A stretch of DNA of 64,000 nucleotides from positions 359,159 to 423,158 of the forward strand of contig CAWBPM010000002.1 of NCBI GenBank assembly GCA_963790825.1, given 5' to 3'. The first letter of the stretch is position 1. Each line of letters starts with the position of its first letter. Origin of the DNA: Candidatus Levyibacteriota bacterium (GTDB lineage Bacteria; Patescibacteriota; Microgenomatia; Levybacterales; UBA12049). Position numbers and translations under genes: made by a program. The notes under the pieces are model-generated. The model did no database searches and had not been told where the DNA came from. It was given only the letters and a program-made list of their open reading frames with translations. Positions 1 through 64,000 of the stretch are shown here, piece after piece.

Positions 1-784
1 CGTAAGCTTTAAGAGAAGCTATTTGGCTACCGATATATGTAGTTCCAAGCAAAAATCCGATTTCGTAAGCAATAGGTTCTTGTTCAAAATATAAGATGTT
101 TATAAGAAGGTTATTTTTAAGTCTTTTTGCTAAAGATAAATAAAAATTTCTGGTCAGTTTACTTGAAAAAGCACTATATCCTCTCGTTTCCCTTCTCCCT
201 TTACCATCAATTGAAAAAACAATATCTAATATATCGCCTGAGGTTTCCCCGTTAAAAAACTTCATGGAAAGCTTTTTTTCAATATTTCGAGCCGGTTTCA
301 ACAGTTTATTCTTTTTTCTGATTAGCACGTTTCCTTTTTCATCTTTATTAAAATACATGAAGTAATTGATGCTGTTTTGAGTGTATTCGATTTCCGATGT
401 ATATTTTTTTAGTTCCGTTAGATATTGTTCCGAAATATTATCGAGAACAATCGTTCCGGTTTGTAGTAATTGATTCAGTAATTCTTCCATTATCTTTTTA
501 TTTTGATAATCGATTAGAAAAGGAATCCCCAAGACAAAGTCTCCGGGAGGCAGTGTATAAACAGCAACACCAACTTTTTTCTCTTTAATCAGACTAGCAA
601 TACCTAATAATGTATCTTCCTCATAGATTGCCAAAATAATAAAATTCGCATAATGAAACGTTTCTAAAACCGAAATAAACCATTGTGGACCATTCGCATA
701 ATTGGCAAACTTCGAACGTTTCCAAAGATCTAACCAATCGTTCAAAAGATTATTTTCTAAGTTTGTGTAGCGTATTATTTTCAT
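1..784 (-). CDS. FemAB/CelD-like (GNAT-fold, BioF2-like) acyltransferase; gene runs off the window, N-terminus at 784
   Basis: I translated the minus strand by hand: ATG at 784..782 gives MKIIRYTNLENNLLNDWLDLWKRSKFANYANGPQWFISVLE... and stays open to position 1. It shares a 4-nt ATGA overlap with the upstream PIG-L stop, which suggests translational coupling. The W-rich N-terminus resembles FemAB/CelD-type acyltransferases. It is absent from the ORF track because it is truncated by the window edge. Confidence 0.4.
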   Translation of the reverse strand, partial: MKIIRYTNLENNLLNDWLDLWKRSKFANYANGPQWFISVLETFHYANFIILAIYEEDTLLGIASLIKEKKVGVAVYTLPPGDFVLGIPFLIDYQNKKIMEELLNQLLQTGTIVLDNISEQYLTELKKYTSEIEYTQNSINYFMYFNKDEKGNVLIRKKNKLLKPARNIEKKLSMKFFNGETSGDILDIVFSIDGKGRRETRGYSAFSSKLTRNFYLSLAKRLKNNLLINILYFEQEPIAYEIGFLLGTTYIGSQIASLKAY

Positions 785-1554
785 ATATTTTCTCCTTTCG
801 CAATAGAATATATTTCGTTATGCTTAGGAATCCTACCGTTTGGAAATAAACCGGCAAACTGTGTTTTATATAACTTTATTAATCTGGACTTTTTGAATAA
901 ATTTGGCATCAGTGTATATATCTGCTGATTTTCTTTTGTTTTTTGCGAAGAGACTTTTTCTCGGATGTTGTAAGGAAAATCGGAATATAAAATCAGATCA
1001 TCAAATAACTCCTCACTTACTCTTCGTATTATTTGATGATCGGCATGGTTTCCTATACCTGAAGGAGCAAAGAATAAAACATCTTTTTTACTATATTTCT
1101 TCAGTATTTTTTTCAGTATTTTAGGAGCGTAATCCGTAGAAGAGATTGCCTTTAGGATATGCCAACGATATGTCGGATAAATATGAATAACTTCTGGAAT
1201 GAGTTTACCGAGAAGACTAGATTGTTTTTTTCTTCTGAATAACGCGTCTTCTAAACCTAAATTAATAATTTTAACTCTTAGCTGAGATAATGCGTTCTTG
1301 TCTTCCGTACATCTTGTATCGTACAGTAAGATGGCATCGCTCTGATTACCCGAATTTTTTAAAAACTTACGGGCAGACAAAGTGTATGGTTTTTTGTGTG
1401 CTTTTGTAAAGACATTTATTATTGTTATATCAGTTTTACCTGATAACTCAGATAACAAACCGCCGCAAGAAAGTATCGCATCATCAAAATGTGGTGAAAT
1501 AAAAACACAGGTTATTTTTTTATTTTTTATTTTATCTGCTAAATTTCTATCCAT
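781..1554 (-). CDS. PIG-L/LmbE family N-acetylglucosaminyl deacetylase
   Basis: The FISPHFDDAILSCGG motif matches the PIG-L zinc-binding signature. The likely start is the ATG at 1554, directly after the upstream stop at 1559-1561. The ORF track extends it to 1623. Confidence 0.8.
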   Translation of the reverse strand: MDRNLADKIKNKKITCVFISPHFDDAILSCGGLLSELSGKTDITIINVFTKAHKKPYTLSARKFLKNSGNQSDAILLYDTRCTEDKNALSQLRVKIINLGLEDALFRRKKQSSLLGKLIPEVIHIYPTYRWHILKAISSTDYAPKILKKILKKYSKKDVLFFAPSGIGNHADHQIIRRVSEELFDDLILYSDFPYNIREKVSSQKTKENQQIYTLMPNLFKKSRLIKLYKTQFAGLFPNGRIPKHNEIYSIAKGENI

Positions 1555-1558
1555 ATTG

Positions 1559-2659
1559 TTATAGATTGGTGATATATTTTTCATACTGCTTTGCAATGCT
1601 ATCCCAAGTAAATTTCCTGGCATATTCTTTCCCGGCTTTTTTCATATCAGTTGCCCTTTTCCGATTTGATATTATTTGTAAAATGGCTTTTGCCAGAGCA
1701 TTTGTGTCATATGGACGAACCTTTTTTGCTGCTTTCATTGGAATCCAAGATAAACCTTCGGTGTTAAAGCACGCAACAGGAATACCATAAGCCATCGCTT
1801 CAAGTGCGGTAAGGGAAAAAGTTTCAAATCGTGAGCTGATAACCACACATGCAGCCCGACGTAGAAGCTCTGCTTTTTTTCTTCCTGACACTTTACCTAC
1901 TAATTTTATTGACTTGGTCATATCAAAATCTTTAAGAAGTTGTTTTAGCTTTTGCATCTCTTTAGCATTTCCGTCACCGGCAATAATTAACTGAAAATCA
2001 TCATTATTGGTATCACGAAACTTATGAAACGCCGAAACAAGTAAATCAATACCTTTTTGATCAATCTCTATCCTTCCTAAAAATAAAAGATATTTTCCGT
2101 TTTTATAATTTTTTTTTGATACTCTATCAATGCCATTACTTATAATAGATACTGAACATTTAGGATTAATCGTTAGTATTTTATTTTTCAAAACCTTACT
2201 TGTTACAATAATTTTTTGATACTTTTTAATTCCTCTATTTTCAATCAGATGAAATGGAAAGTAATATTTTCTTTCCATGTCCTCTGCCGCGAGCATATGA
2301 ACGATACCAATAACCGTTTTTTTCGTAAAAAGCGGCAGGAATGCCGTAGTGAATGGTGGACAAAAACTTTCGAGCAATATATCATAGGACTTTGTCATGG
2401 TTATAAAGGGTAACAAAAGTTGGTAAATAAACATTGCTGGCTTCGGAGATAAATATTCCAATCCAAACCGTTGATATTGTACGCCATCGATTTTTTCATT
2501 ATTTTTACCGTTGTAATTCCAACTGATAACAGAAACGTTATACTTACTCCGTAATCTTTTTGCCAGTTCATGAACCGCAACAGCACCCCCTCCACCATAA
2601 TGGGGATTTTTTATATCATCATAGGTAGTAATAATCAGTGATAATTTCTTATTTTGCAT
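1559..2659 (-). CDS. GT4 (group 1) glycosyltransferase
   Basis: N-terminal GGGGAVAVHELAKRL and a C-terminal E-x7-E-like region (FETFSLTALEAMAYGIPV) are typical of GT-B GT4 enzymes. Confidence 0.8.
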   Translation of the reverse strand: MQNKKLSLIITTYDDIKNPHYGGGGAVAVHELAKRLRSKYNVSVISWNYNGKNNEKIDGVQYQRFGLEYLSPKPAMFIYQLLLPFITMTKSYDILLESFCPPFTTAFLPLFTKKTVIGIVHMLAAEDMERKYYFPFHLIENRGIKKYQKIIVTSKVLKNKILTINPKCSVSIISNGIDRVSKKNYKNGKYLLFLGRIEIDQKGIDLLVSAFHKFRDTNNDDFQLIIAGDGNAKEMQKLKQLLKDFDMTKSIKLVGKVSGRKKAELLRRAACVVISSRFETFSLTALEAMAYGIPVACFNTEGLSWIPMKAAKKVRPYDTNALAKAILQIISNRKRATDMKKAGKEYARKFTWDSIAKQYEKYITNL

Positions 2660-3575
2660 ATTTTATTGGTTTTTTACTTGATACAGTAATATCCCAAATA
2701 GGAGATTTGTTGACTTTACCTGAATGGTAAAATTTAGCAATAGAAAAACCGAGAAGAATAGCCAGTGGGGTGTAAAAAGGTTCCTGCAGGAAGGCTTTTA
2801 TCATGCCAATCAGTTTAACTTTTTTAGGGAAATAATAGACCTTTTCCATTTCGACTCCGAACATTTTTTCTAGCTTTTCATCTTTTTTACCGATTGAGCG
2901 ATCTAAGAATTTTTTTAAATCAGTAATTGTCGATATTGACCAGCTTAAAGTTTCGGCCTCACGACAATAGCGAAAACCATTAACTTCTGCCGCCTTCAGA
3001 TAGATAAAAAGGTGTGGATCAGATAAAGCATACGGTATATGTACACTTCGGACAAAAGGTCCTCTATATGCAGTGGCCGATCCGTGAAAGTTAGCAGCGC
3101 TGTCGTAATCCGGCATGCTCAAGCGAACAAAATCCCAAAGAATAAAATTGGTATAAATAATTTTCCCCACAAAACCATTCGGACGTATAAGGACATTGTG
3201 AGAAGATACCATTTGGGCATGATAATCGGTTAGTAATACATGGACCATTTTTTTTAGGAAATCATTTCCGACTGGGGCAATATCAGCATCTAACACAACG
3301 AGTATATCGCTTCGACATGTTTTAAATAACTGATTCACCAGGAAATATTTTCCTTTTCGTTTTTGTTCCCGAATTAATTTAATAATTGGATGCTTACTGC
3401 TTAATAAACGCACGATTTCGTCAGTTTTATCACTGCTACAATCAGACATTACGATAATTTCTTTAATTATAAAACCAGCTTGTTTTTGCCGTAATAAAAC
3501 CTGCAAAATGTTGCCGATATTTTGATCTTCATTATATGCCGGTATACCAATTGATACTGTCATTTTTTTTCTCAT
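2649..3575 (-). CDS. GT2 glycosyltransferase
   Basis: VSIGIPAYNEDQNI ... VMSDCSSDKTDEIV ... VLDADI are the GT-A fold DxD motifs. Confidence 0.75.
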   Translation of the reverse strand: MRKKMTVSIGIPAYNEDQNIGNILQVLLRQKQAGFIIKEIIVMSDCSSDKTDEIVRLLSSKHPIIKLIREQKRKGKYFLVNQLFKTCRSDILVVLDADIAPVGNDFLKKMVHVLLTDYHAQMVSSHNVLIRPNGFVGKIIYTNFILWDFVRLSMPDYDSAANFHGSATAYRGPFVRSVHIPYALSDPHLFIYLKAAEVNGFRYCREAETLSWSISTITDLKKFLDRSIGKKDEKLEKMFGVEMEKVYYFPKKVKLIGMIKAFLQEPFYTPLAILLGFSIAKFYHSGKVNKSPIWDITVSSKKPIKYAK

Positions 3576-3577
3576 AT

Positions 3578-4507
3578 TTATATTGATTTTTTAAATAATA
3601 CGTGCGTGTACGCGAATGCTTTTGTCTTATTATTTGTCATTGTATAAAAAAGTCCACGTATTTTGCATCCGAATTTGAGAAATATCTTAATTAGCCAAAC
3701 GGTTTTTGGATAATGTTTTTTGTGAAAATAGACAAGTCCGTCAACATTTCTTTGTAGTAAAAATAAATAAGAAACATCTGTTTTCTTACTTGTTGATGCT
3801 CCGCCAAGATGAGTCGCTTGAATAGATGGTGCATAGTAAATCTTCATTTTTTTATCATATATCCGCTTACACCATTCCAAATCCTCCATATAGAGAAACA
3901 TCTTTTCATCATGTCCATGCGTTTTTTTAAATACCTCTTTTTTTAAGAAGAAAAAACAAGTAGGTATCCATTCTATCTGTTGCTCTTTTGTAAAATCTTT
4001 TTTATCCGCATAAATCCGCTTCATAAATTGGCTGAAAAAAGGCAGATTTTCAAAGCCCAGAAGCCAGCGGACTGTTTTAAACGGCGTCGGTAAATATCCT
4101 CCTATCCCTCTAAACTTTTCATTCGGACTAATAACAATGCCTGTTGCTACATCACATTTAACATGCATATTCATATAAAGTAGAGAATCAACCAGGGTTG
4201 ATGTTTTTAGTAAAGTATCGGAGTTAATAAGCAGGATATAAGGAGTTTTTGCTCGCTTCATACCCGCATTATAGCCATAAGCTACGCCCATATTTTTTCG
4301 AAGTGCAACAAGAATCACGTCCTTATATTTTTTCTTTACCATCTCCACGGTTCCGTCTGAGGAACCGTTATCAACAACAATAATCACAATACGATTTTTT
4401 ATCCTTTTTTGAGAAAAATGCATTGCGGCTTTGGCATCTCGTATACATTTATCCGTAATATCTTTGACATTAAAGGACAGAATAATAATTGTGCAATCAT
4501 TTTTCAT
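3578..4507 (-). CDS. GT2 glycosyltransferase
   Basis: CTIIILSFNVKD ... IVVDNGSSDGTVEMV ... LINSDT. I prefer the start at 4507 (MKNDC...), just after the upstream stop. The ORF track start at 4546 is the alternative. Confidence 0.75.
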   Translation of the reverse strand: MKNDCTIIILSFNVKDITDKCIRDAKAAMHFSQKRIKNRIVIIVVDNGSSDGTVEMVKKKYKDVILVALRKNMGVAYGYNAGMKRAKTPYILLINSDTLLKTSTLVDSLLYMNMHVKCDVATGIVISPNEKFRGIGGYLPTPFKTVRWLLGFENLPFFSQFMKRIYADKKDFTKEQQIEWIPTCFFFLKKEVFKKTHGHDEKMFLYMEDLEWCKRIYDKKMKIYYAPSIQATHLGGASTSKKTDVSYLFLLQRNVDGLVYFHKKHYPKTVWLIKIFLKFGCKIRGLFYTMTNNKTKAFAYTHVLFKKSI

Positions 4508-5894
4508 AGGTGTATATTTTAAAAAAATCTCCGATTGAATTTTCAATCGTTTGTACTGTTGCCTGTTGAAAATGCATAAAAATCATCACAACGAGATTGA
4601 CGATACCAACAATACTCATTGCCAAAACAATAGAATAAACCGTGGAGTGATTGAAAATAATGAGAATAATCTGCAGAATACTTAAAAGAAATCCTATGAT
4701 GGGAAAACTATATAATTTTCGCATTTGGTAAAACGAGGTAAATATTTGTGAAACGGTAAAACACATCATTGCAAATAAGAATAAACTAAGATAGGGGACA
4801 ATCGTGCGCGCTCTTTCTCCTAAAATGAATGGTGCACTAATATATCCGAAAACGCCAAAAATGAGAAAACCAATAAAACTCAGAAAGAAAGTAAAAAGTA
4901 CTAAAAGGTACAGTGTCTTCAGAGTATTTTTATTGGCTCCCAAATCCCTACTCACCAACGGTATAACAAATGGAGATGCCAGCCCACCCAAAAAATAAAC
5001 GCTTTTACCGATTAATGACACAAGCGCATACCTTCCTGCATCGACTGACGATAAATAATGTTTTGCCAGAACAATGTCCAAACTAATGAATGAAAGTGTT
5101 GATAGACCGGAAAGTAAGGATACAAGGAGAAATTTCTTGGGAAAATACACAATATCGCTGCGTGAATACTCTTTTTCTTTCTCCCAGGTTTTTCTTCTTA
5201 TGATTAAAAACCAACCCAAAATAAATGATACAAAGAATGAAATCGGAATCGTAATATACATTAATCGAGTAAGATGCAGCGTTATCAGAATAATTGCTGA
5301 TAATATTTTTATCACCGGTTCTGCGAGTACAACTAATGCAAGTTGACCAAAGAAGAATTTTGCTGACAGAAACCCTTTGTCTACTCCTGCAGCAAAACCG
5401 CTCAGAGTAATTGCAGCAAAAGAAATAAAAAATAATAAGTCTTCTGTCTGGAAAAAAGTATTTAAAAATGGTGAGGTAATAAGCCAAAGTAAGGAAATAC
5501 ACATTCCGAAATATAGAGAATATTTTCGTACATACTTCCAAAACTGATATCCCGCTTCATCGCTAAATTTTCCGATTAAGAATCCACTTCTGTAATTTAC
5601 TGTCAAACTTAATGGACCAAAAAATATGGACGAAAATGCATAAAAACTTCCCATAAGACTAATAAGTGCAAAATCATTTAAATCAAGCACTCTGCCTAAA
5701 TATGCCGAAAAGGCAAAATTTAGTACATTCGCAAACGTAGTAGCAGTAATTAGCAATGCTCCGGTAAAAAATATCCGTCTGCTTGTAATTATTGATGCTA
5801 ATTGTCTGCGAAACCGGACAGGAAACTGGAATCTTCCAATTCTCTCTTCCGCTTCAATAATAATTTCTGTATTTATATTTGATAAAGTACGCAT
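4497..5894 (-). CDS. Wzx/PST-family (MOP superfamily) polysaccharide flippase-like membrane protein
   Basis: About 12 predicted TM helices. The N-terminal motif FANVLNFAFSAYLGRVLDLNDFALISLM is paralogous to the flippase-like module of the 1577-aa protein (LGNLFNFLYSAYLGRVLSLEDFGLIGLM). Confidence 0.6.
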   Translation of the reverse strand: MRTLSNINTEIIIEAEERIGRFQFPVRFRRQLASIITSRRIFFTGALLITATTFANVLNFAFSAYLGRVLDLNDFALISLMGSFYAFSSIFFGPLSLTVNYRSGFLIGKFSDEAGYQFWKYVRKYSLYFGMCISLLWLITSPFLNTFFQTEDLLFFISFAAITLSGFAAGVDKGFLSAKFFFGQLALVVLAEPVIKILSAIILITLHLTRLMYITIPISFFVSFILGWFLIIRRKTWEKEKEYSRSDIVYFPKKFLLVSLLSGLSTLSFISLDIVLAKHYLSSVDAGRYALVSLIGKSVYFLGGLASPFVIPLVSRDLGANKNTLKTLYLLVLFTFFLSFIGFLIFGVFGYISAPFILGERARTIVPYLSLFLFAMMCFTVSQIFTSFYQMRKLYSFPIIGFLLSILQIILIIFNHSTVYSIVLAMSIVGIVNLVVMIFMHFQQATVQTIENSIGDFFKIYTYEK

Positions 5895-5944
5895 AATGAA
5901 TTTAAATAATTCCCAGAAAACATACTATGGGTTTATTAACTAGT

Positions 5945-8900
5945 TCAAAAATATCTCTCCATTCTTTTTATATTTTCTTCATTAACAGTTACGGCGCTTA
6001 AGGAAAGTTCATGCTCAATCCCGGCAAAACTCTTTTCTATCAATTCATAGAAAGATTGTGCGCTTTTCTCCCAGGTAAACTGATAAGCCCACTTAATTGC
6101 TTCCTGAGAAAAATTCTTTCTCAGATTTTCATTAGTAATAAGTTCCAATATTTTGTTTGCAAATTCATCTGCGTCCCCGTAGGGAACGAGAAAACCGGTT
6201 GAGGGATTATTAATGGAATCTCTAAGTCCCGGCACATTTGATGCAACCGTCGGTGTCCCGCACGCATTTGCTTCAATGGTTGTAATACCCCAGCCTTCCA
6301 TAAAGGAAGGATTTACAAATACCCATGCTTTCTGGAAAAGTTTAATTTTCATATCTTCTTCTACTTTTCCGGTAAATAGAATTTTATTTTTCATACCGAG
6401 ATTCTCGGCGTATTTCTCAAGTTTTCTTCTCTCTTCTCCCTCTCCGGCAATAATAAATTCTACTTCGGGGATGCTCTCGGAAATTTTCTTGGCTGCTTTT
6501 ATCAAAATATGCAGACTTTTATAAGACTGAAGTCTTCCTAAATATAAAACAGACGGGATCATACTCTTTATTCCTGGTTTATACTTCCCGAGATCAACAC
6601 CGTTATAAACAATCATTGGCTCTTTTTTTGTCAGTTTATGTCTCAGTATCTCTTCTTTGGAAGACGGAGAAACAGTCACAACCTGAACACTTTTGTAAAC
6701 CAAAGGCATAAGTTTTGCTTCCAGGAATAACGCTAACCATGAGAATGGTGGTTTTAAGCTTTTTCTAAATACTTCCTGATGCACGTGGTGAATTAAGAGA
6801 AATTTAGGCTTAAATGAATATAAAGGCGAAAAAAATGGAATACCATTTTCAGAGTCGATGATAGCATCAAATTTTCCATGCAGTCGGAAAATATAATAGA
6901 GACATGCCCAAAGATAAACGGTATAAAATCCTCCACGCCTGATAATTTGTACACCGTCAATTATTTCATTTCTTGGTCCTTTTAAACTATTTCCGCAAAA
7001 GACAGTAACAGCATTGCCGTCTTTTACCCACCGTTTGGCAAGTTCCTGAATGTAGACTTCTGCTCCCCCTGCCCATTTATGCCGTGTGTCACGCCAATTT
7101 AAAATAAGTATTCGTAATTTATCTCTTTTAGTATATGTCTTTTTATATGTTTTAAATAAGCCAAAAAAATCGACCATATTGTTTTCAAATGTCTTTACCT
7201 GCACTGCAAAAAGATGAAGAGTTAATGTAATAGTCAGATAGAAAACCCAAATAAAACTCATAACGTAAACAAACGAGAAAACTGTTTGGTGGAAAAACGA
7301 GATAAGAACAATTTGCAAGACACCAATTAATAACGCTGCTCCGGCAAAACTATAATATCTCTTCGTTAAATAGTAATCACCATAAACTCGAGAGATGGTA
7401 AAGCATAACATCGCAAGAGACATCGGAAGAAGATAGGCAGTTGCGGCAATTGCTTTCTGTCCGAAAAGATAAGGAGCTGAGTAGTGACCTAAAATACCGA
7501 AAACCAAAACAGCCGGAAACGCTAATATAATAGCGCCGAGAATCGCTACCATAAGAATTTTTTTTGAATCTCTGTTGGTTCCCTCGTCTCTGCTTATCAA
7601 AGGAATAAGAAACGGAGAGACAAAAGAACCCATAAAAAATATTGTTTTCGCTACTAATGATATGAGTGAATATAATCCTGCTTCGTTTGGACTGAGATAA
7701 TGTTTTGCTAAAATTACATCAAGATTGAGAAGAATCACTGAGGATAAAGCTGCCATTGAGGAGTTAAGAAAGTATTTCTTGGGAAAATATTTTGCTTCTG
7801 CGTGTACTGTTTCTTTCGCATTTTTTCTACTTTTTACGATCATAATCCATCCTGCCAGAAAGGCGATAGAAACAGAAAAGGGTATGGCTGTATACGCCCA
7901 AGACTTAAGTCCCAGCAATACTAGTAGGAATGCAAAACCGAGCTTGAGAATAGGCTCGAATATGGCCAGAATGCCAAGGAGCACAAAGCTTAAACGTGAA
8001 GACAAAAATCCTCTATCTGTTGCATATGCGAATATTACTAAAAGAACAGGGGAGAATAGAAGAAATGGAAATAAACTTTCTGTTTTAAAGAAATGTAAAA
8101 GAGAAGGCGACAGTCCAACCCATAAAATAGTCAGGACTATGGAAATTAGCAATAATTTTCCTCTGGTAAATTTCCAGAAATCGAATGCTGTGTTGTTATT
8201 ATATTTTCCTATGAGGTAGCCGGTTTTATAACCAACTGTTGCACCAAACGCTCTTGGTATAACCGAGGTGAGAGAAAATAATCCAGTCATGAGACCGATT
8301 AAGCCAAAATCTTCCAGACTTAATACGCGACCTAAGTAAGCACTATACAAAAAATTGAATAAGTTACCGAGACCTAAAGCTCCCATGTAGAAGACACCCG
8401 CCAGGTAATTGCCGTGAAGCCTTATTTCTGTTTTAAACCGATTTTTAATTTTTGCAAAAAAAACTTTCCGGTTATTTGAGTCAATATAGATAATTTGTTC
8501 CATAATGACATCGGGTAAACTGTGTAATGATTTAAAACGAAGCCCATGAATTGTTTTCTCCCAATAGTGCGGTTTAAAAAGTAACTGATACAAAGCCATC
8601 CCGCTCGCAATGCTGATTAAAAGCCAGTAGAACGGGATTAAGAATGTGTATTTAATAAGTCCCCATTGTTTACGTTTGGCACATCCGATCATATAGCAAT
8701 AAAAAAACATAAAATTTCCAAAAACCAGCGAAAGTACAGCGAGGTACAATACGGGGGAGGGGTATAGAGATTGGATGAAGTGACCGGCAAAAGGGTAGAG
8801 AGTAAAATAGGCAATTGTTAATAGCCAAAGCAAGGGATTTAGCAAGATAAAGGCTAATTTCCCTCCAACTGTTAGTTGAAAAAACAAGACATGTATTCCT

Positions 8901-10678
8901 TTTTGACGGGCAAACCTAAAAGTATGACGCATATGAACCAGATAGGTTTGCATATAGCCTTTTATCCAGCGCGACCTTTGTCTCATCCAATTCGTCAGAT
9001 TACTATTTGCCTCTTCAAATGTTGTGGAATCGATAATCGCAGTCTTATACCCTTTTTTAAAAAGCCGTATACCCATGTCCGCATCCTCAGTGACGTTAAA
9101 TGCATCCCAACCCCTTAGCTTCTTCAGATCCTCTGTCCTAAAATGATTGCTGGTTCCGCCCAGCGGTAAACTGGTTTCAAGTGATTGTAACCCCGGAAGT
9201 GTTACGTCAAACCACAGCGAATACTCTGCGGTAAAGAAACGCGTGAGAAGATTTTGTTTAGGATTATAATAATTTAATTTTGCCTGCAGGCAAACAATGT
9301 CCCGCGGACATTTTTGAAAAGCCAAATAGGCTTTTTTTAACTGCATTGGATCCGGAGAATCTTCGGCGTCGTAAATAACCAGATACTCTCCCAAAGCTTC
9401 TGATAAACCGAAGTTACAAGCTTTCGGTTTTGTTTTCGGCATCGAATAAGGAACAACGACGACTCGAACGTAAGACGGAAGTATCATTGTTTCTACCTTT
9501 TCTATAGATTCTCTGTCATCTTCTTCCAGTAAAAGCAGTACGTCTAATTTGTCTTTCGGCCACTGCAATAGCTCTATAGCACGAAGAAATTGAGGAATAA
9601 CCTGCGCTTCTTTATAGAGCGGACAAAGAATAGAGTAAATAGGAAGAGTATCGTCATTGAGGCTATTAATTTCTTTCGTGTCAACTGAAATTTCTTTATC
9701 AAAAGTCAGACTTTTGCTTACAATAAAGAAATTAAATAGTGCATCGACCAAATAAACCAGACTTAAAATGGCAATTATTATTTTTAAAGTAGTAAGAAAT
9801 TCGAAGAACAAACCAAACAGGAAAAGAGTAAGGACAGCGAAGATAAATATCTTCTGTTTTAGCTGCAGCGTATAGATCGCGGAATCATCAAAATCTAACG
9901 TAGTATGGGTAATATACTTTCTTTTTTTATAACCCATTCCTGCACCTTTCATGGAAGAAGAAGTTGTGGGAGGAATTTGTTGGGGATATAATTTTCTTAA
10001 CCTGATATATAAAGCACTAAGCAGTATCTTGCTTATGCTAGCCAAAGAAGAAACAGGTGAGTTTATTGAAAAATTCAAAGGGAAAGCAATTTCATAATTA
10101 GTGATAATAAACCCTGCCTGTTTCGCCCGGTAAAAAAATTCCAGGTTAAATGTTTGGTCGGACAGAGGATTAAACTTAAGAGTATCGAGGACCTCTCTTG
10201 AGAATATTTTTATTCCTGATTCTGTGTTTATATCTATGCCAAAAAGTGTTTTACCAAGCAGAGAGGTAAGAGTACCCGCAAATGTTCTTTTAGGGTTATT
10301 TTTTTGTTCTTTTTTCGCTGAGGCAACGATTATATCCGCCTTGTCTAACTTTTTAATCATCTCCGGAATTGCCGCAAGCGGGTAGCGTAAATCCGGGTCT
10401 ATTAGAATAACTGCGGAACCGGCCGTATTTTTAAACCCCTCAAGCACATAACCTGCCTTACCTTTTAATCCCGTGTTTCTATAAACTGAAAAATTTTTGT
10501 TTTTCTGCATTTCTTGTAATAGCTGAAGCGAGTCGTCTATCGAATAGTCATCAATAAAAATAATTTCGTAGGGGTAATTTGTAGCCGTAAATGCTTTTTC
10601 AATACCACTTATGATTTCCCCAAGCAAATTTTGCTTATTATATATAGGTATAATTATACTGATCAATCTATCTCTCAT
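5945..10678 (-). CDS. 1577-aa four-module fusion: Dpm1/GtrB-like GT2, TM segment, processive GT2 (QxxRW), Wzx-like flippase, GT4
   Basis: 1) aa 1-225: IISIIIPIYNKQNLL ... IFIDDYSIDDS, polyprenyl-phosphate sugar synthase-like GT2. 2) TM helices. 3) aa ~340-600: KTKPKACNFG ... VIYDAEDSPD ... QRSRWIKGY, a CESA/PgaC/NodC-like processive GT2. 4) aa ~735-1150: multi-TM Wzx-like module (YLGRVLSLEDFGLIGLM). 5) aa ~1160-1577: GT4 (ILNWRDTRHKWAGGAEVY ... EGWGITTIEANACGTPTVAS). It is one uninterrupted ORF. Confidence 0.8.
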   Translation of the reverse strand: MRDRLISIIIPIYNKQNLLGEIISGIEKAFTATNYPYEIIFIDDYSIDDSLQLLQEMQKNKNFSVYRNTGLKGKAGYVLEGFKNTAGSAVILIDPDLRYPLAAIPEMIKKLDKADIIVASAKKEQKNNPKRTFAGTLTSLLGKTLFGIDINTESGIKIFSREVLDTLKFNPLSDQTFNLEFFYRAKQAGFIITNYEIAFPLNFSINSPVSSLASISKILLSALYIRLRKLYPQQIPPTTSSSMKGAGMGYKKRKYITHTTLDFDDSAIYTLQLKQKIFIFAVLTLFLFGLFFEFLTTLKIIIAILSLVYLVDALFNFFIVSKSLTFDKEISVDTKEINSLNDDTLPIYSILCPLYKEAQVIPQFLRAIELLQWPKDKLDVLLLLEEDDRESIEKVETMILPSYVRVVVVPYSMPKTKPKACNFGLSEALGEYLVIYDAEDSPDPMQLKKAYLAFQKCPRDIVCLQAKLNYYNPKQNLLTRFFTAEYSLWFDVTLPGLQSLETSLPLGGTSNHFRTEDLKKLRGWDAFNVTEDADMGIRLFKKGYKTAIIDSTTFEEANSNLTNWMRQRSRWIKGYMQTYLVHMRHTFRFARQKGIHVLFFQLTVGGKLAFILLNPLLWLLTIAYFTLYPFAGHFIQSLYPSPVLYLAVLSLVFGNFMFFYCYMIGCAKRKQWGLIKYTFLIPFYWLLISIASGMALYQLLFKPHYWEKTIHGLRFKSLHSLPDVIMEQIIYIDSNNRKVFFAKIKNRFKTEIRLHGNYLAGVFYMGALGLGNLFNFLYSAYLGRVLSLEDFGLIGLMTGLFSLTSVIPRAFGATVGYKTGYLIGKYNNNTAFDFWKFTRGKLLLISIVLTILWVGLSPSLLHFFKTESLFPFLLFSPVLLVIFAYATDRGFLSSRLSFVLLGILAIFEPILKLGFAFLLVLLGLKSWAYTAIPFSVSIAFLAGWIMIVKSRKNAKETVHAEAKYFPKKYFLNSSMAALSSVILLNLDVILAKHYLSPNEAGLYSLISLVAKTIFFMGSFVSPFLIPLISRDEGTNRDSKKILMVAILGAIILAFPAVLVFGILGHYSAPYLFGQKAIAATAYLLPMSLAMLCFTISRVYGDYYLTKRYYSFAGAALLIGVLQIVLISFFHQTVFSFVYVMSFIWVFYLTITLTLHLFAVQVKTFENNMVDFFGLFKTYKKTYTKRDKLRILILNWRDTRHKWAGGAEVYIQELAKRWVKDGNAVTVFCGNSLKGPRNEIIDGVQIIRRGGFYTVYLWACLYYIFRLHGKFDAIIDSENGIPFFSPLYSFKPKFLLIHHVHQEVFRKSLKPPFSWLALFLEAKLMPLVYKSVQVVTVSPSSKEEILRHKLTKKEPMIVYNGVDLGKYKPGIKSMIPSVLYLGRLQSYKSLHILIKAAKKISESIPEVEFIIAGEGEERRKLEKYAENLGMKNKILFTGKVEEDMKIKLFQKAWVFVNPSFMEGWGITTIEANACGTPTVASNVPGLRDSINNPSTGFLVPYGDADEFANKILELITNENLRKNFSQEAIKWAYQFTWEKSAQSFYELIEKSFAGIEHELSLSAVTVNEENIKRMERYF

Positions 10679-10684
10679 AGTTTT

Positions 10685-10885
10685 TTATTTTTCTATCTTA
10701 TTTACAACACGATGATCATTAATGAATTTATATAATGCCGGTTTTTCAATGCGGTAATGCCCTCCGAATTCCAGTGCTTCAATTTTTCCTTCTTTAATAT
10801 ACTTATAGATTGTCAGGATACTTAGCTTCAGAATTGAGGCTACTTCCCGGACTGTTAGTAATAAATTTTCTTCTGTTTGTCTCAT
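10685..10885 (-). CDS. Excisionase-family HTH DNA-binding protein (HTH_17-like)
   Basis: LLTVREVASILKLSILTIYKYIKEGKIEALEFGGHYRIEKPAL matches the excisionase/MerR-type winged HTH consensus. Its stop is 6 nt from the start of the 1577-aa gene, so the two are co-transcribed. Confidence 0.7.
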   Translation of the reverse strand: MRQTEENLLLTVREVASILKLSILTIYKYIKEGKIEALEFGGHYRIEKPALYKFINDHRVVNKIEK

Positions 10886-11115
10886 AGTCGAATATCTAAG
10901 TTGTTATATATATCACAATATAGCTATATAGTCAATCTAATTGTAACTTTTACTATATTTTAAATACATTTGTTTATGTCCGATAATGTTTATATATTCT
11001 TAATAATACTGATTCGTTGCATAGTACAATAAGAAAGACTATAAGAACATAATTAAACTAACAGTTAAGTTGTTAAAATAAGTAAATAATACTTAAGAAC
11101 GGATAAAATCACTTC

Positions 11116-11144
11116 TTGACAATCCGGATAAAATAAAGTATAAA
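11116..11144 (+). promoter_or_regulatory. Sigma70-type promoter (TTGACA-17-TATAAA) upstream of the 738-aa GT gene
   Basis: cTTGACAatccggataaaataaagTATAAAc. It would give a 5' leader of about 220 nt. Confidence 0.5.
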
Positions 11145-11184
11145 CTTAGACTCTAGGTTATTATTTTGTCCAATGGTAAATTTT

Positions 11185-11201
11185 TTGATTAATTTAATCA
11201 A
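11185..11201. promoter_or_regulatory. Perfect 8-1-8 palindrome TTGATTAATTTAATCAA in the divergent intergenic region (candidate operator)
   Basis: Read directly from the sequence. It lies between the promoter above and the start of the 738-aa gene, and is divergent from the HTH gene. Confidence 0.4.
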
Positions 11202-11371
11202 ATTGAAATTTCATCGATACATGTAAAATGCCGATTTAGCAAGACAGGTGAATTAAGAGGCTTATTGCTTTTTGTTGTGAATTAAGTTACTGAGTAAATA
11301 AGAATCATTTACATATAGCCTATTGTGCTAAATTTATTGTATATAGTAGAGTTATATAAGATTTATTTAAT

Positions 11372-13588
11372 ATGAAGAAATTATCAATTGTTATACCAAC
11401 CTGGAACGAGGAAGGAAATATCCTACCTATTGTTCTACGGATTGATGCTGCAATGAAACGCATTAATACAATGTATGAACTGATTTTTGTGGACGATAAT
11501 TCCACTGATAATACACAAACTGCAATAAAAGACCTGAGTCGTTCTTACCCGATCTCTCTTTGGATAAAAAAAGGGAGGAAGGGGAAGGCGTTTTCTCTAC
11601 TTGAAGGTTTTTCCTACGCAAAATATAACTTTCTCTGCATGATAGATGCGGATTTGCAATATCCGCCTGAAGCTATTCCTGCAATGCTTAAGAAAATCGG
11701 AAGAAAAAATGATATCATAGTCGCGAATAGGAATGAAAAGAATATTAATCTCATCAGAAAACTTTTCAGTCATTCTTTTCGTCTTATTTTCGGAAGACTT
11801 ATCCATACCTTCGATTGCGATGTTCAATCCGGACTGAAAGTATTTAAAAAAGAAATCATAGAGCGAATTGATATAAACCCGACTTCCTGGACGTTCGATT
11901 TGGCACTACTGACAAAAGCCAGAAATGCCGGATACAGTATTGGTACTGTCGATATTATGTTTGATAAGCGGTTTTCCGGGAAAGCCAAAATCGGGCTGTT
12001 GAAAGCATCACTCGAGATAGGATTAAATGCGCTATTTTTAAAATTTGCTAAAAACGAAATTATTCCCTTTAGTCTCGCGACAAAAAAAAGAAAAGGGGAT
12101 GGGTTTCATTATAAAGGAAAGCCGTTCGTTCCGCATACTGACCTACCCATGAAACGAAGCGCAATTCAAAGGTTGACCTTGGGACAAATCCTCATTCTCT
12201 CTGCACTTTTGTGTTTCTTCATTATTGCTTTATTTCTAAACTGGCATCTGGTTTTGCTTCTTCTTATCTCGCTGGTAAGTTTCCTTTATTTTAGCGATCT
12301 TTTATTTAATTTTTTTCTGATTTATAGAAGTTTTTCAAAAACTCCCGAAATAAAAATAACTAAAAAAGCGATTCAAAAAATACCTGATAGTTTCTGGCCG
12401 ATATATACTGTTTTTTGTCCGTTATATAAAGAATGGTCCGTTGTCCCGCAATTTATCAAGGCCATGAGTGATCTGGATTACCCGAAAGAAAAGTTACAGG
12501 TAATGCTTCTTTTGGAAGAAGATGATAAAGAAACAATTGAAAAAGTAAAAGAGTTCAGCCTGCCGTTTTATTTCCAGGTTGTTATTATTCCCGATGCAAA
12601 GCCAAAAACCAAACCAAAAGCCATGAATTTCGGCATGAAATTTGCAAAAGGGGAGTTTATCGTTATTTATGATGCTGAAGATATACCGGAAAAAGATCAA
12701 TTAAAAAAGGCTGTTCTGGCTTTCCAGGAAGTAGGATTAAAAACTGTTTGCCTGCAGGCAAAATTAAATTTTTATAATCCCCATCAAAATCTTTTAACAC
12801 GTATTTTTACAGCCGAATACTCCCTATGGTTTGATTTGGTACTTACCGGTCTTCAATCAATTAATGCGCCGATTCCACTGGGCGGTACTTCTAATCACTT
12901 TCGGGCCGGAGTTCTGGAAAAAATAAAGGGTTGGGATGCGTTCAATGTAACGGAAGATGCGGACCTCGGTATGCGACTGGTTAAAGAAGGATATAGAACG
13001 GGTATTATAGATTCGACTACGTATGAAGAGGCAAACAGTGATTATATAAATTGGTTCAATCAACGAACACGCTGGGTCAAAGGTTACATCCAAACTTACT
13101 TTGTTCACATGAGAAATCTCAGGGAGTTTAAAATGTCTCTCAGAAACCCCGATGCGATTACGTTTCAACTTGTTATCGGGGGGAAAATTTTATCCATGTT
13201 TATAAATCCGTTCATGTGGACGGTGACTATTAGTTATTTCGTCTTTCGCCCGATTATCGGTACATTTATCGATTCTTTCTTTCCCGGTCCCTTATTGTAT
13301 ATTGCTATGTTCTCGTTAATTTTCGGAAACTTTCTTTATTACTATTATTATGTGATCGGCTGTGCAAAAAGGAATTATTATGACATTATCAAATATCTCT
13401 TCCTGATTCCTTTCTATTGGTTGGCAATGAGTGTGGCAGCCTGGATAGCAACTTATAAATTTATTCACGAACCGTATTATTGGTCAAAAACAGTCCATGG
13501 CTTACATCTTCAGGATAGCAACAGTTTCGCTAAAAAGAAAGTGCCCCTTTTCCGCTTGAGTTTTCTACCTATTTTTGATAAAGAGTAA
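11372..13588 (+). CDS. 738-aa dual GT2 protein (Dpm1-like GT2, TM segment, processive QxxRW GT2, TM segment)
   Basis: LSIVIPTWNEEGNI ... FVDDNSTDNT, then KTKPKAMNFG ... VIYDAEDIPE ... QRTRWVKGY. It is a close paralogue of aa 1-720 of the 1577-aa protein. Confidence 0.8.
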   Translation: MKKLSIVIPTWNEEGNILPIVLRIDAAMKRINTMYELIFVDDNSTDNTQTAIKDLSRSYPISLWIKKGRKGKAFSLLEGFSYAKYNFLCMIDADLQYPPEAIPAMLKKIGRKNDIIVANRNEKNINLIRKLFSHSFRLIFGRLIHTFDCDVQSGLKVFKKEIIERIDINPTSWTFDLALLTKARNAGYSIGTVDIMFDKRFSGKAKIGLLKASLEIGLNALFLKFAKNEIIPFSLATKKRKGDGFHYKGKPFVPHTDLPMKRSAIQRLTLGQILILSALLCFFIIALFLNWHLVLLLLISLVSFLYFSDLLFNFFLIYRSFSKTPEIKITKKAIQKIPDSFWPIYTVFCPLYKEWSVVPQFIKAMSDLDYPKEKLQVMLLLEEDDKETIEKVKEFSLPFYFQVVIIPDAKPKTKPKAMNFGMKFAKGEFIVIYDAEDIPEKDQLKKAVLAFQEVGLKTVCLQAKLNFYNPHQNLLTRIFTAEYSLWFDLVLTGLQSINAPIPLGGTSNHFRAGVLEKIKGWDAFNVTEDADLGMRLVKEGYRTGIIDSTTYEEANSDYINWFNQRTRWVKGYIQTYFVHMRNLREFKMSLRNPDAITFQLVIGGKILSMFINPFMWTVTISYFVFRPIIGTFIDSFFPGPLLYIAMFSLIFGNFLYYYYYVIGCAKRNYYDIIKYLFLIPFYWLAMSVAAWIATYKFIHEPYYWSKTVHGLHLQDSNSFAKKKVPLFRLSFLPIFDKE

Positions 13589-13653
13589 TGTTTTGAGAAA
13601 GGTTACCCGGCTTTAATAAGTGGGGTGGAGAAAAATAAAGTATTACGGCGCAC

Positions 13654-13683
13654 AAAAAAAGCGGGCTATAGCCCGCTTTCTCT
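13654..13683. terminator. Bidirectional rho-independent terminator between convergent genes
   Basis: AAAAAAAGCGGGC-TATA-GCCCGCTTTCTCT. It has a 6-bp GC stem and is flanked by A-run and T-run. Confidence 0.75.
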
Positions 13684-14836
13684 ACAAGCTATACCTATGA
13701 TTAGGCGACCTTCCAGATCGCAGTCTTATCCACATCCGCATAAATAACATAACGATATTTGCTAAAATGGCAAAAAAGAGCCAATTTGTTTCTGTTGCAG
13801 GTAGTATTCTGCTCATCCCGAGCACCAATACCTGTCCTCCCGACGGGAAGGTGGAAGAATTACTGCCCAAGCTATTTATAATTGGCGCAGCACTGAATGG
13901 CGGGGGTAATGCCCCGGGAGTCTCTGATTTTGGGGACGCAGCCGGAAGAGAAGATTGCTGGGTACATTGACAGTCTCCATCAAAGACATTCGTATTAAGA
14001 GGGTTATTACTAATTTGAGAATAGGACGCAATATTACCGGTTTGTATTTCAACATTTCCTGTGTTTCCGCTCGCAGTATTAGACCCTGAGGAGAGACTGA
14101 GTGTTTCGTTATTACTCGCATTTGTAACTTGTATTGTCTTAAGCATATTTATATTGTTGTTTTCTTCGTCAACAGTATTTTTTGAATCATCACCGTTTCC
14201 GCTGCTGTCTACAACTGAACCTTCCGATCCTTCAATATCTTTGCCCGCACTTATCGTTGCAAGCGGTTCGTTTAGTAATCTTATTTTGACATTGATATCT
14301 CCTGTTTGAATCGTAGTATTGCCGGAATTATCATTCGCGCTATTCTCTCCGGTTATCGCCGTCCCCGAAATATTATTCTGGATCGTTGTTATTTGCTTTA
14401 CCACCGTATTAACCTTTGTTGAATTATCCTGGACAATCGTATTCTGAGAACCGGATCCATTCTGATCGTTCGTTGACAAGGTAGTTCCCGAGCAGCATGA
14501 AGGCGCTTTTGCGACGGAATTATTAGTATTATTTATTATTGTTGTGTTTGAGATCGTATCTCCCGTACTGATTACAACTGAACCGTTCGTATTACTGTTG
14601 GCAGTATTATTGCCGGAGGAGGAAGTTGTCTCAATGGTATTGGAAATTGTTGCTGTATTTGCCTGCTGTACACTAGTCTGAGTAGGAGAGTAGACAGATA
14701 CTCCGTTCCCAGAATCGGAACCGTTTCCTAAAACAGTTAAATCTTCCGCATTTACGGATTTTACAAAAACAGCAAAAAAAAGACAGTAGATTAAGGTTGT
14801 TGCTAACGTGATTATAAAAATTTTATATTTTAACAT
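13682..14836 (-). CDS. Secreted Asn/Thr/Ser-rich repeat protein with C-terminal sorting-signal-like anchor
   Basis: N-terminal signal peptide (MLKYKIFIITLATTLIYCLFFAVFVKSVNA). Repeat modules include GNTTIQTGDINV and GNTGNVEIQTGNIA, with CC/CxC pairs. The C-terminus LPATETN + WLFFAILANIVMLF + RMWIRLRSGR fits motif, hydrophobic helix, basic tail. Confidence 0.6.
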   Translation of the reverse strand: MLKYKIFIITLATTLIYCLFFAVFVKSVNAEDLTVLGNGSDSGNGVSVYSPTQTSVQQANTATISNTIETTSSSGNNTANSNTNGSVVISTGDTISNTTIINNTNNSVAKAPSCCSGTTLSTNDQNGSGSQNTIVQDNSTKVNTVVKQITTIQNNISGTAITGENSANDNSGNTTIQTGDINVKIRLLNEPLATISAGKDIEGSEGSVVDSSGNGDDSKNTVDEENNNINMLKTIQVTNASNNETLSLSSGSNTASGNTGNVEIQTGNIASYSQISNNPLNTNVFDGDCQCTQQSSLPAASPKSETPGALPPPFSAAPIINSLGSNSSTFPSGGQVLVLGMSRILPATETNWLFFAILANIVMLFMRMWIRLRSGRSPNHRYSL

Positions 14837-14895
14837 ACAATAATTATGTAGATGTAGCTCACAAACTTACTATGTAATCGAGGCAGAAATTACTA

Positions 14896-17187
14896 TTATT
14901 TACTTCGGGGCAATAGAATTCTTTTACCGAGTATTCCAAGTCCCAAGATCGGTAGAAGAAGTATAAACCAAGCAAGATTAACCGATATTTGCTTCTCGGT
15001 TTCAAGAGTAGGTGTATGCGCGCTTAAAACAGTGGTTGTATGATTCGGCGTTACTTTGCTTGAGTTTACAAAATTACTGTTATAGGTAAGAATACTGCCA
15101 CTGGGCACATTGGTATCCGCGTTTATTGTAATCTGATCAACTGTTCCTGAATTCGTAGTCGTCGCAGTGGAGCTTGTAGTCTGATTAGTAGTTGACCCCG
15201 AAGAAGAGGTGTTACTGGAACTCGTTGTACTTGTTGAAGTTGTGCTACTGGCTGTTTGTGAGGCGTTTCCACTATTTTGATCATGCTTCACTTGGCCCGG
15301 TGTCACAAAATCTCCAACCCATTTACCAAAAACATTTACCACTGTCACTATTAATTTACCGTTACCCACGACATTGTTATTAACAAAGTTAACCAGGTTG
15401 GCGATAATGTTGGCATTGCCTGTTTTAATAGCTGTATTACCATCTGTATTTTCATTCGCCTGATTTCCTCCGGTATTGGCACTAAGGTTTAGATTATTTG
15501 TAATGTTCGCGTTATTATTCTGGGTCGTTGAAGAATTATTGTTCTGCGTACTGCTGGCATTACTGGTTGACCCACTACCATTGCCTGAATTATTTACTGC
15601 TGTTACATTACCGCTACTATCTACGCTAAACTCTGTCCCTGACGATCCGGACATTGTAGAACCGGCAGGAGCTCCTAATATCTCACCCACCCACGTACCC
15701 GCATCATTAACCAGGACTAGCCACCATGTGCCGCCATCAACATTGGAATTGGCAACATTGAGAACATTAGCATCGACGTTTGTACTACCCGTGGATACCG
15801 CGGAATCTCCGCCTGTATTTAGATTCGCATCGTTGTTTCCGGTCTGACCGTTAAATGTCAGATTATTGCTAATTGCCGCATCATTATTTTGAAAAGTATT
15901 GTTACTATTTCCTTGTGATAAGGACGCATCATTTGTGCTTCCCGATCCGTTTCCGGAATTGGTTGAATCCGCACTGCTGTTTGCTACTTCACTATCAGGA
16001 AGAACAATATCACCATTCAAGTCGCCGTAAATATTGACAACACCATACTCGACTTGTCCGCCTGATAAATTATTATTGGCGAGGGTGAGAGAATTGGCGG
16101 AAACATTTGCATTACCTGTTTGAATAGCCGTGTCTCCACCCGTATTGTCATTTGCTGTGTTTTGCCCGGAATTTGCCGAAAGAGTTAGGGTATTTCCGAC
16201 TGTCGCGTCATTATTCTGGAACGAATTATTATTATTTGCCCCTGATAAACTGGCATTATTAGTCGAATTCGCACCGTTACCAGTATTTGCCACTGTTCCA
16301 CTGCTGCCGGAACAGCCCGAAACACAATTCGCAGCGTAGTTTAAGACCAGATCTCCCGTTTGATCATCTGCGACGTCGAATTCCGACACCTCAACATTAT
16401 CAAGGTTTGTATTTACGCCTGTTATTGCAGTCCCTGAGGTATTTGCATCCCCTGTTTTCATTAATGTATTGCCTCCGGTATTGTCAGATGCTGTATTAGT
16501 GCCGGTATTTGTTGACTGATTAACATTATTTCCCACCTGGGCACTATTGTTTTGGTTGCTGTTATCGTTATCTGAGACAGTAGCAGAACCGTTATTATTT
16601 GATCCCGATCCATTACCGCTGTTTGAGACTTGCGCACTCGAACCTGTGCCACTATTCGTTGTTGCACCTGAACCATTGCCGCTATCATTTGTTACCGAAG
16701 CCGAGTCTACTCCGGCTCCTGCACTTACAGCACTACTATCACCGGAATTCTGTCCGGAACCTGCAGGCGTATTGTTTGGGCTTACCGTAGGAGTAGGGGT
16801 AGGAGTCATATTAACTCCGACTGCAGTGGCACTTGTCGCACTAACCGTCCTATTACTGTCTCCTCCCTCCAAGGGAACTTTCGCATCCGGTGTTGGCGTA
16901 ACTCTTGGATCATGATGATTAGTCTTCTCACTATCAGGTGATACTGACGGAGTAGGGGTAGGAGTATCTGTAGGTGTTGCATTTGCAGAATTCGGCGCTT
17001 GAGGTGCAGTCGGCGATGGGGTTGGGGTAGTAGTGTCTACCGGTTGATCCGGTGCAGTCGGTGCAGTCGGCGATGGAGGCGGCGGTGTAGACGTCGGATC
17101 ATCCGCACGAGCAAGAATAGGATTTTGCACAAAAATAAGCCCCAGGATCAGAATAATGGTTAATAGTTTTTTAAATTTTAATTTCAT
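14896..17187 (-). CDS. 763-aa secreted Pro/Thr-linker plus Asn/Gly/Ser/Thr-rich repeat protein with C-terminal TM anchor
   Basis: Signal peptide MKLKFKKLLTIILILGLIFVQNPILARA. A PT-rich linker (TPPPPSPTAPTAP) follows. It has four or more modules with the core NTGG(D/N)(T/S)A(I/V)xTGxANV, each ending in an aromatic beta-strand-like segment. The C-terminus is PTLETEKQ + WFILLLPILGLGILG + KRILLPRSK. Confidence 0.65.
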   Translation of the reverse strand: MKLKFKKLLTIILILGLIFVQNPILARADDPTSTPPPPSPTAPTAPDQPVDTTTPTPSPTAPQAPNSANATPTDTPTPTPSVSPDSEKTNHHDPRVTPTPDAKVPLEGGDSNRTVSATSATAVGVNMTPTPTPTVSPNNTPAGSGQNSGDSSAVSAGAGVDSASVTNDSGNGSGATTNSGTGSSAQVSNSGNGSGSNNNGSATVSDNDNSNQNNSAQVGNNVNQSTNTGTNTASDNTGGNTLMKTGDANTSGTAITGVNTNLDNVEVSEFDVADDQTGDLVLNYAANCVSGCSGSSGTVANTGNGANSTNNASLSGANNNNSFQNNDATVGNTLTLSANSGQNTANDNTGGDTAIQTGNANVSANSLTLANNNLSGGQVEYGVVNIYGDLNGDIVLPDSEVANSSADSTNSGNGSGSTNDASLSQGNSNNTFQNNDAAISNNLTFNGQTGNNDANLNTGGDSAVSTGSTNVDANVLNVANSNVDGGTWWLVLVNDAGTWVGEILGAPAGSTMSGSSGTEFSVDSSGNVTAVNNSGNGSGSTSNASSTQNNNSSTTQNNNANITNNLNLSANTGGNQANENTDGNTAIKTGNANIIANLVNFVNNNVVGNGKLIVTVVNVFGKWVGDFVTPGQVKHDQNSGNASQTASSTTSTSTTSSSNTSSSGSTTNQTTSSTATTTNSGTVDQITINADTNVPSGSILTYNSNFVNSSKVTPNHTTTVLSAHTPTLETEKQISVNLAWFILLLPILGLGILGKRILLPRSK

Positions 17188-17278
17188 ATTTTTTATTTAT
17201 TTTATATTTTTAATTTTCTTTTATTTGGTGTAGGGTGTCTATCCGAAGTGCTAGACAGACACCACTACATACCAAATG

Positions 17279-18526
17279 TTATAACCAGTTAAGTGACTGA
17301 AAAACACCACTCAAGTTCCAATCGAAACTGACTTGTTGTCCGTTTGGTAGAGTGAAGTCTGCAATCGGTCCGTAAACGTTTTCGTTTGCGGCACTGCTTA
17401 CTGATGTTTCGGAATCAGCTGGACCTGCGAGAATATCATTTGGATCCGTTCCCAAGCCCCACAAGAAAGTACTTCCTGTGTTTAAGCTGGCATCATTGTG
17501 TCCAGATTTTACATCCGTAGTTACTGGATTTGACAAATCTGCAATTCCGGTTTGAAAAACAGAACTATCATTCCCTAAATCTGCTGTTAAGCCGTTTCGT
17601 GAATAAGCTCCGTTTCCATCAACTAATCCGTCTACAGTCGCATCGCATCCGCATCCGGTAGATGCCGCATTGAAGTTTGCTTCATTTGAGACATCGACCC
17701 CTGCTTTTGCTAACTGGGTTTCAATACCCGTATCTCCGCCAGTATTTTCATTGGCTGTATTATAGCCGGATTTTGCTTTCGCATTGACATCATTAACGAT
17801 AGTTGCCAGGTTGTCTTGTTCGACAACTGCTGAATTATCGTTTGTTAATTTGACGTCATTCTTACTGTAAGCACCATTCCCTAAAATTTTTAAGGATGAT
17901 GGATCAGTACTTCCGGTTCCGTTCCCTCCAACTTGCGCAACGTTCTCGTTCGCAGCATTATTGATGGTTACATTTGTTTCTGCAGGACCGGTGACAATAC
18001 CGGTATCTCCTCCAGTATTCAAACTTGCATCATTTTTTCCAGAATTTGTATCTGCGTTAACAGTATTAGTGATATTTGCAGTATTAGTCTGGAATAAACC
18101 CGTTGTATTGCTGTTATCGACAACTGCGTTATTGTGAGAGTCGGCGCCGTTACTGCCAATTTTTACATCGGTTGTACTATCGCAATTGCAATTACTTACA
18201 TCTGCAACATTTTTATTTACCTGAGTCGAGAGATTAACATTAGATGTTGCTGCTCCCGTCTGGATAAATGTATCACCGCCTGTATTTAGACTGGCCGTAT
18301 TCCCGCCGCTGGAAGCGTCTGTTTTTACAGTATTTGTAACAGTTGCCGTGTTCGTTTGTTCAACTGTGTTTGTCTGCGTCCCTGTTACTTTAACATCGTT
18401 ACTAGAAGATGCTCCGTTGCCGGTAACTGTAAGGGTTGTATCCGCAAACGCTAAAGGTGCTAAAGCATTGAGTAAGACTGCTCCGGTTGCTATAGCTGTT
18501 GTTAAATTTTTTGAAAATTTTGTCAT
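17279..18526 (-). CDS. 415-aa secreted repeat protein (four modules of roughly 90 aa, NTGGDT core, CxC ends)
   Basis: Signal peptide MTKFSKNLTTAIATGAVLLNALAPLAFA. Modules have the form L-V-GNGA ... SG-N-AS-NTGGDT-I-TG-A ... NV ... C-x-CD (CNCD, CGCD). Confidence 0.65.
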   Translation of the reverse strand: MTKFSKNLTTAIATGAVLLNALAPLAFADTTLTVTGNGASSSNDVKVTGTQTNTVEQTNTATVTNTVKTDASSGGNTASLNTGGDTFIQTGAATSNVNLSTQVNKNVADVSNCNCDSTTDVKIGSNGADSHNNAVVDNSNTTGLFQTNTANITNTVNADTNSGKNDASLNTGGDTGIVTGPAETNVTINNAANENVAQVGGNGTGSTDPSSLKILGNGAYSKNDVKLTNDNSAVVEQDNLATIVNDVNAKAKSGYNTANENTGGDTGIETQLAKAGVDVSNEANFNAASTGCGCDATVDGLVDGNGAYSRNGLTADLGNDSSVFQTGIADLSNPVTTDVKSGHNDASLNTGSTFLWGLGTDPNDILAGPADSETSVSSAANENVYGPIADFTLPNGQQVSFDWNLSGVFQSLNWL

Positions 18527-18621
18527 AGATTAATTTCACCCCCTTTCCTTGACATATAGTCTCTTAGAATCTCTAAGAGCACTTCTTTTCCGTTATATTT
18601 GCCTAAGACCTGATCCCCAGA

Positions 18622-18682
18622 CAAAAAAACGGAAGCTTCTCAATTTAAATGCCTGATTTAAATCGGGACGTTTCCGTTTTTA
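18622..18682 (-). terminator. Terminator-like hairpin after the 64-aa/DUF4352 operon
   Basis: On the minus strand: AAAAACGGAAACG ... inner ATTTAAAT hairpin ... CTTCCGTTTTTTTG. Confidence 0.45.
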
Positions 18683-18904
18683 AAGTTTTCGTACCTTTTA
18701 GTCTAATGATAAATTCTTTCTTCATTTATAATCTGAAATAAACTTACTAACAATAAATTTTGCAATAAAAAAAGCACCTTTACGTGAGACTTTTCACATA
18801 AAGATGCTTCCGATTGCGGCCAGCAATATTTATTATTTTACTTTTCTAAATTTTTATTAAAATTTATAAGAACATAATTAATATAGACCAGTAAAATATT
18901 CTTG

Positions 18905-19099
18905 TCAAGAGCCAATTTTAGCATTGTGCCCGTTTGGCAATCCATTCTCAGTTTTTTTAATGTTTCTTTCGGTTATTTGTACTACTTTAAAATCCTGAAC
19001 AAAAATTTCTACACTGCCCCATCCGCGGATATTTTTTAACGCTTCAATAACTTCTTCGAGAAGCTTTTCGCTAATATGTTTTGTCGAATAATCCGGCAT
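18905..19099 (-). CDS. Small DUF2292/YezD-like protein
   Basis: 64 aa. The GWGSVEIFVQDFKVVQITE core resembles the YezD family. Confidence 0.4.
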   Translation of the reverse strand: MPDYSTKHISEKLLEEVIEALKNIRGWGSVEIFVQDFKVVQITERNIKKTENGLPNGHNAKIGS

Positions 19100-19108
19100 A
19101 AATTAAAA

Positions 19109-19699
19109 TTATTTTAGATTAAGTTTTATTATACTTTTGTTTCCTTTTATTTCACCGACTTGAAGGATCAGATTTTTATCTGTTGTATTAATAGGAAATC
19201 CGAGGCGGGTATATTTGGTAGAAATTGCCTGAATTTCAACCGGATCATTATTAATATCGGCTGCCATTTTTTCATTTGAATTATTAACCATTAATCTAAT
19301 ATAATCCTTGGCATTAATTTGCACATCTTTTTCATAATTGTTGGTAATTTTAATATTTACAACTAAGAATGACCTTCCTTGAATTGATGTTGCTTTTACA
19401 CCCGTTACAATAATCTGATTTGTCTTCTGTACATTAATTAGTGTATAGCTAATTGTACTGACTTGGTGTCCGGCACTATCTTTCAGCGCAAACTGGTAAG
19501 TTTTATTTAACGTCTCCGCGGCTAAGGGTTGCTCTAATTGAACTTGTTGATTTCCGCTGGTTGCTCCGGCCGAGCCGGTTCCGCTACGAAACAGCAGAAT
19601 GGTAATTATTAAAATAAGCAGAATGATAATTGCTGCGGAGAGATAGTGCCAGTTTTTTAAATAAGGTATTATTTTTCTCATAAAAAAGCCCTGTAACAC
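19109..19699 (-). CDS. Membrane-anchored DUF4352-like protein
   Basis: N-terminal TM helix, then a beta-rich extracytoplasmic domain. It is probably in an operon with the 64-aa gene. Confidence 0.4.
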   Translation of the reverse strand: MLQGFFMRKIIPYLKNWHYLSAAIIILLILIITILLFRSGTGSAGATSGNQQVQLEQPLAAETLNKTYQFALKDSAGHQVSTISYTLINVQKTNQIIVTGVKATSIQGRSFLVVNIKITNNYEKDVQINAKDYIRLMVNNSNEKMAADINNDPVEIQAISTKYTRLGFPINTTDKNLILQVGEIKGNKSIIKLNLK

Positions 19700-19743
19700 A
19701 GGGCAGTTATTGTCAGCATACTATCAAAACGCTTGCTTTCTTG

Positions 19744-20337
19744 TCAAGAGGTATTCTCTTTGTTTGAAGTAGTTTCCTTAGTTTCATCCTGTTTATCTTT
19801 CAAAATACTTCGTATGTCTACACTGCCTGATTCAATTTGATGCTGAAGAGTTCTTTCGATATAAGACGTGTCTATTCGCTCAAGCATCCCCGTAAGTTCA
19901 GGATCTTCCTTTTTTATTCCAACCTTTTCCCTAATCTCCGCAAGCACTTCAAGCGTTTTAGTTATTTCTTCCTCCGTCAAAAGCCCTACCTGCAGATGCA
20001 GTTCGTCCCTGAGACTTTGAATTTCTGTTTGCCGATTCTGACTGAGAAGAACAAAAATAGAAATCGTGATTGCTTCAACAGATACAAGCGCGGTTAATAA
20101 GAAAAACGGGTAGGGGTCAAAGGGACGAACATTGGGAAGGATATTGCTATTAAGTAGAATCCAGAGGAAAAACAAATAAAGATTAAGTATAAGAAAAGAG
20201 ATGCTTCCGAATGTTTCGGTAATAAAATCAGATAATTTTTCGCTTGACGTTCTCTGTGCTCTCGCTTTCGCTTCAAAGGACTTGAAAAATCTTTTTCTTC
20301 TTACTATTTTCTCGTGGTGGGCATTACCGTTTTTCAT
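19744..20337 (-). CDS. DUF1003 family membrane protein
   Basis: The FDPYPFFLLTALVSVEAITISIFVLLSQNRQ motif is characteristic of DUF1003. Confidence 0.6.
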   Translation of the reverse strand: MKNGNAHHEKIVRRKRFFKSFEAKARAQRTSSEKLSDFITETFGSISFLILNLYLFFLWILLNSNILPNVRPFDPYPFFLLTALVSVEAITISIFVLLSQNRQTEIQSLRDELHLQVGLLTEEEITKTLEVLAEIREKVGIKKEDPELTGMLERIDTSYIERTLQHQIESGSVDIRSILKDKQDETKETTSNKENTS

Positions 20338-20470
20338 AGAAATAGATTAAATGGCATTAATTTATCTTAATATGTCTGGGTCTTCTTCTGCAACAAGTAA
20401 AATTTTCTCTTTGTGCTATAATGAGATGTACGAAACAGCTGAGTGAACAAGGCTGTTTTTTTGTACGGCT

Positions 20471-22297
20471 ATGGATAATTTTACGTCACGCAATATAAGA
20501 AACATAGCAGTTATCGCTCATGTCGATCATGGGAAAACGACGCTGGTCGATTTTATGCTAAAACAATCCCAGACGTTTAGGGAAAATTCTCCCGAAATGA
20601 CCCAAACGACAATTCTTGATTCCGGTCCTCTTGAAAGGGAACGGGGGATAACCATTTTGGCAAAAAATACGGCTATTTACTATAAAGATACAAAAATAAA
20701 TATTATCGATACTCCTGGACATGCGGATTTCTCGGGAGAAGTGGAACGAACCTTGAATATGGCAGACGGAGCACTCCTTATTATTGATGCCCAGGAAGGA
20801 CCTATGCCGCAGACAAAATTTGTTTTAAAAAAGGCTATGGAAATCGGGTTGAAAATTATTGTTGTTATTAATAAAGTTGATAAGAAGTTAGCCGATATCA
20901 AAGATACTATTGAGAAAACAAATGATTTATTTTTAGAGCTGGCACATGTCCCAAATCAGTTAAATTTTTCTGTTTTTTATGCCATCGGGAAAGAGGGGAA
21001 AGCCGAAGATTCGGTTGAAAAAATTAATGATAATTCAACCCTGGATCCGATTATGCAGGCAATTATCAACGAGATTCCTCAGCCGAAAATCAGACTTGGC
21101 CCCTTTAAATTATTGGTTGCTTCATTGGATTTCGATTCACACCGCGGAAAACACCTTATAGGTCGAATTACTGCCGGTGAAGCGGTTTCGGGTTCACCTG
21201 TTGCGCTTCTCAAAGCAGATGGTTCTAAAGTAATGGGTAAACTCGATCATATAACTGTCACTCATGGGTTAAAAAAGGTTGAGGTAGAATCGGCAGTTGC
21301 CGGAGAAATTATCAATATTACCGGTGTTGATAATGCAGAAATTGGCGATACATTAAGCGACCCGTCAGATCTTACAGCCTTACCCAGAATCTCCATTGAG
21401 GAACCCACAATTAAAATTGCACTTTCCAGTAACACTTCTCCTTTTGCCGGTAAGGAAGGACGATTTTCTAATTCCCGGCAAATTTTAGAAAGATTATACA
21501 AAGAGCTGGAAACTAATGTCAGTTTACGTCTTGAAATTTCGGAGAACGGACTTATCATTTCAGGTAGGGGAGAATTACATTTATCGATTCTTATCGAGAC
21601 GTTGCGGCGTGAAGGCTATGAATTTCAAGTCGGAAAACCACAGGTAATTACAAAAATTGTTGCCGGGATTGAGATGGAACCGGTTGAAGATTTATTTATC
21701 GATATTCCTGATGAATTTGTCGGAACAGCTACGGAAGAAATAGGAAAAAGGAAAGGGCAAATGACCAATATGCTACCAAACCACAAAGGTTATACCAGAA
21801 TTGAATATAAAATTCCCTCCAAATCATTGATCGGACTCAGAAGTATATTACTCACAAAAACAAGAGGATCTGTAGTAATTAACACGATCTTTGATTCTTA
21901 TGCACCCATTTCTCCCGCAACTCCCCAACTTCGAAATGGTGCACTTATTGCTTCCGAGAGTGGAGTCGCGCTCGCATATGGCCTGCATAATGCTCAGGAA
22001 AGAGGAATAACCTTTATCGAGCCGGGAACCAATGTGTATGAAGGAATGATCATTGGTCTGAATACGAGACCGGACGATATTGAGGTTAATGTAACCAAGG
22101 AGAAAAAACAATCTAATATGCGCTCAAAAGGCGAGGGTGTTAAATTGGCTCTAACACCTCCGGTTCTAATGAGTCTTGAGCAATGTATTGATTTTCTGGA
22201 AGATGATGAGTTACTCGAAGTCACGCCGTTAAATCTTAGGCTTCGAAAACGCTTCCTAACCCAGCTGGAAAGGATTCGCTATCTTAGGGGACAGTGA
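20471..22297 (+). CDS. typA: Translational GTPase TypA/BipA
   Basis: IRNIAVIAHVDHGKTTLVD, DTPGHADF and NKVDK are the G-motifs. The 608-aa length and C-terminal domain are typical of BipA. Confidence 0.95.
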   Translation: MDNFTSRNIRNIAVIAHVDHGKTTLVDFMLKQSQTFRENSPEMTQTTILDSGPLERERGITILAKNTAIYYKDTKINIIDTPGHADFSGEVERTLNMADGALLIIDAQEGPMPQTKFVLKKAMEIGLKIIVVINKVDKKLADIKDTIEKTNDLFLELAHVPNQLNFSVFYAIGKEGKAEDSVEKINDNSTLDPIMQAIINEIPQPKIRLGPFKLLVASLDFDSHRGKHLIGRITAGEAVSGSPVALLKADGSKVMGKLDHITVTHGLKKVEVESAVAGEIINITGVDNAEIGDTLSDPSDLTALPRISIEEPTIKIALSSNTSPFAGKEGRFSNSRQILERLYKELETNVSLRLEISENGLIISGRGELHLSILIETLRREGYEFQVGKPQVITKIVAGIEMEPVEDLFIDIPDEFVGTATEEIGKRKGQMTNMLPNHKGYTRIEYKIPSKSLIGLRSILLTKTRGSVVINTIFDSYAPISPATPQLRNGALIASESGVALAYGLHNAQERGITFIEPGTNVYEGMIIGLNTRPDDIEVNVTKEKKQSNMRSKGEGVKLALTPPVLMSLEQCIDFLEDDELLEVTPLNLRLRKRFLTQLERIRYLRGQ

Positions 22298-22395
22298 AGC
22301 TCCTAGGACTTGCGATCTAACTTTCCATTCACATTTCGACGGGAACGAAATCCTTGCGAAGTCCCACTCAGCGGGACGAAGGGGGATAAAAAGAT
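22286..22395 (+). repeat. Copy A of a roughly 105-nt conserved 3'-intergenic hairpin element
   Basis: GACAGTGAAGCTCCTAGGACTTGCG ... GAAGTCCCACTCAGCGGGACGAAGGGGGATAAAAAG. It is about 80% identical to copy B at 33263-33375. It overlaps the typA stop codon. Confidence 0.6.
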
Positions 22396-22740
22396 TTAGC
22401 AGCAATTCTGTTTGTATGTGCAGCGGGGATGGCGAAATTTAAAACGCGTAGGATAACGCAGGCCCTGGACAATACCGCCTGAAACAACTCCTTTTATCAC
22501 AAGCAGATGAAATAAACTGTCAAAGCTAATAAACCCAAGCATAGTTAAGACTGACAACACCAGCCAATGATGAAAATGGTAGGTTTTCGTATGATAATGA
22601 ATCCGAACATTCGGAAGAATTTCAACATTCTTAAAATGGATATGGGGAAGAGCACCTTTCTTTTTTTTGGGGTGAGAGAAGTAAAGAAAAAAAAGATATC
22701 CAATCCCGCCAGACAGAACAAATAAAAAGAGACTATTCAT
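22396..22740 (-). CDS. Hypothetical small membrane protein
   Basis: An ORF with hydrophobic segments and no recognisable motif. Confidence 0.3.
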   Translation of the reverse strand: MNSLFLFVLSGGIGYLFFLYFSHPKKKKGALPHIHFKNVEILPNVRIHYHTKTYHFHHWLVLSVLTMLGFISFDSLFHLLVIKGVVSGGIVQGLRYPTRFKFRHPRCTYKQNCC

Positions 22741-22806
22741 ATGAATTATTCCCCTCCGCTACAGATATCGTAAGAAAATTGAGAAGAATTGTCAAGGGAC
22801 GGGGGC

Positions 22807-23985
22807 TTAACTACTGATTTCAATTAGAGGTAGCTGTTGGCGATTCTTATCCTGCAAAATTACCGTTTTATATAGCTTCTCAAGCCCGTCTACGGTCGCA
22901 TCGATAGAAAACAATTCTGCTTTTTTATGAGCTTCCAGAGAAAGCTGCATCATTTCCTGGCTATTATACAAAAGGTTAATGATCGCTCTGCTAAACTCTT
23001 TTTGATTATTTCGAACCAAGATACCGTTTTTTCCATTTTCTATAATTCCCTCAAACGCAAGGTCTTTTCGAGCAATAATCGGAAGAGATGAAGCCATTGC
23101 TTCAAGTATTACCATTCCTTGTGTCTCTGTTCGAGAAGCAAAAAGAAAAAGCGCTGCGTCCGCATAAACAAGGGCAATAAACTTCTGCTCGATTGAACCG
23201 GTAAAGTATATTCTTTGTTCTACCAATAACGATCTGGCGAGATCTTGTAATTTTTCACGCTCCGGACCGTCCCCTACGATGACAAGGACCGTGTCGGGTC
23301 GTTTTTGCGACACAAGCGCAAATGAACGGATTAAAAAATCGACCGATTTCTCTTTTCCCAATCTTCCTACATACAGAAGGATTTTATCCGTACTTTTCAG
23401 TTTCAACCTTTTTCTTAAAAAACCTTTTTTTACATTTTGGAATTTCTCCAGATCAAGTCCGTTCGGAATAACCGCGATTGGTTTCTGAACGCCGTAAGAA
23501 ATAAGTTCATCTTTTACTTTCATAGTAGGTGCTATCAGAGAATCGGACATATTGCAGAAAACCCGGCTTGCTACTTCAGTCATTTTTGGCGGAATTAATT
23601 TACCATTGAGAAAGTAGTGTGTGTATTTATTCCACAATGTATGGTAAGTACAGACGAAAGGTACTTTTTTTAGAAGCGCGACTTCCCAGCCAAGAAAAGT
23701 AACCGGTCCCCCCGAATGACCATGGATAATATCAAAATCGATTTTTGATAACTGAATAAGCGATTTGCCGGGCAAATACATAGCCAGCCGCAGCTCCGGC
23801 TGCTTCGGTACTTTTACCGAAGTAAGACGGAATACATTTTTTTTATCCTTAAATCCCGGATAAGACGGCGCGATGATATAAACAGTATGCCCTCTGGCTT
23901 CCAGCTCCCTGGCACATGTATCAACAGATATGGCAACCCCATCAATGCGCGGTAAATAGCTGTCCGTGAAAAATCCGATTTTCAT
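22807..23985 (-). CDS. GT4 glycosyltransferase
   Basis: MKIGFFTDSYLPRIDGVAISV at the N-terminus, and a C-terminal GT-B domain (ETQGMVILEAMASSLPIIA). Confidence 0.8.
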   Translation of the reverse strand: MKIGFFTDSYLPRIDGVAISVDTCARELEARGHTVYIIAPSYPGFKDKKNVFRLTSVKVPKQPELRLAMYLPGKSLIQLSKIDFDIIHGHSGGPVTFLGWEVALLKKVPFVCTYHTLWNKYTHYFLNGKLIPPKMTEVASRVFCNMSDSLIAPTMKVKDELISYGVQKPIAVIPNGLDLEKFQNVKKGFLRKRLKLKSTDKILLYVGRLGKEKSVDFLIRSFALVSQKRPDTVLVIVGDGPEREKLQDLARSLLVEQRIYFTGSIEQKFIALVYADAALFLFASRTETQGMVILEAMASSLPIIARKDLAFEGIIENGKNGILVRNNQKEFSRAIINLLYNSQEMMQLSLEAHKKAELFSIDATVDGLEKLYKTVILQDKNRQQLPLIEISS

Positions 23986-24103
23986 ACCTTCTTATTATAG
24001 CAAGAGATCTGAACAAGAAACAAGTTATAGTATATAACAAGTTTTGCCTGTAAAAGTGTATATCCACTACTTTCTCACTTGTGTTATTATATATTCGTAC
24101 AAG

Positions 24104-25396
24104 ATGAGAATTAGTAAAGTTCACGCCAGACAAATTCTTGATTCACGCGGTAATCCTACTGTAGAAGCTGACGTTTTTTTAGAAAACAGAGTCATGGGAA
24201 GAGCCGCAGTTCCTTCAGGTGTATCAACCGGTACACATGAAGCAGTCGAACTCCGTGATAATAATCCTAAACTTTATGGTGGGAAAAGTGTTCTTCATGC
24301 CGTTGAAAGTGTTAATACGACAATTGCCCAGGCTATAATCGGTCTGGATGCAGAAGACCAGTCTGCTCTTGACCAAGAGCTACTCAAACTTGATGGTACA
24401 CCGAATAAATCTAAGTTAGGTGCCAATACGATCTTAGCTGTTTCCCTAGCCGCTGCTCATGCAACAGCTAATGAACAGGGATTACCGCTTTTTATGTATC
24501 TACGAAAACTTGCTCACACAACGGATATGCCGAGGTTGCCGGTACCTATGATGAATATTATTAACGGTGGAAAACATGCAGATTGGGCAACGGATTTGCA
24601 GGAATTTCTTATCATTCCTGTTGGCGGCGAAACTTTTAGTCACGCTCTACAAATTGGTACAGAAGTATTCCATAGCTTAGGAAATATTTTGAGAGAGAAA
24701 GGATATTCAACGCTTGTTGGTGACGAAGGAGGATACGCTCCAAAAATGCAACAGGGAAATACTGAACCTTTTGAACTGATAAGTCTTGCCGTAGAAAGAG
24801 CAGGATATGTTTTAGGAGACGATATTGTTTTTGGCATCGATGCTGCTGCGTCTGAATTTTATAAGAATGGTAAATATATTTTGAAAGCAGAAAACAAGGA
24901 ACTGTCGAGTAACGAAATGATCGAATGGCTGGCAGCGCTGGTACAAAAGTATCCAATCATTTCCTTAGAAGACCCGTTAGATCAAGAAGATTGGGAGGGT
25001 TGGAAAAAGCTCACGGCAAAACTTGGAGATAAAATACAGATTATCGGTGATGATTTATTTGTGACAAATACTGAGTTTTTACAAAAAGGCATCGATGAAA
25101 AAGCCGCAAATGCAATTTTAATTAAACCTAACCAGATTGGTACTTTAACTGAAACAATTACTGCTGTGAATATGGCAGATCGAGCCGGATTTAAATCAAT
25201 TATTTCTCACCGCTCAGGCGAAACGGAGGATACAACAATTGCACATCTAGCAGTAGGTTTAGCAGCGGGACAAATTAAAACCGGTTCGCTTTCCCGAACT
25301 GATCGTGTCTCGAAATACAACGAGCTTCTCCGAATTGAAGAAATCCTGGGAACTGATGCAGTATATCCCGGGAAAACAATTTTTACTAAAAAATAA
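24104..25396 (+). CDS. eno: Enolase
   Basis: [24 protein letters not shown] and SHRSGETED. The start is the ATG at 24104; the ORF track start at 24044 is an upstream extension. Confidence 0.95.
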
Positions 25397-25398
25397 AT

Positions 25399-26031
25399 AT
25401 GGCATATTTAATACTCGTTCGCCACGGCGCTTCGGAATATAACGAAAAGGGAATTTGGACAGGATGGGATGATCCTAATCTCACAGAAAAAGGTATTCGT
25501 GAAGCGGGCATTGCTGGATCTTTGTTGAAAGACATTCCTTTAGATATTGGTTATACTTCAGCTTTAAAACGTACGACTGAAACTCTCAGTGAAATCGAAA
25601 AAATTTTGCATCGGGAAGATCTTCCGGTCATAGCAACTCATAAACTAAATGAGCGAAACTATGGCGATTATACGGGTAAAAATAAATGGGAGATTAAAAA
25701 GGAAATAGGAGAAGAAGAGTTTTTGAAATTGCGCCGGAGCTGGGACTATCCTGTCCCGAACGGCGAGTCACTTAAACAAGTGTATGAACGTGAAATTCCT
25801 TATTTTGAATCAGAGATCCTGCCCAGGTTAAAAGATGGGGAAAATGTCATTATCGTATCATCCGGAAATGCGCTGCGTGCTTTGGTTAAATATTTGGATC
25901 ACATTCCCGATGATCAGATTACCGGTCTTGAGATCGGACTCGGAGAAATATACGTTTATCAAATAGATACCAGGGGGAAGGTGACTGCAAAAGAAATCCG
26001 CGCAAAAAATCCACTGGCCGGAAAAATATAA
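25399..26031 (+). CDS. gpmA: 2,3-bisphosphoglycerate-dependent phosphoglycerate mutase
   Basis: LILVRHGASEYNEKGIWTGWDDPNLTEKG is the His-phosphatase RHG motif. It lies directly downstream of eno. Confidence 0.9.
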   Translation: MAYLILVRHGASEYNEKGIWTGWDDPNLTEKGIREAGIAGSLLKDIPLDIGYTSALKRTTETLSEIEKILHREDLPVIATHKLNERNYGDYTGKNKWEIKKEIGEEEFLKLRRSWDYPVPNGESLKQVYEREIPYFESEILPRLKDGENVIIVSSGNALRALVKYLDHIPDDQITGLEIGLGEIYVYQIDTRGKVTAKEIRAKNPLAGKI

Positions 26032-26039
26032 AGTAAATT

Positions 26040-26546
26040 TTATTTTTTTGCAGTCCGTTTAACTACCTTTGAGGAATTGATGATATCTCTCGGTTCGCCG
26101 TCGGGTCCGTCAATTTCATTTGCTCCGGTCATCCTTTGATATTCCAAGAGATAGTCGGAAAGTGCGGCTTGTTTTTCCCTTAACTCCAACCGCATGCTTT
26201 TTACTTTATCCGCTAGTTGTACTACTGCCGGTTGCTTCATAATCTGGTCCCGAGTCGCGGATTTTACTTTATTTGCTTCTTTTACTTTTTTATCGTGTTC
26301 CAGGTAAACCGGACTATTATTAAATGAATCAGCAAACATTTCATTGTGCTTGCGCATTTCCTCGCGGAGCTTATCAATCGTCGCGATGTGGGATTTAATA
26401 AGTTCTTCCAAACTTAAAAGAACGGTGGCTTCGCTATTTGTACTATCGGAACGGGAAGAAGAAACGATATCTCCTTCGACTACTAGTTCCTCATCCTTAT
26501 TGTTGTCCTGGTCATCCATATAATTTACTATACAAAATATTAACAT
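26040..26546 (-). CDS. Hypothetical acidic coiled-coil protein
   Basis: ORF only. Confidence 0.35.
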   Translation of the reverse strand: MLIFCIVNYMDDQDNNKDEELVVEGDIVSSSRSDSTNSEATVLLSLEELIKSHIATIDKLREEMRKHNEMFADSFNNSPVYLEHDKKVKEANKVKSATRDQIMKQPAVVQLADKVKSMRLELREKQAALSDYLLEYQRMTGANEIDGPDGEPRDIINSSKVVKRTAKK

Positions 26547-26588
26547 AATAAATCAATAGGGGAATCCACTCTCTTTCTGAAATTTGTT

Positions 26589-27614
26589 ATGATAAGAGGA
26601 ATGAATAGAAGATTTTTAGAAATAGATTTACTGCGCGGCCTGGCAATATTTTCAATTATTCTTATTCACACAAGCTACTATTTCTTAAGCGATAAACTCG
26701 CCTTATTTTTGTGGAATATAAATCAATACTCTGTTCCGGTATTTCTTTTTTGTTCAGGTTTTATTTTTTTCAATCGATATCAAAGTATCGATGGTTTTTC
26801 TTTTTTCGAATATGTATATAAGCGTTTTTGCAGACTTCTTATTCCGTATTATATTTTTTTGGTCTTTTTTATTCCGTTAGTAGCAGTTATTCAACCCGGG
26901 AAAGTCACTTTTACTTACATTTGGCAAAGCATTGTATTAATTGGTGGAGTTGATATTAATTGGTTGGTTTTATTATTTTTATGTCTCAGTCTTCTGATGC
27001 CTTTTATTCTGTACCTTTGGCAAAAACAACGAATTCTTTTTTATCTTTTTACTTTTATTTCTCTTCTTACTTCCTTTCTTTTTATTTTCTGGCATTTTCC
27101 CTTTTCTTATAAATGGATTATGTGGCTTACCTGGTCGGCTATCTTGGTTTTTAGTTTATTTTTTGTTAAAAATAGCTTAAAAAAATGGTTTTATCCAGTT
27201 AGTTTAATAACTTCATCAGCGATCTTTTTGATATTGTATTCGTTAGAAAATTCGCTTCATCATTCACTTTCCTTCTACGATAACAAATATCCAGCAAATT
27301 TTTATTATCTCTCGTATGGTATTGCTGCAATTACTCTGCTTTTTTATCTAGCCAAATATAATTTCTTCAAAACACCAGCCAATAAATTGTTAAATTTTCT
27401 AAGTATTTATTCTTACCAAATTTTTTTCATCCATTATTTTCTGCTTACTTTTTTTGTAAATCTGTTACCGAGATTTAATTTCAACTGGCTGACTTTTTTT
27501 CTGACAGTTTTTATATCCAGTCTTTTACTGCAAAAGTTACTTATTGTAACCCGTCCTTTATCTTTCCTGGAAAATTTATGCAAAAAAAATCAACACATCG
27601 AAAAGAACGATTAG
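26589..27614 (+). CDS. Acyltransferase family 3 (membrane O-acyltransferase)
   Basis: RRFLEIDLLRGLAIFSIILIHT, with about 10 TM helices. Confidence 0.7.
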   Translation: MIRGMNRRFLEIDLLRGLAIFSIILIHTSYYFLSDKLALFLWNINQYSVPVFLFCSGFIFFNRYQSIDGFSFFEYVYKRFCRLLIPYYIFLVFFIPLVAVIQPGKVTFTYIWQSIVLIGGVDINWLVLLFLCLSLLMPFILYLWQKQRILFYLFTFISLLTSFLFIFWHFPFSYKWIMWLTWSAILVFSLFFVKNSLKKWFYPVSLITSSAIFLILYSLENSLHHSLSFYDNKYPANFYYLSYGIAAITLLFYLAKYNFFKTPANKLLNFLSIYSYQIFFIHYFLLTFFVNLLPRFNFNWLTFFLTVFISSLLLQKLLIVTRPLSFLENLCKKNQHIEKND

Positions 27615-27638
27615 TCCAAAATTGCAGCTTTTTCAGTA

Positions 27639-28298
27639 TTACATGATTTCAATCTTTGTTTTTGTTTGTTTTTTATTTTTATAGCGCATAAAAAGAAAGG
27701 CTACGAAGAAAAACAGAAGCGGAATACCGAAGAACAGGAAATAAGTGCGGTGAGCGTGGAGGAGGATAGCTGTTTTGGGACCCAGTCTTCGACCTATGTC
27801 AAGGTATAGCGGTATCCAAAAAATAATTGAAATAAATGTGGAGGCAATAAATGTCTTATACGATACTTTAGAAATTCCCGAGAAAACAGTGATTGGTATG
27901 CGAAACCCCGGAATATGTCTGCCAAAAATAATCACCCATAGACCATATTTTTGAAATTTTTGTTCTACTGCGTCTAGTTTTTTTTGATCCAAATGAATAT
28001 ATTTCCCAATGCTTGTGACAATAAACGGTCCCCACCGACGTGAAATAAAATAAAGTATTGATGAACCCATGAGTACGGCAATTACCAGACTGATAAAGGC
28101 TGTGGGGTAAGAAATTGTTCCTCGGGAAACTTGATAGCCGGTATAAGCAATTACGATATCTCCGGGAACAGGCAGAGGAATTCCAGCTTCTTCGATCATG
28201 AGAAGAAACAGAGGACCCAGAAGCACTTGGTAGTGAAGAAATGAAACAAGGACGTCTTGCAACCAATCATTGTCGAAGAGAATGTTTAACCTAGTCAT
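27639..28298 (-). CDS. DedA/SNARE-associated family membrane protein
   Basis: LFLLMIEEAGIPLPVPGDIVIAYTGY is the DedA motif. Confidence 0.75.
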   Translation of the reverse strand: MTRLNILFDNDWLQDVLVSFLHYQVLLGPLFLLMIEEAGIPLPVPGDIVIAYTGYQVSRGTISYPTAFISLVIAVLMGSSILYFISRRWGPFIVTSIGKYIHLDQKKLDAVEQKFQKYGLWVIIFGRHIPGFRIPITVFSGISKVSYKTFIASTFISIIFWIPLYLDIGRRLGPKTAILLHAHRTYFLFFGIPLLFFFVAFLFMRYKNKKQTKTKIEIM

Positions 28299-28385
28299 TG
28301 GAGATATTATAGTATAACCAGTCTTAAAAATCTCAGTGGACTATACTAGCCCAATCGGAAAGGTTATCTTATTATTTCTAAGCTG

Positions 28386-31028
28386 TTATTGTTCTTTTAC
28401 CGTATGAACAATAATCGGATCTACGACATAATAATTATTATCAACAATATTTTCTTTGATCACTTTATAGGTTGGCATACCTTTTAGCAAACTAAAATCG
28501 ACATTTCGAAAATCGTCATGGAAGAAAATTACTGCTTTGATTCTCGGCATTGATGGAATATCTTTTTTAAGCGTATCGGCAAACCACTGTCCTTTATCCC
28601 CGCCGATACTCGTAGATGAAGTTTCAGTGACCATAATCGGCTTATTAATCTTAATTAACTCCTGATATGCCGCTTGAGAAAGATCTTTAAAGATCGTCCA
28701 TTTTGTTAAAAAGCCGCTTTCGCCCCAGTTAAATCCGCTGTAACCAATCCAATCTACATATTTGTCTCCCGGATAGTAACTAAGCATAGAATCTGAACTT
28801 CCGTATGCATCGGTATTATTCGGAGACCATACCCAAATAACATTATCTGCGTGTTCCTGGGCAAAGATATTATACACATGGATCCACATTTGTTTGTAGT
28901 CTTCGGGCGTATTGCCAAAAGCATTACCCCATGGATACCAGTCTCCATTCATTTCTTGGGCGAACCGGAGAAAGAACGGTTTTTTATATGCAGCAGCTTC
29001 CCGAGCCCAGCTTCTGATAAAGTCATCATACTTACCGCTGGTAATTACTTTTGGATAAAATTCTTCTTGATTGATAATACCTTGGGCTGCCTTCTTCGCG
29101 TCCCATGGTTCCCAGGTGATAACCGGAATAACATTTTGCTCGGCAATCTGATCAACGAAGGGCTTATCAAATCCTGCCTGATTACCCCAATCCTCATAGT
29201 ACATTGCCAGACTTGGCTTCTCTCCCGGGATTATGCTAAGTTTCGGATTATCCGGGTGTTGATTGAGCTGAGGCTGGTAATATCCATAATATGCACCCGT
29301 ACTCGGCACCATTAATTCTTGGGCTATCACTTTTCCCTGCGCCGCATTAACCAAAAGATACATATTATCCATCGTGACTACGCTTCTGAAACTCGGGGTT
29401 CTTGAGATAATTATGCCAAAGACGATAATCATTGCGGGAATAAGTACTCGTTTTATGGGAAAATTAAAATTTCCTAAATGTGCAGTTACGTAGAGCCTTT
29501 CGTCCAATTTTTTTCCATAGTTATCCCGAAGTATTAAGAAAAATCCAAGAAACAGGAAGCTGACATCAAAAGATGCCCAAAGGTAATTAATATAGGTTGC
29601 AAGCGGATTACCGCTCGAGGCTTTCGTTATACTATAGATAAGTCCCGCTAACAACGTAGCCATAACCACAAACTGCAGCTTATAAACCTGAAAAATATTT
29701 TCTTTTTCATACTTTTTAATGGTAACAATAAAAGCCAGGTTTTTCTTAAGGATACTGGAAAGAAAGGCTGAAACAAAGATAGGAAAGGAAATAAGATCCA
29801 ATACCAGACTCTTTAATGGCTCCTTAAAAAGTAGTAAATATAAAATAAAATTAAACATAAAAAGCGGAGCATAAATAAAGGTTAAAAATCCCAGAGTATT
29901 TGCCCGAATCAGTGATACGCCAAAAAATAAGAAGGGGATAGGCGCTAGCATAAGAATAAAATCACGCACTCCGATTAGGTAATATGTAGCAGAAAGAAGA
30001 TAATGAAACTTTTGTTTATAAGTTAACGGACCGAACAATAATTTCCCCAAATAAGTAAATGACGCATCAAATGTGCCTTTTGCCCATCTACGCTGTTGGT
30101 TAAAGTACGCTTTGAGTGTAGAAGGCGCGACTCCAAGAGCTAATACTTTTGCGATAAATACTCCTTTTTTCCCGGATAAATGCAAATTAAGAGAAGTTGA
30201 GTAGTCCTCGGTAATAAAGCGCGTATCCATACCATCAACTGAGTTAAGCGCTTCTCTACGAATGGCAAAATTGGTTCCACAAAGAAAAAGTGCATTATCA
30301 TGCGCCTTTGCATTACAAATATAATCAAAGAAGTATATTTGATGAGCCGCTGCCGCTTTGGCAACCCAAGTCATCTCATTTTTATAGCGCTGAGGAGTCT
30401 GCACAAAGTCAACCGAATCATCAACAAATGGTTTTGTAATTTCTGTTAAAAGTTCCGGCTTTGCAGAGAAGTCAGCATCAAAAACTATGTCAATGGTATT
30501 GTGAGGATCGTAGGTTATTAATTGAGAAATCCCATTATTAATATTTCCGGCTTTGAATCCGTCACTTGAATTACGAGTTGAATAATAAACATTTAAGTCT
30601 ACACAGAGTTGAATGATCTCGTTCCAATTATCTTTTTTCGCAGCATATCCGTCATTAAGCACAACTATTCGCGGCTCTTTGTCAGGATGAACTACAGCGA
30701 TATATTGCTTCACTGTCTCTTTCGCAGCTAATATTGTTTCCCGTACTAATTCTACCGGTTCACCACACACACAAATGAGCAGGTTTAATTCCAAATTTTT
30801 ATTATAATTAATATCGCTATAGGTCTTATATTTTCGTGGCCACAGTGAATAAACCATTCCAAAAAAGTGAAATATAGTGTGAAGCTCTGCCAGAAACAAA
30901 AGGAGACTAAATATAACGAGCGCCGGAGAGAAATTGACCAATTGTATACGCACAAATAAGTATGCCAGGATTAATAATAATCCGTACAATAAAAGGAAGC
31001 GAATAAAAAGTTTTCTCAGGATAAACAT
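28386..31028 (-). CDS. 880-aa fusion of a cellulose-synthase-like processive GT2 and a C-terminal GH26-like glycoside hydrolase
   Basis: N-terminal TMs. DAD, TED (FITEDYSTSL) and QQRRWAKG are the BcsA-type motifs. Further TMs follow. The C-terminal domain carries RFAQEMNGDWYPWG (GH26 RFxxEMN acid/base region), IWVWSPN and IMVTETS (nucleophile region). Confidence 0.75.
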   Translation of the reverse strand: MFILRKLFIRFLLLYGLLLILAYLFVRIQLVNFSPALVIFSLLLFLAELHTIFHFFGMVYSLWPRKYKTYSDINYNKNLELNLLICVCGEPVELVRETILAAKETVKQYIAVVHPDKEPRIVVLNDGYAAKKDNWNEIIQLCVDLNVYYSTRNSSDGFKAGNINNGISQLITYDPHNTIDIVFDADFSAKPELLTEITKPFVDDSVDFVQTPQRYKNEMTWVAKAAAAHQIYFFDYICNAKAHDNALFLCGTNFAIRREALNSVDGMDTRFITEDYSTSLNLHLSGKKGVFIAKVLALGVAPSTLKAYFNQQRRWAKGTFDASFTYLGKLLFGPLTYKQKFHYLLSATYYLIGVRDFILMLAPIPFLFFGVSLIRANTLGFLTFIYAPLFMFNFILYLLLFKEPLKSLVLDLISFPIFVSAFLSSILKKNLAFIVTIKKYEKENIFQVYKLQFVVMATLLAGLIYSITKASSGNPLATYINYLWASFDVSFLFLGFFLILRDNYGKKLDERLYVTAHLGNFNFPIKRVLIPAMIIVFGIIISRTPSFRSVVTMDNMYLLVNAAQGKVIAQELMVPSTGAYYGYYQPQLNQHPDNPKLSIIPGEKPSLAMYYEDWGNQAGFDKPFVDQIAEQNVIPVITWEPWDAKKAAQGIINQEEFYPKVITSGKYDDFIRSWAREAAAYKKPFFLRFAQEMNGDWYPWGNAFGNTPEDYKQMWIHVYNIFAQEHADNVIWVWSPNNTDAYGSSDSMLSYYPGDKYVDWIGYSGFNWGESGFLTKWTIFKDLSQAAYQELIKINKPIMVTETSSTSIGGDKGQWFADTLKKDIPSMPRIKAVIFFHDDFRNVDFSLLKGMPTYKVIKENIVDNNYYVVDPIIVHTVKEQ

Positions 31029-31039
31029 AACTATAGGAT

Positions 31040-31068
31040 ATTATAGGGGAAATTTTAGTCTTTGTCAA
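31040..31068 (-). promoter_or_regulatory. Consensus sigma70-type promoter (TTGACA-17-TATAAT) for the 880-aa gene, giving a near-leaderless transcript
   Basis: Minus strand reads cTTGACAaagactaaaatttccccTATAATatcctatagttATG. The -10 element ends 11 nt before the start codon. Confidence 0.55.
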
Positions 31069-31235
31069 GCTATAGGACTACTCTATCTGAAGTAAATCGA
31101 GGCTATTTTAATCTGATTATGGGTCTACGTGATAAATTGAGCCTAAACGAGCCTGAATAGAGACTTAACCACGGCTGGGAAGCTGCCCGTCTTATGCCTT
31201 ATTTACCCGGGAAACAGGTCGTAATACAGAGGTAG

Positions 31236-31844
31236 TTAGGAGGCGAGAAATGCCTCTAGAACTTGAAAATCTTTTATAAGCGTTGTTTTACTATGTACGT
31301 TATATAACGCTACAGCCGGATGGAAAAGCGGAATAATATGAATAGTTCCATATGAACTGGCAGCTTCCAGTAGTTGTCCATGTAAATAGGAAATAGACTC
31401 TGTTTTTTGCGGCAGGTTAAATTTTTCCAGAATATACTGCATAGAAAATCTGCCCAGTGTTGCTATTATCTTAGGACGGATAATATTTATTTGTCTTTCC
31501 AGAAATGGTCCGTATAGTCTGATTTCTGATGGGAGGGGATCACGGTTTTCAGGCGGCCGGTCTTTTACGATATTTGTAACATATACTTGTTTTCGGTCGA
31601 GATGAATAGAGGCAAGCAGTTCGTCAAGCATCGCTCCGGCAGCACCGCAAAACGGCCTTCCTGTTTCCGCCTCCGTTTTTCCCGGTGCTTCACCAATAAA
31701 CATAATTTTAGCTTTGTGATTTCCTTCGCCCAAAACCGGGTAATAGTTGTGTTGCTTACGGTAGGTGAATAGAGGAGAGATAGTAAGGTTCCAAACCTCG
31801 TCCCGAATCACACGAAGCTGATCAGTTCTACTCGAGATCTTCAT
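31236..31844 (-). CDS. Uracil-DNA glycosylase, family 4
   Basis: MFIGEAPGKTEAETGRPFCGAAGAMLDELL is the family-4 UDG motif. Confidence 0.85.
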   Translation of the reverse strand: MKISSRTDQLRVIRDEVWNLTISPLFTYRKQHNYYPVLGEGNHKAKIMFIGEAPGKTEAETGRPFCGAAGAMLDELLASIHLDRKQVYVTNIVKDRPPENRDPLPSEIRLYGPFLERQINIIRPKIIATLGRFSMQYILEKFNLPQKTESISYLHGQLLEAASSYGTIHIIPLFHPAVALYNVHSKTTLIKDFQVLEAFLAS

Positions 31845-31882
31845 TATTACATTATATAAAAATAATTAGCAGATTATAAAAA

Positions 31883-32140
31883 TTAGGAAGAACCCTGGAC
31901 CATTAGTCTTTTTTTCTGGAATTTCTCTAGGGTTCGCTTTTCGTCTGCTTTAATTTTTATTTCACGGTCTTTTATGCGTTTGGCCTCTTGTTTATCCTTT
32001 TCCTCCTGGCAGGATTTATTTGAACATCTATAGGTACAGGTAGTTTGGGGAAAACGGGAACCATTGATGTGTTCAGTTATTTTGCTGACAAGTATAAGAG
32101 GCGACCCGCACTGAAAACAATTATGAGTAATGGATTTCAA
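31883..32140 (-). CDS. Zinc-ribbon protein, hypothetical
   Basis: CFQCGS ... CTYRCSNKSC cysteine pairs. It sits upstream of UDG on the same strand. Confidence 0.35.
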   Translation of the reverse strand: MKSITHNCFQCGSPLILVSKITEHINGSRFPQTTCTYRCSNKSCQEEKDKQEAKRIKDREIKIKADEKRTLEKFQKKRLMVQGSS

Positions 32141-32260
32141 GATAAGCTATTATAACACATTTTGGATATATTTGTTGTAGTAAATTAGGCAACAACTAAA
32201 TTTTCTCAGCTCTTTCTTAACTAGAGTAAATCGTGTTATAGTAAAGAAATCCCTATTTCC

Positions 32261-33274
32261 ATGTATAGTTCCTATGATCAAATAAATAATAGAAAACAGC
32301 GACAGCAGCCGAAAAGAACAATTGGATTATTTTTTTTCGTATTTATTATCCTACTCGTCGGCCTTTTTATGTTATTTCGTTTATCATCCCATACTTCAAA
32401 TGTGTCTAAAACTAGCCTTTCTCATAGCGAATCGGTTTCACACGTCCTGGCCGATAAAACAAAGTCGGATGCGGAAAATAATAACAATAATGTTGGACTT
32501 GCAAACGCGGTCAGAAACGCACTTATAGGAACAACCGGTAGTTACGCAGTTGTGGTTATGAACTTACATAACAAAGAGAGTTATGCCAGTAATGAACATC
32601 TTGTATACGAATCGGGGAGTTTGTATAAGTTGTGGGTTATGGCAACTGCTTTTGAGCAGATTGATAGTGGGATAATTCATAAGGCAGATATACTAACGGG
32701 GAGTATTCCTGCGTTAAATAAGATGTTTAATATCGAAGCAGATTCAGCCGAGGAAACTTCGGGTACTATTACACTTTCCCTACAAGATGCAATATACCAG
32801 ATGATCACTATTTCCGATAATAACGCGGCACTTCTTCTAACCGAAAAAATAAAGTTAGCAAATATTACAGCGCTCCTTACGGCTCATGGTTTTGCTGAAT
32901 CAAAAGTGGGAATCGGAGACGGGGAACCTACAACAACCGCTTCGGATATTGCACTTTTTTTAGCGAACCTTTACCGGGGGAAATTAGCCGATTCCAAGTC
33001 CAGCAACGAAATGATTACCTTACTTAAAGAGCAGAAATTAAACAGTAAGATACCAAAATATTTGCCGGATGATATTACAGTTGCCCATAAGACAGGAGAG
33101 TTAGATGCATTTACCCATGACGCGGGAATTATATATAGCCCGAATGGCGATTATATTCTGGTCGTGTTATCAAAAAGTGATAATCCGTCTGAGGCTTCGG
33201 AACGAATCGCCGACGTATCCCAAGCTGTCTATAACTATTTTACGGATGAAGAACCAGTAAAGACAGGACAATGA
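32261..33274 (+). CDS. Class A beta-lactamase-fold serine hydrolase, membrane-anchored
   Basis: N-terminal TM helix. The S-x-x-K (SLYK), SDN (ISDNNAA) and KTG (HKTGE) motifs are all present. Confidence 0.7.
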   Translation: MYSSYDQINNRKQRQQPKRTIGLFFFVFIILLVGLFMLFRLSSHTSNVSKTSLSHSESVSHVLADKTKSDAENNNNNVGLANAVRNALIGTTGSYAVVVMNLHNKESYASNEHLVYESGSLYKLWVMATAFEQIDSGIIHKADILTGSIPALNKMFNIEADSAEETSGTITLSLQDAIYQMITISDNNAALLLTEKIKLANITALLTAHGFAESKVGIGDGEPTTTASDIALFLANLYRGKLADSKSSNEMITLLKEQKLNSKIPKYLPDDITVAHKTGELDAFTHDAGIIYSPNGDYILVVLSKSDNPSEASERIADVSQAVYNYFTDEEPVKTGQ

Positions 33275-33375
33275 AGCTCCCAGACCTTACAATAGTTCTT
33301 TCCACTCACACTCCGGCGGTAGTGAAATTCTTCCGAAGTCCCGCTGAGTGGGACAGAGGAGGATAAAAACCAATA
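33263..33375 (+). repeat. Copy B of the roughly 105-nt 3'-intergenic hairpin element
   Basis: GACAATGAAGCTCCCAGACCTTACA ... GAAGTCCCGCTGAGTGGGACAGAGGAGGATAAAAAC. It overlaps the stop of the beta-lactamase-like gene. Confidence 0.6.
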
Positions 33376-33400
33376 TCGGAATATGCAGAAATCTTGGAAT

Positions 33401-34520
33401 TTTTTCGAAAAATAGTCATGAATAAGTCACGATACATATTGGAATCTTAAGGAAGAAGATTCTATGCCAAGTGATTTTAAACGAGTAAGACATTTACGAC
33501 CAAAATACTCACAAAAGAGCTATCATATACTGATGAAAATGCTCCAGAATTCATTAGCAGTTGAAGTATCCGATGTAGCTGCTTTTCGCCTTCACGTGAT
33601 TAATCACTACTACAAGTATGGACTGCGTCCAACCCTTGCTGCATTCAAAATAAAGAAGAGCAGCTTATACAACTGGAGAAATGCTTATGAACACAACGGA
33701 AAAAGGACAATCAGTTTAGTGCCACACGGAACTAGACCTCTCCATGTGCGAAAGATGGAGACAGACTGGAGAATAATTGAGTTCATTAGAGAGATGAGGC
33801 ATGAGCATGGGAATATTGGTAAAAGTATGCTCAAGCCCTTTGTTGATGCGTATGCCAAAGAGCTGGGTATTAAGACCTTGGCAGAAAGTACTATTGGGAA
33901 AGTACTTAAAAGACGTCACTTAACATTTGAGAAGAAAGTCTACCCACAGAAACAAAAAAACAAGTTCAAAAAGCTAAGAGTGAGAAAGTCTCCTAAGGTA
34001 GTTTCTCCTGGATTTATTGAGATGGATTCAGTAGTTGTCTATATCAATTTTGAGAAACATTTGTTTATGTGTGTGATTGATATTTACACAAAATTTGCCT
34101 TAGTTGTATATGTACCGGATCTCTCCTCAGTAACAGCAAGAGAGGTTTTTAAGCAGTTCCAGTGCAATAATCCAACACCGATTCATACAATCCAAACAGA
34201 TAATGGATCAGAGTTTCTCAAATCATTCCATGAGTATATAGTTGAACAGAAAATTAAACATCAATTTATCTATCCCAGAATGCCAAAGATTAATAGTTAC
34301 ATTGAGAGATTCAATCGGACAATCCAGGAGGAATTCATTTTAAGAAATGACGAGATTTACTATGACTCAGAAGCATTTGCAAAAAAGCTCACAAAGTATT
34401 TATACTGGTATAACTATAAGAGGCCACATGCTTCGCTTAAATATATGTCGCCTATGTCCTTTATACAAGCCAAGATTCCAATAAGTGCGTGACGCATACA
34501 AGTCATGCATTATTTTTTCA
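33401..34520 (+). mobile_element. Putative IS element (rve/IS481-like) with degenerate terminal inverted repeats
   Basis: It carries a single DDE transposase ORF. The candidate imperfect inverted repeats at 33401-33435 and 34485-34520 share GAAAAATA ... CATGA ... GTCACG. The boundaries are approximate. Confidence 0.4.
33464..34492 (+). CDS. DDE transposase, integrase core (rve) domain, IS481-like
   Basis: HTIQTDNGSEF ... YNYKRPHASLKYMSPMSF is the rve DDE region. An N-terminal HTH is present. Confidence 0.75.
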   Translation: MPSDFKRVRHLRPKYSQKSYHILMKMLQNSLAVEVSDVAAFRLHVINHYYKYGLRPTLAAFKIKKSSLYNWRNAYEHNGKRTISLVPHGTRPLHVRKMETDWRIIEFIREMRHEHGNIGKSMLKPFVDAYAKELGIKTLAESTIGKVLKRRHLTFEKKVYPQKQKNKFKKLRVRKSPKVVSPGFIEMDSVVVYINFEKHLFMCVIDIYTKFALVVYVPDLSSVTAREVFKQFQCNNPTPIHTIQTDNGSEFLKSFHEYIVEQKIKHQFIYPRMPKINSYIERFNRTIQEEFILRNDEIYYDSEAFAKKLTKYLYWYNYKRPHASLKYMSPMSFIQAKIPISA

Positions 34521-34987
34521 TTGAGAGTATAATAAACTTAATGCATAAAACTTTTTATGCAAGTGGATTTCTTTATTACTTACCTTTTGACCAAATTCTC
34601 TTGCAGCAAAATAATAGCTTAACTTCTTTTTGGTCATTGTTTGGAAAAATTGGTCATGATGACGAAGCGCCAATCGCCGTATTTCGGGAAGCTATTTTTC
34701 AAAATTTACACATAAAGCTTGCTTTGGATGCAATCTACCCTGTCTATGATTATTTCAAAACGGAGAGAGGAATGGATTGTTTTGTGTTTTATGCCGAAGT
34801 TGGTGTAAAAAAGAAAAACCTTCAATGCAAAAAAGATTCTCTTTTAGAATGGTTTAGCTTCTACCAAACTGCCAAACTTTCTTTTTCCGATCAAATAAGA
34901 CAAGATCTTATTGTTTCGGAGCGGGTAATTAAGGCGAAAGCCAGAGATCGGGAAGCAACATTTTCTCCTGTAGGAATCTTACAATAA
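34505..34987 (+). CDS. Hypothetical protein
   Basis: ORF only. Its start lies inside the putative right end of the IS. Confidence 0.3.
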   Translation: MHYFFIESIINLMHKTFYASGFLYYLPFDQILLQQNNSLTSFWSLFGKIGHDDEAPIAVFREAIFQNLHIKLALDAIYPVYDYFKTERGMDCFVFYAEVGVKKKNLQCKKDSLLEWFSFYQTAKLSFSDQIRQDLIVSERVIKAKARDREATFSPVGILQ

Positions 34988-34989
34988 AA

Positions 34990-36198
34990 TTATTCCACGA
35001 AAGTTAATGCAATGCCTTTTTTGCCATTTCTGCCTGTTCTTCCGATTCTATGGATATAATCATCATAAGACACAGGTGCATCATAGTTTATAACATGAGT
35101 TACATCTTCAATATCAAGTCCGCGTGAGGCAACGTCTGTTGCTAAAAGTACTTGAACTTTATTATCCTTAAACTCCTGCAATGCACGTTGTCTTTGATTT
35201 TGATTTTTATTGCCATGAATAGCAGCTGCTTTAAATCCACGAATTATCAGCTCATTGGTTAACTTTTGTATTCCCCATTTCGTTCTGCCAAAAATGATTA
35301 CTTTATTAAATCCCGATTGAATTAATAGGTTGTGGAGTAGATCTATTTTTTCTCTGCCGCCTCTGGACCTAACTATATCCTGATCGATATATTGTGCGGC
35401 ATCGTACTGTTTGACGGAAACTGTTATCGGATTTATTACGAAATCCCGCAGGATTTCTTGTGTTTTACTGTCGACCGTCGCAGAAAAAAACAATGATTGA
35501 CGAGTTGCAGGAAGAAGTGAAATGAGATATTTGATGTCTTTGATAAATCCGATATCAACCATTCTGTCTACCTCATCCAATACCACATTTTGGAACATCT
35601 GCAAATTTAATTTTCTGCGGATGATTAAATCCTTCAGTCTTCCCGGAGTACCGATAACAAAATTGGGACTGCGCTCTAGTGCAGATGTTTGCCGCCTGAT
35701 ATCTGTTCCACCGACAACTGCAATTGAGTCTAGACCTGTTCCCTTTGCAAACAAACGAAATTCGTCCCGAATCTGCATAGCAAGTTCACGTGTCGGAACG
35801 ACAATTAAAACCCTTTGATTTGGGTCTTGATAGGATTTATTAATTAGTGTTATCAGAAATGCTGCGGTCTTGCCGGTACCGGTATTTGCCATACCGATAA
35901 CGTCTTTACCAGACAAAATCTCAGGGATTGTCTTTTCCTGAATTGCGGTAGGAATAGAATATCCGTGCTCCTCGATATTGCGTTTTAGTATGTTTTCAAT
36001 TGCATAATCTGCGAATCGTGTCGTCGCGATATATTCGTTTTGTGCATTTATCTCTTCTGCTTTTTTGACAAAAAGACTGGGATTAAGTTTTCTTTCCTGT
36101 CTTTGTGTGCTGCGTTGAAAATTTCTTCTTGGCACGAAATAGTGAGAATCTGATTTCCCACCAGAATAGTTATTCCGTTTAAAATTAGAACGATACAT
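34990..36198 (-). CDS. DEAD-box ATP-dependent RNA helicase
   Basis: Q-motif, MANTGTGKT, DEVDRM, SAT and HRIGRTGR motifs are present. Confidence 0.9.
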   Translation of the reverse strand: MYRSNFKRNNYSGGKSDSHYFVPRRNFQRSTQRQERKLNPSLFVKKAEEINAQNEYIATTRFADYAIENILKRNIEEHGYSIPTAIQEKTIPEILSGKDVIGMANTGTGKTAAFLITLINKSYQDPNQRVLIVVPTRELAMQIRDEFRLFAKGTGLDSIAVVGGTDIRRQTSALERSPNFVIGTPGRLKDLIIRRKLNLQMFQNVVLDEVDRMVDIGFIKDIKYLISLLPATRQSLFFSATVDSKTQEILRDFVINPITVSVKQYDAAQYIDQDIVRSRGGREKIDLLHNLLIQSGFNKVIIFGRTKWGIQKLTNELIIRGFKAAAIHGNKNQNQRQRALQEFKDNKVQVLLATDVASRGLDIEDVTHVINYDAPVSYDDYIHRIGRTGRNGKKGIALTFVE

Positions 36199-36201
36199 AT
36201 G

Positions 36202-36459
36202 TTATCTGGTTTCTTGTGGTTTAGCTTCTTTTACTGCAATTTGACGACCATTCAGTTCAGAACCGTTAAGTTTATCCATTGCTTCTTTTGCGACTTCCGT
36301 TGTTTCCATTTCCACAAATCCAAAGCCTTTTCCCTGTCCGGTATATCGATCAATAATAACCTTTGCCGAAAGAACCTTGCCGATTTTTGCAAAATGCTCT
36401 TCGAGTTGCGAGTCGGTAGTGGTATAGTCAAGACTTCCTATAAATAATTTGTTTGTCAT
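36202..36459 (-). CDS. RRM-domain RNA-binding protein
   Basis: RNP-2 LFIGSL and RNP-1 KGFGFVEM. A strong Shine-Dalgarno sequence (AAGGAGGA) sits 7 nt upstream of the ATG. Confidence 0.85.
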   Translation of the reverse strand: MTNKLFIGSLDYTTTDSQLEEHFAKIGKVLSAKVIIDRYTGQGKGFGFVEMETTEVAKEAMDKLNGSELNGRQIAVKEAKPQETR

Positions 36460-36742
36460 TTATTTTTCCTCCTTCCTCTTTGTACACAAATACCTCTGCT
36501 CAAATGTGAATTCGTTTGATATAGGAAGAAGATACAAATACAAGTAGAAAAGTGAGGTATCTTTATCTCTTAAAAAAACTTAATCAAAATATAAGCAGAT
36601 GTACTTATGTATAATCTGCAGGACAAAGGTATGATAACATACTTAAAAGGCTTTGTCAATACCGCTATAGGGTTATTGGTGCATTTATCAGCTTCAAAGA
36701 GAAGTAACTTCCATCTGCCGGATGTGGTCTTTTGCAAAGGGG

Positions 36743-37999
36743 TTATTTTAGCGGATCTTTTTCATGCTCAACATTATTATTCTTCTTGATTGGTAGAGAG
36801 AAACGAAATGTTGAGCCTTTACCCTCAATACTTTCTACCCAGATCTTCCCTTTATGCTGTGTTATAATTTCATAAGATATATATAGTCCAAGTCCGAGCC
36901 CGGAAATATTATTTTCATCTTTACCTTTTACTCGAAAAAACCGGTCAAATACTCTGTTCTGTTCTTCTTTGGGAATACCTAAGCCAAAATCCTGCACTGA
37001 GATTATTATATTATTACCATCTTGTGACAACGAAACTATCACGCGGTCCCCAGTTGGTGAATATTTAATTGCGTTCGAGATAAGATTTACTAAAACTTGC
37101 ATAATCCGTTCTTTATCGGCATATATCGTTACTTTTGACTGATCGTTGTATTCTACAATATGTGATTTTGTCGTGTACTGAAAGTCAGATACCACTATGT
37201 TTATCAGTTCATTTACCTCAAAATTTTTCTTATGTAATTCTAATTTTCCATTCTGTATTTTATAGACATTCACAAACGATGCCATAAGATGTGTCAGGTT
37301 TTCAATCTGTTCTGTCATTTTCGACAGAAAGTACGAACCCCGTTCGTCTTTTATCTGTTTATGATGTTTTTCCAGAAGTTGAGCAAAAATTATGATACTG
37401 GTTAAAGGTGTTTTGAGTTCGTGAGAGACAATCCCGATAAAGTCATCTTTCTGTTTTTCCAGTTGTTTTCTATCTGTTATATCATCAAAAGCAAGGAGAA
37501 TTGCTTCTGTGTTATTTACCTGACGGTATGTTCTTCGTGCATTAAGGAGCATTGTTCGTTTGCCGACATGGGGTAGATCAATCTCTACCTCATAGTTATC
37601 GAACTGGGTATTAGCAGGAAGGATTTTCTCAAGTAATATTTTTAATTTAGGAATATTCCATGCGTGTTGATTTAACTTATAAACCAACTGGTTCTCTGTT
37701 TCTAAGGGTGTTAATTTAAAAGTATCATAAAAAGACCTGTTTGCAGTAAGAACCTGCAACTTCTTATTTAAAACAACCAATGGTAAGTGTACCGAATCAA
37801 CAATAGCTTCCGAATAATCAAGGGCATATTTCAAAAGATCAAGAGAGCGCTTGAGTTCATTCACATCAATTCCGGGAATAATACTTGAGTGGTCAGATGG
37901 GGTAATTCGTTTTTGTACTGCTTCTTTTACAGACGCGTGTGGCAACTCCGGTTCATTATTGCTCCTTATAACTTTTTTTAGGGAGAGTCTCCTGCTCAC
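36743..37999 (-). CDS. PAS-domain sensor histidine kinase (orphan)
   Basis: H-box HELKTPLTSI. The G-box GLGLGLYISYEIITQHKGKIWVES. No response regulator is adjacent. Confidence 0.8.
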   Translation of the reverse strand: MSRRLSLKKVIRSNNEPELPHASVKEAVQKRITPSDHSSIIPGIDVNELKRSLDLLKYALDYSEAIVDSVHLPLVVLNKKLQVLTANRSFYDTFKLTPLETENQLVYKLNQHAWNIPKLKILLEKILPANTQFDNYEVEIDLPHVGKRTMLLNARRTYRQVNNTEAILLAFDDITDRKQLEKQKDDFIGIVSHELKTPLTSIIIFAQLLEKHHKQIKDERGSYFLSKMTEQIENLTHLMASFVNVYKIQNGKLELHKKNFEVNELINIVVSDFQYTTKSHIVEYNDQSKVTIYADKERIMQVLVNLISNAIKYSPTGDRVIVSLSQDGNNIIISVQDFGLGIPKEEQNRVFDRFFRVKGKDENNISGLGLGLYISYEIITQHKGKIWVESIEGKGSTFRFSLPIKKNNNVEHEKDPLK

Positions 38000-38223
38000 T
38001 ACATATCACCCTTTTTATTTTATAGCAAATATCAAATATTTACAATACTTCTTTTTGTATTAAATAATTACAATAACTCATAAGAGGACACAGACGAAAA
38101 AAGTATTTGAAATAGTTTATATATTATCGCTGTCAAGTCTTGATTTATACCGAGTTCCCATTTTGAGCATCTCAAGGTATAATATTAGCCGTATAATATA
38201 ATAATGAGATATAATAAACATAT

Positions 38224-39336
38224 ATGTTAAGCTTAAAAAGATCGCTTCGTGTATTACCAATCCATGTCATCAACCCACGCGGTGACAAGGAAACAGCGCT
38301 CCATATCGGCGAGGAATTGGAATCACTGATTGCAACCGTCGGAGGACAGATTCCCGATCGAATAATTCAACATCTTGATAAACCCAACAATGCAACTTTT
38401 ATCGGAAAAGGGAAGGTAGAGGAAGTGGCACAAAAGATAACTGAGGAACAAATCGATGTGGTGGTCCTAAATGCTATGGTAAAACCACACCAGGTGCACG
38501 AATTAAAAACAGAGTTGCAAAAAGTTAAGCCGGATATTGAGGTATGGGATAGAATTGACCTCCTACTACATATTTTTGCTAAACACGCGGTAACCCGTGA
38601 GTCAAAACTGCAAATTGAGCTCGCACGGATGAACTATATGGGTCCTAGGATTTACGGAATGGGGTATATATTATCAAGACAAGCAGGGGGTATCGGAACG
38701 CAGGGAGTGGGGGAAACAAATACGGAGCTGATGAAACGGCATTGGCGGGATGAGAAAAAGAGAATAACCGACCAGTTGGAAAAAATTAGCAGGAGCCGGC
38801 AGGAACAGCTAAGTAGGCGTAAAAGAGCAGGATTTAAAACTATATCAATTGTCGGATACACAAATGCGGGAAAAAGTTCATTATTTAATCTTTTAACCGG
38901 AAAAAAGAATCTGGTAAAAAATGTATTGTTCGCAACGCTTGACAGCACCGTAGGCAAAATATATATCGAAGACCTCCACACGGAAGTTTTAGTGACCGAT
39001 ACCATTGGTTTTATTAGGGATTTACCGCCTCTTCTGATTAGTGCTTTTAAATCAACACTTCTGGAGTCGGTACATGCCGATGTAATCTTGCAGGTTATTG
39101 ATGTATCTGACCCTGAGGTAGATAGCAAAATAACCGTAGTTAGTGAAATCCTAAAAGAACTGGGGAGAAAAGTTGAAGATATGATCTATGTATTTAATAA
39201 GGTCGATCTCGTTCCAAATCTTAACAAAAAGGTACTTTCGCAAAAATATAAAGACTTTTCGCCTATTTTTATTTCGGTTAAGAACGAAGAGGAAATTTCT
39301 ACGCTAAAAAAATGTATTAGGAAAGCTTTGTCATAA
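38224..39336 (+). CDS. hflX: GTPase HflX
   Basis: GYTNAGKSSLFNLLTG and DTIGFI G-motifs. An N-terminal HflX domain is present. Confidence 0.9.
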   Translation: MLSLKRSLRVLPIHVINPRGDKETALHIGEELESLIATVGGQIPDRIIQHLDKPNNATFIGKGKVEEVAQKITEEQIDVVVLNAMVKPHQVHELKTELQKVKPDIEVWDRIDLLLHIFAKHAVTRESKLQIELARMNYMGPRIYGMGYILSRQAGGIGTQGVGETNTELMKRHWRDEKKRITDQLEKISRSRQEQLSRRKRAGFKTISIVGYTNAGKSSLFNLLTGKKNLVKNVLFATLDSTVGKIYIEDLHTEVLVTDTIGFIRDLPPLLISAFKSTLLESVHADVILQVIDVSDPEVDSKITVVSEILKELGRKVEDMIYVFNKVDLVPNLNKKVLSQKYKDFSPIFISVKNEEEISTLKKCIRKALS

Positions 39337-39411
39337 AGTTTTTTGTAAATTTATACATCAGCCTTGCTGGCACTTTTGAACATTTCTTCGCCACGTTCCT
39401 CGACTATGAGT

Positions 39412-40245
39412 TCAGGACAAGTTCTCGGAATTTTTTACGCGACTAAGCCGCAATTCCTGTAGTTCTCTAAAAGCATTTTCTATACGGTTGTCTACTTCCC
39501 CCATCTCCGGAGAAAAATTTGCATCCTTAGCATTCTTTCTTGAACGTATAGCAATATCTGCTTTTGTAAGATTACCAAGAAAGGTATAGAGATCCCGATT
39601 AGTACTTCCCACTGTTGCAAGCGAAGTTTCTACGGGACCGGCCAGAGTTCCGAAATTGACAGATTGCACTCCCTGTTCCTCCAACCAACTCTTTATAAAA
39701 AATGCTTTATATCCGTTATGTACTATCTCATCCAGCATAACGATACTTTGGGGTAATCTGTCATTTTTCCCTAACTTTTTTTGTAATAAATTCCTCCTTA
39801 GAGCGAAAGAGGTTCTGTATTGTTCGCCTTTAAGCAAATAGTCCACATAAAAATCTTCATCAGTATGCAGAGAGCTGCATTCCGCTTTATATAATATTTT
39901 ATTTTCTTCTTCATCAAAGGTTACAATCGGCGGGCGAAAATCTATCTCATCTATTGCAATAAGAGATCTTCTTGTAACATCAGCACTTCTTCCGCTTAGG
40001 ATAATGACGTCCGGATTAAGTCTGTCAGCCCAGATGGCAATATTTTTAGCAGCATTTGCCCATTCATTTAACACCTGCTGCGTAGGACGTAATCCGTCAA
40101 AACTAATAGTTAATTGTTTTTCGATGGGTAGGGTATTTCTCAGACGATTGTATTCATATTTCAAATCAAACTTTCTTTCTAATTCAAGACGTGCCTTTGT
40201 AATCGCATAAACTTCAGGAGATATCATGGTACCTCGATTATACAA
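39412..40245 (-). CDS. Hypothetical protein (weak phosphoribosyltransferase-like motif)
   Basis: SIVMLDEIVHNG loosely resembles a PRTase PRPP motif. Confidence 0.3.
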   Translation of the reverse strand: MYNRGTMISPEVYAITKARLELERKFDLKYEYNRLRNTLPIEKQLTISFDGLRPTQQVLNEWANAAKNIAIWADRLNPDVIILSGRSADVTRRSLIAIDEIDFRPPIVTFDEEENKILYKAECSSLHTDEDFYVDYLLKGEQYRTSFALRRNLLQKKLGKNDRLPQSIVMLDEIVHNGYKAFFIKSWLEEQGVQSVNFGTLAGPVETSLATVGSTNRDLYTFLGNLTKADIAIRSRKNAKDANFSPEMGEVDNRIENAFRELQELRLSRVKNSENLS

Positions 40246-40363
40246 TATACACAGCTTGTAGTTTAATCAGATAGAATCAAACTATTTTTGATAGTTTTTT
40301 AAGGAAATTTGAGGCTAAATCCGTGATAGCTACTGATCTGTTGAGTCTTGACAATGTCGGAAC

Positions 40364-40672
40364 TTATTTTTTCTCCCAACGGTTTTTATCTCTGCCGTAA
40401 GCCTTTTCCATAATTCTTTTAAAATGGGTGTCTAAATCTATGTTTAAAGAGTTTGCCATACAAATCACTGTAAAAATTATATCTGCGAGTTCGTCTCCGA
40501 TTTCCTGAGTTTCCTCTGCTGGTTTTTTCTTTTTTGAGCCAAATCGATGATTTATTTCTCTTGCTAATTCACCAACCTCTTCGCTAAGTCTGGCTAAAAT
40601 TTCAAAAGGTAAAAAGTAACCGATTTTATATTGAGTAACCCACTTATCTACTTCTTTTTGGAGTTGTTTCAT
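40364..40672 (-). CDS. MazG-like nucleotide pyrophosphohydrolase (small, single domain)
   Basis: SEEVGELAREI ... EIGDELADIIF carries the EExxE/D motifs of the MazG/NTP-PPase fold. Confidence 0.7.
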   Translation of the reverse strand: MKQLQKEVDKWVTQYKIGYFLPFEILARLSEEVGELAREINHRFGSKKKKPAEETQEIGDELADIIFTVICMANSLNIDLDTHFKRIMEKAYGRDKNRWEKK

Positions 40673-40727
40673 TACATGGATTATATAACAAGAGCTATAA
40701 TGTTGTAAACTGGGATGACTTCAAAAA

Positions 40728-40742
40728 GCTGTCGAGCCTGGA
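40728..40742. repeat. Copy 1 of the tRNA-Gln 3'-end 15-mer GCTGTCGAGCCTGGA
   Basis: An exact 15-mer, identical to the 3' acceptor/T-stem region of tRNA-Gln at 45296-45310. It is followed by a degenerate T-arm-like sequence (CACGTTAGAACCAG). Confidence 0.7.
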
Positions 40743-41110
40743 CACGTTAGAACCAGTTTAACCTCGCAAAGCCATTACAATTTCTTTTCATGACTATTTC
40801 TCGTATATACATATTGAACATAATATGCCGGATTATGGCTATCATATGGGATAACCTGTTTTTCAGCCATGGATTGTCTTTTTTAGTTAACGATTGTATT
40901 CTTTGTAGTGATTATCCTATTGTCAAAGTCGTTATTATCAATAAGTACATCTGACAGATGCCTCCTCAACATTAACAAGTCCGATTGTCTTGTCTTCAAA
41001 ATTTTTAGTAATTTCACTTTTAATTGAATCACCTTAAGCTGTTTTTTGTTGTAGCAGACACTTGTAAAATTCCAAAAGAATACGATATTATTAGATTGTA
41101 CCTGTAAATT

Positions 41111-42256
41111 GTGAAAAAAGATAAATCACTGGCAAAACTTTTCAAAGGCAATATTGGAATTTCATATATCGCATTTATTATAGTACTTGTAATTATATTG
41201 AGTGCTTTAATGTCGGGCGGAATTACGCCAAATAATGGTTCAACTCTGACAGGGAGCCCCGTAACTCCGATGGTCCCAGCCACGACATCTGGCCACCCCG
41301 TTCTTCAGCTATATACATTTGGGTTTACCACTCCTGCTCCTACAATTTCCACTATTTCTATAACTCCTCCTCCGGGCACAACTTCGACATCGGTTGCTAA
41401 TGGTAAAGTTTGTACAGTAGACGGTGGGGACGAAATCCTTTTAATACCGGCTTGTGGAGCTGATTCACAATGTGATTATATCAGTCAGGAATACCTGGCA
41501 TACGCTTGCGATGCCAGCTTTTGCTCTGGAAAATATGACAACGGAGTATTTTTAGATACATTATTAAATGGACCTGCCGGAGTAGTATATTGCATAGTTC
41601 AAACAGGAGCTCCGGATCCAAACGAAATAGCTACGCCCGCTAATATTGCTGCAGCAGCAGCACTAGTTCCCGGTAGCTGTCAGGAAGCCTGTGAAGGCAA
41701 ACCTGTCATTTATCTTTATCCAACCAAACCAACACTTGTCTCTGTAAGTCTCACTGTTCCGGGAGTAATTGTCGCAAGTATTCCTCAGTATCCGCAAAAT
41801 GGTTGGGAAAATGTTTTGGCACAACCTGACGGTACATTAACCTACCAGGGTAAAACATACAGCGAGCTTTTCTACGAATCTCAAGTGGATAGGGTTAGTC
41901 CTTCGCAAAGTGGCGTTGTCATTACTGCTTCTGATCTCAGAGAAAAATTAACTGAGATTACATTTAAGCTAGGACTCAAACCAAGTGAACAAGCTGAATT
42001 CCTTGGCTACTGGCTGCCAAGACTTAACCAACTTAATTCTCCCTATATTCTATTCTCACTCACCGATCCTGCGGAGAAGGAACGAATCGATCATGTGGAT
42101 ATTACACCAGCCCCTCAGACAAGAATTGAATTCCTGGTTGATTTTAAACCTCTGAAAGAACCTATACAGGTCAATCCTCTTATTCTTCCTGTCAACCCAC
42201 CAAAACGGGTTGGGTTTACCGAAGTTGAATGGGGCGGAACAATTGATTACAAATAA
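41111..42256 (+). CDS. Hypothetical exported or membrane-anchored protein
   Basis: GTG start. N-terminal TM (IGISYIAFIIVLVIILSAL). Multiple Cys residues. Confidence 0.4.
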   Translation: MKKDKSLAKLFKGNIGISYIAFIIVLVIILSALMSGGITPNNGSTLTGSPVTPMVPATTSGHPVLQLYTFGFTTPAPTISTISITPPPGTTSTSVANGKVCTVDGGDEILLIPACGADSQCDYISQEYLAYACDASFCSGKYDNGVFLDTLLNGPAGVVYCIVQTGAPDPNEIATPANIAAAAALVPGSCQEACEGKPVIYLYPTKPTLVSVSLTVPGVIVASIPQYPQNGWENVLAQPDGTLTYQGKTYSELFYESQVDRVSPSQSGVVITASDLREKLTEITFKLGLKPSEQAEFLGYWLPRLNQLNSPYILFSLTDPAEKERIDHVDITPAPQTRIEFLVDFKPLKEPIQVNPLILPVNPPKRVGFTEVEWGGTIDYK

Positions 42257-42349
42257 ATATTTCTAAGTACCGCTCTTAAAATTAAGATGCCCAACAAAAC
42301 CTAATAGTAATCCGTGCAGATTGATTGATATTCAAAACAATGAAAACAA

Positions 42350-43027
42350 CTAGCGAAGAAGTTTGAAAGAAGCAAGTATGTTGTTAAAAATACTTTCAAG
42401 TTGCGGATCTCGATTTGGCGCAATACCTATATATTTATATTCAAAAAAATAGCTGGAGCCATTATAGTACAAGATAAGGTAAGTCTTGTAAGTAACACTT
42501 TGGTTTACAAAGTTTGCTCTGATCGGAGGCGTCGTACCGAGTAACCTGGTTGCCTGGAGATTATCAACAAAAATAAAATCCATCTTAAATCCAGAATTAA
42601 CAAGAGTAAGCTCGTTTTGTTTTAGTGTCGCAGCAGCCGAACCGCTTTCAGAAAAAATGGTAATATTAGAGGAGGCAGATGAGGACATAGGTTTTATGTT
42701 TACCCCCGGTTCTGTAGGGGAAAAATTTTCTTCCTGTACCTGCCAATCCGGAGGATAAAGAAAACTATATTGAGTATTTTGATAGTTTTTCCAACCGACA
42801 GTTGGGTTGAGAGCCTGTGTTGGGAAGGATGATTGCTTGGCGATTCCGGAATTGTTTGAGACAGAATTGCCGGAATTGACAGTTCGAGGTGTACTATTTT
42901 TGCTTGTCAAACTTATAGTAAGAAAGGTAAGCAAAATAAGCAAAATCACTACTCCAAATCCGGCAGAAACAAAAAGAAGAACTTTTTTATCCAACTGAAG
43001 AGAAGCAATCTTAGAAAGAATATCCAT
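42350..43027 (-). CDS. Hypothetical membrane-anchored protein
   Basis: N-terminal TM helix followed by a Ser/Asn-rich linker. Confidence 0.4.
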   Translation of the reverse strand: MDILSKIASLQLDKKVLLFVSAGFGVVILLILLTFLTISLTSKNSTPRTVNSGNSVSNNSGIAKQSSFPTQALNPTVGWKNYQNTQYSFLYPPDWQVQEENFSPTEPGVNIKPMSSSASSNITIFSESGSAAATLKQNELTLVNSGFKMDFIFVDNLQATRLLGTTPPIRANFVNQSVTYKTYLILYYNGSSYFFEYKYIGIAPNRDPQLESIFNNILASFKLLR

Positions 43028-43267
43028 ATATCAAGTATTTCATCCCTAAAAGATCTTTGTCAACTGCTTGATTTACAAGGAAATTCTAAATATCCGAGGT
43101 TCGCTATTCCGAGTTAAAGAACTGGGCTGGCGAGTTTGTTTGGAGATGGAATTAAATATATTCTAGCTTATTAAATACTTTACTTTCGAAAAACTTAACA
43201 AACTTGGTTTCGGTACCATAATAATCGGATTGTATTAACTTTATCAGAAAGAAATAACAAACAAGTC

Positions 43268-43296
43268 TTGACAGGTATCTTATAGCGTGATATATT
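43268..43296 (+). promoter_or_regulatory. Sigma70-type promoter (TTGACA-17-TATATT) for the DUF2341 gene
   Basis: cTTGACAggtatcttatagcgtgaTATATT lies 26 nt upstream of the ATG at 43323. Confidence 0.5.
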
Positions 43297-43322
43297 TTGA
43301 ATCTAGTTAACAGATCTCGAAA

Positions 43323-44336
43323 ATGAATTATAAAAAAATTATTTTAGGTACATTTTTCTTAGCTTTATTTGGGGTTATTTTTGCTTTACACTCTACCAGT
43401 GAAGCTGCCACCACCCCATGGTGGAACAGCGCCTGGAGTTACAGGGCTCCAATAACTATAACTGAGACCTCAGGTTCAAGTCTAACTAATTATCAAGTCG
43501 CAATCACTGTCTCCTATTCTGCCAAGATGAAATCTGATTTTAGCGATATCAGATTTGTAAGTAGCGATAACGCAACTGAACTCCCTTACTGGCGTCAAAC
43601 CTACTCTGGTACTTCAGCTACTTTCTGGGTTGAGGTTCCATCTGTTCCGGCATTAGGAACTGCCAGTATCTATATGTATTACGGTAACTCCACTGCTCAA
43701 ACCACCAGCAACATCCACAACACATTTTTGTGGGGTGATGATTTTGAGAATGCAACATGGACTAGTAACAATATACATCAGGTAAACTATAGCGGTTCAA
43801 CACAATACGTACAGGGTGGTTTATATTACATGCAAGGTGCGGGGGCGAGCGAACCTATTGCCGAAATATATCAAAACGGTTCGTTGAAAAGCTTCCCGAA
43901 TAATTACATCGCTGAGGTTGATGTAAAACCAATAATTAAAGCCGGAAGCGCGTTCATTAACCCGAGATACAACTCAGTCACCGACAAGTATGAATCTTTA
44001 ATGGATATTAAATACAATGCCGCCGGTGTAAACAAAGTGGTAAATGATTCGTGGGCAACTCTTCAGTGGAATCCTGTTAACTTTACCATTAACGTCGGTA
44101 CTACGTATAAATTGAAAGCAGTAACTCTCAGGGAAGGAGCCACAAACCGATTACAAGTTTACATAAATGACGTGATGTATGTTAATCTTACCGATTCCAG
44201 TCTTTCTTATCCCGGATTGGCATTTTTAACTTACGACTGGCAGAACCCCTTTGAAGTAACCTATGATAACTTTAGAGTTCACCAGTATGCCTCAAAAGAA
44301 CCAACCAGTCTGATCGGAGCGGAACAACACCCCTAA
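43323..44336 (+). CDS. Secreted DUF2341 plus concanavalin-A-like (LamG) domain protein
   Basis: Signal peptide. TTPWWNSAWSYRAPITITETSGSSLTNYQV ... DIRFVSSD is the DUF2341 signature. Confidence 0.6.
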   Translation: MNYKKIILGTFFLALFGVIFALHSTSEAATTPWWNSAWSYRAPITITETSGSSLTNYQVAITVSYSAKMKSDFSDIRFVSSDNATELPYWRQTYSGTSATFWVEVPSVPALGTASIYMYYGNSTAQTTSNIHNTFLWGDDFENATWTSNNIHQVNYSGSTQYVQGGLYYMQGAGASEPIAEIYQNGSLKSFPNNYIAEVDVKPIIKAGSAFINPRYNSVTDKYESLMDIKYNAAGVNKVVNDSWATLQWNPVNFTINVGTTYKLKAVTLREGATNRLQVYINDVMYVNLTDSSLSYPGLAFLTYDWQNPFEVTYDNFRVHQYASKEPTSLIGAEQHP

Positions 44337-44418
44337 AAAAAGCTTGTACAATCTTTATTGTGTTCTCGGAAGAATCGAATCCTCAAATTTTCAGCTTCAC
44401 CCGCCTAAATTTGTGTTG

Positions 44419-44433
44419 GCTGTCGAGCCTGGA
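44419..44433. repeat. Copy 2 of the tRNA-Gln 3'-end 15-mer GCTGTCGAGCCTGGA
   Basis: An exact 15-mer, followed by the degenerate CTATTTCCGAAC. Confidence 0.7.
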
Positions 44434-44602
44434 CTATTTCCGAACTTATGAATGGCAAAACCCAAAGTTTATTTATTATCAGGCACAAAAATATTTATAT
44501 ACTGAAATATAATTGGGCGTATGTAAGAATATCTTTCGTTAGGTTATCTTAGAAATAGTTATTGACCAGATATAAAAAGGGTGTATACTTTCATCATTAA
44601 CT

Positions 44603-45133
44603 ATGCCTGAGAAGTTAGGACCAACAATACAATCCGATACATTACGGACAACAACTGTCGAACATCGTCAATCATCAACGACAGGAAGAAGATTGGTGGT
44701 ATTCGGTAAAGATAACTCTGTTCCACCGATTGAATATGTCTTTTTAGGTAGTGCAGAGCAATTGTTACATTTCATCGCAGTTGAACAACACCTTGATGAT
44801 ACGCTGCAACAAGGAACAACTCATACAATGCAAGATATATTTCGTTTACAACCAACCTTTCCCTCACATCTGATTAGAGAAACAGAAAAAATACTTAATA
44901 TCTATAAGATTAAAACAAATATAAGTAAAGGTGAACAGATACTAGAGGGACCGGCAGTTGCTCCAACTGCTCTAGGAGAAAAACCAAGAGTCATTGTAGA
45001 TACAACTGGTATGTGGGGACCAGTAGAATATGTGTTGGGGAAATGGAAAAAAAGCGAGCCTGCAACATCTTCAGAAGCAAGTAATCCAGTGAACAAAGAG
45101 ATGTTCCTCCTCCAGACGGACGGGCAACAGTAG
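44603..45133 (+). CDS. Hypothetical protein
   Basis: ORF only. Confidence 0.3.
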   Translation: MPEKLGPTIQSDTLRTTTVEHRQSSTTGRRLVVFGKDNSVPPIEYVFLGSAEQLLHFIAVEQHLDDTLQQGTTHTMQDIFRLQPTFPSHLIRETEKILNIYKIKTNISKGEQILEGPAVAPTALGEKPRVIVDTTGMWGPVEYVLGKWKKSEPATSSEASNPVNKEMFLLQTDGQQ

Positions 45134-45296
45134 CAAGTGCGAGCGGGAGATATTATAAATGATCCGGAAATAATCTACTGGGATCCCCTTGAAGAATTGA
45201 ATAGGTAATAATAAAAGTAAATTAAAATAAACCAGTTTGGATTCGAACCAAAATAGCTACAAAAATTAGAAGACCTTTGTTGATTTAGCCTCGTAG

Positions 45297-45367
45297 CTGT
45301 CGAGCCTGGATTCGAACCAGAATAAACAGATCCAAAGTCTGTTGTCCTACCATTAGACGACTCGACA
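45297..45367 (-). tRNA. tRNA-Gln (anticodon UUG)
   Basis: I folded this by hand. Acceptor stem TGTCGAG/CTCGACA. D-stem GTCT/GGAC. Anticodon stem ACAGA/TCTGT with loop CTTTGGA. T-arm TCTGG-TTCGAAT-CCAGG. Length 71 nt. G37 is unusual. No CCA is encoded. Confidence 0.7.
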
Positions 45368-45607
45368 ATGTTTTATTAATTCCTTAAATTGTATTCCTCC
45401 TTTATATGATTTTAACTCAATCTCTCTTTCTCTAGCCTCTTTATAATTTATAAACTCTTCAGTCAAGACTATCTTCCATGGTTTTCTACTCTTAGTAGAA
45501 AAAACTTGTCCAGCGTTATGTTTCTTTATTCGTAAATCTATATTCTTTGTTATACCTATATAATAACCATGGTCTTTGTGACTTTGTAATATATAGACTA
45601 CTACCAT
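45353..45607 (-). CDS. Small GIY-YIG nuclease family protein
   Basis: VYILQSHKDHGYYIGITKNIDLRIKKHNAG gives the GIY...YIG...R...H..G motifs. The last five codons overlap the 5' end of tRNA-Gln. Confidence 0.8.
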   Translation of the reverse strand: MVVVYILQSHKDHGYYIGITKNIDLRIKKHNAGQVFSTKSRKPWKIVLTEEFINYKEAREREIELKSYKGGIQFKELIKHCRVV

Positions 45608-45610
45608 AGC

Positions 45611-45656
45611 TGTTGTCCTACTTTACCCCGCAATGCGGGGCGAGGACGACTCGACA
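45611..45656. repeat. Duplicated tRNA-Gln 5' half, interrupted by a 23-nt GC hairpin
   Basis: TGTTGTCCTAC + TTTACCCCGCAATGCGGGGCGAG + GACGACTCGACA. Compare the real tRNA plus-strand sequence CTGTTGTCCTACCATTAGACGACTCGACA at 45339-45367. Confidence 0.65.
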
Positions 45657-45753
45657 TTATAAGAAAAAGACTCTGTAATGATATCAAATTGAGGATAATC
45701 ATTCAAATCTGAAAGTTTGACAATCTCTATAAGGCCATTTTATACTTCTAATT

Positions 45754-46173
45754 ATGAAAAACTTATATACTCCCTCAAAATTATTAAGTAGAAAAGATTT
45801 TTTAAGGCTTGAAAAAGTATTTTTTGTGTATTGGTCTAAAGACACGACTTACTCAGACGTTGCCGGTGAATGGACAACGGAAAATAAAGCTCTCGGACAA
45901 TGTCTTATTACTACTTTAATTGTTAATGATTTATATAGTGGAGAAATGGTTTATGATAGAAAGAATTCTCATTTTTGGAATATTTTGCCCGATAAAACAG
46001 AACAGGACTTTTCTAGGTCTCAGTTTAAAGTTAATAGGATTTTCACTATTACAAAATATAAAACCAGAGATGAGATGCTTTTTGACGAGAATGGAGTTAA
46101 GAAACACACTTTCGAAAAATATCAAATGCTCAAAGATAGATTTTTAAAGACACTGACAAATATATCTGAATAA
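45754..46173 (+). CDS. Hypothetical protein
   Basis: ORF only. Confidence 0.3.
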   Translation: MKNLYTPSKLLSRKDFLRLEKVFFVYWSKDTTYSDVAGEWTTENKALGQCLITTLIVNDLYSGEMVYDRKNSHFWNILPDKTEQDFSRSQFKVNRIFTITKYKTRDEMLFDENGVKKHTFEKYQMLKDRFLKTLTNISE

Positions 46174-46285
46174 AACCGAGATAATACTATAATTCTGAAA
46201 GTGCAGAATGATTATTCTTTACCAAACAAACCGCCAATCTTTTCTTTAGCAAAGCGAATCGTTCTGAACCTTGGCGAAAGATGAG

Positions 46286-46357
46286 AGCGGGCGATGGGAA
46301 TCGAACCCACCACATCTTCCTTGGCAAGGAAGCATTCTACCGATGAACTACGCCCGC
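46286..46357 (-). tRNA. tRNA-Gly (anticodon GCC)
   Basis: Acceptor stem GCGGGCG/CGCCCGC. Anticodon stem CTTCC/GGAAG with loop TTGCCAA. T-arm GTGGG-TTCGATT-CCCAT. Length 72 nt. Confidence 0.85.
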
Positions 46358-46404
46358 AAGAATTCTATTATACGAAAATAGAATCATAAAGACAAGAATC
46401 CTCT

Positions 46405-47925
46405 CTAAAGTTCTATTGCCTGCTGCTCTATTCTCTCCGATTCTTCCGGTTTTCTTTTATTATTCTCGGTTACAAAGAGTGCGGAGATTCCTCCAATAAT
46501 GGTAATGATCCCCGCCCAGAAGAAAACACTACCGAATGCTGAAATGTTCGCCTTCACTTCCATCAGACCCGCAACCGTCCGGAGAAGTACGGGACTGGCC
46601 GTATTCACGACCGTGTAGTGTTCGATATTGACCATTTGCGAATAGGTGCTGTTAGTAAGAATTGTGGCAAAAATAGCTATACCAAATGCCCCGGCAATAT
46701 TTCTCGCCAAAGCCAATATGGATGAGGCAATTCCAACCTCATGAATAGGCACCCTACTGGTTGCCGCTTGAGTAAGAGCTGCAAACCCTACACCAAGTCC
46801 TAAAGAGAGAAGAAATAATAATCCTGAAATATGCCAGAATCCCCATTTAACATCTAAGCCTGTCATCACGAACATAATAAAAGATGTCCAAAATAGTCCA
46901 ATTGCAGTCATGATATTCCCGGGAAATTTTCCCAGCAACCGTCCGCCAACTAATGAGGATATCATGATGCCAAACGCCATGGGAATAAAAACATAGCCTG
47001 ATTTAGTAACCGAATAGCCCAAGTATGTTTGGACGAACAAAGGAATAAGGAAAAATCCACCTATCATTCCCATCATAGAAATAAATGAGGCAATAATTGA
47101 AAAAGTAAACACTCGGTCTTTAAAGAATTTCAAATCAATAATCGGCTCTCTTTGATTACGTTCAAACCAGATAAATGCCAAAAGTGAAAGGGTAGAGACG
47201 ATATATGAAATGATACTATTGAAACTACCCCAGCCCCAACTCTGACCCTGGTCTAGGACTAATACCATCGATCCGAGCGAAACGCCCAATAAAATAGACC
47301 CTTCAAAATCAAAATATCTTAAATGTATGGTCTCGGTCACTGTTTCTTTAATATATTTGATTGCCATATATGTACCTAAGATTCCCAGAGGAATATTTAC
47401 GTAAAATACCGAGCGCCAGGAAAATGCGTCAATGAGTGGTCCTCCGATTAATGGTCCGAATACAATCGCCATTGCGAAGATCCCGGACCACATACCCATA
47501 GCTTGCGCACGCAGTTTTTTATCGTCAAACGAGTAAGCAATAACGGACAGTGCAATGGGATAGTTGATAGAAACTGTAATTGCCTGTAAAACCCGGAAAA
47601 AAACGAGTGTAGGAAAATTGAAGGACAAACCGGCTAACGCCGATGTAATTGTAAAACCGACGATGCCGAATATAAACAGCCGTTTTCTGCCAATCATGTC
47701 TGCCAACTTACCAAATACAGGCACAAAGATTGCATTCGCGATAATATAGGCAGTTGCGATCCAACTCGCTTGTGAGACGGTAATACCAAAATCAGAAATA
47801 ATTTTGGGTAACGCGAGGTTAACTATAGTCCCGTCAAGTCTCCCCAGGAAACTTGAAAGCATAACTGTGGCTAAAATCATCCAATGTTCCCTGGTAAATT
47901 TTGGACTTGGGGCTTTTTCATCCAT
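46405..47925 (-). CDS. MFS transporter, DHA2 (EmrB/QacA, 14-TMS) family
   Basis: MILATVMLSSFLGRLDGTIVNLALPKI. About 14 TM segments. 506 aa. Confidence 0.85.
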   Translation of the reverse strand: MDEKAPSPKFTREHWMILATVMLSSFLGRLDGTIVNLALPKIISDFGITVSQASWIATAYIIANAIFVPVFGKLADMIGRKRLFIFGIVGFTITSALAGLSFNFPTLVFFRVLQAITVSINYPIALSVIAYSFDDKKLRAQAMGMWSGIFAMAIVFGPLIGGPLIDAFSWRSVFYVNIPLGILGTYMAIKYIKETVTETIHLRYFDFEGSILLGVSLGSMVLVLDQGQSWGWGSFNSIISYIVSTLSLLAFIWFERNQREPIIDLKFFKDRVFTFSIIASFISMMGMIGGFFLIPLFVQTYLGYSVTKSGYVFIPMAFGIMISSLVGGRLLGKFPGNIMTAIGLFWTSFIMFVMTGLDVKWGFWHISGLLFLLSLGLGVGFAALTQAATSRVPIHEVGIASSILALARNIAGAFGIAIFATILTNSTYSQMVNIEHYTVVNTASPVLLRTVAGLMEVKANISAFGSVFFWAGIITIIGGISALFVTENNKRKPEESERIEQQAIEL

Positions 47926-47937
47926 ACAAGGTGTTAA

Positions 47938-48573
47938 TTAGTTCTGGCTGGTATAGATAACCATTTTGGCTGACATACCATTTTTTATTTGCGGGAAACT
48001 TGCCGCATCAAAATGCGCATAGACATCAAACTGTTGCGTCGGACGTTCAGTTGAAATCGAGAAGGAAAGTTGTGTTTGCTTGGCAGTCGGCGAAACTTCA
48101 TCGACATATCCCCAAAACGTTTGTCCAGGCAACGCATCAACAGTAAATGCAACCGGCTGACCGACTCTAATCTGATCTAATCCTTTATTCTCATCAATTG
48201 TTCCGTCAACCCGCATGTCAGACAGATTAATCATCTGAACGACAGGGGTAAGTGGCGAAACAGTACCGCCAATTGCCTGATCTGTTTGTATTATCAGCCC
48301 ATCGGTATATGCATGAAGCGTTTCGGACCCCACCACAGCCAGATCCTGTCCCTTACGGATAGTCTGTCCTTCACTGACGAGTACAGACTTCAATACTCCG
48401 GAAGAAGACGGCGAGATAGTCACGACAGATGCGGAAATTAGTGAATCATCAATTACTACTCGGTTTATGGTTTTAAGATAGAAAAATATACCCGCGATCA
48501 GTAAAACAGCAACGAGAGCAAATCCTAGTCTTTTTAACGTTTGTTTATTTTTCAGCTTATTGATTGCATCCAT
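47938..48573 (-). CDS. HlyD-family secretion/adaptor protein (short)
   Basis: N-terminal TM followed by a biotin-lipoyl-like / beta-barrel adaptor region. Confidence 0.55.
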   Translation of the reverse strand: MDAINKLKNKQTLKRLGFALVAVLLIAGIFFYLKTINRVVIDDSLISASVVTISPSSSGVLKSVLVSEGQTIRKGQDLAVVGSETLHAYTDGLIIQTDQAIGGTVSPLTPVVQMINLSDMRVDGTIDENKGLDQIRVGQPVAFTVDALPGQTFWGYVDEVSPTAKQTQLSFSISTERPTQQFDVYAHFDAASFPQIKNGMSAKMVIYTSQN

Positions 48574-48577
48574 AATT

Positions 48578-49687
48578 TTATAACAAGATATATTTACTGC
48601 TTATGATACTCTTGGGATTGGTAATTACCCGGTCAGTACTCTTTAGACCGCTTAATACTTCCGTCACATTTTCATTTGTATCGCCAACAACTATTTTTTT
48701 AAGAACTGCCTGATTATTACTATCCAGCACCCAGACATATTGATGGTTCAGAACTGTCCAGGAGGGGAGGAGAGCAACCGGCGTATGGTACTTATTATCG
48801 ATCAAAACCGATCCGCTTTGACTAAGTTTGCCAAGTGAACTTAAGTCATTGCTTTGAATATCCACTTGGTAGATATTTTCACCGTCCGGTAATGTTTGTT
48901 TTTCCGGATAGATTTTACTGACTGTTCCGGTAATAGTTCTTCCCTCAAGGTCGGTTAAATTAATTGTAGCTTTTGCTCCGATTGCAATAAAGTCGATATC
49001 GGACTCATCAATATTTGCCCGAAAAACTATGTTATTCGGATCGGCAACTGAAAAGGACGTGGCAGGCGTAACATTAACACCTGATGTTGTCACATCTTCA
49101 TGAGTTACAATTCCGCTAATCGGGGAAGTGAGTGTTGCTAGTTGTATTGCATAATTAGCAAGGTCCACAGTAAGCTGCGCAGAATTCTGGGTCAGAATAC
49201 TATTATCGACAAATCTTTTTACCGCATCATCAATAACTTGAGATTCCGTTATGTTATTGTAGGCATTTTTGTTGGTCGTATCCAGTGATTGTCTTTGTTG
49301 CCCATTGACAACTCCTGCCTGTTCATTTTCCTGCGTCTGATTGGCATTATTTTTCGTCAATTCGTAGGCATTCGCCGCAAGTTGTAATTGTTCCTGAAAC
49401 GCATATGTGTCAAGCTGCGCAACCACTTGCCCTTGAGTTACCCTGTCGCCTTCCTTGACCGGTAAAGCAGTTAACTTACCTCCTGTCTGGAAATGAAGTG
49501 TCGCTTCGTTTTGCGATTGAACCGCTCCATTGGCAAGAATTGTACTCTGAACCGTCCGGATAGGCACTGCGACTGCTGCCGCTTGGGCGTAAGGCTTAGA
49601 AAAAAGATTAGGCCAAATCAGAACCAAAACTGCCAGAGCATCAATCAGTACAAAACCGAGAAAAAAGAGTAATTTTTTATTCTTCAT
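48578..49687 (-). CDS. Efflux membrane-fusion protein (HlyD family)
   Basis: N-terminal TM, coiled-coil, lipoyl-like segment (KEGDRVTQGQVVAQLD) and beta-barrel. Confidence 0.7.
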   Translation of the reverse strand: MKNKKLLFFLGFVLIDALAVLVLIWPNLFSKPYAQAAAVAVPIRTVQSTILANGAVQSQNEATLHFQTGGKLTALPVKEGDRVTQGQVVAQLDTYAFQEQLQLAANAYELTKNNANQTQENEQAGVVNGQQRQSLDTTNKNAYNNITESQVIDDAVKRFVDNSILTQNSAQLTVDLANYAIQLATLTSPISGIVTHEDVTTSGVNVTPATSFSVADPNNIVFRANIDESDIDFIAIGAKATINLTDLEGRTITGTVSKIYPEKQTLPDGENIYQVDIQSNDLSSLGKLSQSGSVLIDNKYHTPVALLPSWTVLNHQYVWVLDSNNQAVLKKIVVGDTNENVTEVLSGLKSTDRVITNPKSIISSKYILL

Positions 49688-49705
49688 ATATTTATTCTAA
49701 TATCT

Positions 49706-50134
49706 TTACGCAGTATTCTCAACCACGCGGGACAAAATGCCAAGAATCTGGGTTTTTTCTTTTTCCGTTAACAGATCAAGGAATTTATTCAGCTTCTCAT
49801 TTTTCCTTTTCAATTCTTCAGTCATGAGCATTTCTCCTCTATCCGTTAAAGTTACTTTTACGACGCGTCGATCCTTAGGATCATGGATACGTTTGACAAG
49901 TTTCATTAAGACTAATTTATCTAACAATACGGTAGCTGTGGGCATCGAGATTCGGAAATTATCTGCCACATCGCTCATTTGTACGACTTTATGTTTTTTG
50001 AGTATAATCAGTGATTCAAGTTGCAAAAAAGTTAAGTGCGCGACAAGCGAATGGTTTTGCATTTGCTCTCGTATAATGCGACTGAAGTGGAATAATTTAT
50101 CTATAAGTTGCGTGTCTATTTCGCTCTGCTTCAT
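49706..50134 (-). CDS. MarR family transcriptional regulator
   Basis: Winged HTH (LTFLQLESLIILKKHKVVQMSDVADNFRISMPTATVLLDKLV). It is first in the efflux operon. Confidence 0.8.
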   Translation of the reverse strand: MKQSEIDTQLIDKLFHFSRIIREQMQNHSLVAHLTFLQLESLIILKKHKVVQMSDVADNFRISMPTATVLLDKLVLMKLVKRIHDPKDRRVVKVTLTDRGEMLMTEELKRKNEKLNKFLDLLTEKEKTQILGILSRVVENTA

Positions 50135-50244
50135 ATTAATATTGCTTACTATTAGTAGTACTAACTATTTGTGATTATAAGTTACTATTTGTCATTTGTC
50201 AAGTACTAAGGTGAGTAACTATATTATAAGTTCAAAATAGTATA

Positions 50245-50850
50245 TTAGGGGGTGAATCCTCGGGACCGGGCTGCCAGGAGTACGCCTTTGTAATTACCGC
50301 CGTATGTTTTCAATCCCATGCTCCAACCACCATGTTTAGCTAGATAATTGGCTGCTGCATAGATCGCATCTACCGCGTTATCTATGTCAGGATGACCGTC
50401 AACTTTATACGCTTGGAATGTTCCTGGCATAAATTGCATTGGTCCTCTGGCTCCCGTACCATATCCGCTGAGAATCGGACCATTACGAAGTCCTGTTTCT
50501 GTCATATGAATGCCGTATAGGATTTGCCAGGGTATACCAAACTGTGACCCGGCTTGTTTGTAAACATTATCAAAACTCGACGGGGGATATGAGGTTTGCG
50601 AAGGCAGAGTAAATTGCGTAGTAACAGGCTTTGGATTTTGCAAAGAAATAGCATCAACTTCTTTCGCTAAAGAACTATTGCTTTTTCGGGAGACTTCATT
50701 CTTAAGTACTTTCGCATTTTCAGGCATTACAACTAAGTACTGAATCAGCACAGCAGGAGAAGAATTTATTTTGGAGAAAGGCGAAGAGAAAAGTAATACT
50801 CCTGCCAAAATAGTCGGCACAATTGTTGTCGGCATAAAGCAAAAAACCAA
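50245..50850 (-). CDS. Lytic transglycosylase (SLT domain), exported
   Basis: HMTETG ... GPMQFMP are the SLT catalytic motifs. A signal peptide is present. Confidence 0.8.
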   Translation of the reverse strand: MVFCFMPTTIVPTILAGVLLFSSPFSKINSSPAVLIQYLVVMPENAKVLKNEVSRKSNSSLAKEVDAISLQNPKPVTTQFTLPSQTSYPPSSFDNVYKQAGSQFGIPWQILYGIHMTETGLRNGPILSGYGTGARGPMQFMPGTFQAYKVDGHPDIDNAVDAIYAAANYLAKHGGWSMGLKTYGGNYKGVLLAARSRGFTP

Positions 50851-50967
50851 CTATATAAATAGTTGGCTCAACATTAGGAAATAATAGCAGAATTAGATTG
50901 GTTTGTCAAGCAAAACGTGCTTTTTGTAATTACTTTATAAAATGCAGTAAAAATGGTAAGATAAATA

Positions 50968-51603
50968 TTGGAGGATATAATAATTACGGACAAATGGAAT
51001 ACCCCAGCCAGTGACGAGATACTTTCGAAAACCGCTTCATCTCTTAAAGCCAATGGAATTAATCCTGTCATCGTTAACACACGCCAAGAAGCGAAGGAGA
51101 AGGTACTTGCACTTCTGCCAATTGGAGCTGAAGTAATGAATATGACTTCCCAGACACTTACTGCTATAGGTATTGTAGATGAGATTAAAAAATCCGGCAG
51201 GTACAATTCTATTCACAATACCATTCTTTCTCTCGATAAGGAAACACAACTGCGTAAAATGAAGGAATTGCGTTCCGTTCCGAACTGGGCGATCGGAAGT
51301 GTCCATGCGGTTACGGAAGATGGACAGATCCTTATCGCATCGGGAACGGGAAGCCAAATACCGGCATATGCTTACGGAGCAAATCATGTCATTTGGGTCG
51401 TTGGCACTCAAAAAATTGTCAAAGATATAGATGAGGGAATTAAGCGAATTTATGAACACTCGTTGTCTCTTGAGTCAGAAAGAATAAATGCTCTTTATGG
51501 CGGAACTGGTGGAAGCAGCGTTAACAGAATACTGATTGTAACTAAAGAGTCGGTACCGGAAAGAACCACTATGATTCTAGTGAAAGAAATGCTTGGATTC
51601 TAA
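50968..51603 (+). CDS. LUD-domain (LutC/YkgG-like) protein
   Basis: AIGSVHAVTEDGQILIASGTGSQ resembles the LUD family. Confidence 0.45.
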   Translation: MEDIIITDKWNTPASDEILSKTASSLKANGINPVIVNTRQEAKEKVLALLPIGAEVMNMTSQTLTAIGIVDEIKKSGRYNSIHNTILSLDKETQLRKMKELRSVPNWAIGSVHAVTEDGQILIASGTGSQIPAYAYGANHVIWVVGTQKIVKDIDEGIKRIYEHSLSLESERINALYGGTGGSSVNRILIVTKESVPERTTMILVKEMLGF

Positions 51604-52012
51604 TAATGCCTATGCCTGCACCGATGAAATGCTCCTTAACGAAGTAGAACGAGTTGAGATCGAAGATGAATATCAGTGCCCCAGGTCTTTTTTCAATCGA
51701 ACACTTTTTGCCTTGGATCACCAAACTAATGTGTGCTTACCAAGAGCAAAATGACTCCGAGAACGATTTCCCATTACCTCAAGACACCAAGTTTTCTAAA
51801 GCTTATTATACGAAAAAAGTGAACTAAAGGAATGGAGAATATGAATTAATTAAATTCTTGTTTGATGAGTATGTTTCGCACTGATTTTTTCCATGATCCA
51901 CATTCGAATTAAAAGACAGTATTGAGCCCTTTTGGACAGAGTGCCGTAAATCCGGGTTTGTACGACGCAAAATTTAGCCAGATCATAGCTGGTTTAATAA
52001 CTAAATCGTACA

Positions 52013-52387
52013 TTATAACCCGTTAAACATGCCACCCCAACGGGAAATGATCCAAAATGAGATCACAGCAATTATAAGACCAGAAATAATATAAATAAGG
52101 CCACGATGTAGCATTTTTATATCTTGTCTTATCATACAAAATACAACCTTAATCAGTCCGCGCATTAATAAGTAAGTAGGGAGAATGATTAGAAAAGCTA
52201 GAACAAGATAATAAGTAAGAATAAGAATCCAGAGGTTTTGTGTACTTCCTATAATTAGAATGATAACTAAGAACAAACCAGCTACATAGTAAGACCAAAT
52301 TGGAAGATTAATATATACTTTCTTGACATATTGAGATTGAGAGGCAGTATTTTTAGGGAGTTGTGGTTTGGGAACCTGATCAACCAT
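52013..52387 (-). CDS. Hypothetical small membrane protein
   Basis: Three predicted TM helices. Confidence 0.3.
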   Translation of the reverse strand: MVDQVPKPQLPKNTASQSQYVKKVYINLPIWSYYVAGLFLVIILIIGSTQNLWILILTYYLVLAFLIILPTYLLMRGLIKVVFCMIRQDIKMLHRGLIYIISGLIIAVISFWIISRWGGMFNGL

Positions 52388-52431
52388 ACCTAAAGCATAC
52401 TACATGAAAGTTATAAATATAAGTGCGACAG

Positions 52432-53572
52432 CGTATCAAAAATGGCAGTTGCAATAGGTAGTATTACTTGACATTGCAATATAAACAAGTAAAAGATGGG
52501 GTATACGTAAAGTACTTTCAGTATGAAGAAATACAAATGCCCCACGTGTCAATCAACAAGGTCTGTTATCCGTCATACAAAACGAGGAAACTCCATTCGC
52601 TATAAATGTAAAAAGTGCGTAATATATTTTTCCATTAAGACAATTCATCTGGATTCAAAAGCAATATTGAATGATCATTTGGATGGTTTATCCTTTCGAA
52701 AACTAGCTATAAAGTATGATACCTCTTCCATGACAGCCTGGAGAGTATGTGAGGAAGCACTGCTAAAGCTGCCTGATAATAATAAGTTTAGCTTTAAGTA
52801 TTGTAATAGATTTTCCAATATCTATGTCTGCGATGGGAAGTATTTTAATATCAAAGGATTTGAATATGATTATGCACTGCTTTGGGGAATTGATTATTTC
52901 AAACATGATATCCCTGTATTTATCCTTGCACCTTCTGAAAACTATTCAGCCTGGGCAACGTATTTCTCTATCTTTAGAATTCTAAATAGATATATAGAAT
53001 TATTAGTTTGTGATGATAATACTAATCTTAAGCTGGCTGCCAGAAACAGCTTTCCGGAGGTTAAGATTCAAACCTGCTTTAACCATTTCAAAGAAAATAT
53101 CAGAGGGAACCTCAAGGTCAGATCAGATACTACCTATAAACCCTTTATGAGAAGAATTGAGGATATACTCACTGAAAAACTATCAGATGATGCTATGAAT
53201 AAAAAGTTATTTGCTCTTTACAAAGACTATCATACGGATCCTCTCTGTCTATCTATACTGACAAATATTGAGAAATACAAACCGGAACTTACAGCCTACA
53301 GGAATATACCGCGAGCACCTATTACCTCAAATATGATTGAAGGCTTAAATGGTCATCTTGAAGCCCGGCTTTTCTCGCTTCGTTCATTCCAATCCCTAAC
53401 TCATGCTAGATTATGGTTTAACGGATATATCCTGAAACGACGTTTTACTAAATACACTGATTGCAGAGGTAAATTTAGATACATGAACGGGAAAACAGGG
53501 GTAAGTATGACTAAAAAACACGACGTTGTCCTGCCAACGTTTTTTTAATTTCTAACTGCCATTTTTGATACG
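52432..53572 (+). mobile_element. Complete IS element, IS1595-like, with 19-bp perfect TIRs
   Basis: CGTATCAAAAATGGCAGTT occurs at 52432-52450, and its exact reverse complement at 53554-53572. A single transposase ORF lies between. The 8-mer ATAAGTGC recurs at 52419-52426 and 53579-53586 as a possible target duplication. Confidence 0.75.
52523..53548 (+). CDS. Transposase with N-terminal zinc ribbon (IS1595/IS1-like DDE)
   Basis: CPTCQSTRSVIRHTKRGNSIRYKCKKC is the Zn-ribbon. A DDE-like catalytic region follows. Confidence 0.6.
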   Translation: MKKYKCPTCQSTRSVIRHTKRGNSIRYKCKKCVIYFSIKTIHLDSKAILNDHLDGLSFRKLAIKYDTSSMTAWRVCEEALLKLPDNNKFSFKYCNRFSNIYVCDGKYFNIKGFEYDYALLWGIDYFKHDIPVFILAPSENYSAWATYFSIFRILNRYIELLVCDDNTNLKLAARNSFPEVKIQTCFNHFKENIRGNLKVRSDTTYKPFMRRIEDILTEKLSDDAMNKKLFALYKDYHTDPLCLSILTNIEKYKPELTAYRNIPRAPITSNMIEGLNGHLEARLFSLRSFQSLTHARLWFNGYILKRRFTKYTDCRGKFRYMNGKTGVSMTKKHDVVLPTFF

Positions 53573-53583
53573 CTTCTTATAAG

Positions 53584-53656
53584 TGCCGAGGTTCAGAGTC
53601 GAACTGAAATAGCCTGTTCTTCAGACAGGTGCCTTGACCACCTTGGCTACCTCGGC
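53584..53656 (-). tRNA. tRNA-Phe (anticodon GAA)
   Basis: Acceptor stem GCCGAGG/CCTCGGC. Anticodon stem CCTGT/ACAGG with loop CTGAAGA. T-arm TTCAG-TTCGACT-CTGAA. The D-stem has only 3 bp. Length 73 nt. Confidence 0.6.
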
Positions 53657-53756
53657 GAGATGACCTAACTTAATTAAACAACCCTTTTATATTTATCGAA
53701 AACAACAAAGTATTTATAATCCTAAGCACTTCAACACACTCAATGTCGAAGACTTG

Positions 53757-53790
53757 CCGAAGGATTGGCTACCTCGGCTAATGACAAAAT
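53757..53790. repeat. Degenerate duplicate of the tRNA-Phe 5' region
   Basis: CTTGCCGAAGGATTGGCTACCTCGGCTAATGAC versus CTTGACCACCTTGGCTACCTCGGCGAGATGAC at 53625-53664. The core TTGGCTACCTCGGC is identical. Confidence 0.55.
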
Positions 53791-53933
53791 TGAATAAGAC
53801 TAAAAGTATTATTCCGTATTATCATTATGGCTATTATAGCAAAGACAAGTCGTTTGTTACAGGCGGAATTTTGTTATTGCTTTTTAAAAACTGGGGAATA
53901 GTACTAAGCTGCTTACAATTTTTCAGAATTATC

Positions 53934-54269
53934 CTACTTGTGGATAAACTGGATGTCTTTCGCTCCACATGATGCAAAGCGTTCTTTTACCAACTCAACG
54001 TCGTTTTGATTGACTGGCACTGCCAAGAAAACATAATCTTCATTTATCTCTTCGTAATAGTCGTTTCCGCTATCTGTAACATTACCATATGCCATAAGTT
54101 TTTCCGGAACATCAGGAATTGTTACGCCCTGGAGAGGACCGGAAGAGGCGGGAGTGTCTTTCGAAATCATCGATACAACACTTGGATCGTAGCCGGCGTT
54201 TTTTAAATTATCCGATAATTCCGATGCTTTGTTTGCATCATTTACGACACCAGTCACCAATCCATCCAT
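53934..54269 (-). CDS. General-stress-protein YflT/GSP17M-like domain protein
   Basis: GLVTGVVNDANKASELSDNLKNAGYDPSVVSMISKD fits the YflT-like pattern. Confidence 0.35.
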   Translation of the reverse strand: MDGLVTGVVNDANKASELSDNLKNAGYDPSVVSMISKDTPASSGPLQGVTIPDVPEKLMAYGNVTDSGNDYYEEINEDYVFLAVPVNQNDVELVKERFASCGAKDIQFIHK

Positions 54270-54450
54270 ATAAATATCATAGAAAGTTTTTTCCTGTTTT
54301 GCAAGACATAAAATAGTAAGAGGTAGTAAGAGGTTAGATTAAGAAATCAGTAATCTTATGTTTTCTTACATTTGCTTCTTTACAAAACAATAAGTTTCGT
54401 GTAATATACAAAAGTTTTCTGCCCACATATTCCTCTGCCTATTACTTTAT

Positions 54451-57400
54451 ATGACAGAAAAATCATTGATTCATAGATTAGTAGAAGATCATTCAAGAAA
54501 TCGGGCTTTTAAAAGAATAGCAGCAGAGAAGGGAAATGCGCTGGCTATTGCAGAAATAAATAAAGATACACGTGCGTTCCATAAAAAGAGAGAAGAACGC
54601 AAAATAATTCTTCCATTAAATAACTCTCTCCCGGAAACTCCCGGTACAGAACCAATGCCTGCGTTACAAATTGTACCAACCATAACTGACAGTTCTGAAT
54701 TCATGCTAGATGTAATAAGCGATACACCTATATCATTAAAAGAGCTTTTTTTTCAGACAATATCGGAACCGGATCAATCAGGAAATACAGATCTATTATC
54801 ACCGGTAGCAGAACCAAGATTAGAAAGAGCGTTGGCATCATTCGGTTATGACAGTAATGATTTTTTGCAGCGAATAAAAATTAAACCAGAGGTACCAACT
54901 GAAACAGGACCAAGATTAGAAAGACCACTGACATCGTTCAATCCTGATGGCAAAGATTTTTTGAAGAGAGTAAAAATTGGAGCAGAACCAACAGAAACTG
55001 AAACCAAACAACCGGCAAGTACTCAAACACCAGAGTTAGTTGAGGCACCCGTAATAAAACCTATTGAAATGCCTAGAGGCCGCAGGAAAAGATTTGCCGG
55101 TCGAGTTGCCGTAGCTGCACTTACTTTAGCTGGCGTACTCGGAGCAATGCCTGGCCGTACCAGTGCAGACCAAGCATCCACGACGCCCAGAGCAATAACA
55201 TCAGATTCTTCCTTGGTTATTCCGACTCCTGATATAACTAATCCCATAACCGTCACAACTGTTTTAAGTGGTACCAGAGTAACATCTTCAATTACAGGCA
55301 CTGAGAATATTACCTCAACTAATCCTTTGACGGTAACCGACGCAGCACCTATAACCAGTACGGAAAATATCTCCCAAACTAATCCATTAACTAATACTGA
55401 TGGGATAAGCGATACAAATCCGCTGACTTTAACAGACACCAGTCCAATAAGTCCTACCGGCACTGCGATTGCAACTCCTGAACCGAGTGGTACACCAACA
55501 CCTGATGACCCATCACCAAGTACGACGAGCAGTCCTACTCCGAGCTCTACCGGCACACCGAATCCTTATATTAATCCGGATACTGTTTTTCCGCCAAGTA
55601 TTTATTCTGGCCCACGTGTAGATTACACTATTAATCAACCTGGACCACACGCAATCCTTAAGGAAAGAGTGCCCGGGGATGGATCGACAGATTACGCTTC
55701 AGACACAAAAGATGGATTAGATACAGTATCTGCTATGCTTAACCCAAAAACAAATCAACCTGATCATATGTATGTTTGCCAAGTATATACAGATTATAAT
55801 GGGAAAAATGCCATAACAACGAAATTTGTTGAAAGCAGTTTACTTACTCAGAGTCAACTTAATACCATAACATTACCGGGTAACGGAATAGATCTCGCGT
55901 ACAATGCCGATAAGCTAAACTTAATACCTACCGGTGGGATTAAAACAAACACCTATGCATTTGAAACATTGCCAGGTAATGAATGTGCGCCTAAAGCTCC
56001 GCCACCTCCTTGTAAGACTCCGACGGGAACACCAACGGCAATACCATCTGAAACAGCAACAAATACTCCGTCTGCGACTGCTTCCGAAACTTTAACAGCA
56101 ACGCCATTACCTACTGAGACACCTCAAAATACTCCGACGGGAACACCAACGGCAATACCATCTGAAACAGCAACAAATACAGTAACACCCGTACCGACAG
56201 ACACCTTGACACCGACAGCAACCGCGACTAGAACCGCAACTCCTTATTATCCGCCTCCTCCGCCATATATTCCTCCACCTCCTTATTATCCGCCTCCTCC
56301 GCCATATATTCCTCCACCGACTCTTACCTTTACACCGGTACCGACAGCTACTGCGACGTTTACATTCACGCCGACACCTTCGGCAACTGAAACGTCAACA
56401 AATACGCCAACTATAACTCCAGTTGCAACTAATTCCGAAACTCCGACAGCGACCAAAACCCCTCGCCCACGACCCAGTGCAACTCCCCATCTGGTTAAAC
56501 AAACATGTGAAACAATCGTAAACAAAGTGAAAAACATGAAAGAATTAACAAAGAAGCAAAAAACTAAACTTGAGGAACAGCTTGAAAAAAAATACCATTT
56601 AATATGTAATATAATTCCGACTCCAAGCAGAACTCCGCGACCTACGCATACTCGAACCGCAACAGCTACCCGAACTGAAACTCCAAAACCACCACATACA
56701 CCGACTCCTACTGATACACTTACGCCAACTGCAACAAAAACAGCTACCCGAACTGCAACCAGTACCAGAACTGCTACAGCAACATTTACCTTTACACCCA
56801 GACCAACAGAGACTCATACGCCGACAGCAACACCAACTGAAACTCCAAAACCACCACATACACCGACTCCTACTGATACACTTACGCCAACTGCAACAAA
56901 AACAGCTACCCGAACTGCAACCAGTACCAGAACTGCTACAGCAACATTTACCTTTACACCCAGACCAACAGAGACTCATACGCCGACAGCTACCCCAAGT
57001 GAAACACCAAAACCAACCTCTACCCGAACAGCGACTGCTACAGCCACGTTCACTGCTACCCTAACACCTACTCCTACTGATACACTTACGCCAACTGCAA
57101 CGCGAACATCAACAAGAACACCTACTTTTACTGCTACTCTCACACCGAGACCGACCCGAACTGAAACTCCGGTTCCGCCAACTCCGACGAGAACTGCGAC
57201 GATGGTTCCTCCAAAAACAGGCGCGTTTGCAGAATCAGGAATTTTGTCAGATTTACTCTGGAGTCAACCAGTCAAAAAAGATAAAAACTTTAATAAAATC
57301 TGCTACTACGACTTTTCGAAAAATAACCAGCACGTTAGATACCGAAGCGCTGAAGGATTCATAAAAGGAGTGGCAGCCACTCACATATTGACCGACCCAA

Positions 57401-57681
57401 GTGAATCTGATGAGATAGGAGCTGCTTTACGAAAAATAGGTACTAACGAAACGCCGCAGCAATTAAGGGGTAGCATTATCCAGGATAATTTTAAACCGGA
57501 TGACCCAATTGAAGCCGGCGCATTTAATGAGTTATACGACCAGGAACCAACCATTCGTGATGCAGTTGCCAAAATGGTTGCATCAACGAAATTACAAAAC
57601 AACATGGGACCCAATCAGGATGCCATTTCTTCAGGTCCTTTCATTTATACCAGCATGTGGAAACCGCTTAATGGTTATTAA
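54451..57681 (+). CDS. 1076-aa single-pass membrane protein with a Thr/Pro-rich repetitive ectodomain
   Basis: The N-terminus has two roughly 33-aa repeats (PRLERALASFGYDSNDFLQRIKIKPE / PRLERPLTSFNPDGKDFLKRVKIGAE). TM RFAGRVAVAALTLAGVLGAMPG. A TP-rich region with YYPPPPPYIPPPP x2 follows. Exact 54-aa tandem repeats and a conserved C-terminal globular region are also present. Confidence 0.6.
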   Translation: MTEKSLIHRLVEDHSRNRAFKRIAAEKGNALAIAEINKDTRAFHKKREERKIILPLNNSLPETPGTEPMPALQIVPTITDSSEFMLDVISDTPISLKELFFQTISEPDQSGNTDLLSPVAEPRLERALASFGYDSNDFLQRIKIKPEVPTETGPRLERPLTSFNPDGKDFLKRVKIGAEPTETETKQPASTQTPELVEAPVIKPIEMPRGRRKRFAGRVAVAALTLAGVLGAMPGRTSADQASTTPRAITSDSSLVIPTPDITNPITVTTVLSGTRVTSSITGTENITSTNPLTVTDAAPITSTENISQTNPLTNTDGISDTNPLTLTDTSPISPTGTAIATPEPSGTPTPDDPSPSTTSSPTPSSTGTPNPYINPDTVFPPSIYSGPRVDYTINQPGPHAILKERVPGDGSTDYASDTKDGLDTVSAMLNPKTNQPDHMYVCQVYTDYNGKNAITTKFVESSLLTQSQLNTITLPGNGIDLAYNADKLNLIPTGGIKTNTYAFETLPGNECAPKAPPPPCKTPTGTPTAIPSETATNTPSATASETLTATPLPTETPQNTPTGTPTAIPSETATNTVTPVPTDTLTPTATATRTATPYYPPPPPYIPPPPYYPPPPPYIPPPTLTFTPVPTATATFTFTPTPSATETSTNTPTITPVATNSETPTATKTPRPRPSATPHLVKQTCETIVNKVKNMKELTKKQKTKLEEQLEKKYHLICNIIPTPSRTPRPTHTRTATATRTETPKPPHTPTPTDTLTPTATKTATRTATSTRTATATFTFTPRPTETHTPTATPTETPKPPHTPTPTDTLTPTATKTATRTATSTRTATATFTFTPRPTETHTPTATPSETPKPTSTRTATATATFTATLTPTPTDTLTPTATRTSTRTPTFTATLTPRPTRTETPVPPTPTRTATMVPPKTGAFAESGILSDLLWSQPVKKDKNFNKICYYDFSKNNQHVRYRSAEGFIKGVAATHILTDPSESDEIGAALRKIGTNETPQQLRGSIIQDNFKPDDPIEAGAFNELYDQEPTIRDAVAKMVASTKLQNNMGPNQDAISSGPFIYTSMWKPLNGY
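56677..57000. repeat. Two copies of a 162-bp coding tandem repeat
   Basis: GAAACTCCAAAACCACCACATACACCGACTCC ... recurs at 56677 and 56839. It encodes ETPKPPHTPTPTDTLTPTATKTATRTATSTRTATATFTFTPRPTETHTPTATP(T/S). Confidence 0.8.
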
Positions 57682-57700
57682 ATCCTCCCGCAACAATTAT

Positions 57701-58480
57701 TTAAAATATAAATCGTACAGAATACAAAGAAGTATTTGTTCTTGTTTGAGTGGGCGGAATTGAAGAACGACGAGATGAAGTATGACTATCTTTTTTGTTT
57801 GTCGCATGTGATCGACTGGCTGGATTCTCCTTTGTTGCAACGTCAATGATGCTATATGAATCAATGCCAAACTGCCAGCATGTTAAAAGACCGATTTGAT
57901 TCTTTTTAATTTCACTGGCAACCCGAGTAAACTCATCAAGCGTCTTCACAACATTTATCGAATCGACAGTAAATATGTGAGGCGCTCCTTGCAAATCTTT
58001 TTTTTGTAGGTAAGGTATCAACCGAACTTCGGCTCCTATTTGTAAACCTTGTTTTTGCAGATAAGATACCGGAGAAGAAGACAAAGAAACTCCCCGAAAA
58101 ACCATTCCGCGATCATCATCTTCGCCCATTAAAAGATTGCCGATACGTGATATTCCTCTATATTCAGGATACAGACAATTCGTCGATTTGGTATAGCGAA
58201 CATTTGCCCTATCTACACTGATACTTGGAATAGTAAGAAGTTCTACTACCGGATTTTGCTCCCAGGCTGAAGCAGGGAGGTCTGCGCAGATATTACTTGC
58301 CTTATGGAGTGGGGGAGGATCTGACTGAGCGAATGTATGTGATTCACCTAATACTGGTCCGCCAATAATTGGAAGAGAAGCAAGAACTAAACGACCGGCT
58401 GCGTTTCTAATTTTCCCAAATCTTTTTCCCGGTTCAATCTCTGACCGATTTCCCATTGCGTTATTATAGTATGAGCCCAT
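57701..58480 (-). CDS. Hypothetical protein
   Basis: ORF only. Confidence 0.3.
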   Translation of the reverse strand: MGSYYNNAMGNRSEIEPGKRFGKIRNAAGRLVLASLPIIGGPVLGESHTFAQSDPPPLHKASNICADLPASAWEQNPVVELLTIPSISVDRANVRYTKSTNCLYPEYRGISRIGNLLMGEDDDRGMVFRGVSLSSSPVSYLQKQGLQIGAEVRLIPYLQKKDLQGAPHIFTVDSINVVKTLDEFTRVASEIKKNQIGLLTCWQFGIDSYSIIDVATKENPASRSHATNKKDSHTSSRRSSIPPTQTRTNTSLYSVRFIF

Positions 58481-58572
58481 AGAATATTCAAGCTGAAGAA
58501 TGGTATGCTTTTTTATGAAAAAAGGATTAAACTAATAATATCAGTAATTTATTTCAGTCTTTATTCAGCCAT

Positions 58573-60069
58573 TTGCTGAATAATAAAATTTACATGCAAA
58601 TTAAAAAACATAGTTGGATTAATTGGTATTATCTGGCTGTTTTGGCTATTTTTTTATTAACAATTTTTTTGCGTTTTTATAATTATCCCAACAGGTGGGG
58701 GCTGGCATCTGACCAGGCAAGAGATGCAATCATTATAGAAAAGTCAATCCAACTCCACTCTCTTCCGTTCATAGGTCCATTTTCAGCCTCAGGTCCATTT
58801 GTTTTCGGCTCTTCGTGGTACATTATTTTTATTTTCTTTACTGCCATTCTACCCAACTCTGTTTTGACACCCTGGATAATACAAGGCATCTTCTTTTGTC
58901 TTATAGTCCTTCTTATGATCCACATCGGAAGAAAAATCGAAGGGAAAAGTCTGGGACTTTTGGCAGGACTGTTTACCGCTCTTTCTACTTCACAAGTAAT
59001 ATTATCAACAAACTTAATCTTTTCCGCTCTTGTAAGTGTCATTAGTGTAATTTGCCTGTATTTTTTTATTAAAGCAATAAATGAAAAAAATAATTATTTT
59101 CTTAGCATTTTAGGTTACTTCATAGGCCTGGCAATTACAATCCATTTTCAGGCCATACCGCTTTTTTTACTACTCATCATCGTGTTTTGTGCGAAACGTA
59201 AGTGGTCATCTGTAATATTTGCGCTTTGGGGCTTTATTCTTCCTTTTATCCCGCTTATTGTTTTTGATATTGAAACTAACTTTCATGAAAGTAGTAGTTT
59301 AATTAAATATTTTTTCTCAGCAAATACTGCACCGATAACTGTTCGCTGGCTTACCTATGCAGGTATATTCTGGCCAAAGGTATGGGCTGATATTATCGGC
59401 GGATATACGCCAATTGGGTATCTTATTATAATTTGTACAATTCTCACAAGTACTATTTTCTTGATAAAAAAGAAAATACCACAAACAATGGTATACGTTT
59501 TATTAGGATTTTTAGGGATAGTTGTAATACTGCGTTATTTCCAGGGCACGTTATTTGAGAACTTTTTGTCATTTCTTCATCCGTTTGTTATTTTGATTAC
59601 TGCCTGGATTTGTCTGCAAATAGTTAAATATAATAAATACCTGGGGATAGGTCTCATAACGATTATTGTAGTATTATCCTTTATTGCCAGCTTCACTGCC
59701 ATTACTAATGCCCAAAATCACACTAAAGATGAGACTATTCTCTTGCAATCCTTCATCGAGAAGAAGTATCCCAATAAGAAATTTGCAATTTATGATTATC
59801 AGTACGGAAATACTGCACAGAGTTTGCCTTTGAGTTTATTTCTTTTTATAAAGCGAGAGACAGGTCCGTCTGGTATTCGGATCGGTATCACAAACCAGGG
59901 ATCGATGAGTCCTCTGTATCCACTTCTTTATCACATCGATCTACCTTATGGAATAAATGTTTATGATTTAAATGGCGCGACACCAGGGGATTTGGCACGG
60001 GACAAATGGATACTCGTTAATCCGCGAGCAGTCTTTAATTCTATGCAGGATTGGTATAAGGAGGAGTAG
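58573..60069 (+). CDS. GT-C fold membrane glycosyltransferase (ArnT/PMT-like)
   Basis: About 12 TM helices. N-terminal RFYNYPNRWGLASDQARDAIIIEKS, with an Asp-containing first-loop motif typical of polyprenyl-phosphate-sugar-dependent GT-C enzymes. Confidence 0.5.
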   Translation: MLNNKIYMQIKKHSWINWYYLAVLAIFLLTIFLRFYNYPNRWGLASDQARDAIIIEKSIQLHSLPFIGPFSASGPFVFGSSWYIIFIFFTAILPNSVLTPWIIQGIFFCLIVLLMIHIGRKIEGKSLGLLAGLFTALSTSQVILSTNLIFSALVSVISVICLYFFIKAINEKNNYFLSILGYFIGLAITIHFQAIPLFLLLIIVFCAKRKWSSVIFALWGFILPFIPLIVFDIETNFHESSSLIKYFFSANTAPITVRWLTYAGIFWPKVWADIIGGYTPIGYLIIICTILTSTIFLIKKKIPQTMVYVLLGFLGIVVILRYFQGTLFENFLSFLHPFVILITAWICLQIVKYNKYLGIGLITIIVVLSFIASFTAITNAQNHTKDETILLQSFIEKKYPNKKFAIYDYQYGNTAQSLPLSLFLFIKRETGPSGIRIGITNQGSMSPLYPLLYHIDLPYGINVYDLNGATPGDLARDKWILVNPRAVFNSMQDWYKEE

Positions 60070-60099
60070 GAAAGAGAACTCTCAGAAACTGATCAAAGT

Positions 60100-60171
60100 G
60101 GACGATAAGGGACTCGAACCCCTGACATTCGCAGTGTAAATGCGACGCTCTACCAGCTGAGCTAATCGTCC
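60100..60171 (-). tRNA. tRNA-Val (anticodon UAC)
   Basis: Acceptor stem GGACGAT/ATCGTCC. D-arm GCTCAGCTGGTAGAGC. Anticodon stem TCGCA/TGCGA with loop TTTACAC. T-arm AGGGG-TTCGAGT-CCCTT. Length 72 nt. Confidence 0.85.
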
Positions 60172-60280
60172 GTCTCCAAATTATAATCGATTTCCCTCTT
60201 TCGATCAAGGATTAGAGCCTTGATTGGACCAAGACGTAGAGCGGTCAGCAAACTTACTTAACCAGTCTTATGGAATATTT

Positions 60281-60487
60281 TTATGTCTTACTTTTCCAAG
60301 CCCGGGCTGCCACTTTCGCATCTGATTCTGATAGCACTTGTATAATAATTCCCATTTGTACCAATACGTATTCTCCCACAGATATTTTTTCGCCGCCGAT
60401 GAGTGCGAACCGCCGTTCACCCGGATATTGAACCACCGCTTTTTTACCTTCAATTTTTATTACTTTTCCCGGTGCCGCAATACACAT
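60281..60487 (-). CDS. hypC: [NiFe]-hydrogenase maturation chaperone HypC/HupF
   Basis: N-terminal MCIAAPGKVIKI is the MC(L/I)(A/G)xP signature. 68 aa. Confidence 0.8.
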   Translation of the reverse strand: MCIAAPGKVIKIEGKKAVVQYPGERRFALIGGEKISVGEYVLVQMGIIIQVLSESDAKVAARAWKSKT

Positions 60488-60711
60488 AGTAAAATAAGTA
60501 TAGAGAATACAACCCGTTAAAGAAAGAGGCTGTATTTTATTTTCTATGCTGATCTGGTATACACCCCTGCAAACAAAATATAATAAGTATAATGCCTAGC
60601 GTAGCTTTGATTCAATAAAACTCTTTACAACAATTAAATCTCCATTTTGTTTTCTCCAGAAGGTATTACTAAAGTTTGCAAAATCAAAGCGAAGTGGTAT
60701 AAGATAGTTTT

Positions 60712-61218
60712 ATGGATCAAGCTGCTTTTCCGCAACAAAAAAAATTGCGTGTCGGTTGGTTTTCATTTACCTGTTGTGAAGACAGTACCATTTTATTTAC
60801 TGAACTTTTAAATGATCATTTTGACGAATGGAAAAAGTTAGTCGATTTTAAATATATTCATCAATTGAAATCAACCAATGATCCGACCAATCTGGACGTA
60901 GCGTTTATAGAAGGCGCGCTTTCTTCAGTAATGCAGGAACAGAAAGTTCTGAAAATTCGTGAACAGGCCAAATATGTGGTTGCAGTTGGCGCTTGTGCAT
61001 GTACCGGACTTCCGTCCGCTACCAGAAATTCTTTCGTTCCGGAACAAATTACGCAGAGAATTGAAGAATATATGAAAACATTTAATTATAATCAGAAAGT
61101 AAAAAAACTTGATGAGGTAATTCGTGTTGATGATATGGTTTACGGGTGTCCGATGAATGTGCAAACTTTTCAAGCAGTTTTGGAAAAATATTTAAAACTT
61201 TTTCAGATAATTCCGTAA
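60712..61218 (+). CDS. [NiFe]-hydrogenase small subunit, NuoB-like
   Basis: FTCCEDS (CCxxE), VGACACTG (GxCxxxG) and VYGCPMN (GCP) give the four Cys ligands of the proximal [4Fe-4S] cluster, as in NuoB and group-4-type small subunits. 168 aa. Confidence 0.7.
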   Translation: MDQAAFPQQKKLRVGWFSFTCCEDSTILFTELLNDHFDEWKKLVDFKYIHQLKSTNDPTNLDVAFIEGALSSVMQEQKVLKIREQAKYVVAVGACACTGLPSATRNSFVPEQITQRIEEYMKTFNYNQKVKKLDEVIRVDDMVYGCPMNVQTFQAVLEKYLKLFQIIP

Positions 61219-61231
61219 TAAAAATAACCAT

Positions 61232-62536
61232 ATGCATTCCGGGGAAATTACAATCGAAAACATTAGCAAAATTGAAGGTTCTGCGGGACTCAAAGTAGTG
61301 ATTGAAGAAGGTACGGTCAAAGACTGTAAATTTATTATCCAGGACTACCGGAGATTTTATACTGACGCCGTAAAAGGAAAACCGCTGGTCGCAGTTCCTT
61401 CTTTCTTGTCCCGCATTTGCGGAACCTGTTCGGTTGCACATTTATTTGCCTGTATTAAGGCAATTGAGCGGTCTCAGGGAATTGAGGTTTCTGGGCAGTC
61501 AAAACTACTTCGTCGGCTGGCTTATGACGGACTGATGATTCGTGATCATGCTTTGCATTTATACTTTTTTGTATTGCCGGATATTCTCGGTGTTGATTCG
61601 ATATTGGATATACCGGATGATGATAACAACATGGGTCATCAGCTTCTCCACGACTCGTTTGACATCAAACGAATCGGTACGGATATTACCAATGTTATTA
61701 TCGGCACTGCAATTCATGCTCCGATTCCGACAGTTGGCGGATTTTTAAGAAACCCTGATCCGACGAAATTTCCCGATCTTGTTACCCGTCTTGAAACAGT
61801 ACGTTTACAAGTAATACGTGGAATTAAAACTTTTTTTGATTGGAAAGAAACTCTCGTCAGAAATTCTGATTACATGTATTTGCGAAGTGACAAACAATAT
61901 GATTTTTTAGATGGTGATATTTGTACCTCGTCCGGAAAACGAGCAACTAACACGGAGTTTCTCAGTTTCCTGGAAAAAGTAATTATTCCTTATTCACAGT
62001 CTGAGGGATATACGATGTCCGATACACACAAAGATTATCTGGTCGGCGCTTTAGCCCGAATAAATTTTAATCAGGATCTGCTTCATCCCCGCACAAAACA
62101 AGACGCCGCAGCATTTCTTACTGCTTTTCCCTCGCATAATATTCATCACAATAATCTGGCGCAAGCTATCGAGGTGCTCCAATGCGTAGATGATGCCATA
62201 GATATTCTCAAAACAATTAAAATTAATCCGGAAGAAAAACCGGTGAAATATTCGCCAGTTGCCGGAATTGGCGTCGGCGTAGTCGAAGCACCGCGGGGAA
62301 TCTTATATCACATGGCAAAAGTAAACGCCCAAGGATTAGTAGAAGATTATGACGTAATTGTTCCGACTGCCCAAAATCAAATTACGATTGAGAACGACTT
62401 AAAAAAATACTTTAACGAAAATTTAGATAAAGATGAGGCGACGATTCATCATGAAGCTGAAAAAATTGTACGGGCTTATGATCCCTGCATGTCTTGCGCA
62501 ACTAACTTTCTCACTATTGATTGGATCCGCTCGTAA
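61232..62536 (+). CDS. [NiFe]-hydrogenase large subunit
   Basis: N-terminal RICGTCSVAH (RxCGxCxxxH). C-terminal DPCMSCATN (DPCxxC), but Asn replaces the canonical His/Arg, and only 9 residues follow the motif. 434 aa. Confidence 0.85.
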   Translation: MHSGEITIENISKIEGSAGLKVVIEEGTVKDCKFIIQDYRRFYTDAVKGKPLVAVPSFLSRICGTCSVAHLFACIKAIERSQGIEVSGQSKLLRRLAYDGLMIRDHALHLYFFVLPDILGVDSILDIPDDDNNMGHQLLHDSFDIKRIGTDITNVIIGTAIHAPIPTVGGFLRNPDPTKFPDLVTRLETVRLQVIRGIKTFFDWKETLVRNSDYMYLRSDKQYDFLDGDICTSSGKRATNTEFLSFLEKVIIPYSQSEGYTMSDTHKDYLVGALARINFNQDLLHPRTKQDAAAFLTAFPSHNIHHNNLAQAIEVLQCVDDAIDILKTIKINPEEKPVKYSPVAGIGVGVVEAPRGILYHMAKVNAQGLVEDYDVIVPTAQNQITIENDLKKYFNENLDKDEATIHHEAEKIVRAYDPCMSCATNFLTIDWIRS

Positions 62537-62877
62537 TTAACTTGCGCATTTTGAGGTACTCCAATAATTGTCACTTTTCCCAATTTATTTAATTTCTTTA
62601 AATACTTTAATTGAAAACCAAGGTCGTAGTCATGCGCGGTTACACTTTTATTTACGGACAATTTGTCAATATCCGCTTCTGTAAGCAAAGTAGCTTCGGA
62701 TAATCCCCGGACAGTGTCAAGCAGTATGACGTGCGCCTGACCGGTAAACGGCAAATCTTGGTTAGGTGGTACGAAAATAAAATTAATCTGAGGGAAAGAC
62801 TTTTACAATTTCCGCGTAACAGTAAATACCGCGTTATCTTCCGGAATATCCTGATTTCCAAAAACATAGATAGTCAT
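62476..62877 (-). pseudogene. Hydrogenase maturation endopeptidase (HycI/HybD/HoxW family), interrupted by an in-frame TAA at codon 25
   Basis: Hand translation from ATG 62877: MTIYVFGNQDIPEDNAVFTVTRKL, then TAA (62805-62803). The same frame continues: KSFPQINFIFVPPNQDLPFTGQAHVILLDTV ... SVTAHDYDLGF ... to the stop at 62476. The N-terminal GN...D, the ILLDTV Asp region and the AHD His region are all in one frame. The 3' 61 nt overlap the large-subunit gene on the opposite strand. Confidence 0.55.
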
Positions 62878-62907
62878 ATTCTGTTTATTTTATCATGGAA
62901 AGGTTGT

Positions 62908-63624
62908 ATGATGGGTTCTATGAATTCAAAAGCTTTACAATTCGCATCCAGATTTTCTCTGCCGCCAAATTCGCTGGGATATTGCGGAAAGAATACAGCT
63001 CCGGCTAGATTTAAAGAATGTATTATTGAAGAAAAATGTGAGAGTGTTGCAAAGGAACTCCGGCAGTTTATAGTTCTTAATCCTTATTTAAAAACACTGG
63101 CAAAAATCAGCAAAAAGCCGAGATTTTCTTACGAAGTTATCGAAAGCTATTGGCTGGGAAATGATTTACTGACACTCGCCAAGAGAGAGCATTATGAATT
63201 ACTTCTCGATAATTTCATTAAACAAGGTGTACCTGATTTTTTTGTTGCAGAACTTCAGAAAAAACAACCTCATCAATTTATACCGAATCATTTGTTCCAA
63301 GTGCTTCATGTTGGCGTCGGAAGAGCAAGCGGTGCCGTACCGTTTTCAATTCAAACGATCAATAACTGCATGATACGCTGGGGAAGAGTAAAAAAAATTC
63401 AAAAAGAGCATATTAATGTTGCACTTCATTCGCTGAGAGAGAAAAAGCATGGTTATATGTTAACAAAACGTGTAGAAAATGTTCCATTTGATTCTCTTCT
63501 TGTAGCAAATATACAAATAAATGACATTGTCGCAGTTCACTGGAATATGGTAATAAAAGTTCTAAATGCGAGAGAAGAAAACAATTTGCAATTTTGGACA
63601 GAACAGGTTATTGCATCCATTTAG
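62908..63624 (+). CDS. Hypothetical protein
   Basis: The likely start is the ATG at 62908 (MMGSMNSK...). The upstream part of the track ORF overlaps the protease gene. Confidence 0.3.
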   Translation: MMGSMNSKALQFASRFSLPPNSLGYCGKNTAPARFKECIIEEKCESVAKELRQFIVLNPYLKTLAKISKKPRFSYEVIESYWLGNDLLTLAKREHYELLLDNFIKQGVPDFFVAELQKKQPHQFIPNHLFQVLHVGVGRASGAVPFSIQTINNCMIRWGRVKKIQKEHINVALHSLREKKHGYMLTKRVENVPFDSLLVANIQINDIVAVHWNMVIKVLNAREENNLQFWTEQVIASI

Positions 63625-63665
63625 TAAGAATTATTTAATTTTTCAGTATTGACTATAAGTATACT

Positions 63666-64000
63666 TCACCCAGATCTGTCATTCTGAGGCTTTGCCGAAG
63701 AATCCCATATATTTTTATCTCCTTTCCTGGTTGTTAACCAGAAAATGCTAAGTCCAAAAACCAGCCAAACAGTTTGAGGTGATAAAATCAATGTCCAGGT
63801 GTGTGTGATAAAGATTACTGAAAGAATATTAGTAATAAGTGTTGCGACTGTTAATACTGACGTAACCACAATTGCAGGGGCATATTTGAGCGCCCGATAC
63901 CAACTCATAACGTACCCAAGCAGTAAAAACATAGTGAGGAGAAACCAGAACCACTGCGTTGGGGTTAAAATCATGCTTTTTGCTAAAGCGTGTGGAGCTA
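63666..64000 (-). CDS. Membrane protein, possibly EamA/DMT-like, C-terminal part only; gene probably continues beyond the window
   Basis: Hydrophobic helices. The ORF is open to the window edge. Confidence 0.25.
   Translation of the reverse strand, partial: APHALAKSMILTPTQWFWFLLTMFLLLGYVMSWYRALKYAPAIVVTSVLTVATLITNILSVIFITHTWTLILSPQTVWLVFGLSIFWLTTRKGDKNIWDSSAKPQNDRSG

Follow-up and report, generated by a model that had tools for sequence, protein, structure and literature searches.

Partial tRNA-Gln copies beside a GIY-YIG nuclease gene: a glutamine tRNA gene of a Patescibacteria genome possibly split repeatedly by inserted DNA

A recent study by Chenal et al. (2025, PMC11893778) described Ssn, single-domain GIY-YIG nucleases of the cd10448 family that act on single-stranded DNA and are flanked by hairpin repeats (NTS/SRM), and the authors noted that this hairpin-gene-hairpin architecture looks like a mobile element. 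The mobile endonuclease ORFs (mORFs) of fungal mitochondria are inserted into genes whose native end is displaced, as in Allomyces atp6 and in Glomus atp6, atp9, cox2 and nad3 (PMC3630166). T4 SegB is a site-specific GIY-YIG endonuclease located in a phage tRNA gene cluster (PMC2330249) that is needed for the tRNA gene region of the phage to be inherited preferentially (PMC2330249; PMC13096335) and can drive the segmental amplification of anti-defence loci, one case being centred on tRNA-Tyr (PMC13096335).

In this report, a tRNA-Gln gene within a 64-kb stretch of DNA from a Patescibacteria genome (the window) will be compared with these systems, and the features of the locus are collected in Table 1. 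The protein encoded next to the tRNA and Ssn are both single-domain GIY-YIG nucleases of ~90 residues (84 here) without a DNA-binding domain. In both, GC-rich inverted repeats that form hairpins and follow a flank with GTC lie around the gene, and nuclease subfamilies are paired with their own hairpin type. This likeness is suggested by size, residues and hairpins, whereas the nearest solved relative here is UPF0213 BH0048. The hairpins here differ from those of Ssn in lying inside partial tRNA copies, with the nuclease gene fused to a tRNA gene, while tRNA and Patescibacteria are nowhere mentioned in PMC11893778; the window has a single hairpin of the CCCCGC...GCGGGG type (one of its 19 GC-rich hairpins) and not hundreds, and the published degenerate SRM pattern gave 0 strict matches near any of 72 nuclease genes.

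As with the mORFs, a host gene has taken up an endonuclease ORF along with a copy that replaces part of the gene, its native end is left as a displaced duplicate without function, and the two ends may in some cases be of different origin (here in loci L026 and L030). In contrast to the mORFs, the target here is a bacterial tRNA gene of which either end can be duplicated, GC palindromes are present in the duplicates, the nuclease consists of the catalytic domain alone, and there is a stack of several displaced ends that are separated by whole genes. SegB, a phage protein, is longer and has several domains. Its gene resembles the one here in being a GIY-YIG nuclease gene embedded among tRNA genes, but palindrome-bearing partial tRNA copies and nested tRNAs are not described for it, and the loci here are chromosomal and belong to Patescibacteria. 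Integrative elements that target tRNA genes are also similar in that direct repeats of the tRNA 3' end bound DNA downstream of an intact tRNA and can be stacked; the locus differs from them in that it lacks both an integrase and a compositional signature and has a 5' partial copy as well as complete tRNAs in a nested arrangement, and in the duplicated flanks of its relatives, which include terminators.

Table 1. Features of the tRNA-Gln region and its surroundings, in window coordinates
Feature	Position	Strand	Description
rve DDE transposase	33464-34492		Wider window
Piece E	38129..38151	-	Degenerate 3' piece GGTATAAA TCAAGACTTGACAGC; in the HflX/histidine-kinase gene gap
Piece D	40338..40363	-	Degenerate 3' piece GTTCCGACATTG TCAAGACTCAACAG; begins 1 nt past the MazG stop codon
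Piece C	40728..40773	-	Partial tRNA-Gln, GCTTTGC ... CTGG TTCTAACGTG TCCAGGCTCGACAGC; last 15 nt exact
381-aa membrane-anchored protein	41111-42256	+	Between pieces B and C
225-aa membrane-anchored protein	42350-43027	-	Between pieces B and C
DUF2341 protein	43323-44336	+	Signal peptide; between pieces B and C
Piece B	44419..44470	-	Partial tRNA-Gln, anticodon loop (ACTTTGG) to 1 base beyond the discriminator
176-aa ORF	44603..45133	+	Between tRNA and piece B; near-orphan, no family, no signal peptide
Piece A'	45228..45275	-	T-arm remnant, compensatory stem TTTGG/CCAAA, acceptor strand decayed
Intact tRNA-Gln(UUG)	45296..45367	-	ARAGORN (ttg); Rfam RF00005, 62 bits
GIY-YIG nuclease ORF	45353..45607	-	84 aa, single domain; Pfam GIY-YIG E=1.4e-14, residues 3-67
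5' partial tRNA-Gln copy	45609..45656	-	tRNA positions 1-12 and 18-30; blastn-short 12/12 + 12/12
GC hairpin CCCCGCATTGCGGGG	45626-45640	-	Inserted in the D-loop of the 5' partial copy; -9.9 kcal/mol, z=-2.1
IS256-like transposase	52523-53548		Wider window

The 15-mer GCTGTCGAGCCTGGA occurs exactly three times in the window (40728-40742, 44419-44433 and 45296-45310, all on the + strand; chance expectation 0.02), and no further copies were found with up to 2 mismatches allowed. It is made up of the last T-loop base, the 3' strand of the T-stem, the 3' strand of the acceptor, the discriminator G and the +1 base. The copy at 45296-45310 is the final 15 nt of the intact tRNA-Gln, and the other two form, without a mismatch, the outer ends of piece B and piece C. 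The first-pass annotation had listed these three copies, had placed only the one at 45296 within an intact tRNA (as do ARAGORN and Rfam) and had put the intervals at ~3.7 kb and 0.9 kb, all of which agrees with what was found, the spacings being 3691 and 877 nt. The decayed T-arm-like sequence it had reported beside the distal copies is present as well and runs on at both to a remnant of the anticodon loop, while a further T-arm fragment placed at about 45228 exists (17/18 identity) but lies at 45237-45255. The 5' partial copy, the GIY-YIG ORF and pieces D and E are additions to that annotation. The 15-mer is not a generic dispersed repeat: the tRNA 3' end is repeated in direct orientation on a single strand, and solely downstream of the gene. 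There are even odds that the glutamine tRNA gene was split repeatedly by inserted DNA and that the 15-mers are the ends of old displaced copies.

The working tRNA sits within the remains of older tRNA-Gln copies. Downstream there are at least five 3' partial copies (A', B, C, D and E) on one strand spanning 7.2 kb. Piece A' resembles the outer 3' half of a nested tRNA-Gln in locus L004. The last 15 nt of piece B are exact while its T-loop is changed to GTTCGGAAATAG, and the piece lies in a block (44416-44499) that is conserved with the closest relative, L025 (7619-7702; 77% over 84 nt, E=2e-13, identical 13-nt variant T-loop), where the acceptor part has decayed with 3 mismatches. Its conservation in L025 shows that piece B is old and is not decaying freely. 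Piece C is followed by TTTTT, and the same T-run follows the intact tRNA-Gln of L025, which fits a displaced native tRNA end. Pieces D and E have the TCAAGAC variant in common and are supported by 6 matches to the 14-mer at up to 3 mismatches, against 1.56 expected. A search of Rfam gave no match for the tRNA-derived pieces, and the predicted fold of pieces B and C was not significant (z=-1.3 and +0.2).

On the other side of the tRNA, the 5' partial copy stops 1 nt short of the ATG of the nuclease ORF, whose start thus abuts it, and provides an AGGA 8 nt upstream of that ATG, while the final 15 nt and the stop codon of the ORF lie inside the tRNA-Gln (D-loop TAA). The GC hairpin is 20 nt upstream of the nuclease gene. 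The 5' piece (positions 1-30) and piece B (positions 31-73) have the anatomy of a split outer gene that encloses a complete tRNA together with the nuclease ORF. The closest PDB structure to the nuclease is 1ZG2, UPF0213 (BH0048), with E=1.7e-7. Residues Y5, Y16, R26, H30 and E62 are invariant across 5 homologs, and we take these Tyr, Arg, His and Glu positions to be those expected of a GIY-YIG active site (I-TevI). The 84-aa protein is predicted to be the bare catalytic domain, and no remnant of a nuclease was found in 40000-45352.

In many ultra-small bacteria a small nuclease gene neighbours tRNA genes, and no published description of this linkage was found in the literature. The GIY-YIG ORF directly adjoins a tRNA at 63 of the 72 related loci, the tRNA species at such loci are Gln, Glu, Lys, Asn, Met, Arg, Trp and Val, and the proteins group by tRNA species. 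The order of 5' piece, ORF and intact tRNA with junctions of 0-13 nt is found at every one of the 11 Gln loci and at the majority of the others, and the 5' piece with its hairpin is present in 11/11 loci of the Gln type. A 5' copy lies upstream of 40/107 tRNAs near a GIY-YIG gene and a 3' copy downstream of 23/107, as opposed to 2/39 other tRNAs in each case. Additionally, tRNA 3' 12-mers have 16 downstream same-strand matches in 193 kb versus 1 in a 558-kb control, 103 GC palindromes lie within 600 nt of nuclease ORFs versus 5 elsewhere, and the 5' pieces covary with the acceptor sequence of their own tRNA (p=0.0007).

The nested layout with an adjacent GIY-YIG gene is seen at dozens of loci and for several tRNA species. 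In two relatives, L004 and L026, a complete tRNA-Gln is nested in a second, split tRNA-Gln; the outer halves of L004, when joined, make a perfect tRNA-Gln cloverleaf whereas the acceptor stem of the inner tRNA-Gln differs, and the outer tRNA-Gln of L026 is likewise restored after removal of its hairpins. Inserted and displaced copies differ in L026, L030, L032 and L004 and are identical in the window and in most loci. Where the ORF comes after the tRNA, the terminator or T-run belonging to that tRNA is part of the duplicated piece, a sign of homology-based duplication and not of a short att core. A 3' piece separated from the tRNA by genes is found only in the window, in L023 and in L025 (a single piece); L024 and L026 have no gene-separated 3' piece, the outer 3' copy of L026 lying directly after the tRNA. 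In L023, unrelated co-directional small genes are located downstream of the tRNA-Gln with a piece, followed by ATTTAGSC, in nearly every intergenic gap. L025 has the same tRNA-Gln, shared upstream synteny, other downstream genes and its own B-type piece; a clean empty tRNA-Gln site was not found, L025 being the closest relative compared.

We propose, with a probability of about 0.5, that this arrangement arose by repeated insertion into the tRNA gene with replacement of the gene end, probably through an Ssn/Slx1-like nuclease and not through element-borne integrases; the tRNA-Gln gene of this Patescibacteria genome may well have been a repeatedly invaded target. In each event DNA would have been inserted in the tRNA gene near the anticodon loop, and the event would also have supplied or rebuilt a complete tRNA copy, which would have kept an essential tRNA functional. 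The old tRNA end would then be displaced outward, a gene-end replacement comparable to that of the fungal mitochondrial endonuclease ORFs. The initiating breaks or single-strand cuts would most likely come from the 84-aa nuclease between the 5' piece and the tRNA, which, as in Ssn/SRM pairs, may act on its cognate GC hairpin or close to it. Whatever DNA separates the working tRNA from a displaced end may have been carried along or captured in these events, with no part played by an element-borne integrase.

Support for repeated insertion with gene-end replacement comes from the split outer gene, the clean nesting in L004 and L026 and the linkage of nuclease and tRNA, from the enrichment of copies, 12-mers and GC palindromes near nuclease genes and 5' pieces that track their own tRNA, and from the native T-run at piece C, the duplicated terminators, the lack of an integrase and the published precedents. 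Several points count against it. There is one 5' piece and one nuclease gene for five 3' pieces, so most events have no visible 5' partner, pieces B and C contain no GC hairpin, and 40000-45352 holds no nuclease remnant. The identity boundary is sharp (B and C match exactly over their final 15-16 nt, their T-loops are altered and the variants are kept between genomes), which is also compatible with a site-specific crossover, and the one-piece-per-gap array of L023 resembles site-specific capture. HflX and MazG between the pieces and a nuclease without a DNA-binding domain count against it as well. A more specific and rather doubtful version is a natural homing cassette of the "cleave-and-rescue" style, made of the minimal GIY-YIG nuclease and a replacement essential tRNA gene. 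Such a cassette would insert into the resident tRNA copy and leave hairpin-marked halves, neighbouring genes may be dragged along, and repeated rounds would lead to gene arrays with tRNA-end remnants. If true, this would be a nuclease-based, integrase-free form of gene capture at tRNA genes in Patescibacteria.

The genes between the pieces bear on whether foreign DNA was delivered here. It had been suggested that the intervals encode only exported proteins and are foreign secreted cargo. The first suggestion is slightly off, since the 176-aa ORF begins with neither a signal peptide nor a transmembrane segment, and the second is not supported: the composition is ordinary, and the 381-aa/225-aa genes are a conserved chromosomal pair and not typical island cargo. 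This pair is conserved in Patescibacteria, occurs elsewhere in core contexts (rpsB-tsf-frr or glyA) and has no tRNA beside it at the two such loci scanned (L097 and L098). A check of the intervals for GC or codon deviation gave no shift, with a GC content of 0.38-0.43 and synonymous codon log-likelihoods of -1.10 to -1.15 in a window range of -0.92 to -1.29. The housekeeping genes HflX and MazG are located between pieces, and gene orientation between the pieces of the window is mixed.

Classical tandem integration, in which at least two integrase-borne elements entered at the 3' end of the tRNA-Gln (attB), restored the gene each time and left the old ends as attR, is improbable. The integrases would later have been lost, or integrase-less islets mobilised in trans, and the upstream GIY-YIG module would be an unrelated neighbour. 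It accounts for direct same-strand tRNA 3' repeats downstream of the gene only, for the sharp identity edge at the 15-16-mer, for the native-type flank at piece C, and for GGTTCTAAYGT (the T-loop of piece C) and GTTCGGAAATAG being kept between genomes while the acceptor matches the host, as an attP arm joined to a host core would. The first-pass annotation had read the locus as a decayed stack of integrated elements. Its geometry is partly supported, as it is reasonable that DNA entered at the tRNA and shifted older 3' ends outward, and the intervals contain no integrase, as it had reported and as Pfam agrees; its integrase mechanism and free decay are unsupported because there is no integrase, no attP and no compositional shift and piece B is conserved. 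No recombinase genes were found among the larger ORFs of 36.7-49.7 kb (Pfam, NCBIfam, PHROGs), the L023 array has no integrase, and the only transposases in the wider window are the two in Table 1. A search of IMG/VR for an attP-like context of the 15-mer gave 86 single matches, none of them tRNA-like. The conserved chromosomal pair and housekeeping genes among the cargo also speak against tandem integration, as does the conservation of piece B with L025 though the inner genes differ, and the 5' partial copy and nested complete tRNAs are left unexplained, going beyond an integrase that acts at a tRNA 3' end.

Still less probable is an integron-like array, in which the ~40-nt pieces are attC-like sites, the tRNA-Gln 3' end is attI-like and small cassettes were captured successively by a possibly unconventional recombinase. 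The L023 array with its ATTTAGSC suits this explanation, as do piece motifs kept between genomes that have unrelated intervening genes and the placement of piece D directly after MazG. Against it, no adjacent recombinase or integrase was found in the window or L023, the window genes are of mixed orientation with HflX among them so that only L023 is cassette-like, gene-separated pieces are confined to the window, L023 and L025 and missing from L024 and L026, and the pieces have no significant fold. Finally, it is very unlikely that the pieces are non-coding elements that arose from the tRNA 3' end and are kept by selection, for example as signals for transcript processing or termination or as binding sites for proteins, and not insertion footprints: the exact last 15 nt of B and C beside changed loops, the 77% identity of the B block in L025, where neutral DNA should be unalignable, and acceptor parts that follow each genome's tRNA would suit such elements, but the window pieces show no regular placement with respect to the ends or strands of genes, B and C have neither significant structure nor an Rfam match, and the acceptor part of the B piece in L025 has decayed. 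The T-loop variant GGTTCTAAYGT is common to piece C and two pieces of L023 (7365 and 8030) and was found just 5 times in 877 kb, one occurrence being a duplicate of the window's piece C in contig L019.

The tRNA-Gln gene of the window carries a small nuclease gene and a partial copy of its own 5' end directly upstream, and a series of copies of its 3' end downstream. The 15-mer GCTGTCGAGCCTGGA occurs exactly at 40728, 44419 and 45296 on the plus strand (0.02 expected by chance), and on the tRNA strand it comprises the last T-loop base, the 3' strand of the T-stem, the 3' strand of the acceptor stem, the discriminator G and one flanking base. The first-pass annotation had noted these three copies, one of them in the intact tRNA-Gln, and an exact search confirmed both their positions and their spacings of 3691 and 877 nt. 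No further copies with up to two mismatches were found in the window, and the 15-mer is not dispersed there. The distal copies B (44419) and C (40728) exceed 15 nt: in the alignment with the tRNA, each starts at what is left of the anticodon loop (ACTTTGG in B, GCTTTGC in C), has an altered T-loop and keeps the 3' end exact. A shorter T-arm fragment, placed earlier at about 45228, is real and lies at 45237-45255. A search at three mismatches gave six matches in total versus 1.56 expected and included pieces D and E. With A', this makes five 3' pieces, all within 7.2 kb downstream of tRNA-Gln; none was found upstream of the gene or on the opposite strand.

Features of the tRNA-Gln locus (window positions)
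Feature	Position	Strand	Remarks
5' partial tRNA-Gln copy	45656..45609	minus	one base upstream of the nuclease ATG
GIY-YIG ORF	45607..45353	minus	84 aa; directly upstream of the tRNA; Pfam E=1.4e-14
Intact tRNA-Gln(UUG)	45367..45296	minus	
Piece A'	45228-45275		T-arm remnant
Piece D	40338-40363		same-strand 3' piece, search at three mismatches; 1 nt past the MazG stop
Piece E	38129-38151		same-strand 3' piece, search at three mismatches; between HflX and a histidine-kinase gene

The nuclease is a bare GIY-YIG catalytic domain according to Pfam, and the nearest relative with a solved structure is the UPF0213 protein BH0048 (1ZG2). The ORF terminates at the TAA in the tRNA D-loop. The 5' piece upstream of it reads TGTCGAGTCGTC, then CTCG-CCCCGCATTGCGGGG-TAAA, then GTAGGACAACAG, and corresponds to tRNA positions 1-12 and 18-30 with a GC hairpin within the D-loop (-9.9 kcal/mol, z=-2.1). 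Among the 19 GC-rich hairpins found in the window this is the single one of the form CCCCGC...GCGGGG. The stem sequence is nearly invariant across loci, and its covariation is therefore uninformative. A group I intron within the tRNA, or an endonuclease carried by one, was considered and rejected: Rfam at E<=1 returned only two tRNAs in 39-48 kb, and the 241 nt separating the 5' piece from the tRNA are wholly ORF. When the stretch from the tRNA to pieces B and C was searched for traces of a decayed GIY-YIG gene, only noise resulted.

This layout recurs in other loci. Of the GIY-YIG homologs with usable context, the three closest (62-71% identity) each lie directly upstream of a tRNA-Gln and are each preceded by a hairpin-bearing 5' partial tRNA-Gln copy, as in the window. 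When metagenomes were scanned with an alignment of these proteins, 71 further loci were obtained, and the ORF abuts a tRNA in 63 of the 72; the remaining loci are mostly cut by contig ends. Two layouts were observed, namely 5' piece with hairpin, ORF and tRNA, or tRNA, ORF and hairpin with 3' piece, and the proteins group by tRNA species (the eight being Gln, Glu, Lys, Asn, Met, Arg, Trp and Val). An upstream copy of the tRNA's first 12 nt accompanies 40 of 107 tRNAs near a GIY-YIG gene versus 2 of 39 others, and a downstream copy of its last 12 nt accompanies 23/107 versus 2/39. The 3' copies are confined to the downstream side and to the same strand, with 16 matches in 193 kb versus 1 in 558 kb of control sequence. 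GC palindromes (CCGCC-n3-5-GGCGG, or CCCGC-n3-4-GCGGG in the Gln group) number 115 within 600 nt of the GIY-YIG ORFs versus 6 elsewhere. The 5' pieces follow the acceptor sequence of their own tRNA (11.3/12 own versus 9.5/12 cross, p=0.0007), and the acceptor parts of the pieces match each genome's own tRNA. In two loci with the ORF downstream of the tRNA (L062 and L085) the duplicated piece takes in the tRNA's own terminator or T-run, which argues for homology-based duplication and not for a short att core. A tRNA-Lys locus (L091, 7254-8055) has two 5' pieces around the ORF and, downstream, two tandem full-length pseudo-tRNA-Lys copies, each with a separate copy of the tRNA terminator and each with 8 nt replaced by the perfect 16-bp palindrome TCCGCCAGCTGGCGGA.

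Nested tRNA genes were also found. In L004 (QZIP01000047.1, 9421-9603, minus strand), the closest HflX relative, a complete tRNA-Gln(ttg) lies inside a second tRNA-Gln that is split after the anticodon; the joined outer halves form a perfect 72-nt tRNA-Gln cloverleaf with an acceptor stem unlike that of the inner gene. The insert is bounded by CCCGCC and GGCGGG arms, and no GIY-YIG gene is present at this nested locus. Elsewhere on this contig (6431-7300), a 225-aa ORF resembles by eye an IS200/RAYT-type transposase (motif 'MPNHFHFLL') and has a ~45-nt repeat, cgtaatcaacctgggaggttgattagctaggcaacctaggga, on both sides. A further locus, L026, has the order outer 5' piece, nuclease ORF, inner tRNA-Gln and almost full-length outer copy; the latter contains four GC hairpins, and a tRNA-Gln is restored once these are removed. 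The window order matches such nesting: 5' piece (1-30), ORF, complete tRNA and B (31-73).

Over decayed integrase-borne islets, these results favor a process linked to the nuclease and based on homology, in which the tRNA gene is split and rebuilt, and we give this reading a probability of roughly 0.5. Successive insertions at tRNA-Gln would push old 3' ends outward, and a tRNA-bearing segment would insert into the resident tRNA gene, splitting the outer copy around a complete inner tRNA. The agent would likely be the bare GIY-YIG nuclease, which is found together with GC hairpins and with tRNA copies that are partial or nested; its causal role is inferred.

tRNA genes are classic landing sites of integrase-borne islands, and integration at the tRNA-Gln 3' end, with the 15-mers as attL/attR remnants, was the earlier proposal. 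Site-specific models, this one among them, are kept in play by the sharp edge of the 15-mer and by the L023 array, a co-directional series of seven genes downstream of a tRNA-Gln with such a piece in almost every intergenic gap. However, no integrase was found among the larger ORFs in 36.7-49.7 kb, in line with the remark from the sequence that the intervals contain none, and the interval genes show no compositional shift, their GC and synonymous codon usage falling inside the range seen elsewhere in the window. A recombinase acting at a tRNA 3' end also cannot yield an upstream 5' half and a complete inner gene, whereas a tRNA-bearing segment inserted into a resident gene can. We consider classical integration unlikely; the displacement of old 3' ends by successive insertions stands as reasonable, and the evidence points away from decayed islets. 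The wider window contains only one rve-type and one IS256-type DDE transposase. The former (rve/rve_3, 33464-34492, plus strand, ~6 kb beyond C) is of IS3/IS481 type and is not a site-specific tRNA integrase. An IMG/VR search with the 15-mer gave 86 single matches, approximately the chance number by a rough estimate, and none had a tRNA-like or phage attP-like context. A cassette array built at the tRNA-Gln pieces is kept in play by the same sharp boundary and by the pieces in the intergenic gaps of L023; no recombinase was found in that array, and this reading is somewhat more doubtful still. No significant fold was predicted for B or C, on which ground a structured-RNA reading of them was rejected, and it is very improbable that the pieces are purely functional elements.

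The pieces are old. The tRNA-Gln of L025, a contig sharing upstream synteny with the window (MFS transporter, tRNA-Gly, then GIY-YIG and tRNA-Gln), is almost identical to that of the window, with one D-loop difference and the same acceptor stem and 15-mer. A B-type piece lies 1366 nt downstream in L025; its 13-nt variant T-loop, AGTTCGGAAATAG, is identical to that of B, and window 44416-44499 aligns with it at 77% (E=2e-13). Between the tRNA and the B piece the two have different genes, namely a 176-aa orphan in the window and NADAR plus a methyltransferase in L025. The variant T-loop of C, GGTTCTAAYGT, is common to two L023 pieces (7365 and 8030) and has only 5 sites in 877 kb, one being a duplicate of C in contig L019; a more degenerate form, GATTCTAACGT, has one further site in L023. 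C is followed by TTTTT, as is the L025 tRNA-Gln, and looks like a native tRNA-Gln end. This conservation across L025 and L023 indicates that the pieces are partly conserved and are not freely decaying scars. Right after C and upstream of MazG there is a strong promoter-like site (TTTACA-18-TATAAT, 11/12; 40680-40709, minus strand).

The intervals had been described as carrying foreign secreted-protein cargo, and their gene content does not bear this out. The membrane-anchored 381-aa and 225-aa proteins are encoded by a convergent gene pair. The former belongs to a widespread family with more than 300 homologs, and the latter has weak PsbP_2 matches. In the two contexts examined (L097 and L098) such pairs are in core-type surroundings, between rpsB-tsf-frr and glyA, and ARAGORN found no tRNA at these loci. 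The pair is a conserved two-gene module. Up to three tandem pairs occur in these other Patescibacteria (L097 7020-13588, L098 6192-10389). A signal peptide is present in the DUF2341 protein and absent from the near-orphan 176-aa ORF, and MazG, a 277-aa protein and HflX, of which MazG and HflX are housekeeping, lie between C, D and E.

The window belongs to a Patescibacteria genome of Levybacteria-like type, on a contig of 751 kb. Since no collection searched held a close relative of the window genome (HflX <=75% and YunG <=60% identity elsewhere), a clean empty site was not found. Relatives from the HflX scan had no synteny beyond HflX, and those exact-protein look-ups that gave contigs gave only ones from the same sample. 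Independent Logan contigs of that sample (ERR11594402) break at 44297/44299 and 45322/45351; these were rejected as repeat boundaries as neither is at the repeats. The latter, inside the tRNA, probably reflects k-mer/tRNA sequence common to other organisms, and the former could be strain variation.

Single-domain GIY-YIG site-specific ssDNA nucleases (Ssn) with hairpin repeats (NTS/SRM) alongside were described in 2025, and the hairpin-gene-hairpin layout was likened to a mobile element (PMC11893778). That paper makes no mention of tRNA or Patescibacteria. None of our hairpins matches the published SRM search pattern, and the SRM motif was rejected for them; the nuclease is at most a candidate Ssn family member, although the system plausibly works in an Ssn-like way. 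In fungal mitochondria, mobile endonuclease ORFs replace a gene end and the native end is displaced (PMC3630166). T4 SegB, a GIY-YIG homing endonuclease in a tRNA gene cluster, is described as needed for the preferred inheritance of its region (PMC2330249), and anti-defence loci can reportedly undergo segmental amplification driven by it, with tRNA-Tyr at the centre of the case described (PMC13096335). Full-text literature searches found no account of a GIY-YIG gene fused to a tRNA gene and accompanied by partial or nested tRNA copies.

The locus suggests a second, integrase-free way for DNA to build up at a tRNA gene. If the nuclease drives the events, Ssn-type nucleases would gain a concrete genomic role, the pseudo-tRNA fragments of ultra-small bacteria and their 'split' or nested tRNA genes would be accounted for, and a natural analogue of cleave-and-rescue gene drives would be available for testing. 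In practice, such loci will mislead tRNA annotation, and also genomic-island predictors in which repeats of a tRNA end count as att sites.

Some further features were seen elsewhere in the window. The first 14 nt of tRNA-Phe (53656..53583) are repeated 108 nt upstream of it (53743-53778, minus strand), followed by CCTTCGGCA, which is similar to the tRNA-Phe 3' acceptor strand; the arrangement resembles a mini pseudo-tRNA-Phe that has collapsed, without an ORF. An IS256-like transposase ORF (52523-53548) lies just past the 3' end of tRNA-Phe. A 1076-aa ORF at 54451-57681 (plus strand) has no Pfam match, and its strongly skewed base composition, especially at 56001-57000 (GC 0.47, GC skew -0.44, AT skew +0.35), suggests a repetitive or low-complexity protein.

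Follow-up and report, generated by a model that had tools for sequence, protein, structure and literature searches.

The stretch of Candidatus Levyibacteriota DNA analysed here (64,000 nt, hereafter the window) carries a compact [NiFe]-hydrogenase cassette, which probably encodes a soluble, ferredoxin-coupled, two-subunit enzyme of fermentation together with a dedicated maturation set. Judged from its sequence, the locus is a member of the group-3b-related 'hyd2' clade of CPR bacteria, a type that has already been described. In the passages of the describing paper that deal with it, hyd2 forms a long branch, with small subunits of 164 aa on average, a hypC-like neighbour and an uncertain function (Jaffe et al., 2020, BMC Biol 18:69, PMC7304191).

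Organization of the locus

The first gene of the cassette is hypC (60281..60487, minus strand), which encodes a 68-aa chaperone of the HypC/HupF family with the N-terminus MCIAAPGKVI and matches HupF_HypC (PF01455, 1.8e-15) and TIGR00074 (1.3e-13). Its start lies 224 nt upstream of the small-subunit gene, in divergent orientation, and the two genes are adjacent in 43 of the 47 related loci with enough flank. From the gene coordinates, the region between them (60488..60711) is presumed to be the promoter region; as a promoter-consensus scan yielded no more sites there than in shuffled sequence, no specific promoter is claimed. The small-subunit gene (60712..61218, plus strand; 168 aa; Pfam PF01058, Oxidored_q6, 2.1e-18) is followed by that of the large catalytic subunit (61232..62536, plus strand; 434 aa; Pfam PF00374, NiFeSe_Hases, 1.9e-24), whose family counts more than 4,700 homologues at E <= 1e-10, so that the match is far beyond chance. 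These three genes, with these subunit lengths, are those that a first-pass annotation of this DNA had reported. The interval reported there, 60281-62877, further holds a gene for a hydrogenase maturation endopeptidase of the HybD/HycI fold (62476..62877, minus strand; nominally 133 aa, interrupted after codon 24), and next to it comes the gene of a DUF6390 protein (62908..63624, plus strand; 238 aa); both were missing from that annotation. The 3' part of an EamA/DMT transporter gene (63666..64000, minus strand) then runs off the window end; by tblastn, positions 63723-63998 are 54 % identical to the EamA of a related locus (L001). The full gene (313 aa) is present at 3525-4466 of L064, a contig of a near-identical strain (99.74 % identity).

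The window had been described as devoid of diaphorase, FeS, membrane and hypABDEF genes. None is indeed detected by a Pfam scan of the 40 upstream ORFs of at least 120 aa that were chosen from the ORF list as apparent real genes, and none of E. coli HypA, B, D, E and F hits the window at E < 0.01 in a six-frame tblastn.

Affiliation to the hyd2 clade

Homologues of the window proteins, with 61-81 % identity, come from Ames-, Levy-, Davies-, Woese-, Collier-, Shapiro- and Uhrbacteria, WWE3 and Dojkabacteria, and the next cluster of relatives is at most 46 % identical. Named CPR MAGs among these homologues include RIFCSP Uhrbacteria and Levybacteria. The best NCBIfam matches of the large subunit are ShyA (9.9e-63, 212 bits for a cut-off of 700) and HydA (2e-58, 198 bits for a cut-off of 880), ahead of FrhA and VhuA. 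Against PDB sequences, 3b alpha subunits come first (5yxy and 9nez, about 5e-51), followed by 3c (3e-44), 3d (5e-29) and 3a (2e-26) enzymes. Both sets of scores suggest that the large subunit is closest to 3b alpha subunits, and the hyd2 lineage would be a long-branch offshoot of group 3b. The other traits of hyd2 are found as well: the small subunit is short (168 aa here, 167-172 aa in the related loci L001-L006), a hypC-like gene adjoins it and no same-strand beta or gamma gene is proximal. What had been called an unusual combination is in fact that of a populous and described clade whose members look alike, and candidate redox partners are encoded shortly past the window end (see below).

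As the closest characterised relatives of the two subunits are 3b alpha and delta subunits, the enzyme could be a conventional group 3b heterotetramer, with the genes for its beta (FeS) and gamma (FAD/NAD(P)) subunits located elsewhere in the genome. FNR-like flavoproteins are also encoded in the neighbourhood and weakly match the sulfhydrogenase gamma subunit (HydG, 4.8e-10, 39 bits for a cut-off of 650). We nevertheless consider such a tetramer improbable. These flavoproteins are far better matched by MmoC (4.7e-37), i.e., by reductases of the benzoate/methane-monooxygenase type; beta- or gamma-type genes are found neither in the 64-kb window nor within 10 kb on either side in 57 related loci; and the small subunit is devoid of the C-terminal two-cluster domain that wires 3b complexes (168 vs 261 aa). 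A 3b delta subunit has about 250-260 aa, a multi-cluster C-terminal domain and a CxxC in its first motif, in place of which TCCEDS is found here, and the alignment with SHI delta ends at about residue 157 of 261. This is in agreement with the hyd2 passages of the describing paper, where beta and gamma genes accompany hyd1 only, hyd2 has no consistent beta or gamma subunits and no proximal same-strand genes for them, and the NAD-binding and FeS proteins encoded near hyd2 are not canonical subunits (PMC7304191). The same passages make no mention of several features reported below, namely the replacement by Asn at the processing site, the T-C-[C/S]-E-D motif, a linked protease gene with an antisense overlap, the resemblance of one DUF6390 domain to HypC, the block of 3-Cys ferredoxin, POR and ACS genes, or the protease stop of the present strain.

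A small subunit reduced to the proximal cluster

The small subunit carries the motifs FTCCEDS (C21, C22), GACACTG (C95, C97) and GCPM (C146). It ends 22 residues past the GCP motif and thus has, as already noticed in the first-pass annotation, no medial or distal cluster domain. It also has no twin-arginine (Tat) signal, and the two-subunit enzyme, with its single-cluster small subunit, does look soluble and cytoplasmic. Among 54 small subunits of the family, full or almost full conservation is limited to C21, C95 and C146. Position 22 is occupied by Cys in 39 and by Ser in 15 members, C97 is conserved in 46, and not a single member is devoid of both C22 and C97.

The cluster motifs had been read as being of the NuoB/group-4 style, which raises the possibility of an energy-converting, membrane-associated module with unseen membrane partners. 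The likeness is real as far as the tandem Cys is concerned: MAFFT places C21-C22 on the CC of E. coli NuoB, and the Pfam family is titled 'NADH ubiquinone oxidoreductase 20 kDa subunit'. However, this family spans all [NiFe] small subunits, and the CC is unconserved, the 15 remaining members having CS. The first cluster motif of NuoB is CCxxE(M), and CCxxE had indeed been proposed here, but the actual motif is T-C-C-E-D-S, with Glu at +1 and not at +3; E. coli HycG, of group 4, has CGGCNGCEIE and no CC. The homology does not follow the likeness either. The subunit shares only 19-20 % of its residues with E. coli NuoB and HycG, and its best NCBIfam match is to the sulfhydrogenase delta subunit of group 3 (sulfhyd_HydD, 1.5e-16, vs 1.7e-6 for nuoB_fam), as is its best PDB match (P. 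furiosus SHI delta, 2.9e-13, over residues about 10-158). In addition, when E. coli HycE is compared by tblastn with the large-subunit genes of the related loci, E-values reach only about 1e-7, and no membrane subunit is encoded at any of these loci. A module of the NuoB/group-4 type, already contradicted by these scores, identities, residues and absences, is therefore highly improbable.

The large subunit and its Asn processing site

The large subunit contains both CxxC pairs that bind Ni and Fe, in L1 (RICGTCSVAH) and in L2 (DPCMSC, within DPCMSCATN), as well as EAPRG, and these are intact in 120 of 120 homologues. Once aligned, L1 and L2 match RICSFCSAAH and DPCISC of the 3b structures. Compared to L064, the gene differs by nine SNPs, eight of which are synonymous, the ninth leading to I405L. 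The intact motifs and the prevalence of synonymous changes argue for a catalytically competent subunit.

The replacement of the usual His or Arg after DPCxxCxx by Asn, pointed out from the beginning, is borne out (Asn426) and turns out to be a family trait: DPCxSCxxN is found in all 120 closest homologues, whose length is 431-448 aa. Among 150 representative relatives, a DPCxxC motif was found in 135, with His in 127, Arg in 4 and Asn in 4, and these last four are all hyd2; the nearest outgroups of the hyd2 large subunit have His. Asn426 is followed by FLTIDWIRS, and a C-terminal tail of the FLKxxW type is common to hyd2 and to the His-bearing outgroups (e.g., DPCMSCAAHFLKVKWIKK). The hyd2 tail thus looks like an ordinary cleavable extension in which His has been changed to Asn.

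The atypical C-terminal site, the minimal architecture and the absence of nearby hyp genes other than hypC could also suggest that the protein senses H2 or is hydrogenase-like without being catalytic, and sensory group 2b enzymes likewise deviate from the standard C-terminus. We give very little credence to such a role. All four Ni/Fe-binding Cys and EAPRG are kept, the hydrogenase genes are accompanied by conserved genes for HypC and a dedicated protease, no signal-transduction gene is linked to them, and the hydrogenase sits within a block of fermentation genes.

Maturation genes

The HypC of the cassette starts with MCIAAPG, and all 48 copies of its family start with M/V-C-[LI]-A-x-P. His51, found within VLVHVGFA in E. 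coli HypC, is absent: the window protein has VLVQMG, and this Gln (Q44) is invariant in a 28-sequence alignment. As hypA, B, D, E and F are not found in the 1.07 Mb made up of the window and the related loci, canonical Hyp maturation would have to be taken as an assumption.

The endopeptidase has the HybD fold, although a search of its profile against PDB sequences found no protease. Its invariant residues D14 (in 48 sequences), D54 (in 22) and H82 (in 32) fit the acidic-Asp-His metal-binding triad of such endopeptidases and could be equivalent to E16, D62 and H93 of HybD, as suggested by motif position rather than by superposition. Read directly from the sequence, the large-subunit and protease genes overlap in antisense at their 3' ends by 61 nt (62476..62536), the protease C-terminus LVAQDMQGS being encoded on the opposite strand of YDPCMSCATNF. 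In 44 of 51 related loci the two genes overlap by 52-61 nt, and in one more by 26 nt.

The protease reading frame is interrupted in the window by an in-frame TAA at codon 25 (62803..62805, minus strand), due to an A at 62805 on the plus strand. L064 has a G at this position and thus CAA (Gln), the gene is full-length and without stops in 48 related loci, and no other of about 50 related loci has the stop. The deposited 751-kb contig carries it as well and holds just a 92-aa protease remnant (P0242) without the invariant G7, N8 and D14. The locus could accordingly be a recently inactivated relic in this genome: with its protease knocked out by a nonsense mutation, the large subunit would stay unprocessed and no active hydrogenase would be formed. 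The near-identical strain also shows damage, since a frameshift splits its porB and its ACS-FNR gene is devoid of the ACS part. An inactivated locus appears rather unlikely to us, however. With CAA in that strain, the stop may represent a minority variant or an erroneous base call; the changes in the large subunit are synonymous in eight cases against a single conservative one; all other cassette genes are intact; and, according to published work on maturation, the cofactor can in some cases be inserted without a C-terminal extension (PMC7294309). The protease stop here and the porB frameshift in L064 may nevertheless indicate that the hydrogenase module is decaying in this lineage.

The DUF6390 protein is composed of two domains. 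The first is all-alpha, with invariant C26, C38, C44 and H128, and no structural neighbour was detected for these N-terminal 150 aa. The second is a HypC-like OB domain followed by a helix, with C154 and H211, whose alignment with HypC has a probability of 91.8 %. DUF6390 is a candidate maturation factor.

Gene neighbourhood and possible redox partners

The genes downstream of the cassette encode, in most of the 57 related loci, an EamA transporter, a 3-Cys ferredoxin, an FNR-like flavoprotein and a 2-oxoacid:ferredoxin oxidoreductase; outside the cassette, the sequence varies between loci. When the 41 non-redundant loci whose downstream flank spans at least 7 kb are considered, the ferredoxin gene is found in 36, as are porB, porA, and ACS and/or FNR (36 each), and five have no ferredoxin/POR block nearby. 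EamA is present in 31 of these 41 and also in the sister-clade loci L067 and L068. All 40 linked ferredoxins contain exactly three Cys, in the pattern CxxAxxC...CP. In the window strain, as seen in L064, the ferredoxin gene would start about 0.6 kb past position 64000, and beyond it L064 carries two FNR-like flavoprotein genes and the 2-oxoacid:ferredoxin oxidoreductase. Candidate partner genes, for a ferredoxin, flavoproteins and an oxidoreductase, lie just past the window end, but none of them encodes a canonical hydrogenase subunit.

In a sister clade whose large subunit is 44 % identical and has His at the processing site, genes for a ferredoxin, a ferredoxin:NAD+ reductase, a 158-aa small subunit and the large subunit form a closely spaced run on the same strand. 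This ferredoxin is 42 % identical to that of the window strain (E 1e-19), and the reductase matches HcaD/AndAa at about 1e-60. Such a run implies the three-component arrangement of soluble NAD(P)H-ferredoxin-terminal enzyme systems.

Proposed function

The reading that we favour, i.e., a soluble, ferredoxin-coupled enzyme of fermentation, would operate as follows. The hydrogenase would be a cytoplasmic heterodimer, the large subunit of which has a complete NiFe(CN)2CO-binding site. As the small subunit is pared down to the proximal Fe-S cluster, there would be neither an internal electron wire nor a built-in diaphorase, and electrons would be exchanged directly with the free 3-Cys (3Fe-4S-type) ferredoxin encoded a few kb downstream. 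As the ferredoxin gene adjoins those of the two-subunit 2-oxoacid:ferredoxin oxidoreductase, the ADP-forming acetyl-CoA synthetase and the FNR-like flavoprotein, reducing equivalents from the oxidation of pyruvate or other 2-oxoacids could be released as H2, with ATP coming from the synthetase; through the flavoprotein, H2 and NAD(P)H could also be brought into equilibrium. Maturation would rely on the cassette HypC, the very divergent HybD-type endopeptidase, which presumably removes the 8-residue tail after Asn426, and DUF6390. If the base call of the nonsense codon is right, the enzyme may stay unprocessed in this strain.

We infer the partnership with ferredoxin from synteny, part of which may be due to vertical inheritance in a single radiation, and the linked ferredoxin could serve the oxidoreductase alone. 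The direction of catalysis is likewise proposed with caution, as a ferredoxin of the 3Fe-4S type may be too positive in potential for H2 evolution unless H2 is very low.

A broader, more tentative possibility is that hyd2 and its His-bearing sister clade together constitute an unrecognised functional subgroup of [NiFe]-hydrogenases, formed by soluble heterodimers with a free 3Fe-4S-type ferredoxin as sole redox partner and DUF6390 as their own maturation factor. The ferredoxin would be fed either by a 2-oxoacid:ferredoxin oxidoreductase or by a ferredoxin:NAD(P)+ reductase, and the proximal cluster would be atypical, with three invariant Cys and a variable fourth ligand. DUF6390, with its Cys-rich helical and HypC-like domains, may stand in for part of the Hyp machinery, of which no other gene is seen near any of the 57 loci.

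In anoxic groundwater and sediments, where H2 is a central currency, CPR/Patescibacteria count among the most abundant of the uncultured bacteria. As far as its hyd2 passages go, the paper that named this widespread form of CPR hydrogenase leaves its function open (PMC7304191). The scheme proposed here gives it one, in which the oxidoreductase would reduce the 3-Cys ferredoxin, the two-subunit hydrogenase would produce H2 from it, and ATP would be gained via the ADP-forming acetyl-CoA synthetase; it also provides, with DUF6390, a named candidate maturation factor. A ferredoxin-driven, two-subunit [NiFe]-hydrogenase with a short accessory set would suit heterologous H2 production. Finally, the nonsense codon found here cautions that gene presence alone may be a poor guide to H2 production by this organism.

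Comparison with known systems

Nothing essential distinguishes the locus from CPR hyd2 as presented in the relevant passages of its description: the host, the long-branch, 3b-related large subunit and the small subunit of about 164-170 aa are alike (PMC7304191). The closest solved relatives of both subunits are the group 3b SHI/Hyh enzymes of P. furiosus and T. kodakarensis (9nez, 9e15, 5yxy), which are also cytoplasmic, have the same L1, L2 and EAPRG residues and bear an extension after DPCxSCxx[H]. SHI, however, is a tetramer of alpha, delta, beta and gamma subunits, in which delta is 261 aa long and multi-cluster and gamma binds NADPH, whereas two subunits and one cluster are found here; the CxxC of its delta (TSCYGCQ) contrasts with TCCEDS, and its cleavage-site His with Asn. 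HoxY, of group 3d (5xf9), is similar in that it is a small subunit of about 170-190 aa with the proximal cluster only. Sequence similarity is nonetheless weaker (6.5e-6 for the small and 4.7e-29 for the large subunit), and HoxY docks onto the HoxFU diaphorase, the genes of which are absent here.

The maturation proteins resemble HypC/HupF and HybD/HycI in the MC..PG N-terminus, in the HybD fold and in the OB domain and helix of DUF6390. They differ in that the HypC family has Gln in place of His51, the HypC-like Cys of DUF6390 is internal (C154) and the protease is too divergent for a PDB profile search. As to electron transfer, the sister-clade run, which pairs a 3-Cys ferredoxin with an HcaD/AndAa-like reductase, is reminiscent of class-I P450 and Rieske-dioxygenase chains, except that the terminal enzyme is a [NiFe]-hydrogenase instead of an oxygenase. 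In hyd2 proper, the flavoprotein is not an HcaD/AndAa-like reductase but an FNR-type module, often fused to acetyl-CoA synthetase.

Core Genes of the Hydrogenase Cassette

The ORF map of the window between 52 and 64 kb, together with Pfam, supports the three hydrogenase genes where the first-pass annotation had placed them. These are hypC (60281-60487, minus strand; 68 aa with the N-terminus MCIAAPGKVI; HupF_HypC, 1.8e-15), the small-subunit gene (60712-61218, plus strand; 168 aa; Oxidored_q6, 2.1e-18) and the large-subunit gene (61232-62536, plus strand; 434 aa; NiFeSe_Hases, 1.9e-24). A tRNA-Val gene (60098-60171) lies directly upstream of the cassette. The end coordinate previously given to the locus, 62877, is in fact the start of a fourth, minus-strand gene, encoding a maturation protease. 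The large subunit contains the motifs RICGTCSVAH, EAPRG and DPCMSCATN, followed by FLTIDWIRS, and the small subunit contains FTCCEDS, GACACTG and GCPM; the first of the latter motifs, earlier written CCxxE, actually reads C-C-E-D. The small subunit is devoid of a twin-arginine leader and stops 22 residues past GCP, so that medial and distal cluster domains are both missing, as initially noted.

The absence of hydrogenase partner genes and of hypABDEF from the window, already noticed in the first reading, holds. When 40 upstream ORFs of 120 aa or more, picked from the ORF list, were compared with Pfam, they turned out to encode glycosyltransferases, enolase, BipA, HflX, transporters and transposases, and no hydrogenase or Hyp gene was among them. 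No match to E. coli HypA, B, D, E or F was obtained by tblastn of the window, and none of the five genes was found in the 1.07 Mb made up of the window and the related loci. In 60000-64000, promoter and terminator patterns were as frequent as in shuffled sequence, and none is proposed here.

Elsewhere, the window contains large glycosyltransferase gene clusters (781-13588 and 22807-31028); among their products are a multi-domain GT2-GT2-GT4 protein of 1577 aa (5945-10678) and a fusion of GT2 and GH26 of 880 aa (28386-31028). Genes for a Mutator-family transposase and for an integrase of rve type occupy 52523-53548 and 33464-34492, with a tRNA-Phe gene (53583-53656) just downstream of the transposase. 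A 1076-aa Pro/Thr-rich protein (54451-57681) has long internal TPTxT and PPPPYIPPP repeats, one of them near-exact over about 60 aa, and its region shows the strongest GC skew of the window (-0.29).

The Locus Belongs to the Published hyd2 Clade

The first-pass annotation regarded the two-subunit enzyme as an unusual combination. What was found instead, a known group of look-alike members and candidate partner genes just past the window end, essentially goes against this view: by its sequence and gene features, the locus is a member of hyd2, a published clade of similarly built hydrogenases, and the finding itself is not new. In the passages of Jaffe et al. (2020; PMC7304191) dealing with hyd2, it is described as a CPR-specific, long-branch subclade of group-3b-related hydrogenases, with a hypC-like family nearby and without proximal beta/gamma subunits, of which "its function remains uncertain." Our literature search found no follow-up of hyd2 after that paper, and nothing on hyp genes in hyd2-bearing CPR, the supplements of the paper included. 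The interest left lies in a ferredoxin-partner model, the HypC-like domain of a DUF6390 protein, a hyd2-specific Asn, an antisense overlap between the protease gene and the L2 motif, and a nonsense codon in this strain.

At E <= 1e-10, the large subunit has over 4,700 homologues, the best 120 of which are 431-448 aa long and 70-81 % identical. With one genome taken for each species, 57 loci were obtained, hosted by Ames-, Levy-, Davies-, Woese-, Collier- and Shapirobacteria, WWE3, Dojkabacteria and unnamed Patescibacteria. Ten contigs with hyd2-type loci (L007, L030, L035, L036, L038, L047, L049, L050, L053 and L063) are titled Gammaproteobacteria, Pseudomonadales, Methanoperedens or Promethearchaeota in public MAG records; these titles are probably automatic mislabels, or the contigs mis-binned CPR ones.

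Against NCBIfam, the large subunit matches ShyA (9.9e-63; 212 bits) and HydA (2e-58; 198 bits), and falls below both equivalog cut-offs (700 and 880, respectively). Against PDB sequences, the best scores are those of 5yxy, 9nez and 9e15 (about 5e-51), ahead of groups 3c (3e-44), 3d (5e-29) and 3a (2e-26), and the small subunit matches the delta subunit of the P. furiosus sulfhydrogenase SHI (2.9e-13). As judged by these comparisons, the closest characterised relatives of both subunits are group 3b enzymes.

The assignment of the small subunit to a NuoB or group-4 style is not retained. Its NCBIfam score is 1.5e-16 for group 3 vs 1.7e-6 for NuoB, which places its homology, at the level of sequence, clearly with group 3. 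The window motif TCCEDS stands where P. furiosus HydD has TSCYGCQ, E. coli HycG (group 4) CGGCNGCEIE and E. coli NuoB SCC--YVEM. In the MAFFT columns of 54 non-redundant family members, C21, E23 and C95 are invariant, C146 is Cys in 53 and C97 in 46, and D24 is kept in 52. Position 22 is divided between Cys (39 members) and Ser (15), so the tandem CC is a real but non-universal resemblance to NuoB. The small subunits of two related loci, L023 and L053, keep the canonical CxxC, as CCEGC. It was considered whether C22 and C97 could be mutually compensating fourth ligands: no member lacks both, when about 2.2 would be expected, a difference too weak, given the relatedness of the sequences, to support the idea.

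Processing Site, Maturation Protease and Antisense Overlap

The replacement of the terminal His/Arg of the large subunit by Asn is confirmed in the window and extends to all 120 close homologues, in which DPCxSCxxN is followed by FLK[IM][DE]WI. In a HMMER search across the sequence library, where hyd2 is one 50 %-identity representative plus fragments, 135 of the 150 best representatives show a DPCxxC motif; at the processing site that follows it, 127 have His, 4 Arg and 4 Asn, the latter being the hyd2 entries. The nearest outgroups, 39-46 % identical, have a similar tail with His, e.g. DPCMSCAAHFLKVKWIKK and DPCMSCATHFLKIRWQ. These alignments thus argue that the Asn is a hyd2 synapomorphy within an ordinary cleavable extension, and that the C-terminus is not missing. 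Because an intact protease gene of HybD fold accompanies the hydrogenase in 51/51 loci, cleavage after Asn would be the most economical reading.

The protease gene (62476-62877, minus strand; 133 codons) reads MTIYVFGNQDIPEDNAVFTVTRKL*KSFPQINF...VAQDMQGS, with a TAA at codon 25 (62805-62803). The window copy matches Pfam HycI weakly (8.9e-4); 17 of 22 family members match it, at best with 1.1e-6, and the family alignment, used as a profile against PDB sequences, hit nothing but SMC proteins, by chance. Its identity as a maturation protease is settled by its fold. G7, N8, D14, D54 and H82 are invariant, a pattern consistent with the acidic-Asp-His triad by which HybD recognises nickel, to which the residues were matched by motif position.

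The 3' ends of the large-subunit and protease genes overlap in antisense over 61 nt (62476-62536), so that the strand opposite the L2 motif YDPCMSCATNF encodes the protease C-terminus LVAQDMQGS. In 44/51 related loci, the overlap is retained, at 52-61 nt. It does not exist in the sister-clade loci, where the proteases differ in size and ending, and it looks like a hyd2-specific overprinting. The overlap as sole cause of tail conservation was rejected, as sister clades without it retain an HFLKxxW tail. Neither does dual coding account for the change from His to Asn: in the frame of the protease, a His codon (CAY) would give Val or Met, so that His is under no constraint.

The nonsense codon was assessed with L064, a Logan contig of a near-identical sister strain, located via the window DUF6390 protein (the exact large subunit as query gave no contig). 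L064 is 99.74 % identical to window positions 60142-64000, with 10 SNPs. Nine are in the large-subunit gene, eight of them synonymous and one I405L, which indicates that the structural gene has been under purifying selection. The sole SNP outside it is at 62805: TAA in the window is CAA (Gln) in L064. Stop-codon recoding was rejected on this basis, and as the other window ORFs are normal under table 11. The protease is intact in about 48 related loci; in the deposited 751-kb contig, it exists only as a 92-aa remnant (P0242) without G7, N8 and D14. Either maturation was lost very recently in this strain, or the TAA is a variant or an error in base calling.

A Candidate Maturation Factor

Directly downstream of the protease gene, a plus-strand gene (62908-63624) encodes a DUF6390 protein (9.4e-31), a domain that is mentioned in no paper found by our literature search. 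C26, C38, C44, H128, C154, H211 and W212 are invariant in the family alignment. The AF2 model (pLDDT 84, pTM 0.82) comprises an all-alpha domain (1-155), Cys-rich and with no structural neighbour found, and an OB barrel plus helix (157-237). With hhalign, residues 154-232 align to residues 2-66 of the family's own HypC (probability 91.8 %, E 7e-7), and the invariant C154 falls on the essential HypC Cys2. The family HypC differs from canonical HypC by an invariant Gln (VLVQMG) in place of His51 (VLVHVG in E. coli), and the HypC-like domain of DUF6390 retains His there (VAVHW). The DUF6390 protein is thus a candidate lineage-specific maturation factor, as far as these alignments and the model go. 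Some JGI records label DUF6390 homologues "hydrogenase maturation factor."

Ferredoxin as the Putative Redox Partner

The gene tables of three independent long contigs and a tblastn survey of all loci agree on one arrangement: hypC(-), small(+), large(+), protease(-), DUF6390(+), EamA(-), ferredoxin(-), porB(-), porA(-) and ACS-FNR(-). Among non-redundant loci with enough flank, the protease is present in 51/51, DUF6390 in 48/51, the small subunit in 45/47, hypC in 43/47, EamA in 31/41, and ferredoxin, porB, porA, and ACS and/or FNR each in 36/41. The flanks beyond the block vary (Suf and NicO in L001, PDDEXK in L002, T2SSE in L003).

In the window, the EamA/DMT transporter gene (63666-64000) is cut by the window end; it is complete in L064 (3525-4466; 313 aa), followed there by genes for a 94-aa ferredoxin, a 234-aa FNR-like protein, PorB, PorA and a 249-aa FNR-like protein. 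The ferredoxin gene (L064 4475-4759) begins about 0.6 kb beyond the window end. A frameshift breaks porB (L064 5570-6429, outside the window) into two ORFs, through either an assembly error or decay of the module in this lineage. In most hyd2 loci, a single protein of about 950 aa (L001 18396-21245) joins an ADP-forming acetyl-CoA synthetase to a C-terminal FNR-like module that binds FAD/NAD; the window strain has only the 249-aa FNR module beside porA (L064 8166-8915). The FNR-like proteins match MmoC (4.7e-37; benzoate/methane-monooxygenase-type reductase modules), and only weakly sulfhydrogenase gamma (39 bits, cut-off 650). Each of the 40 linked ferredoxins has three Cys and no more, arranged as CxxAxxC...CP, a single-cluster motif of the 3Fe-4S type. 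The clusters would accordingly be 3Fe-4S and not 4Fe-4S, a point that matters for the thermodynamics of H2 evolution.

The gene context was also obtained for three large subunits among the nearest outgroups. P0362 (46 % identical, with His at the site) neighbours a 177-aa small subunit with ACCEDS, a 138-aa protease homologue, DUF6390, EamA and HypC. P0363 (44 % identical) belongs to a closely spaced, one-strand run of genes for an 89-aa ferredoxin, a 411-aa ferredoxin:NAD+ reductase (HcaD 1.1e-60, AndAa 1.4e-60), a 158-aa small subunit with SCCEDN and the large subunit, followed on the opposite strand by a protease homologue, DUF6390 and EamA, the latter being thus present in both sister-clade loci. 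In the case of P0369 (39 % identical), the motif of the small subunit is a canonical SCEGC, and Pfam gives no match to DUF6390. The ferredoxin of the P0363 run (L068 6001-6270) is 42 % identical to that of the window strain (E 1e-19), and its position in one run with both hydrogenase genes is the strongest evidence for ferredoxin as the redox partner of this minimal type of enzyme.

In the proposed mechanism, the two-subunit oxidoreductase would convert a 2-oxoacid and CoA into acyl-CoA, CO2 and reduced ferredoxin, and the ADP-forming ACS would convert acyl-CoA, ADP and Pi into acid and ATP. Reduced ferredoxin would deliver electrons to the small-subunit proximal cluster and from there to the NiFe site, yielding H2, and the FNR-type flavoprotein or, in the sister clade, the ferredoxin:NAD+ reductase would link the ferredoxin pool to NAD(P)H. 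The enzyme may run in either direction: with a 3Fe-4S-type ferredoxin, H2 evolution may be favoured only where H2 is very low, or uptake of H2 may be favoured instead. The system can be likened to the bidirectional, NAD(P)- or ferredoxin-linked group 3 hydrogenases, with the difference that a diffusible ferredoxin would here replace the hard-wired beta/gamma diaphorase.

Follow-up and report, generated by a model that had tools for sequence, protein, structure and literature searches.

An interrupted maturation protease gene overlaps, in antisense, the end of the hydrogenase large-subunit gene in a Patescibacterial hyd2 cluster

The minus-strand frame that runs into the 3' end of a [NiFe]-hydrogenase large-subunit gene in the window (the whole stretch of 64,000 nt from Candidatus Levyibacteriota bacterium that was analysed) is the maturation endopeptidase gene that normally belongs to the hyd2 (group 3b-like) cluster of Patescibacteria, and the stop that interrupts it is private to the window sequence, the rest of the protease gene and its partner genes being untouched. 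We regard this stop, at a probability of roughly 55 %, as a very recent loss-of-function allele that is fixed, or at least predominant, among the cells sequenced. The Asn found at the cleavage site of the large subunit and the 61-nt overlap between the two genes occur in nearly all related loci and are therefore traits of the hyd2 clade and not signs of decay. The features concerned are the following.

60281-60487, minus strand: HypC/HupF chaperone gene (Pfam E 7e-14), found in the same place in 57 of 78 related loci
60712-61218, plus strand: truncated hydrogenase small subunit, 168 aa (Pfam Oxidored_q6)
61232-62536, plus strand: [NiFe]-hydrogenase large subunit, 434 aa, group 3b-like (CPR 'hyd2' clade), assigned by Pfam NiFeSe_Hases and by structural relatives
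62476-62536, both strands: dual-coding antisense overlap of 61 nt, in which the C-terminal helix of the protease, ERIQSIVRKLVAQDMQGS and its stop, lies opposite the tail of the large subunit, AYDPCMSCATNFLTIDWIRS and its stop
62476-62754, minus strand: remnant ORF of 92 aa (P0002) with a TTG start at codon 42, as called by the public annotation of the source genome
62476-62877, minus strand: HycI/HybD-family [NiFe]-hydrogenase maturation endopeptidase frame of 133 codons with one interruption, assigned by translation, 360 homologues, an AF2 model with Foldseek, and family invariants
62504-62506, plus strand: codon AAC of Asn425, at the position of the His/Arg cleavage-site residue of canonical enzymes
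62803-62805, minus strand: TAA at codon 25; the counterpart in L001, a contig of near-identical sequence, is CAA (Gln), so that one C>T on the coding strand separates the two (plus strand A instead of G at 62805)
62911-63624, plus strand: DUF6390 gene (Pfam PF19927, E 4e-31), present in 69 of 78 related loci

The original prediction of a HycI/HybD-like frame at 62476-62877, broken only by the TAA at 62805-62803 and overlapping by 61 nt the DPCxxC-encoding end of the large-subunit gene, was confirmed on all three counts. Translation from 62877 down to 62476 on the minus strand gave MTIYVFGNQDIPEDNAVFTVTRKL, the TAA of codon 25 as the sole internal stop, and then KSFPQINFIFVPPNQDLPFTGQAHVILLDTVRGLSEATLLTEADIDKLSVNKSVTAHDYDLGFQLKYLKKLNKLGKVTIIGVPQNAQVNYERIQSIVRKLVAQDMQGS up to the terminator. 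A search of 5.8 billion proteins returned 360 homologues with E<=0.01, nearly all of 129-135 aa, many of which are labelled Ni,Fe-hydrogenase maturation factor by JGI or carry a precomputed PF01750 match; judged by these homologues of near-constant length, the frame is evidently well beyond chance expectation. Positions F6, G7, N8, D14, D54, H82 and D83, among others, were invariant in an alignment of 48 homologues. The scores of the window protease against the family models fell below threshold, both for Pfam HycI (PF01750; 18.5 bits, E 0.0018, cut-off 23) and for TIGR00072 (18.8 bits, curated cut-off 47.45). Since the PDB sequences searched with the protease family profile yielded no match even at E<=1, the identity of the protease was approached by fold comparison. 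An AlphaFold (AF2) model of the intact variant, built on the family alignment, reached a pLDDT of 84 and a pTM of 0.80, and the top four Foldseek matches in the PDB were E. coli HybD (1cfz; E 6e-5, TM 0.63) and HycI (2kml/2e85). D14, D54 and H82 align to Glu16, Asp62 and His93 of HybD in a collinear but weak hhalign alignment (E 0.3). The nickel-binding cleft proposed in the literature consists of two conserved acidic residues and one histidine (PMC12134894), and by this alignment D14, D54 and H82 would correspond to these residues of the endopeptidases. The frame therefore belongs, as a genuine if divergent member, to the fold family of the hydrogenase maturation endopeptidases, and protease activity is predicted for it.

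The comparison with the characterized enzymes (E. coli HybD and HycI, T. kodakarensis HybD; PF01750, TIGR00072) shows both the common ground and the distance. The alpha-beta-alpha fold is shared, the three acidic/His metal-ligand positions are conserved, and the gene adjoins that of a large subunit bearing a C-terminal extension. In contrast to HybD and HycI, which have about 160 aa, the window protease has 133 aa and is so divergent that it stays under the Pfam and TIGR cut-offs. Its best match among GTDB species representatives has 59 % identity. Moreover, its C-terminal helix is encoded antisense to the gene of its own substrate, the presumed P1 residue of that substrate is Asn instead of His or Arg, and the gene is interrupted in the window.

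The cluster is arranged in the order EamA-like, DUF6390, protease, large subunit, small subunit and HypC. DUF6390, a conserved member of the cluster, and the protease gene are divergent, with about 35 nt between their starts. The related loci span Levy-, Davies-, Ames-, Woese-, Collier-, Shapiro- and Uhrbacteria as well as WWE3, which places the window in the Patescibacteria and probably among the Microgenomates. The window resembles the 'hyd2' clade described from CPR genomes in its 3b-like large subunit, in its truncated small subunit (168 aa, compared with a mean of 164 aa for CPR hyd2 small subunits), in the nearby hypC and in having no adjacent genes for the beta and gamma subunits (Jaffe et al., 2020; PMC7304191). 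No beta/gamma (diaphorase) genes adjoin the cluster, and L001 carries FAD/NAD-binding and ferredoxin genes 2-6 kb past the end of the window. To the description of hyd2 the present analysis adds the protease gene on the opposite strand, the 61-nt overlap, the Asn in place of His and the DUF6390 neighbour. A promoter and terminator scan of 60000-64000 gave counts not above those of shuffled sequences, and no terminator was found by it between the convergent large-subunit and protease genes.

Among solved structures, the large subunit comes closest to the group 3b enzymes T. kodakarensis HyhL (5yxy; E 5e-51 in a full-length alignment) and P. furiosus SH1 (sulfhydrogenase I), the latter by its alpha subunit; matches to the NCBIfam ShyA and HydA models were far under cut-off. 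Both Cys-ligand motifs, RICGTCSVAH and DPCMSC, are intact. HyhL and SH1 alpha likewise have four Cys ligands and a short C-terminal peptide, but they end in DPCISCSVH followed by four residues, whereas the window large subunit ends in DPCMSCATN followed by an extension of nine residues. DPCxxCxx is closed by His in 122, by Arg in four and by Asn in four of the 150 best large-subunit cluster representatives, and all four Asn representatives lie within the tight hyd2 clade at 61 % identity or more. Of the 64 scorable related loci, 63 have DPC[MI]SC[AS]TN plus a tail resembling FLKIDWIRK, in each case together with an uninterrupted protease gene; the tail in L001 is identical to that of the window and is accompanied by a protease with Gln25. 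Since Asn occurs in relatives with an intact protease, it is an old character of the clade that coexists with selection for the protease, which is itself strongly conserved.

The best database match of the protease, P0001, has 133 aa and differs from the window frame only by the Gln at position 25. It is encoded on L001, a Logan contig of 9.7 kb from run ERR11594402, which represents a different sample. L001 aligns to 60142-64000 of the window without gaps at 99.74 % identity over 3859 nt. One of the ten differences is the stop; the large-subunit gene holds the remaining nine, of which eight are synonymous and one exchanges Ile405 and Leu. The two sequences agree fully in hypC, in the small-subunit and DUF6390 genes and in every spacer. 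Because eight of the nine large-subunit differences are synonymous, the comparison shows a large subunit that has evolved under purifying selection relative to the L001 strain and is not decaying. In eight of the ten differences, the stop included, L001 has G or C and the window A or T. Protease frames were free of internal stops in 80 of 80 related genome loci fetched with the family alignment, of which L080 is partly masked and three end at contig ends. The residue aligned to position 25 was Lys in 23, Gln in 11, Ser in 11 and Glu in seven of the 78 frames scored from 81 related loci, with Gly and others in the remainder and a stop in none. Exact look-ups of the 92-aa ORF and of the window large subunit on other contigs gave no recorded gene position, and the cluster tables contain just the source contig (751,017 bp) and the one Logan contig. 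Two DNA-pattern scans of JGI metagenomes, one for a 24-mer matched exactly save for an N at the variable base, the other for a codon-degenerate 47-mer, brought no third observation of codon 25. Of the modelled fold, strand 1, Asp14, helix 1 and strand 2 are missing from the remnant P0002, which, as predicted from this model, cannot act as a protease.

A recent null allele would have arisen in this assembly alone through one C>T transition that turned the Gln codon CAA into TAA. The product would then be either a peptide of 24 residues or the 92-residue remnant without strand 1, Asp14 and helix 1, so that no protease would be formed; the large subunit would retain its nine-residue tail and the hydrogenase would stay immature and inactive. 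An inactive, tailed large subunit is expected if the allele is real, because hydrogenases that are left unprocessed stay completely inactive (PMC5299533). The alternative that the organism has CAA, and that the coding-strand T at 62805 is an artefact of assembly or polishing, is a serious possibility, though one to which we give less than even odds. A single base separates the interrupted gene from a counterpart that is unbroken and, for the rest, almost the same; all 80 relatives have an intact copy, and the hydrogenase genes bear no trace of relaxed selection. The several lesions and the relaxed selection on partner genes that are expected of a decaying pseudogene or operon were not seen; there is one lesion only, and a lone substitution without secondary damage is exactly what a consensus error looks like. 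Moreover, the T was seen in one assembly, and L001 is the only other observation of the species. Against an error, the other nine differences from L001 are evidently biological, with a ratio of synonymous to non-synonymous changes of 8:1, whereas about three in four would be expected to be non-synonymous if they were random errors. The C>T change has the same direction as most of these differences, stop-creating substitutions make up a small share of all errors, and the assembly gives a clean impression: a search of the 64-kb window brought up no further in-frame stop or split gene, and overlapping neighbour ORFs had complete domains. Two split-gene candidates, at 10687 and 36204, were rejected because the upstream piece proved to be a gene of its own, for an HTH protein in the first case and for an RRM protein in the second. 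The clustering of the SNPs was uninformative as a test of real change versus error, since any stop in the protease gene would lie within about 430 nt of the polymorphic tract. The patchy occurrence of these hydrogenases across CPR lineages (PMC7304191) fits recurrent loss and thus a null allele. A second protease gene, which would weaken the consequences of such an allele, might be encoded elsewhere in the 751-kb genome, of which the window covers 64 kb.

Fresh pseudogene and sequencing error, two of the three readings first offered for the stop, thus both survive, and the third, programmed readthrough, suppression or recoding of the TAA to give a full-length protease, found no support. Its sole point is the absence of any second flaw in the frame. 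Codon 25 is not a stop in any of the relatives, TAA is the main terminator in the window (34 of 53 long frames, including those of the large subunit and of the protease itself), and none of the four tRNAs within the window (Gln-TTG, Gly, Phe and Val) has a UUA anticodon or is a suppressor; no conserved structure or context was detected at the locus either. We consider recoding scarcely credible. The original prediction had further coupled the stop to the cleavage site, in that the large subunit would have lost its His, processing would no longer be needed and the protease gene would have been discarded. The window large subunit does carry Asn where canonical enzymes have His or Arg, and the literature places the cleavage after DPCxxCxxH/R (PMC2670836). 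The coupling is nevertheless highly improbable and did not hold up in the relatives, where the Asn large subunit goes together with an uninterrupted protease whose metal-ligand residues are invariant, in L001 with CAA at codon 25 as well as in the 63 loci mentioned above, and where the nine-residue extension has been kept and conserved.

The overlap itself was found to be a stable trait. It measures exactly 61 nt in 57 of 64 related loci and 55 nt in one, and contiguity is lost in six. The AF2 model has a confident C-terminal helix, residues 115-132 of the protease, on this stretch, and in relatives without the overlap the protease tail is similar in length and unrelated in sequence. The two genes overlap in the phase that makes their third codon positions fall together. 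Measured over 67 loci, the entropy within the overlap amounted to 0.27 bits away from the wobble positions and 1.19 bits at those that both genes share, as against 1.01 and 1.66 bits, respectively, in the flank coding for the protease only and 0.50 and 1.50 bits in the flank coding for the large subunit only. Four large-subunit codons with four-fold degeneracy were compared, as listed here with the bases counted at their wobble position and the protease residue encoded opposite.

Pro (CCN): C 44, T 21, G 4, A 4; protease residue Gln 65, His 8
Ser (TCN): T 25, C 44, A 4; protease residue Gln 69, His 4
Thr (ACN): T 32, C 38, A 3; protease residue Leu 70, Phe 3
Ala (GCN), control: A 18, C 25, G 14, T 16; protease residue always Val

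Purines are avoided at the wobble position of the three codons in which the base alters the protease residue, and base usage is even at the adjacent Ala codon, whose wobble position is silent in both frames. This biased use, set against the even Ala control, shows that the protease frame is also under selection within the overlap. With convergent (tail-to-tail) protein-coding overlaps of prokaryotes the one in the window shares its antisense arrangement, in the phase with coinciding wobble positions of both genes. It differs in that the partners here are an enzyme and the protease predicted to process it, and the shared DNA encodes two metal-ligand cysteines together with the cleavage site. 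A literature search for an overlap between hydrogenase large-subunit and protease genes found no description. The clade-wide Asn site combined with the enzyme/protease overlap would be a modest variation on a maturation system that is already known, and the literature searched does not describe it.

The two traits are linked at the level of a single codon. Leu125 of the protease (TTA, 62505-62503) is read from the antisense of the wobble base of Thr424 and the first two bases of Asn425. With Asn (AAY) in the large subunit, protease codon 125 is TTA or TTG (Leu, 66 loci) or TTT (Phe, four loci), whereas with His (CAY) it would become TGA (stop), TGG (Trp) or TGY (Cys). Large-subunit tails of the form ...ATHFLKVxW occur in the closest sister clades with His, at 39-46 % identity. 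Two His-bearing loci (L082 and L083) have the protease, DUF6390 and EamA genes nearby, with another gene placed between large subunit and protease and with a protease C-terminal tail unrelated to that of the overlapping loci; a locus from Nanoarchaeota (L081) shows this arrangement as well. No His-bearing large subunit was found among the overlapping loci, and the five loci that have Asn without the overlap resemble secondary rearrangements. From these sequences we tentatively propose, at somewhat short of even odds, that Asn replaced His at the same time as the overlap came into being and that the Asn is now kept in place by the overlap, the coupling of the two resting on effectively one evolutionary event. 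With similar reserve, the Asn of hyd2 may be a consequence of an overlap selected in both frames, in which case the protease would cleave after Asn.

The stop itself is of little weight, since it denotes either one strain that is newly without hydrogenase maturation or an error of one base, and the publicly annotated ORF of 92 aa is best read as a truncated protease gene. Of broader relevance is that a clade of uncultivated bacteria has departed from the textbook motif DPCxxCxxH/R and yet retains the protease, so that in metagenomic surveys of hydrogenases Asn in place of His should not be taken as a loss of processing. The overlap provides a concrete case in which an antisense arrangement constrains two interacting proteins and, if the proposed link between the codons is true, the cleavage-site residue of an enzyme would be dictated, through the genetic code, by the enzyme's own processing protease.

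The window and L001, a 99.7 %-identical Logan contig in which the protease gene is intact, differ at ten positions, all of which (10/10) are confined to 1.44 kb (61363-62805), a tract that covers the hydrogenase large subunit and the 5' part of the protease gene. No differences between the two sequences were found in the flanking 1.2 kb on each side of this tract. At 8 of the 10 positions L001 carries G/C and the window A/T. The pattern looks like a recombined tract or a strain mosaic.

The source genome's public annotation does not flag the protease gene as disrupted. The sole protein annotated at the locus (NCBI/ENA, 751,017-bp source contig) is P0002, a TTG-initiated remnant:

62476-62754, minus strand, 92-aa protease remnant P0002, TTG start, public annotation

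In the sister clades the large subunit retains the His at the cleavage-site position, with a tail of the form …ATHFLKVxW (L081, L082, and L083). The protease gene is also convergent there, but another gene lies between it and the large subunit, and the C-terminal tail of the protease differs. The sister-clade loci are:

L082, 3143-3559
L083, 2969-3349
L081

Some of these His-bearing relatives are labelled as DPANN archaea (Nano- and Pacearchaeota). Separately, the Patescibacteria-type cluster was found in several MAGs whose record titles read Gammaproteobacteria, Pseudomonadales, Rubrobacteraceae, Methanoperedens or Promethearchaeota (L007, L021, L023, L030, L067 and others), which suggests binning contamination or wrong taxonomy in public records.

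Elsewhere in the window lies a repeat-rich reading frame:

54451-57681, plus strand, 1076-aa ORF, very high Pro and Thr content

Its sequence includes long internal repeats that are nearly identical (…TPTATKTATRTATSTRTATATFTFTPRPTETHTPTATP…) as well as a stretch of PPPPPYIPPPPYYPPPPPY, features that make a surface protein its probable identity. Spurious long antisense ORFs also arise from the repeats.

Past the window end, redox genes could be read from L001:

L001 796-5236, redox genes past the EamA-like gene, beyond window position 64000

The products, encoded 1-6 kb past the end in the same genome region, are subunits of pyruvate:ferredoxin oxidoreductase, two FAD/NAD-binding oxidoreductases and one ferredoxin, and the two-subunit hydrogenase may have its electron partners among them.

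Divergent from the protease gene, with starts about 35 nt apart, is a further neighbour:

62911-63624, plus strand, DUF6390 gene (PF19927)

This gene occupies the same position across L001-L083, being found in 69 of the 78 related loci, and it also occurs near His-bearing sister hydrogenases (L082, L083). Its product has invariant C25, C37, C43, C153, H127, and H210. Residues 153-224 align collinearly but weakly with the entire HypC (hhalign E 0.006, probability 6 %), Cys153 falling on the essential N-terminal Cys of HypC. The DUF6390 protein may be a hyd2-specific maturation factor.
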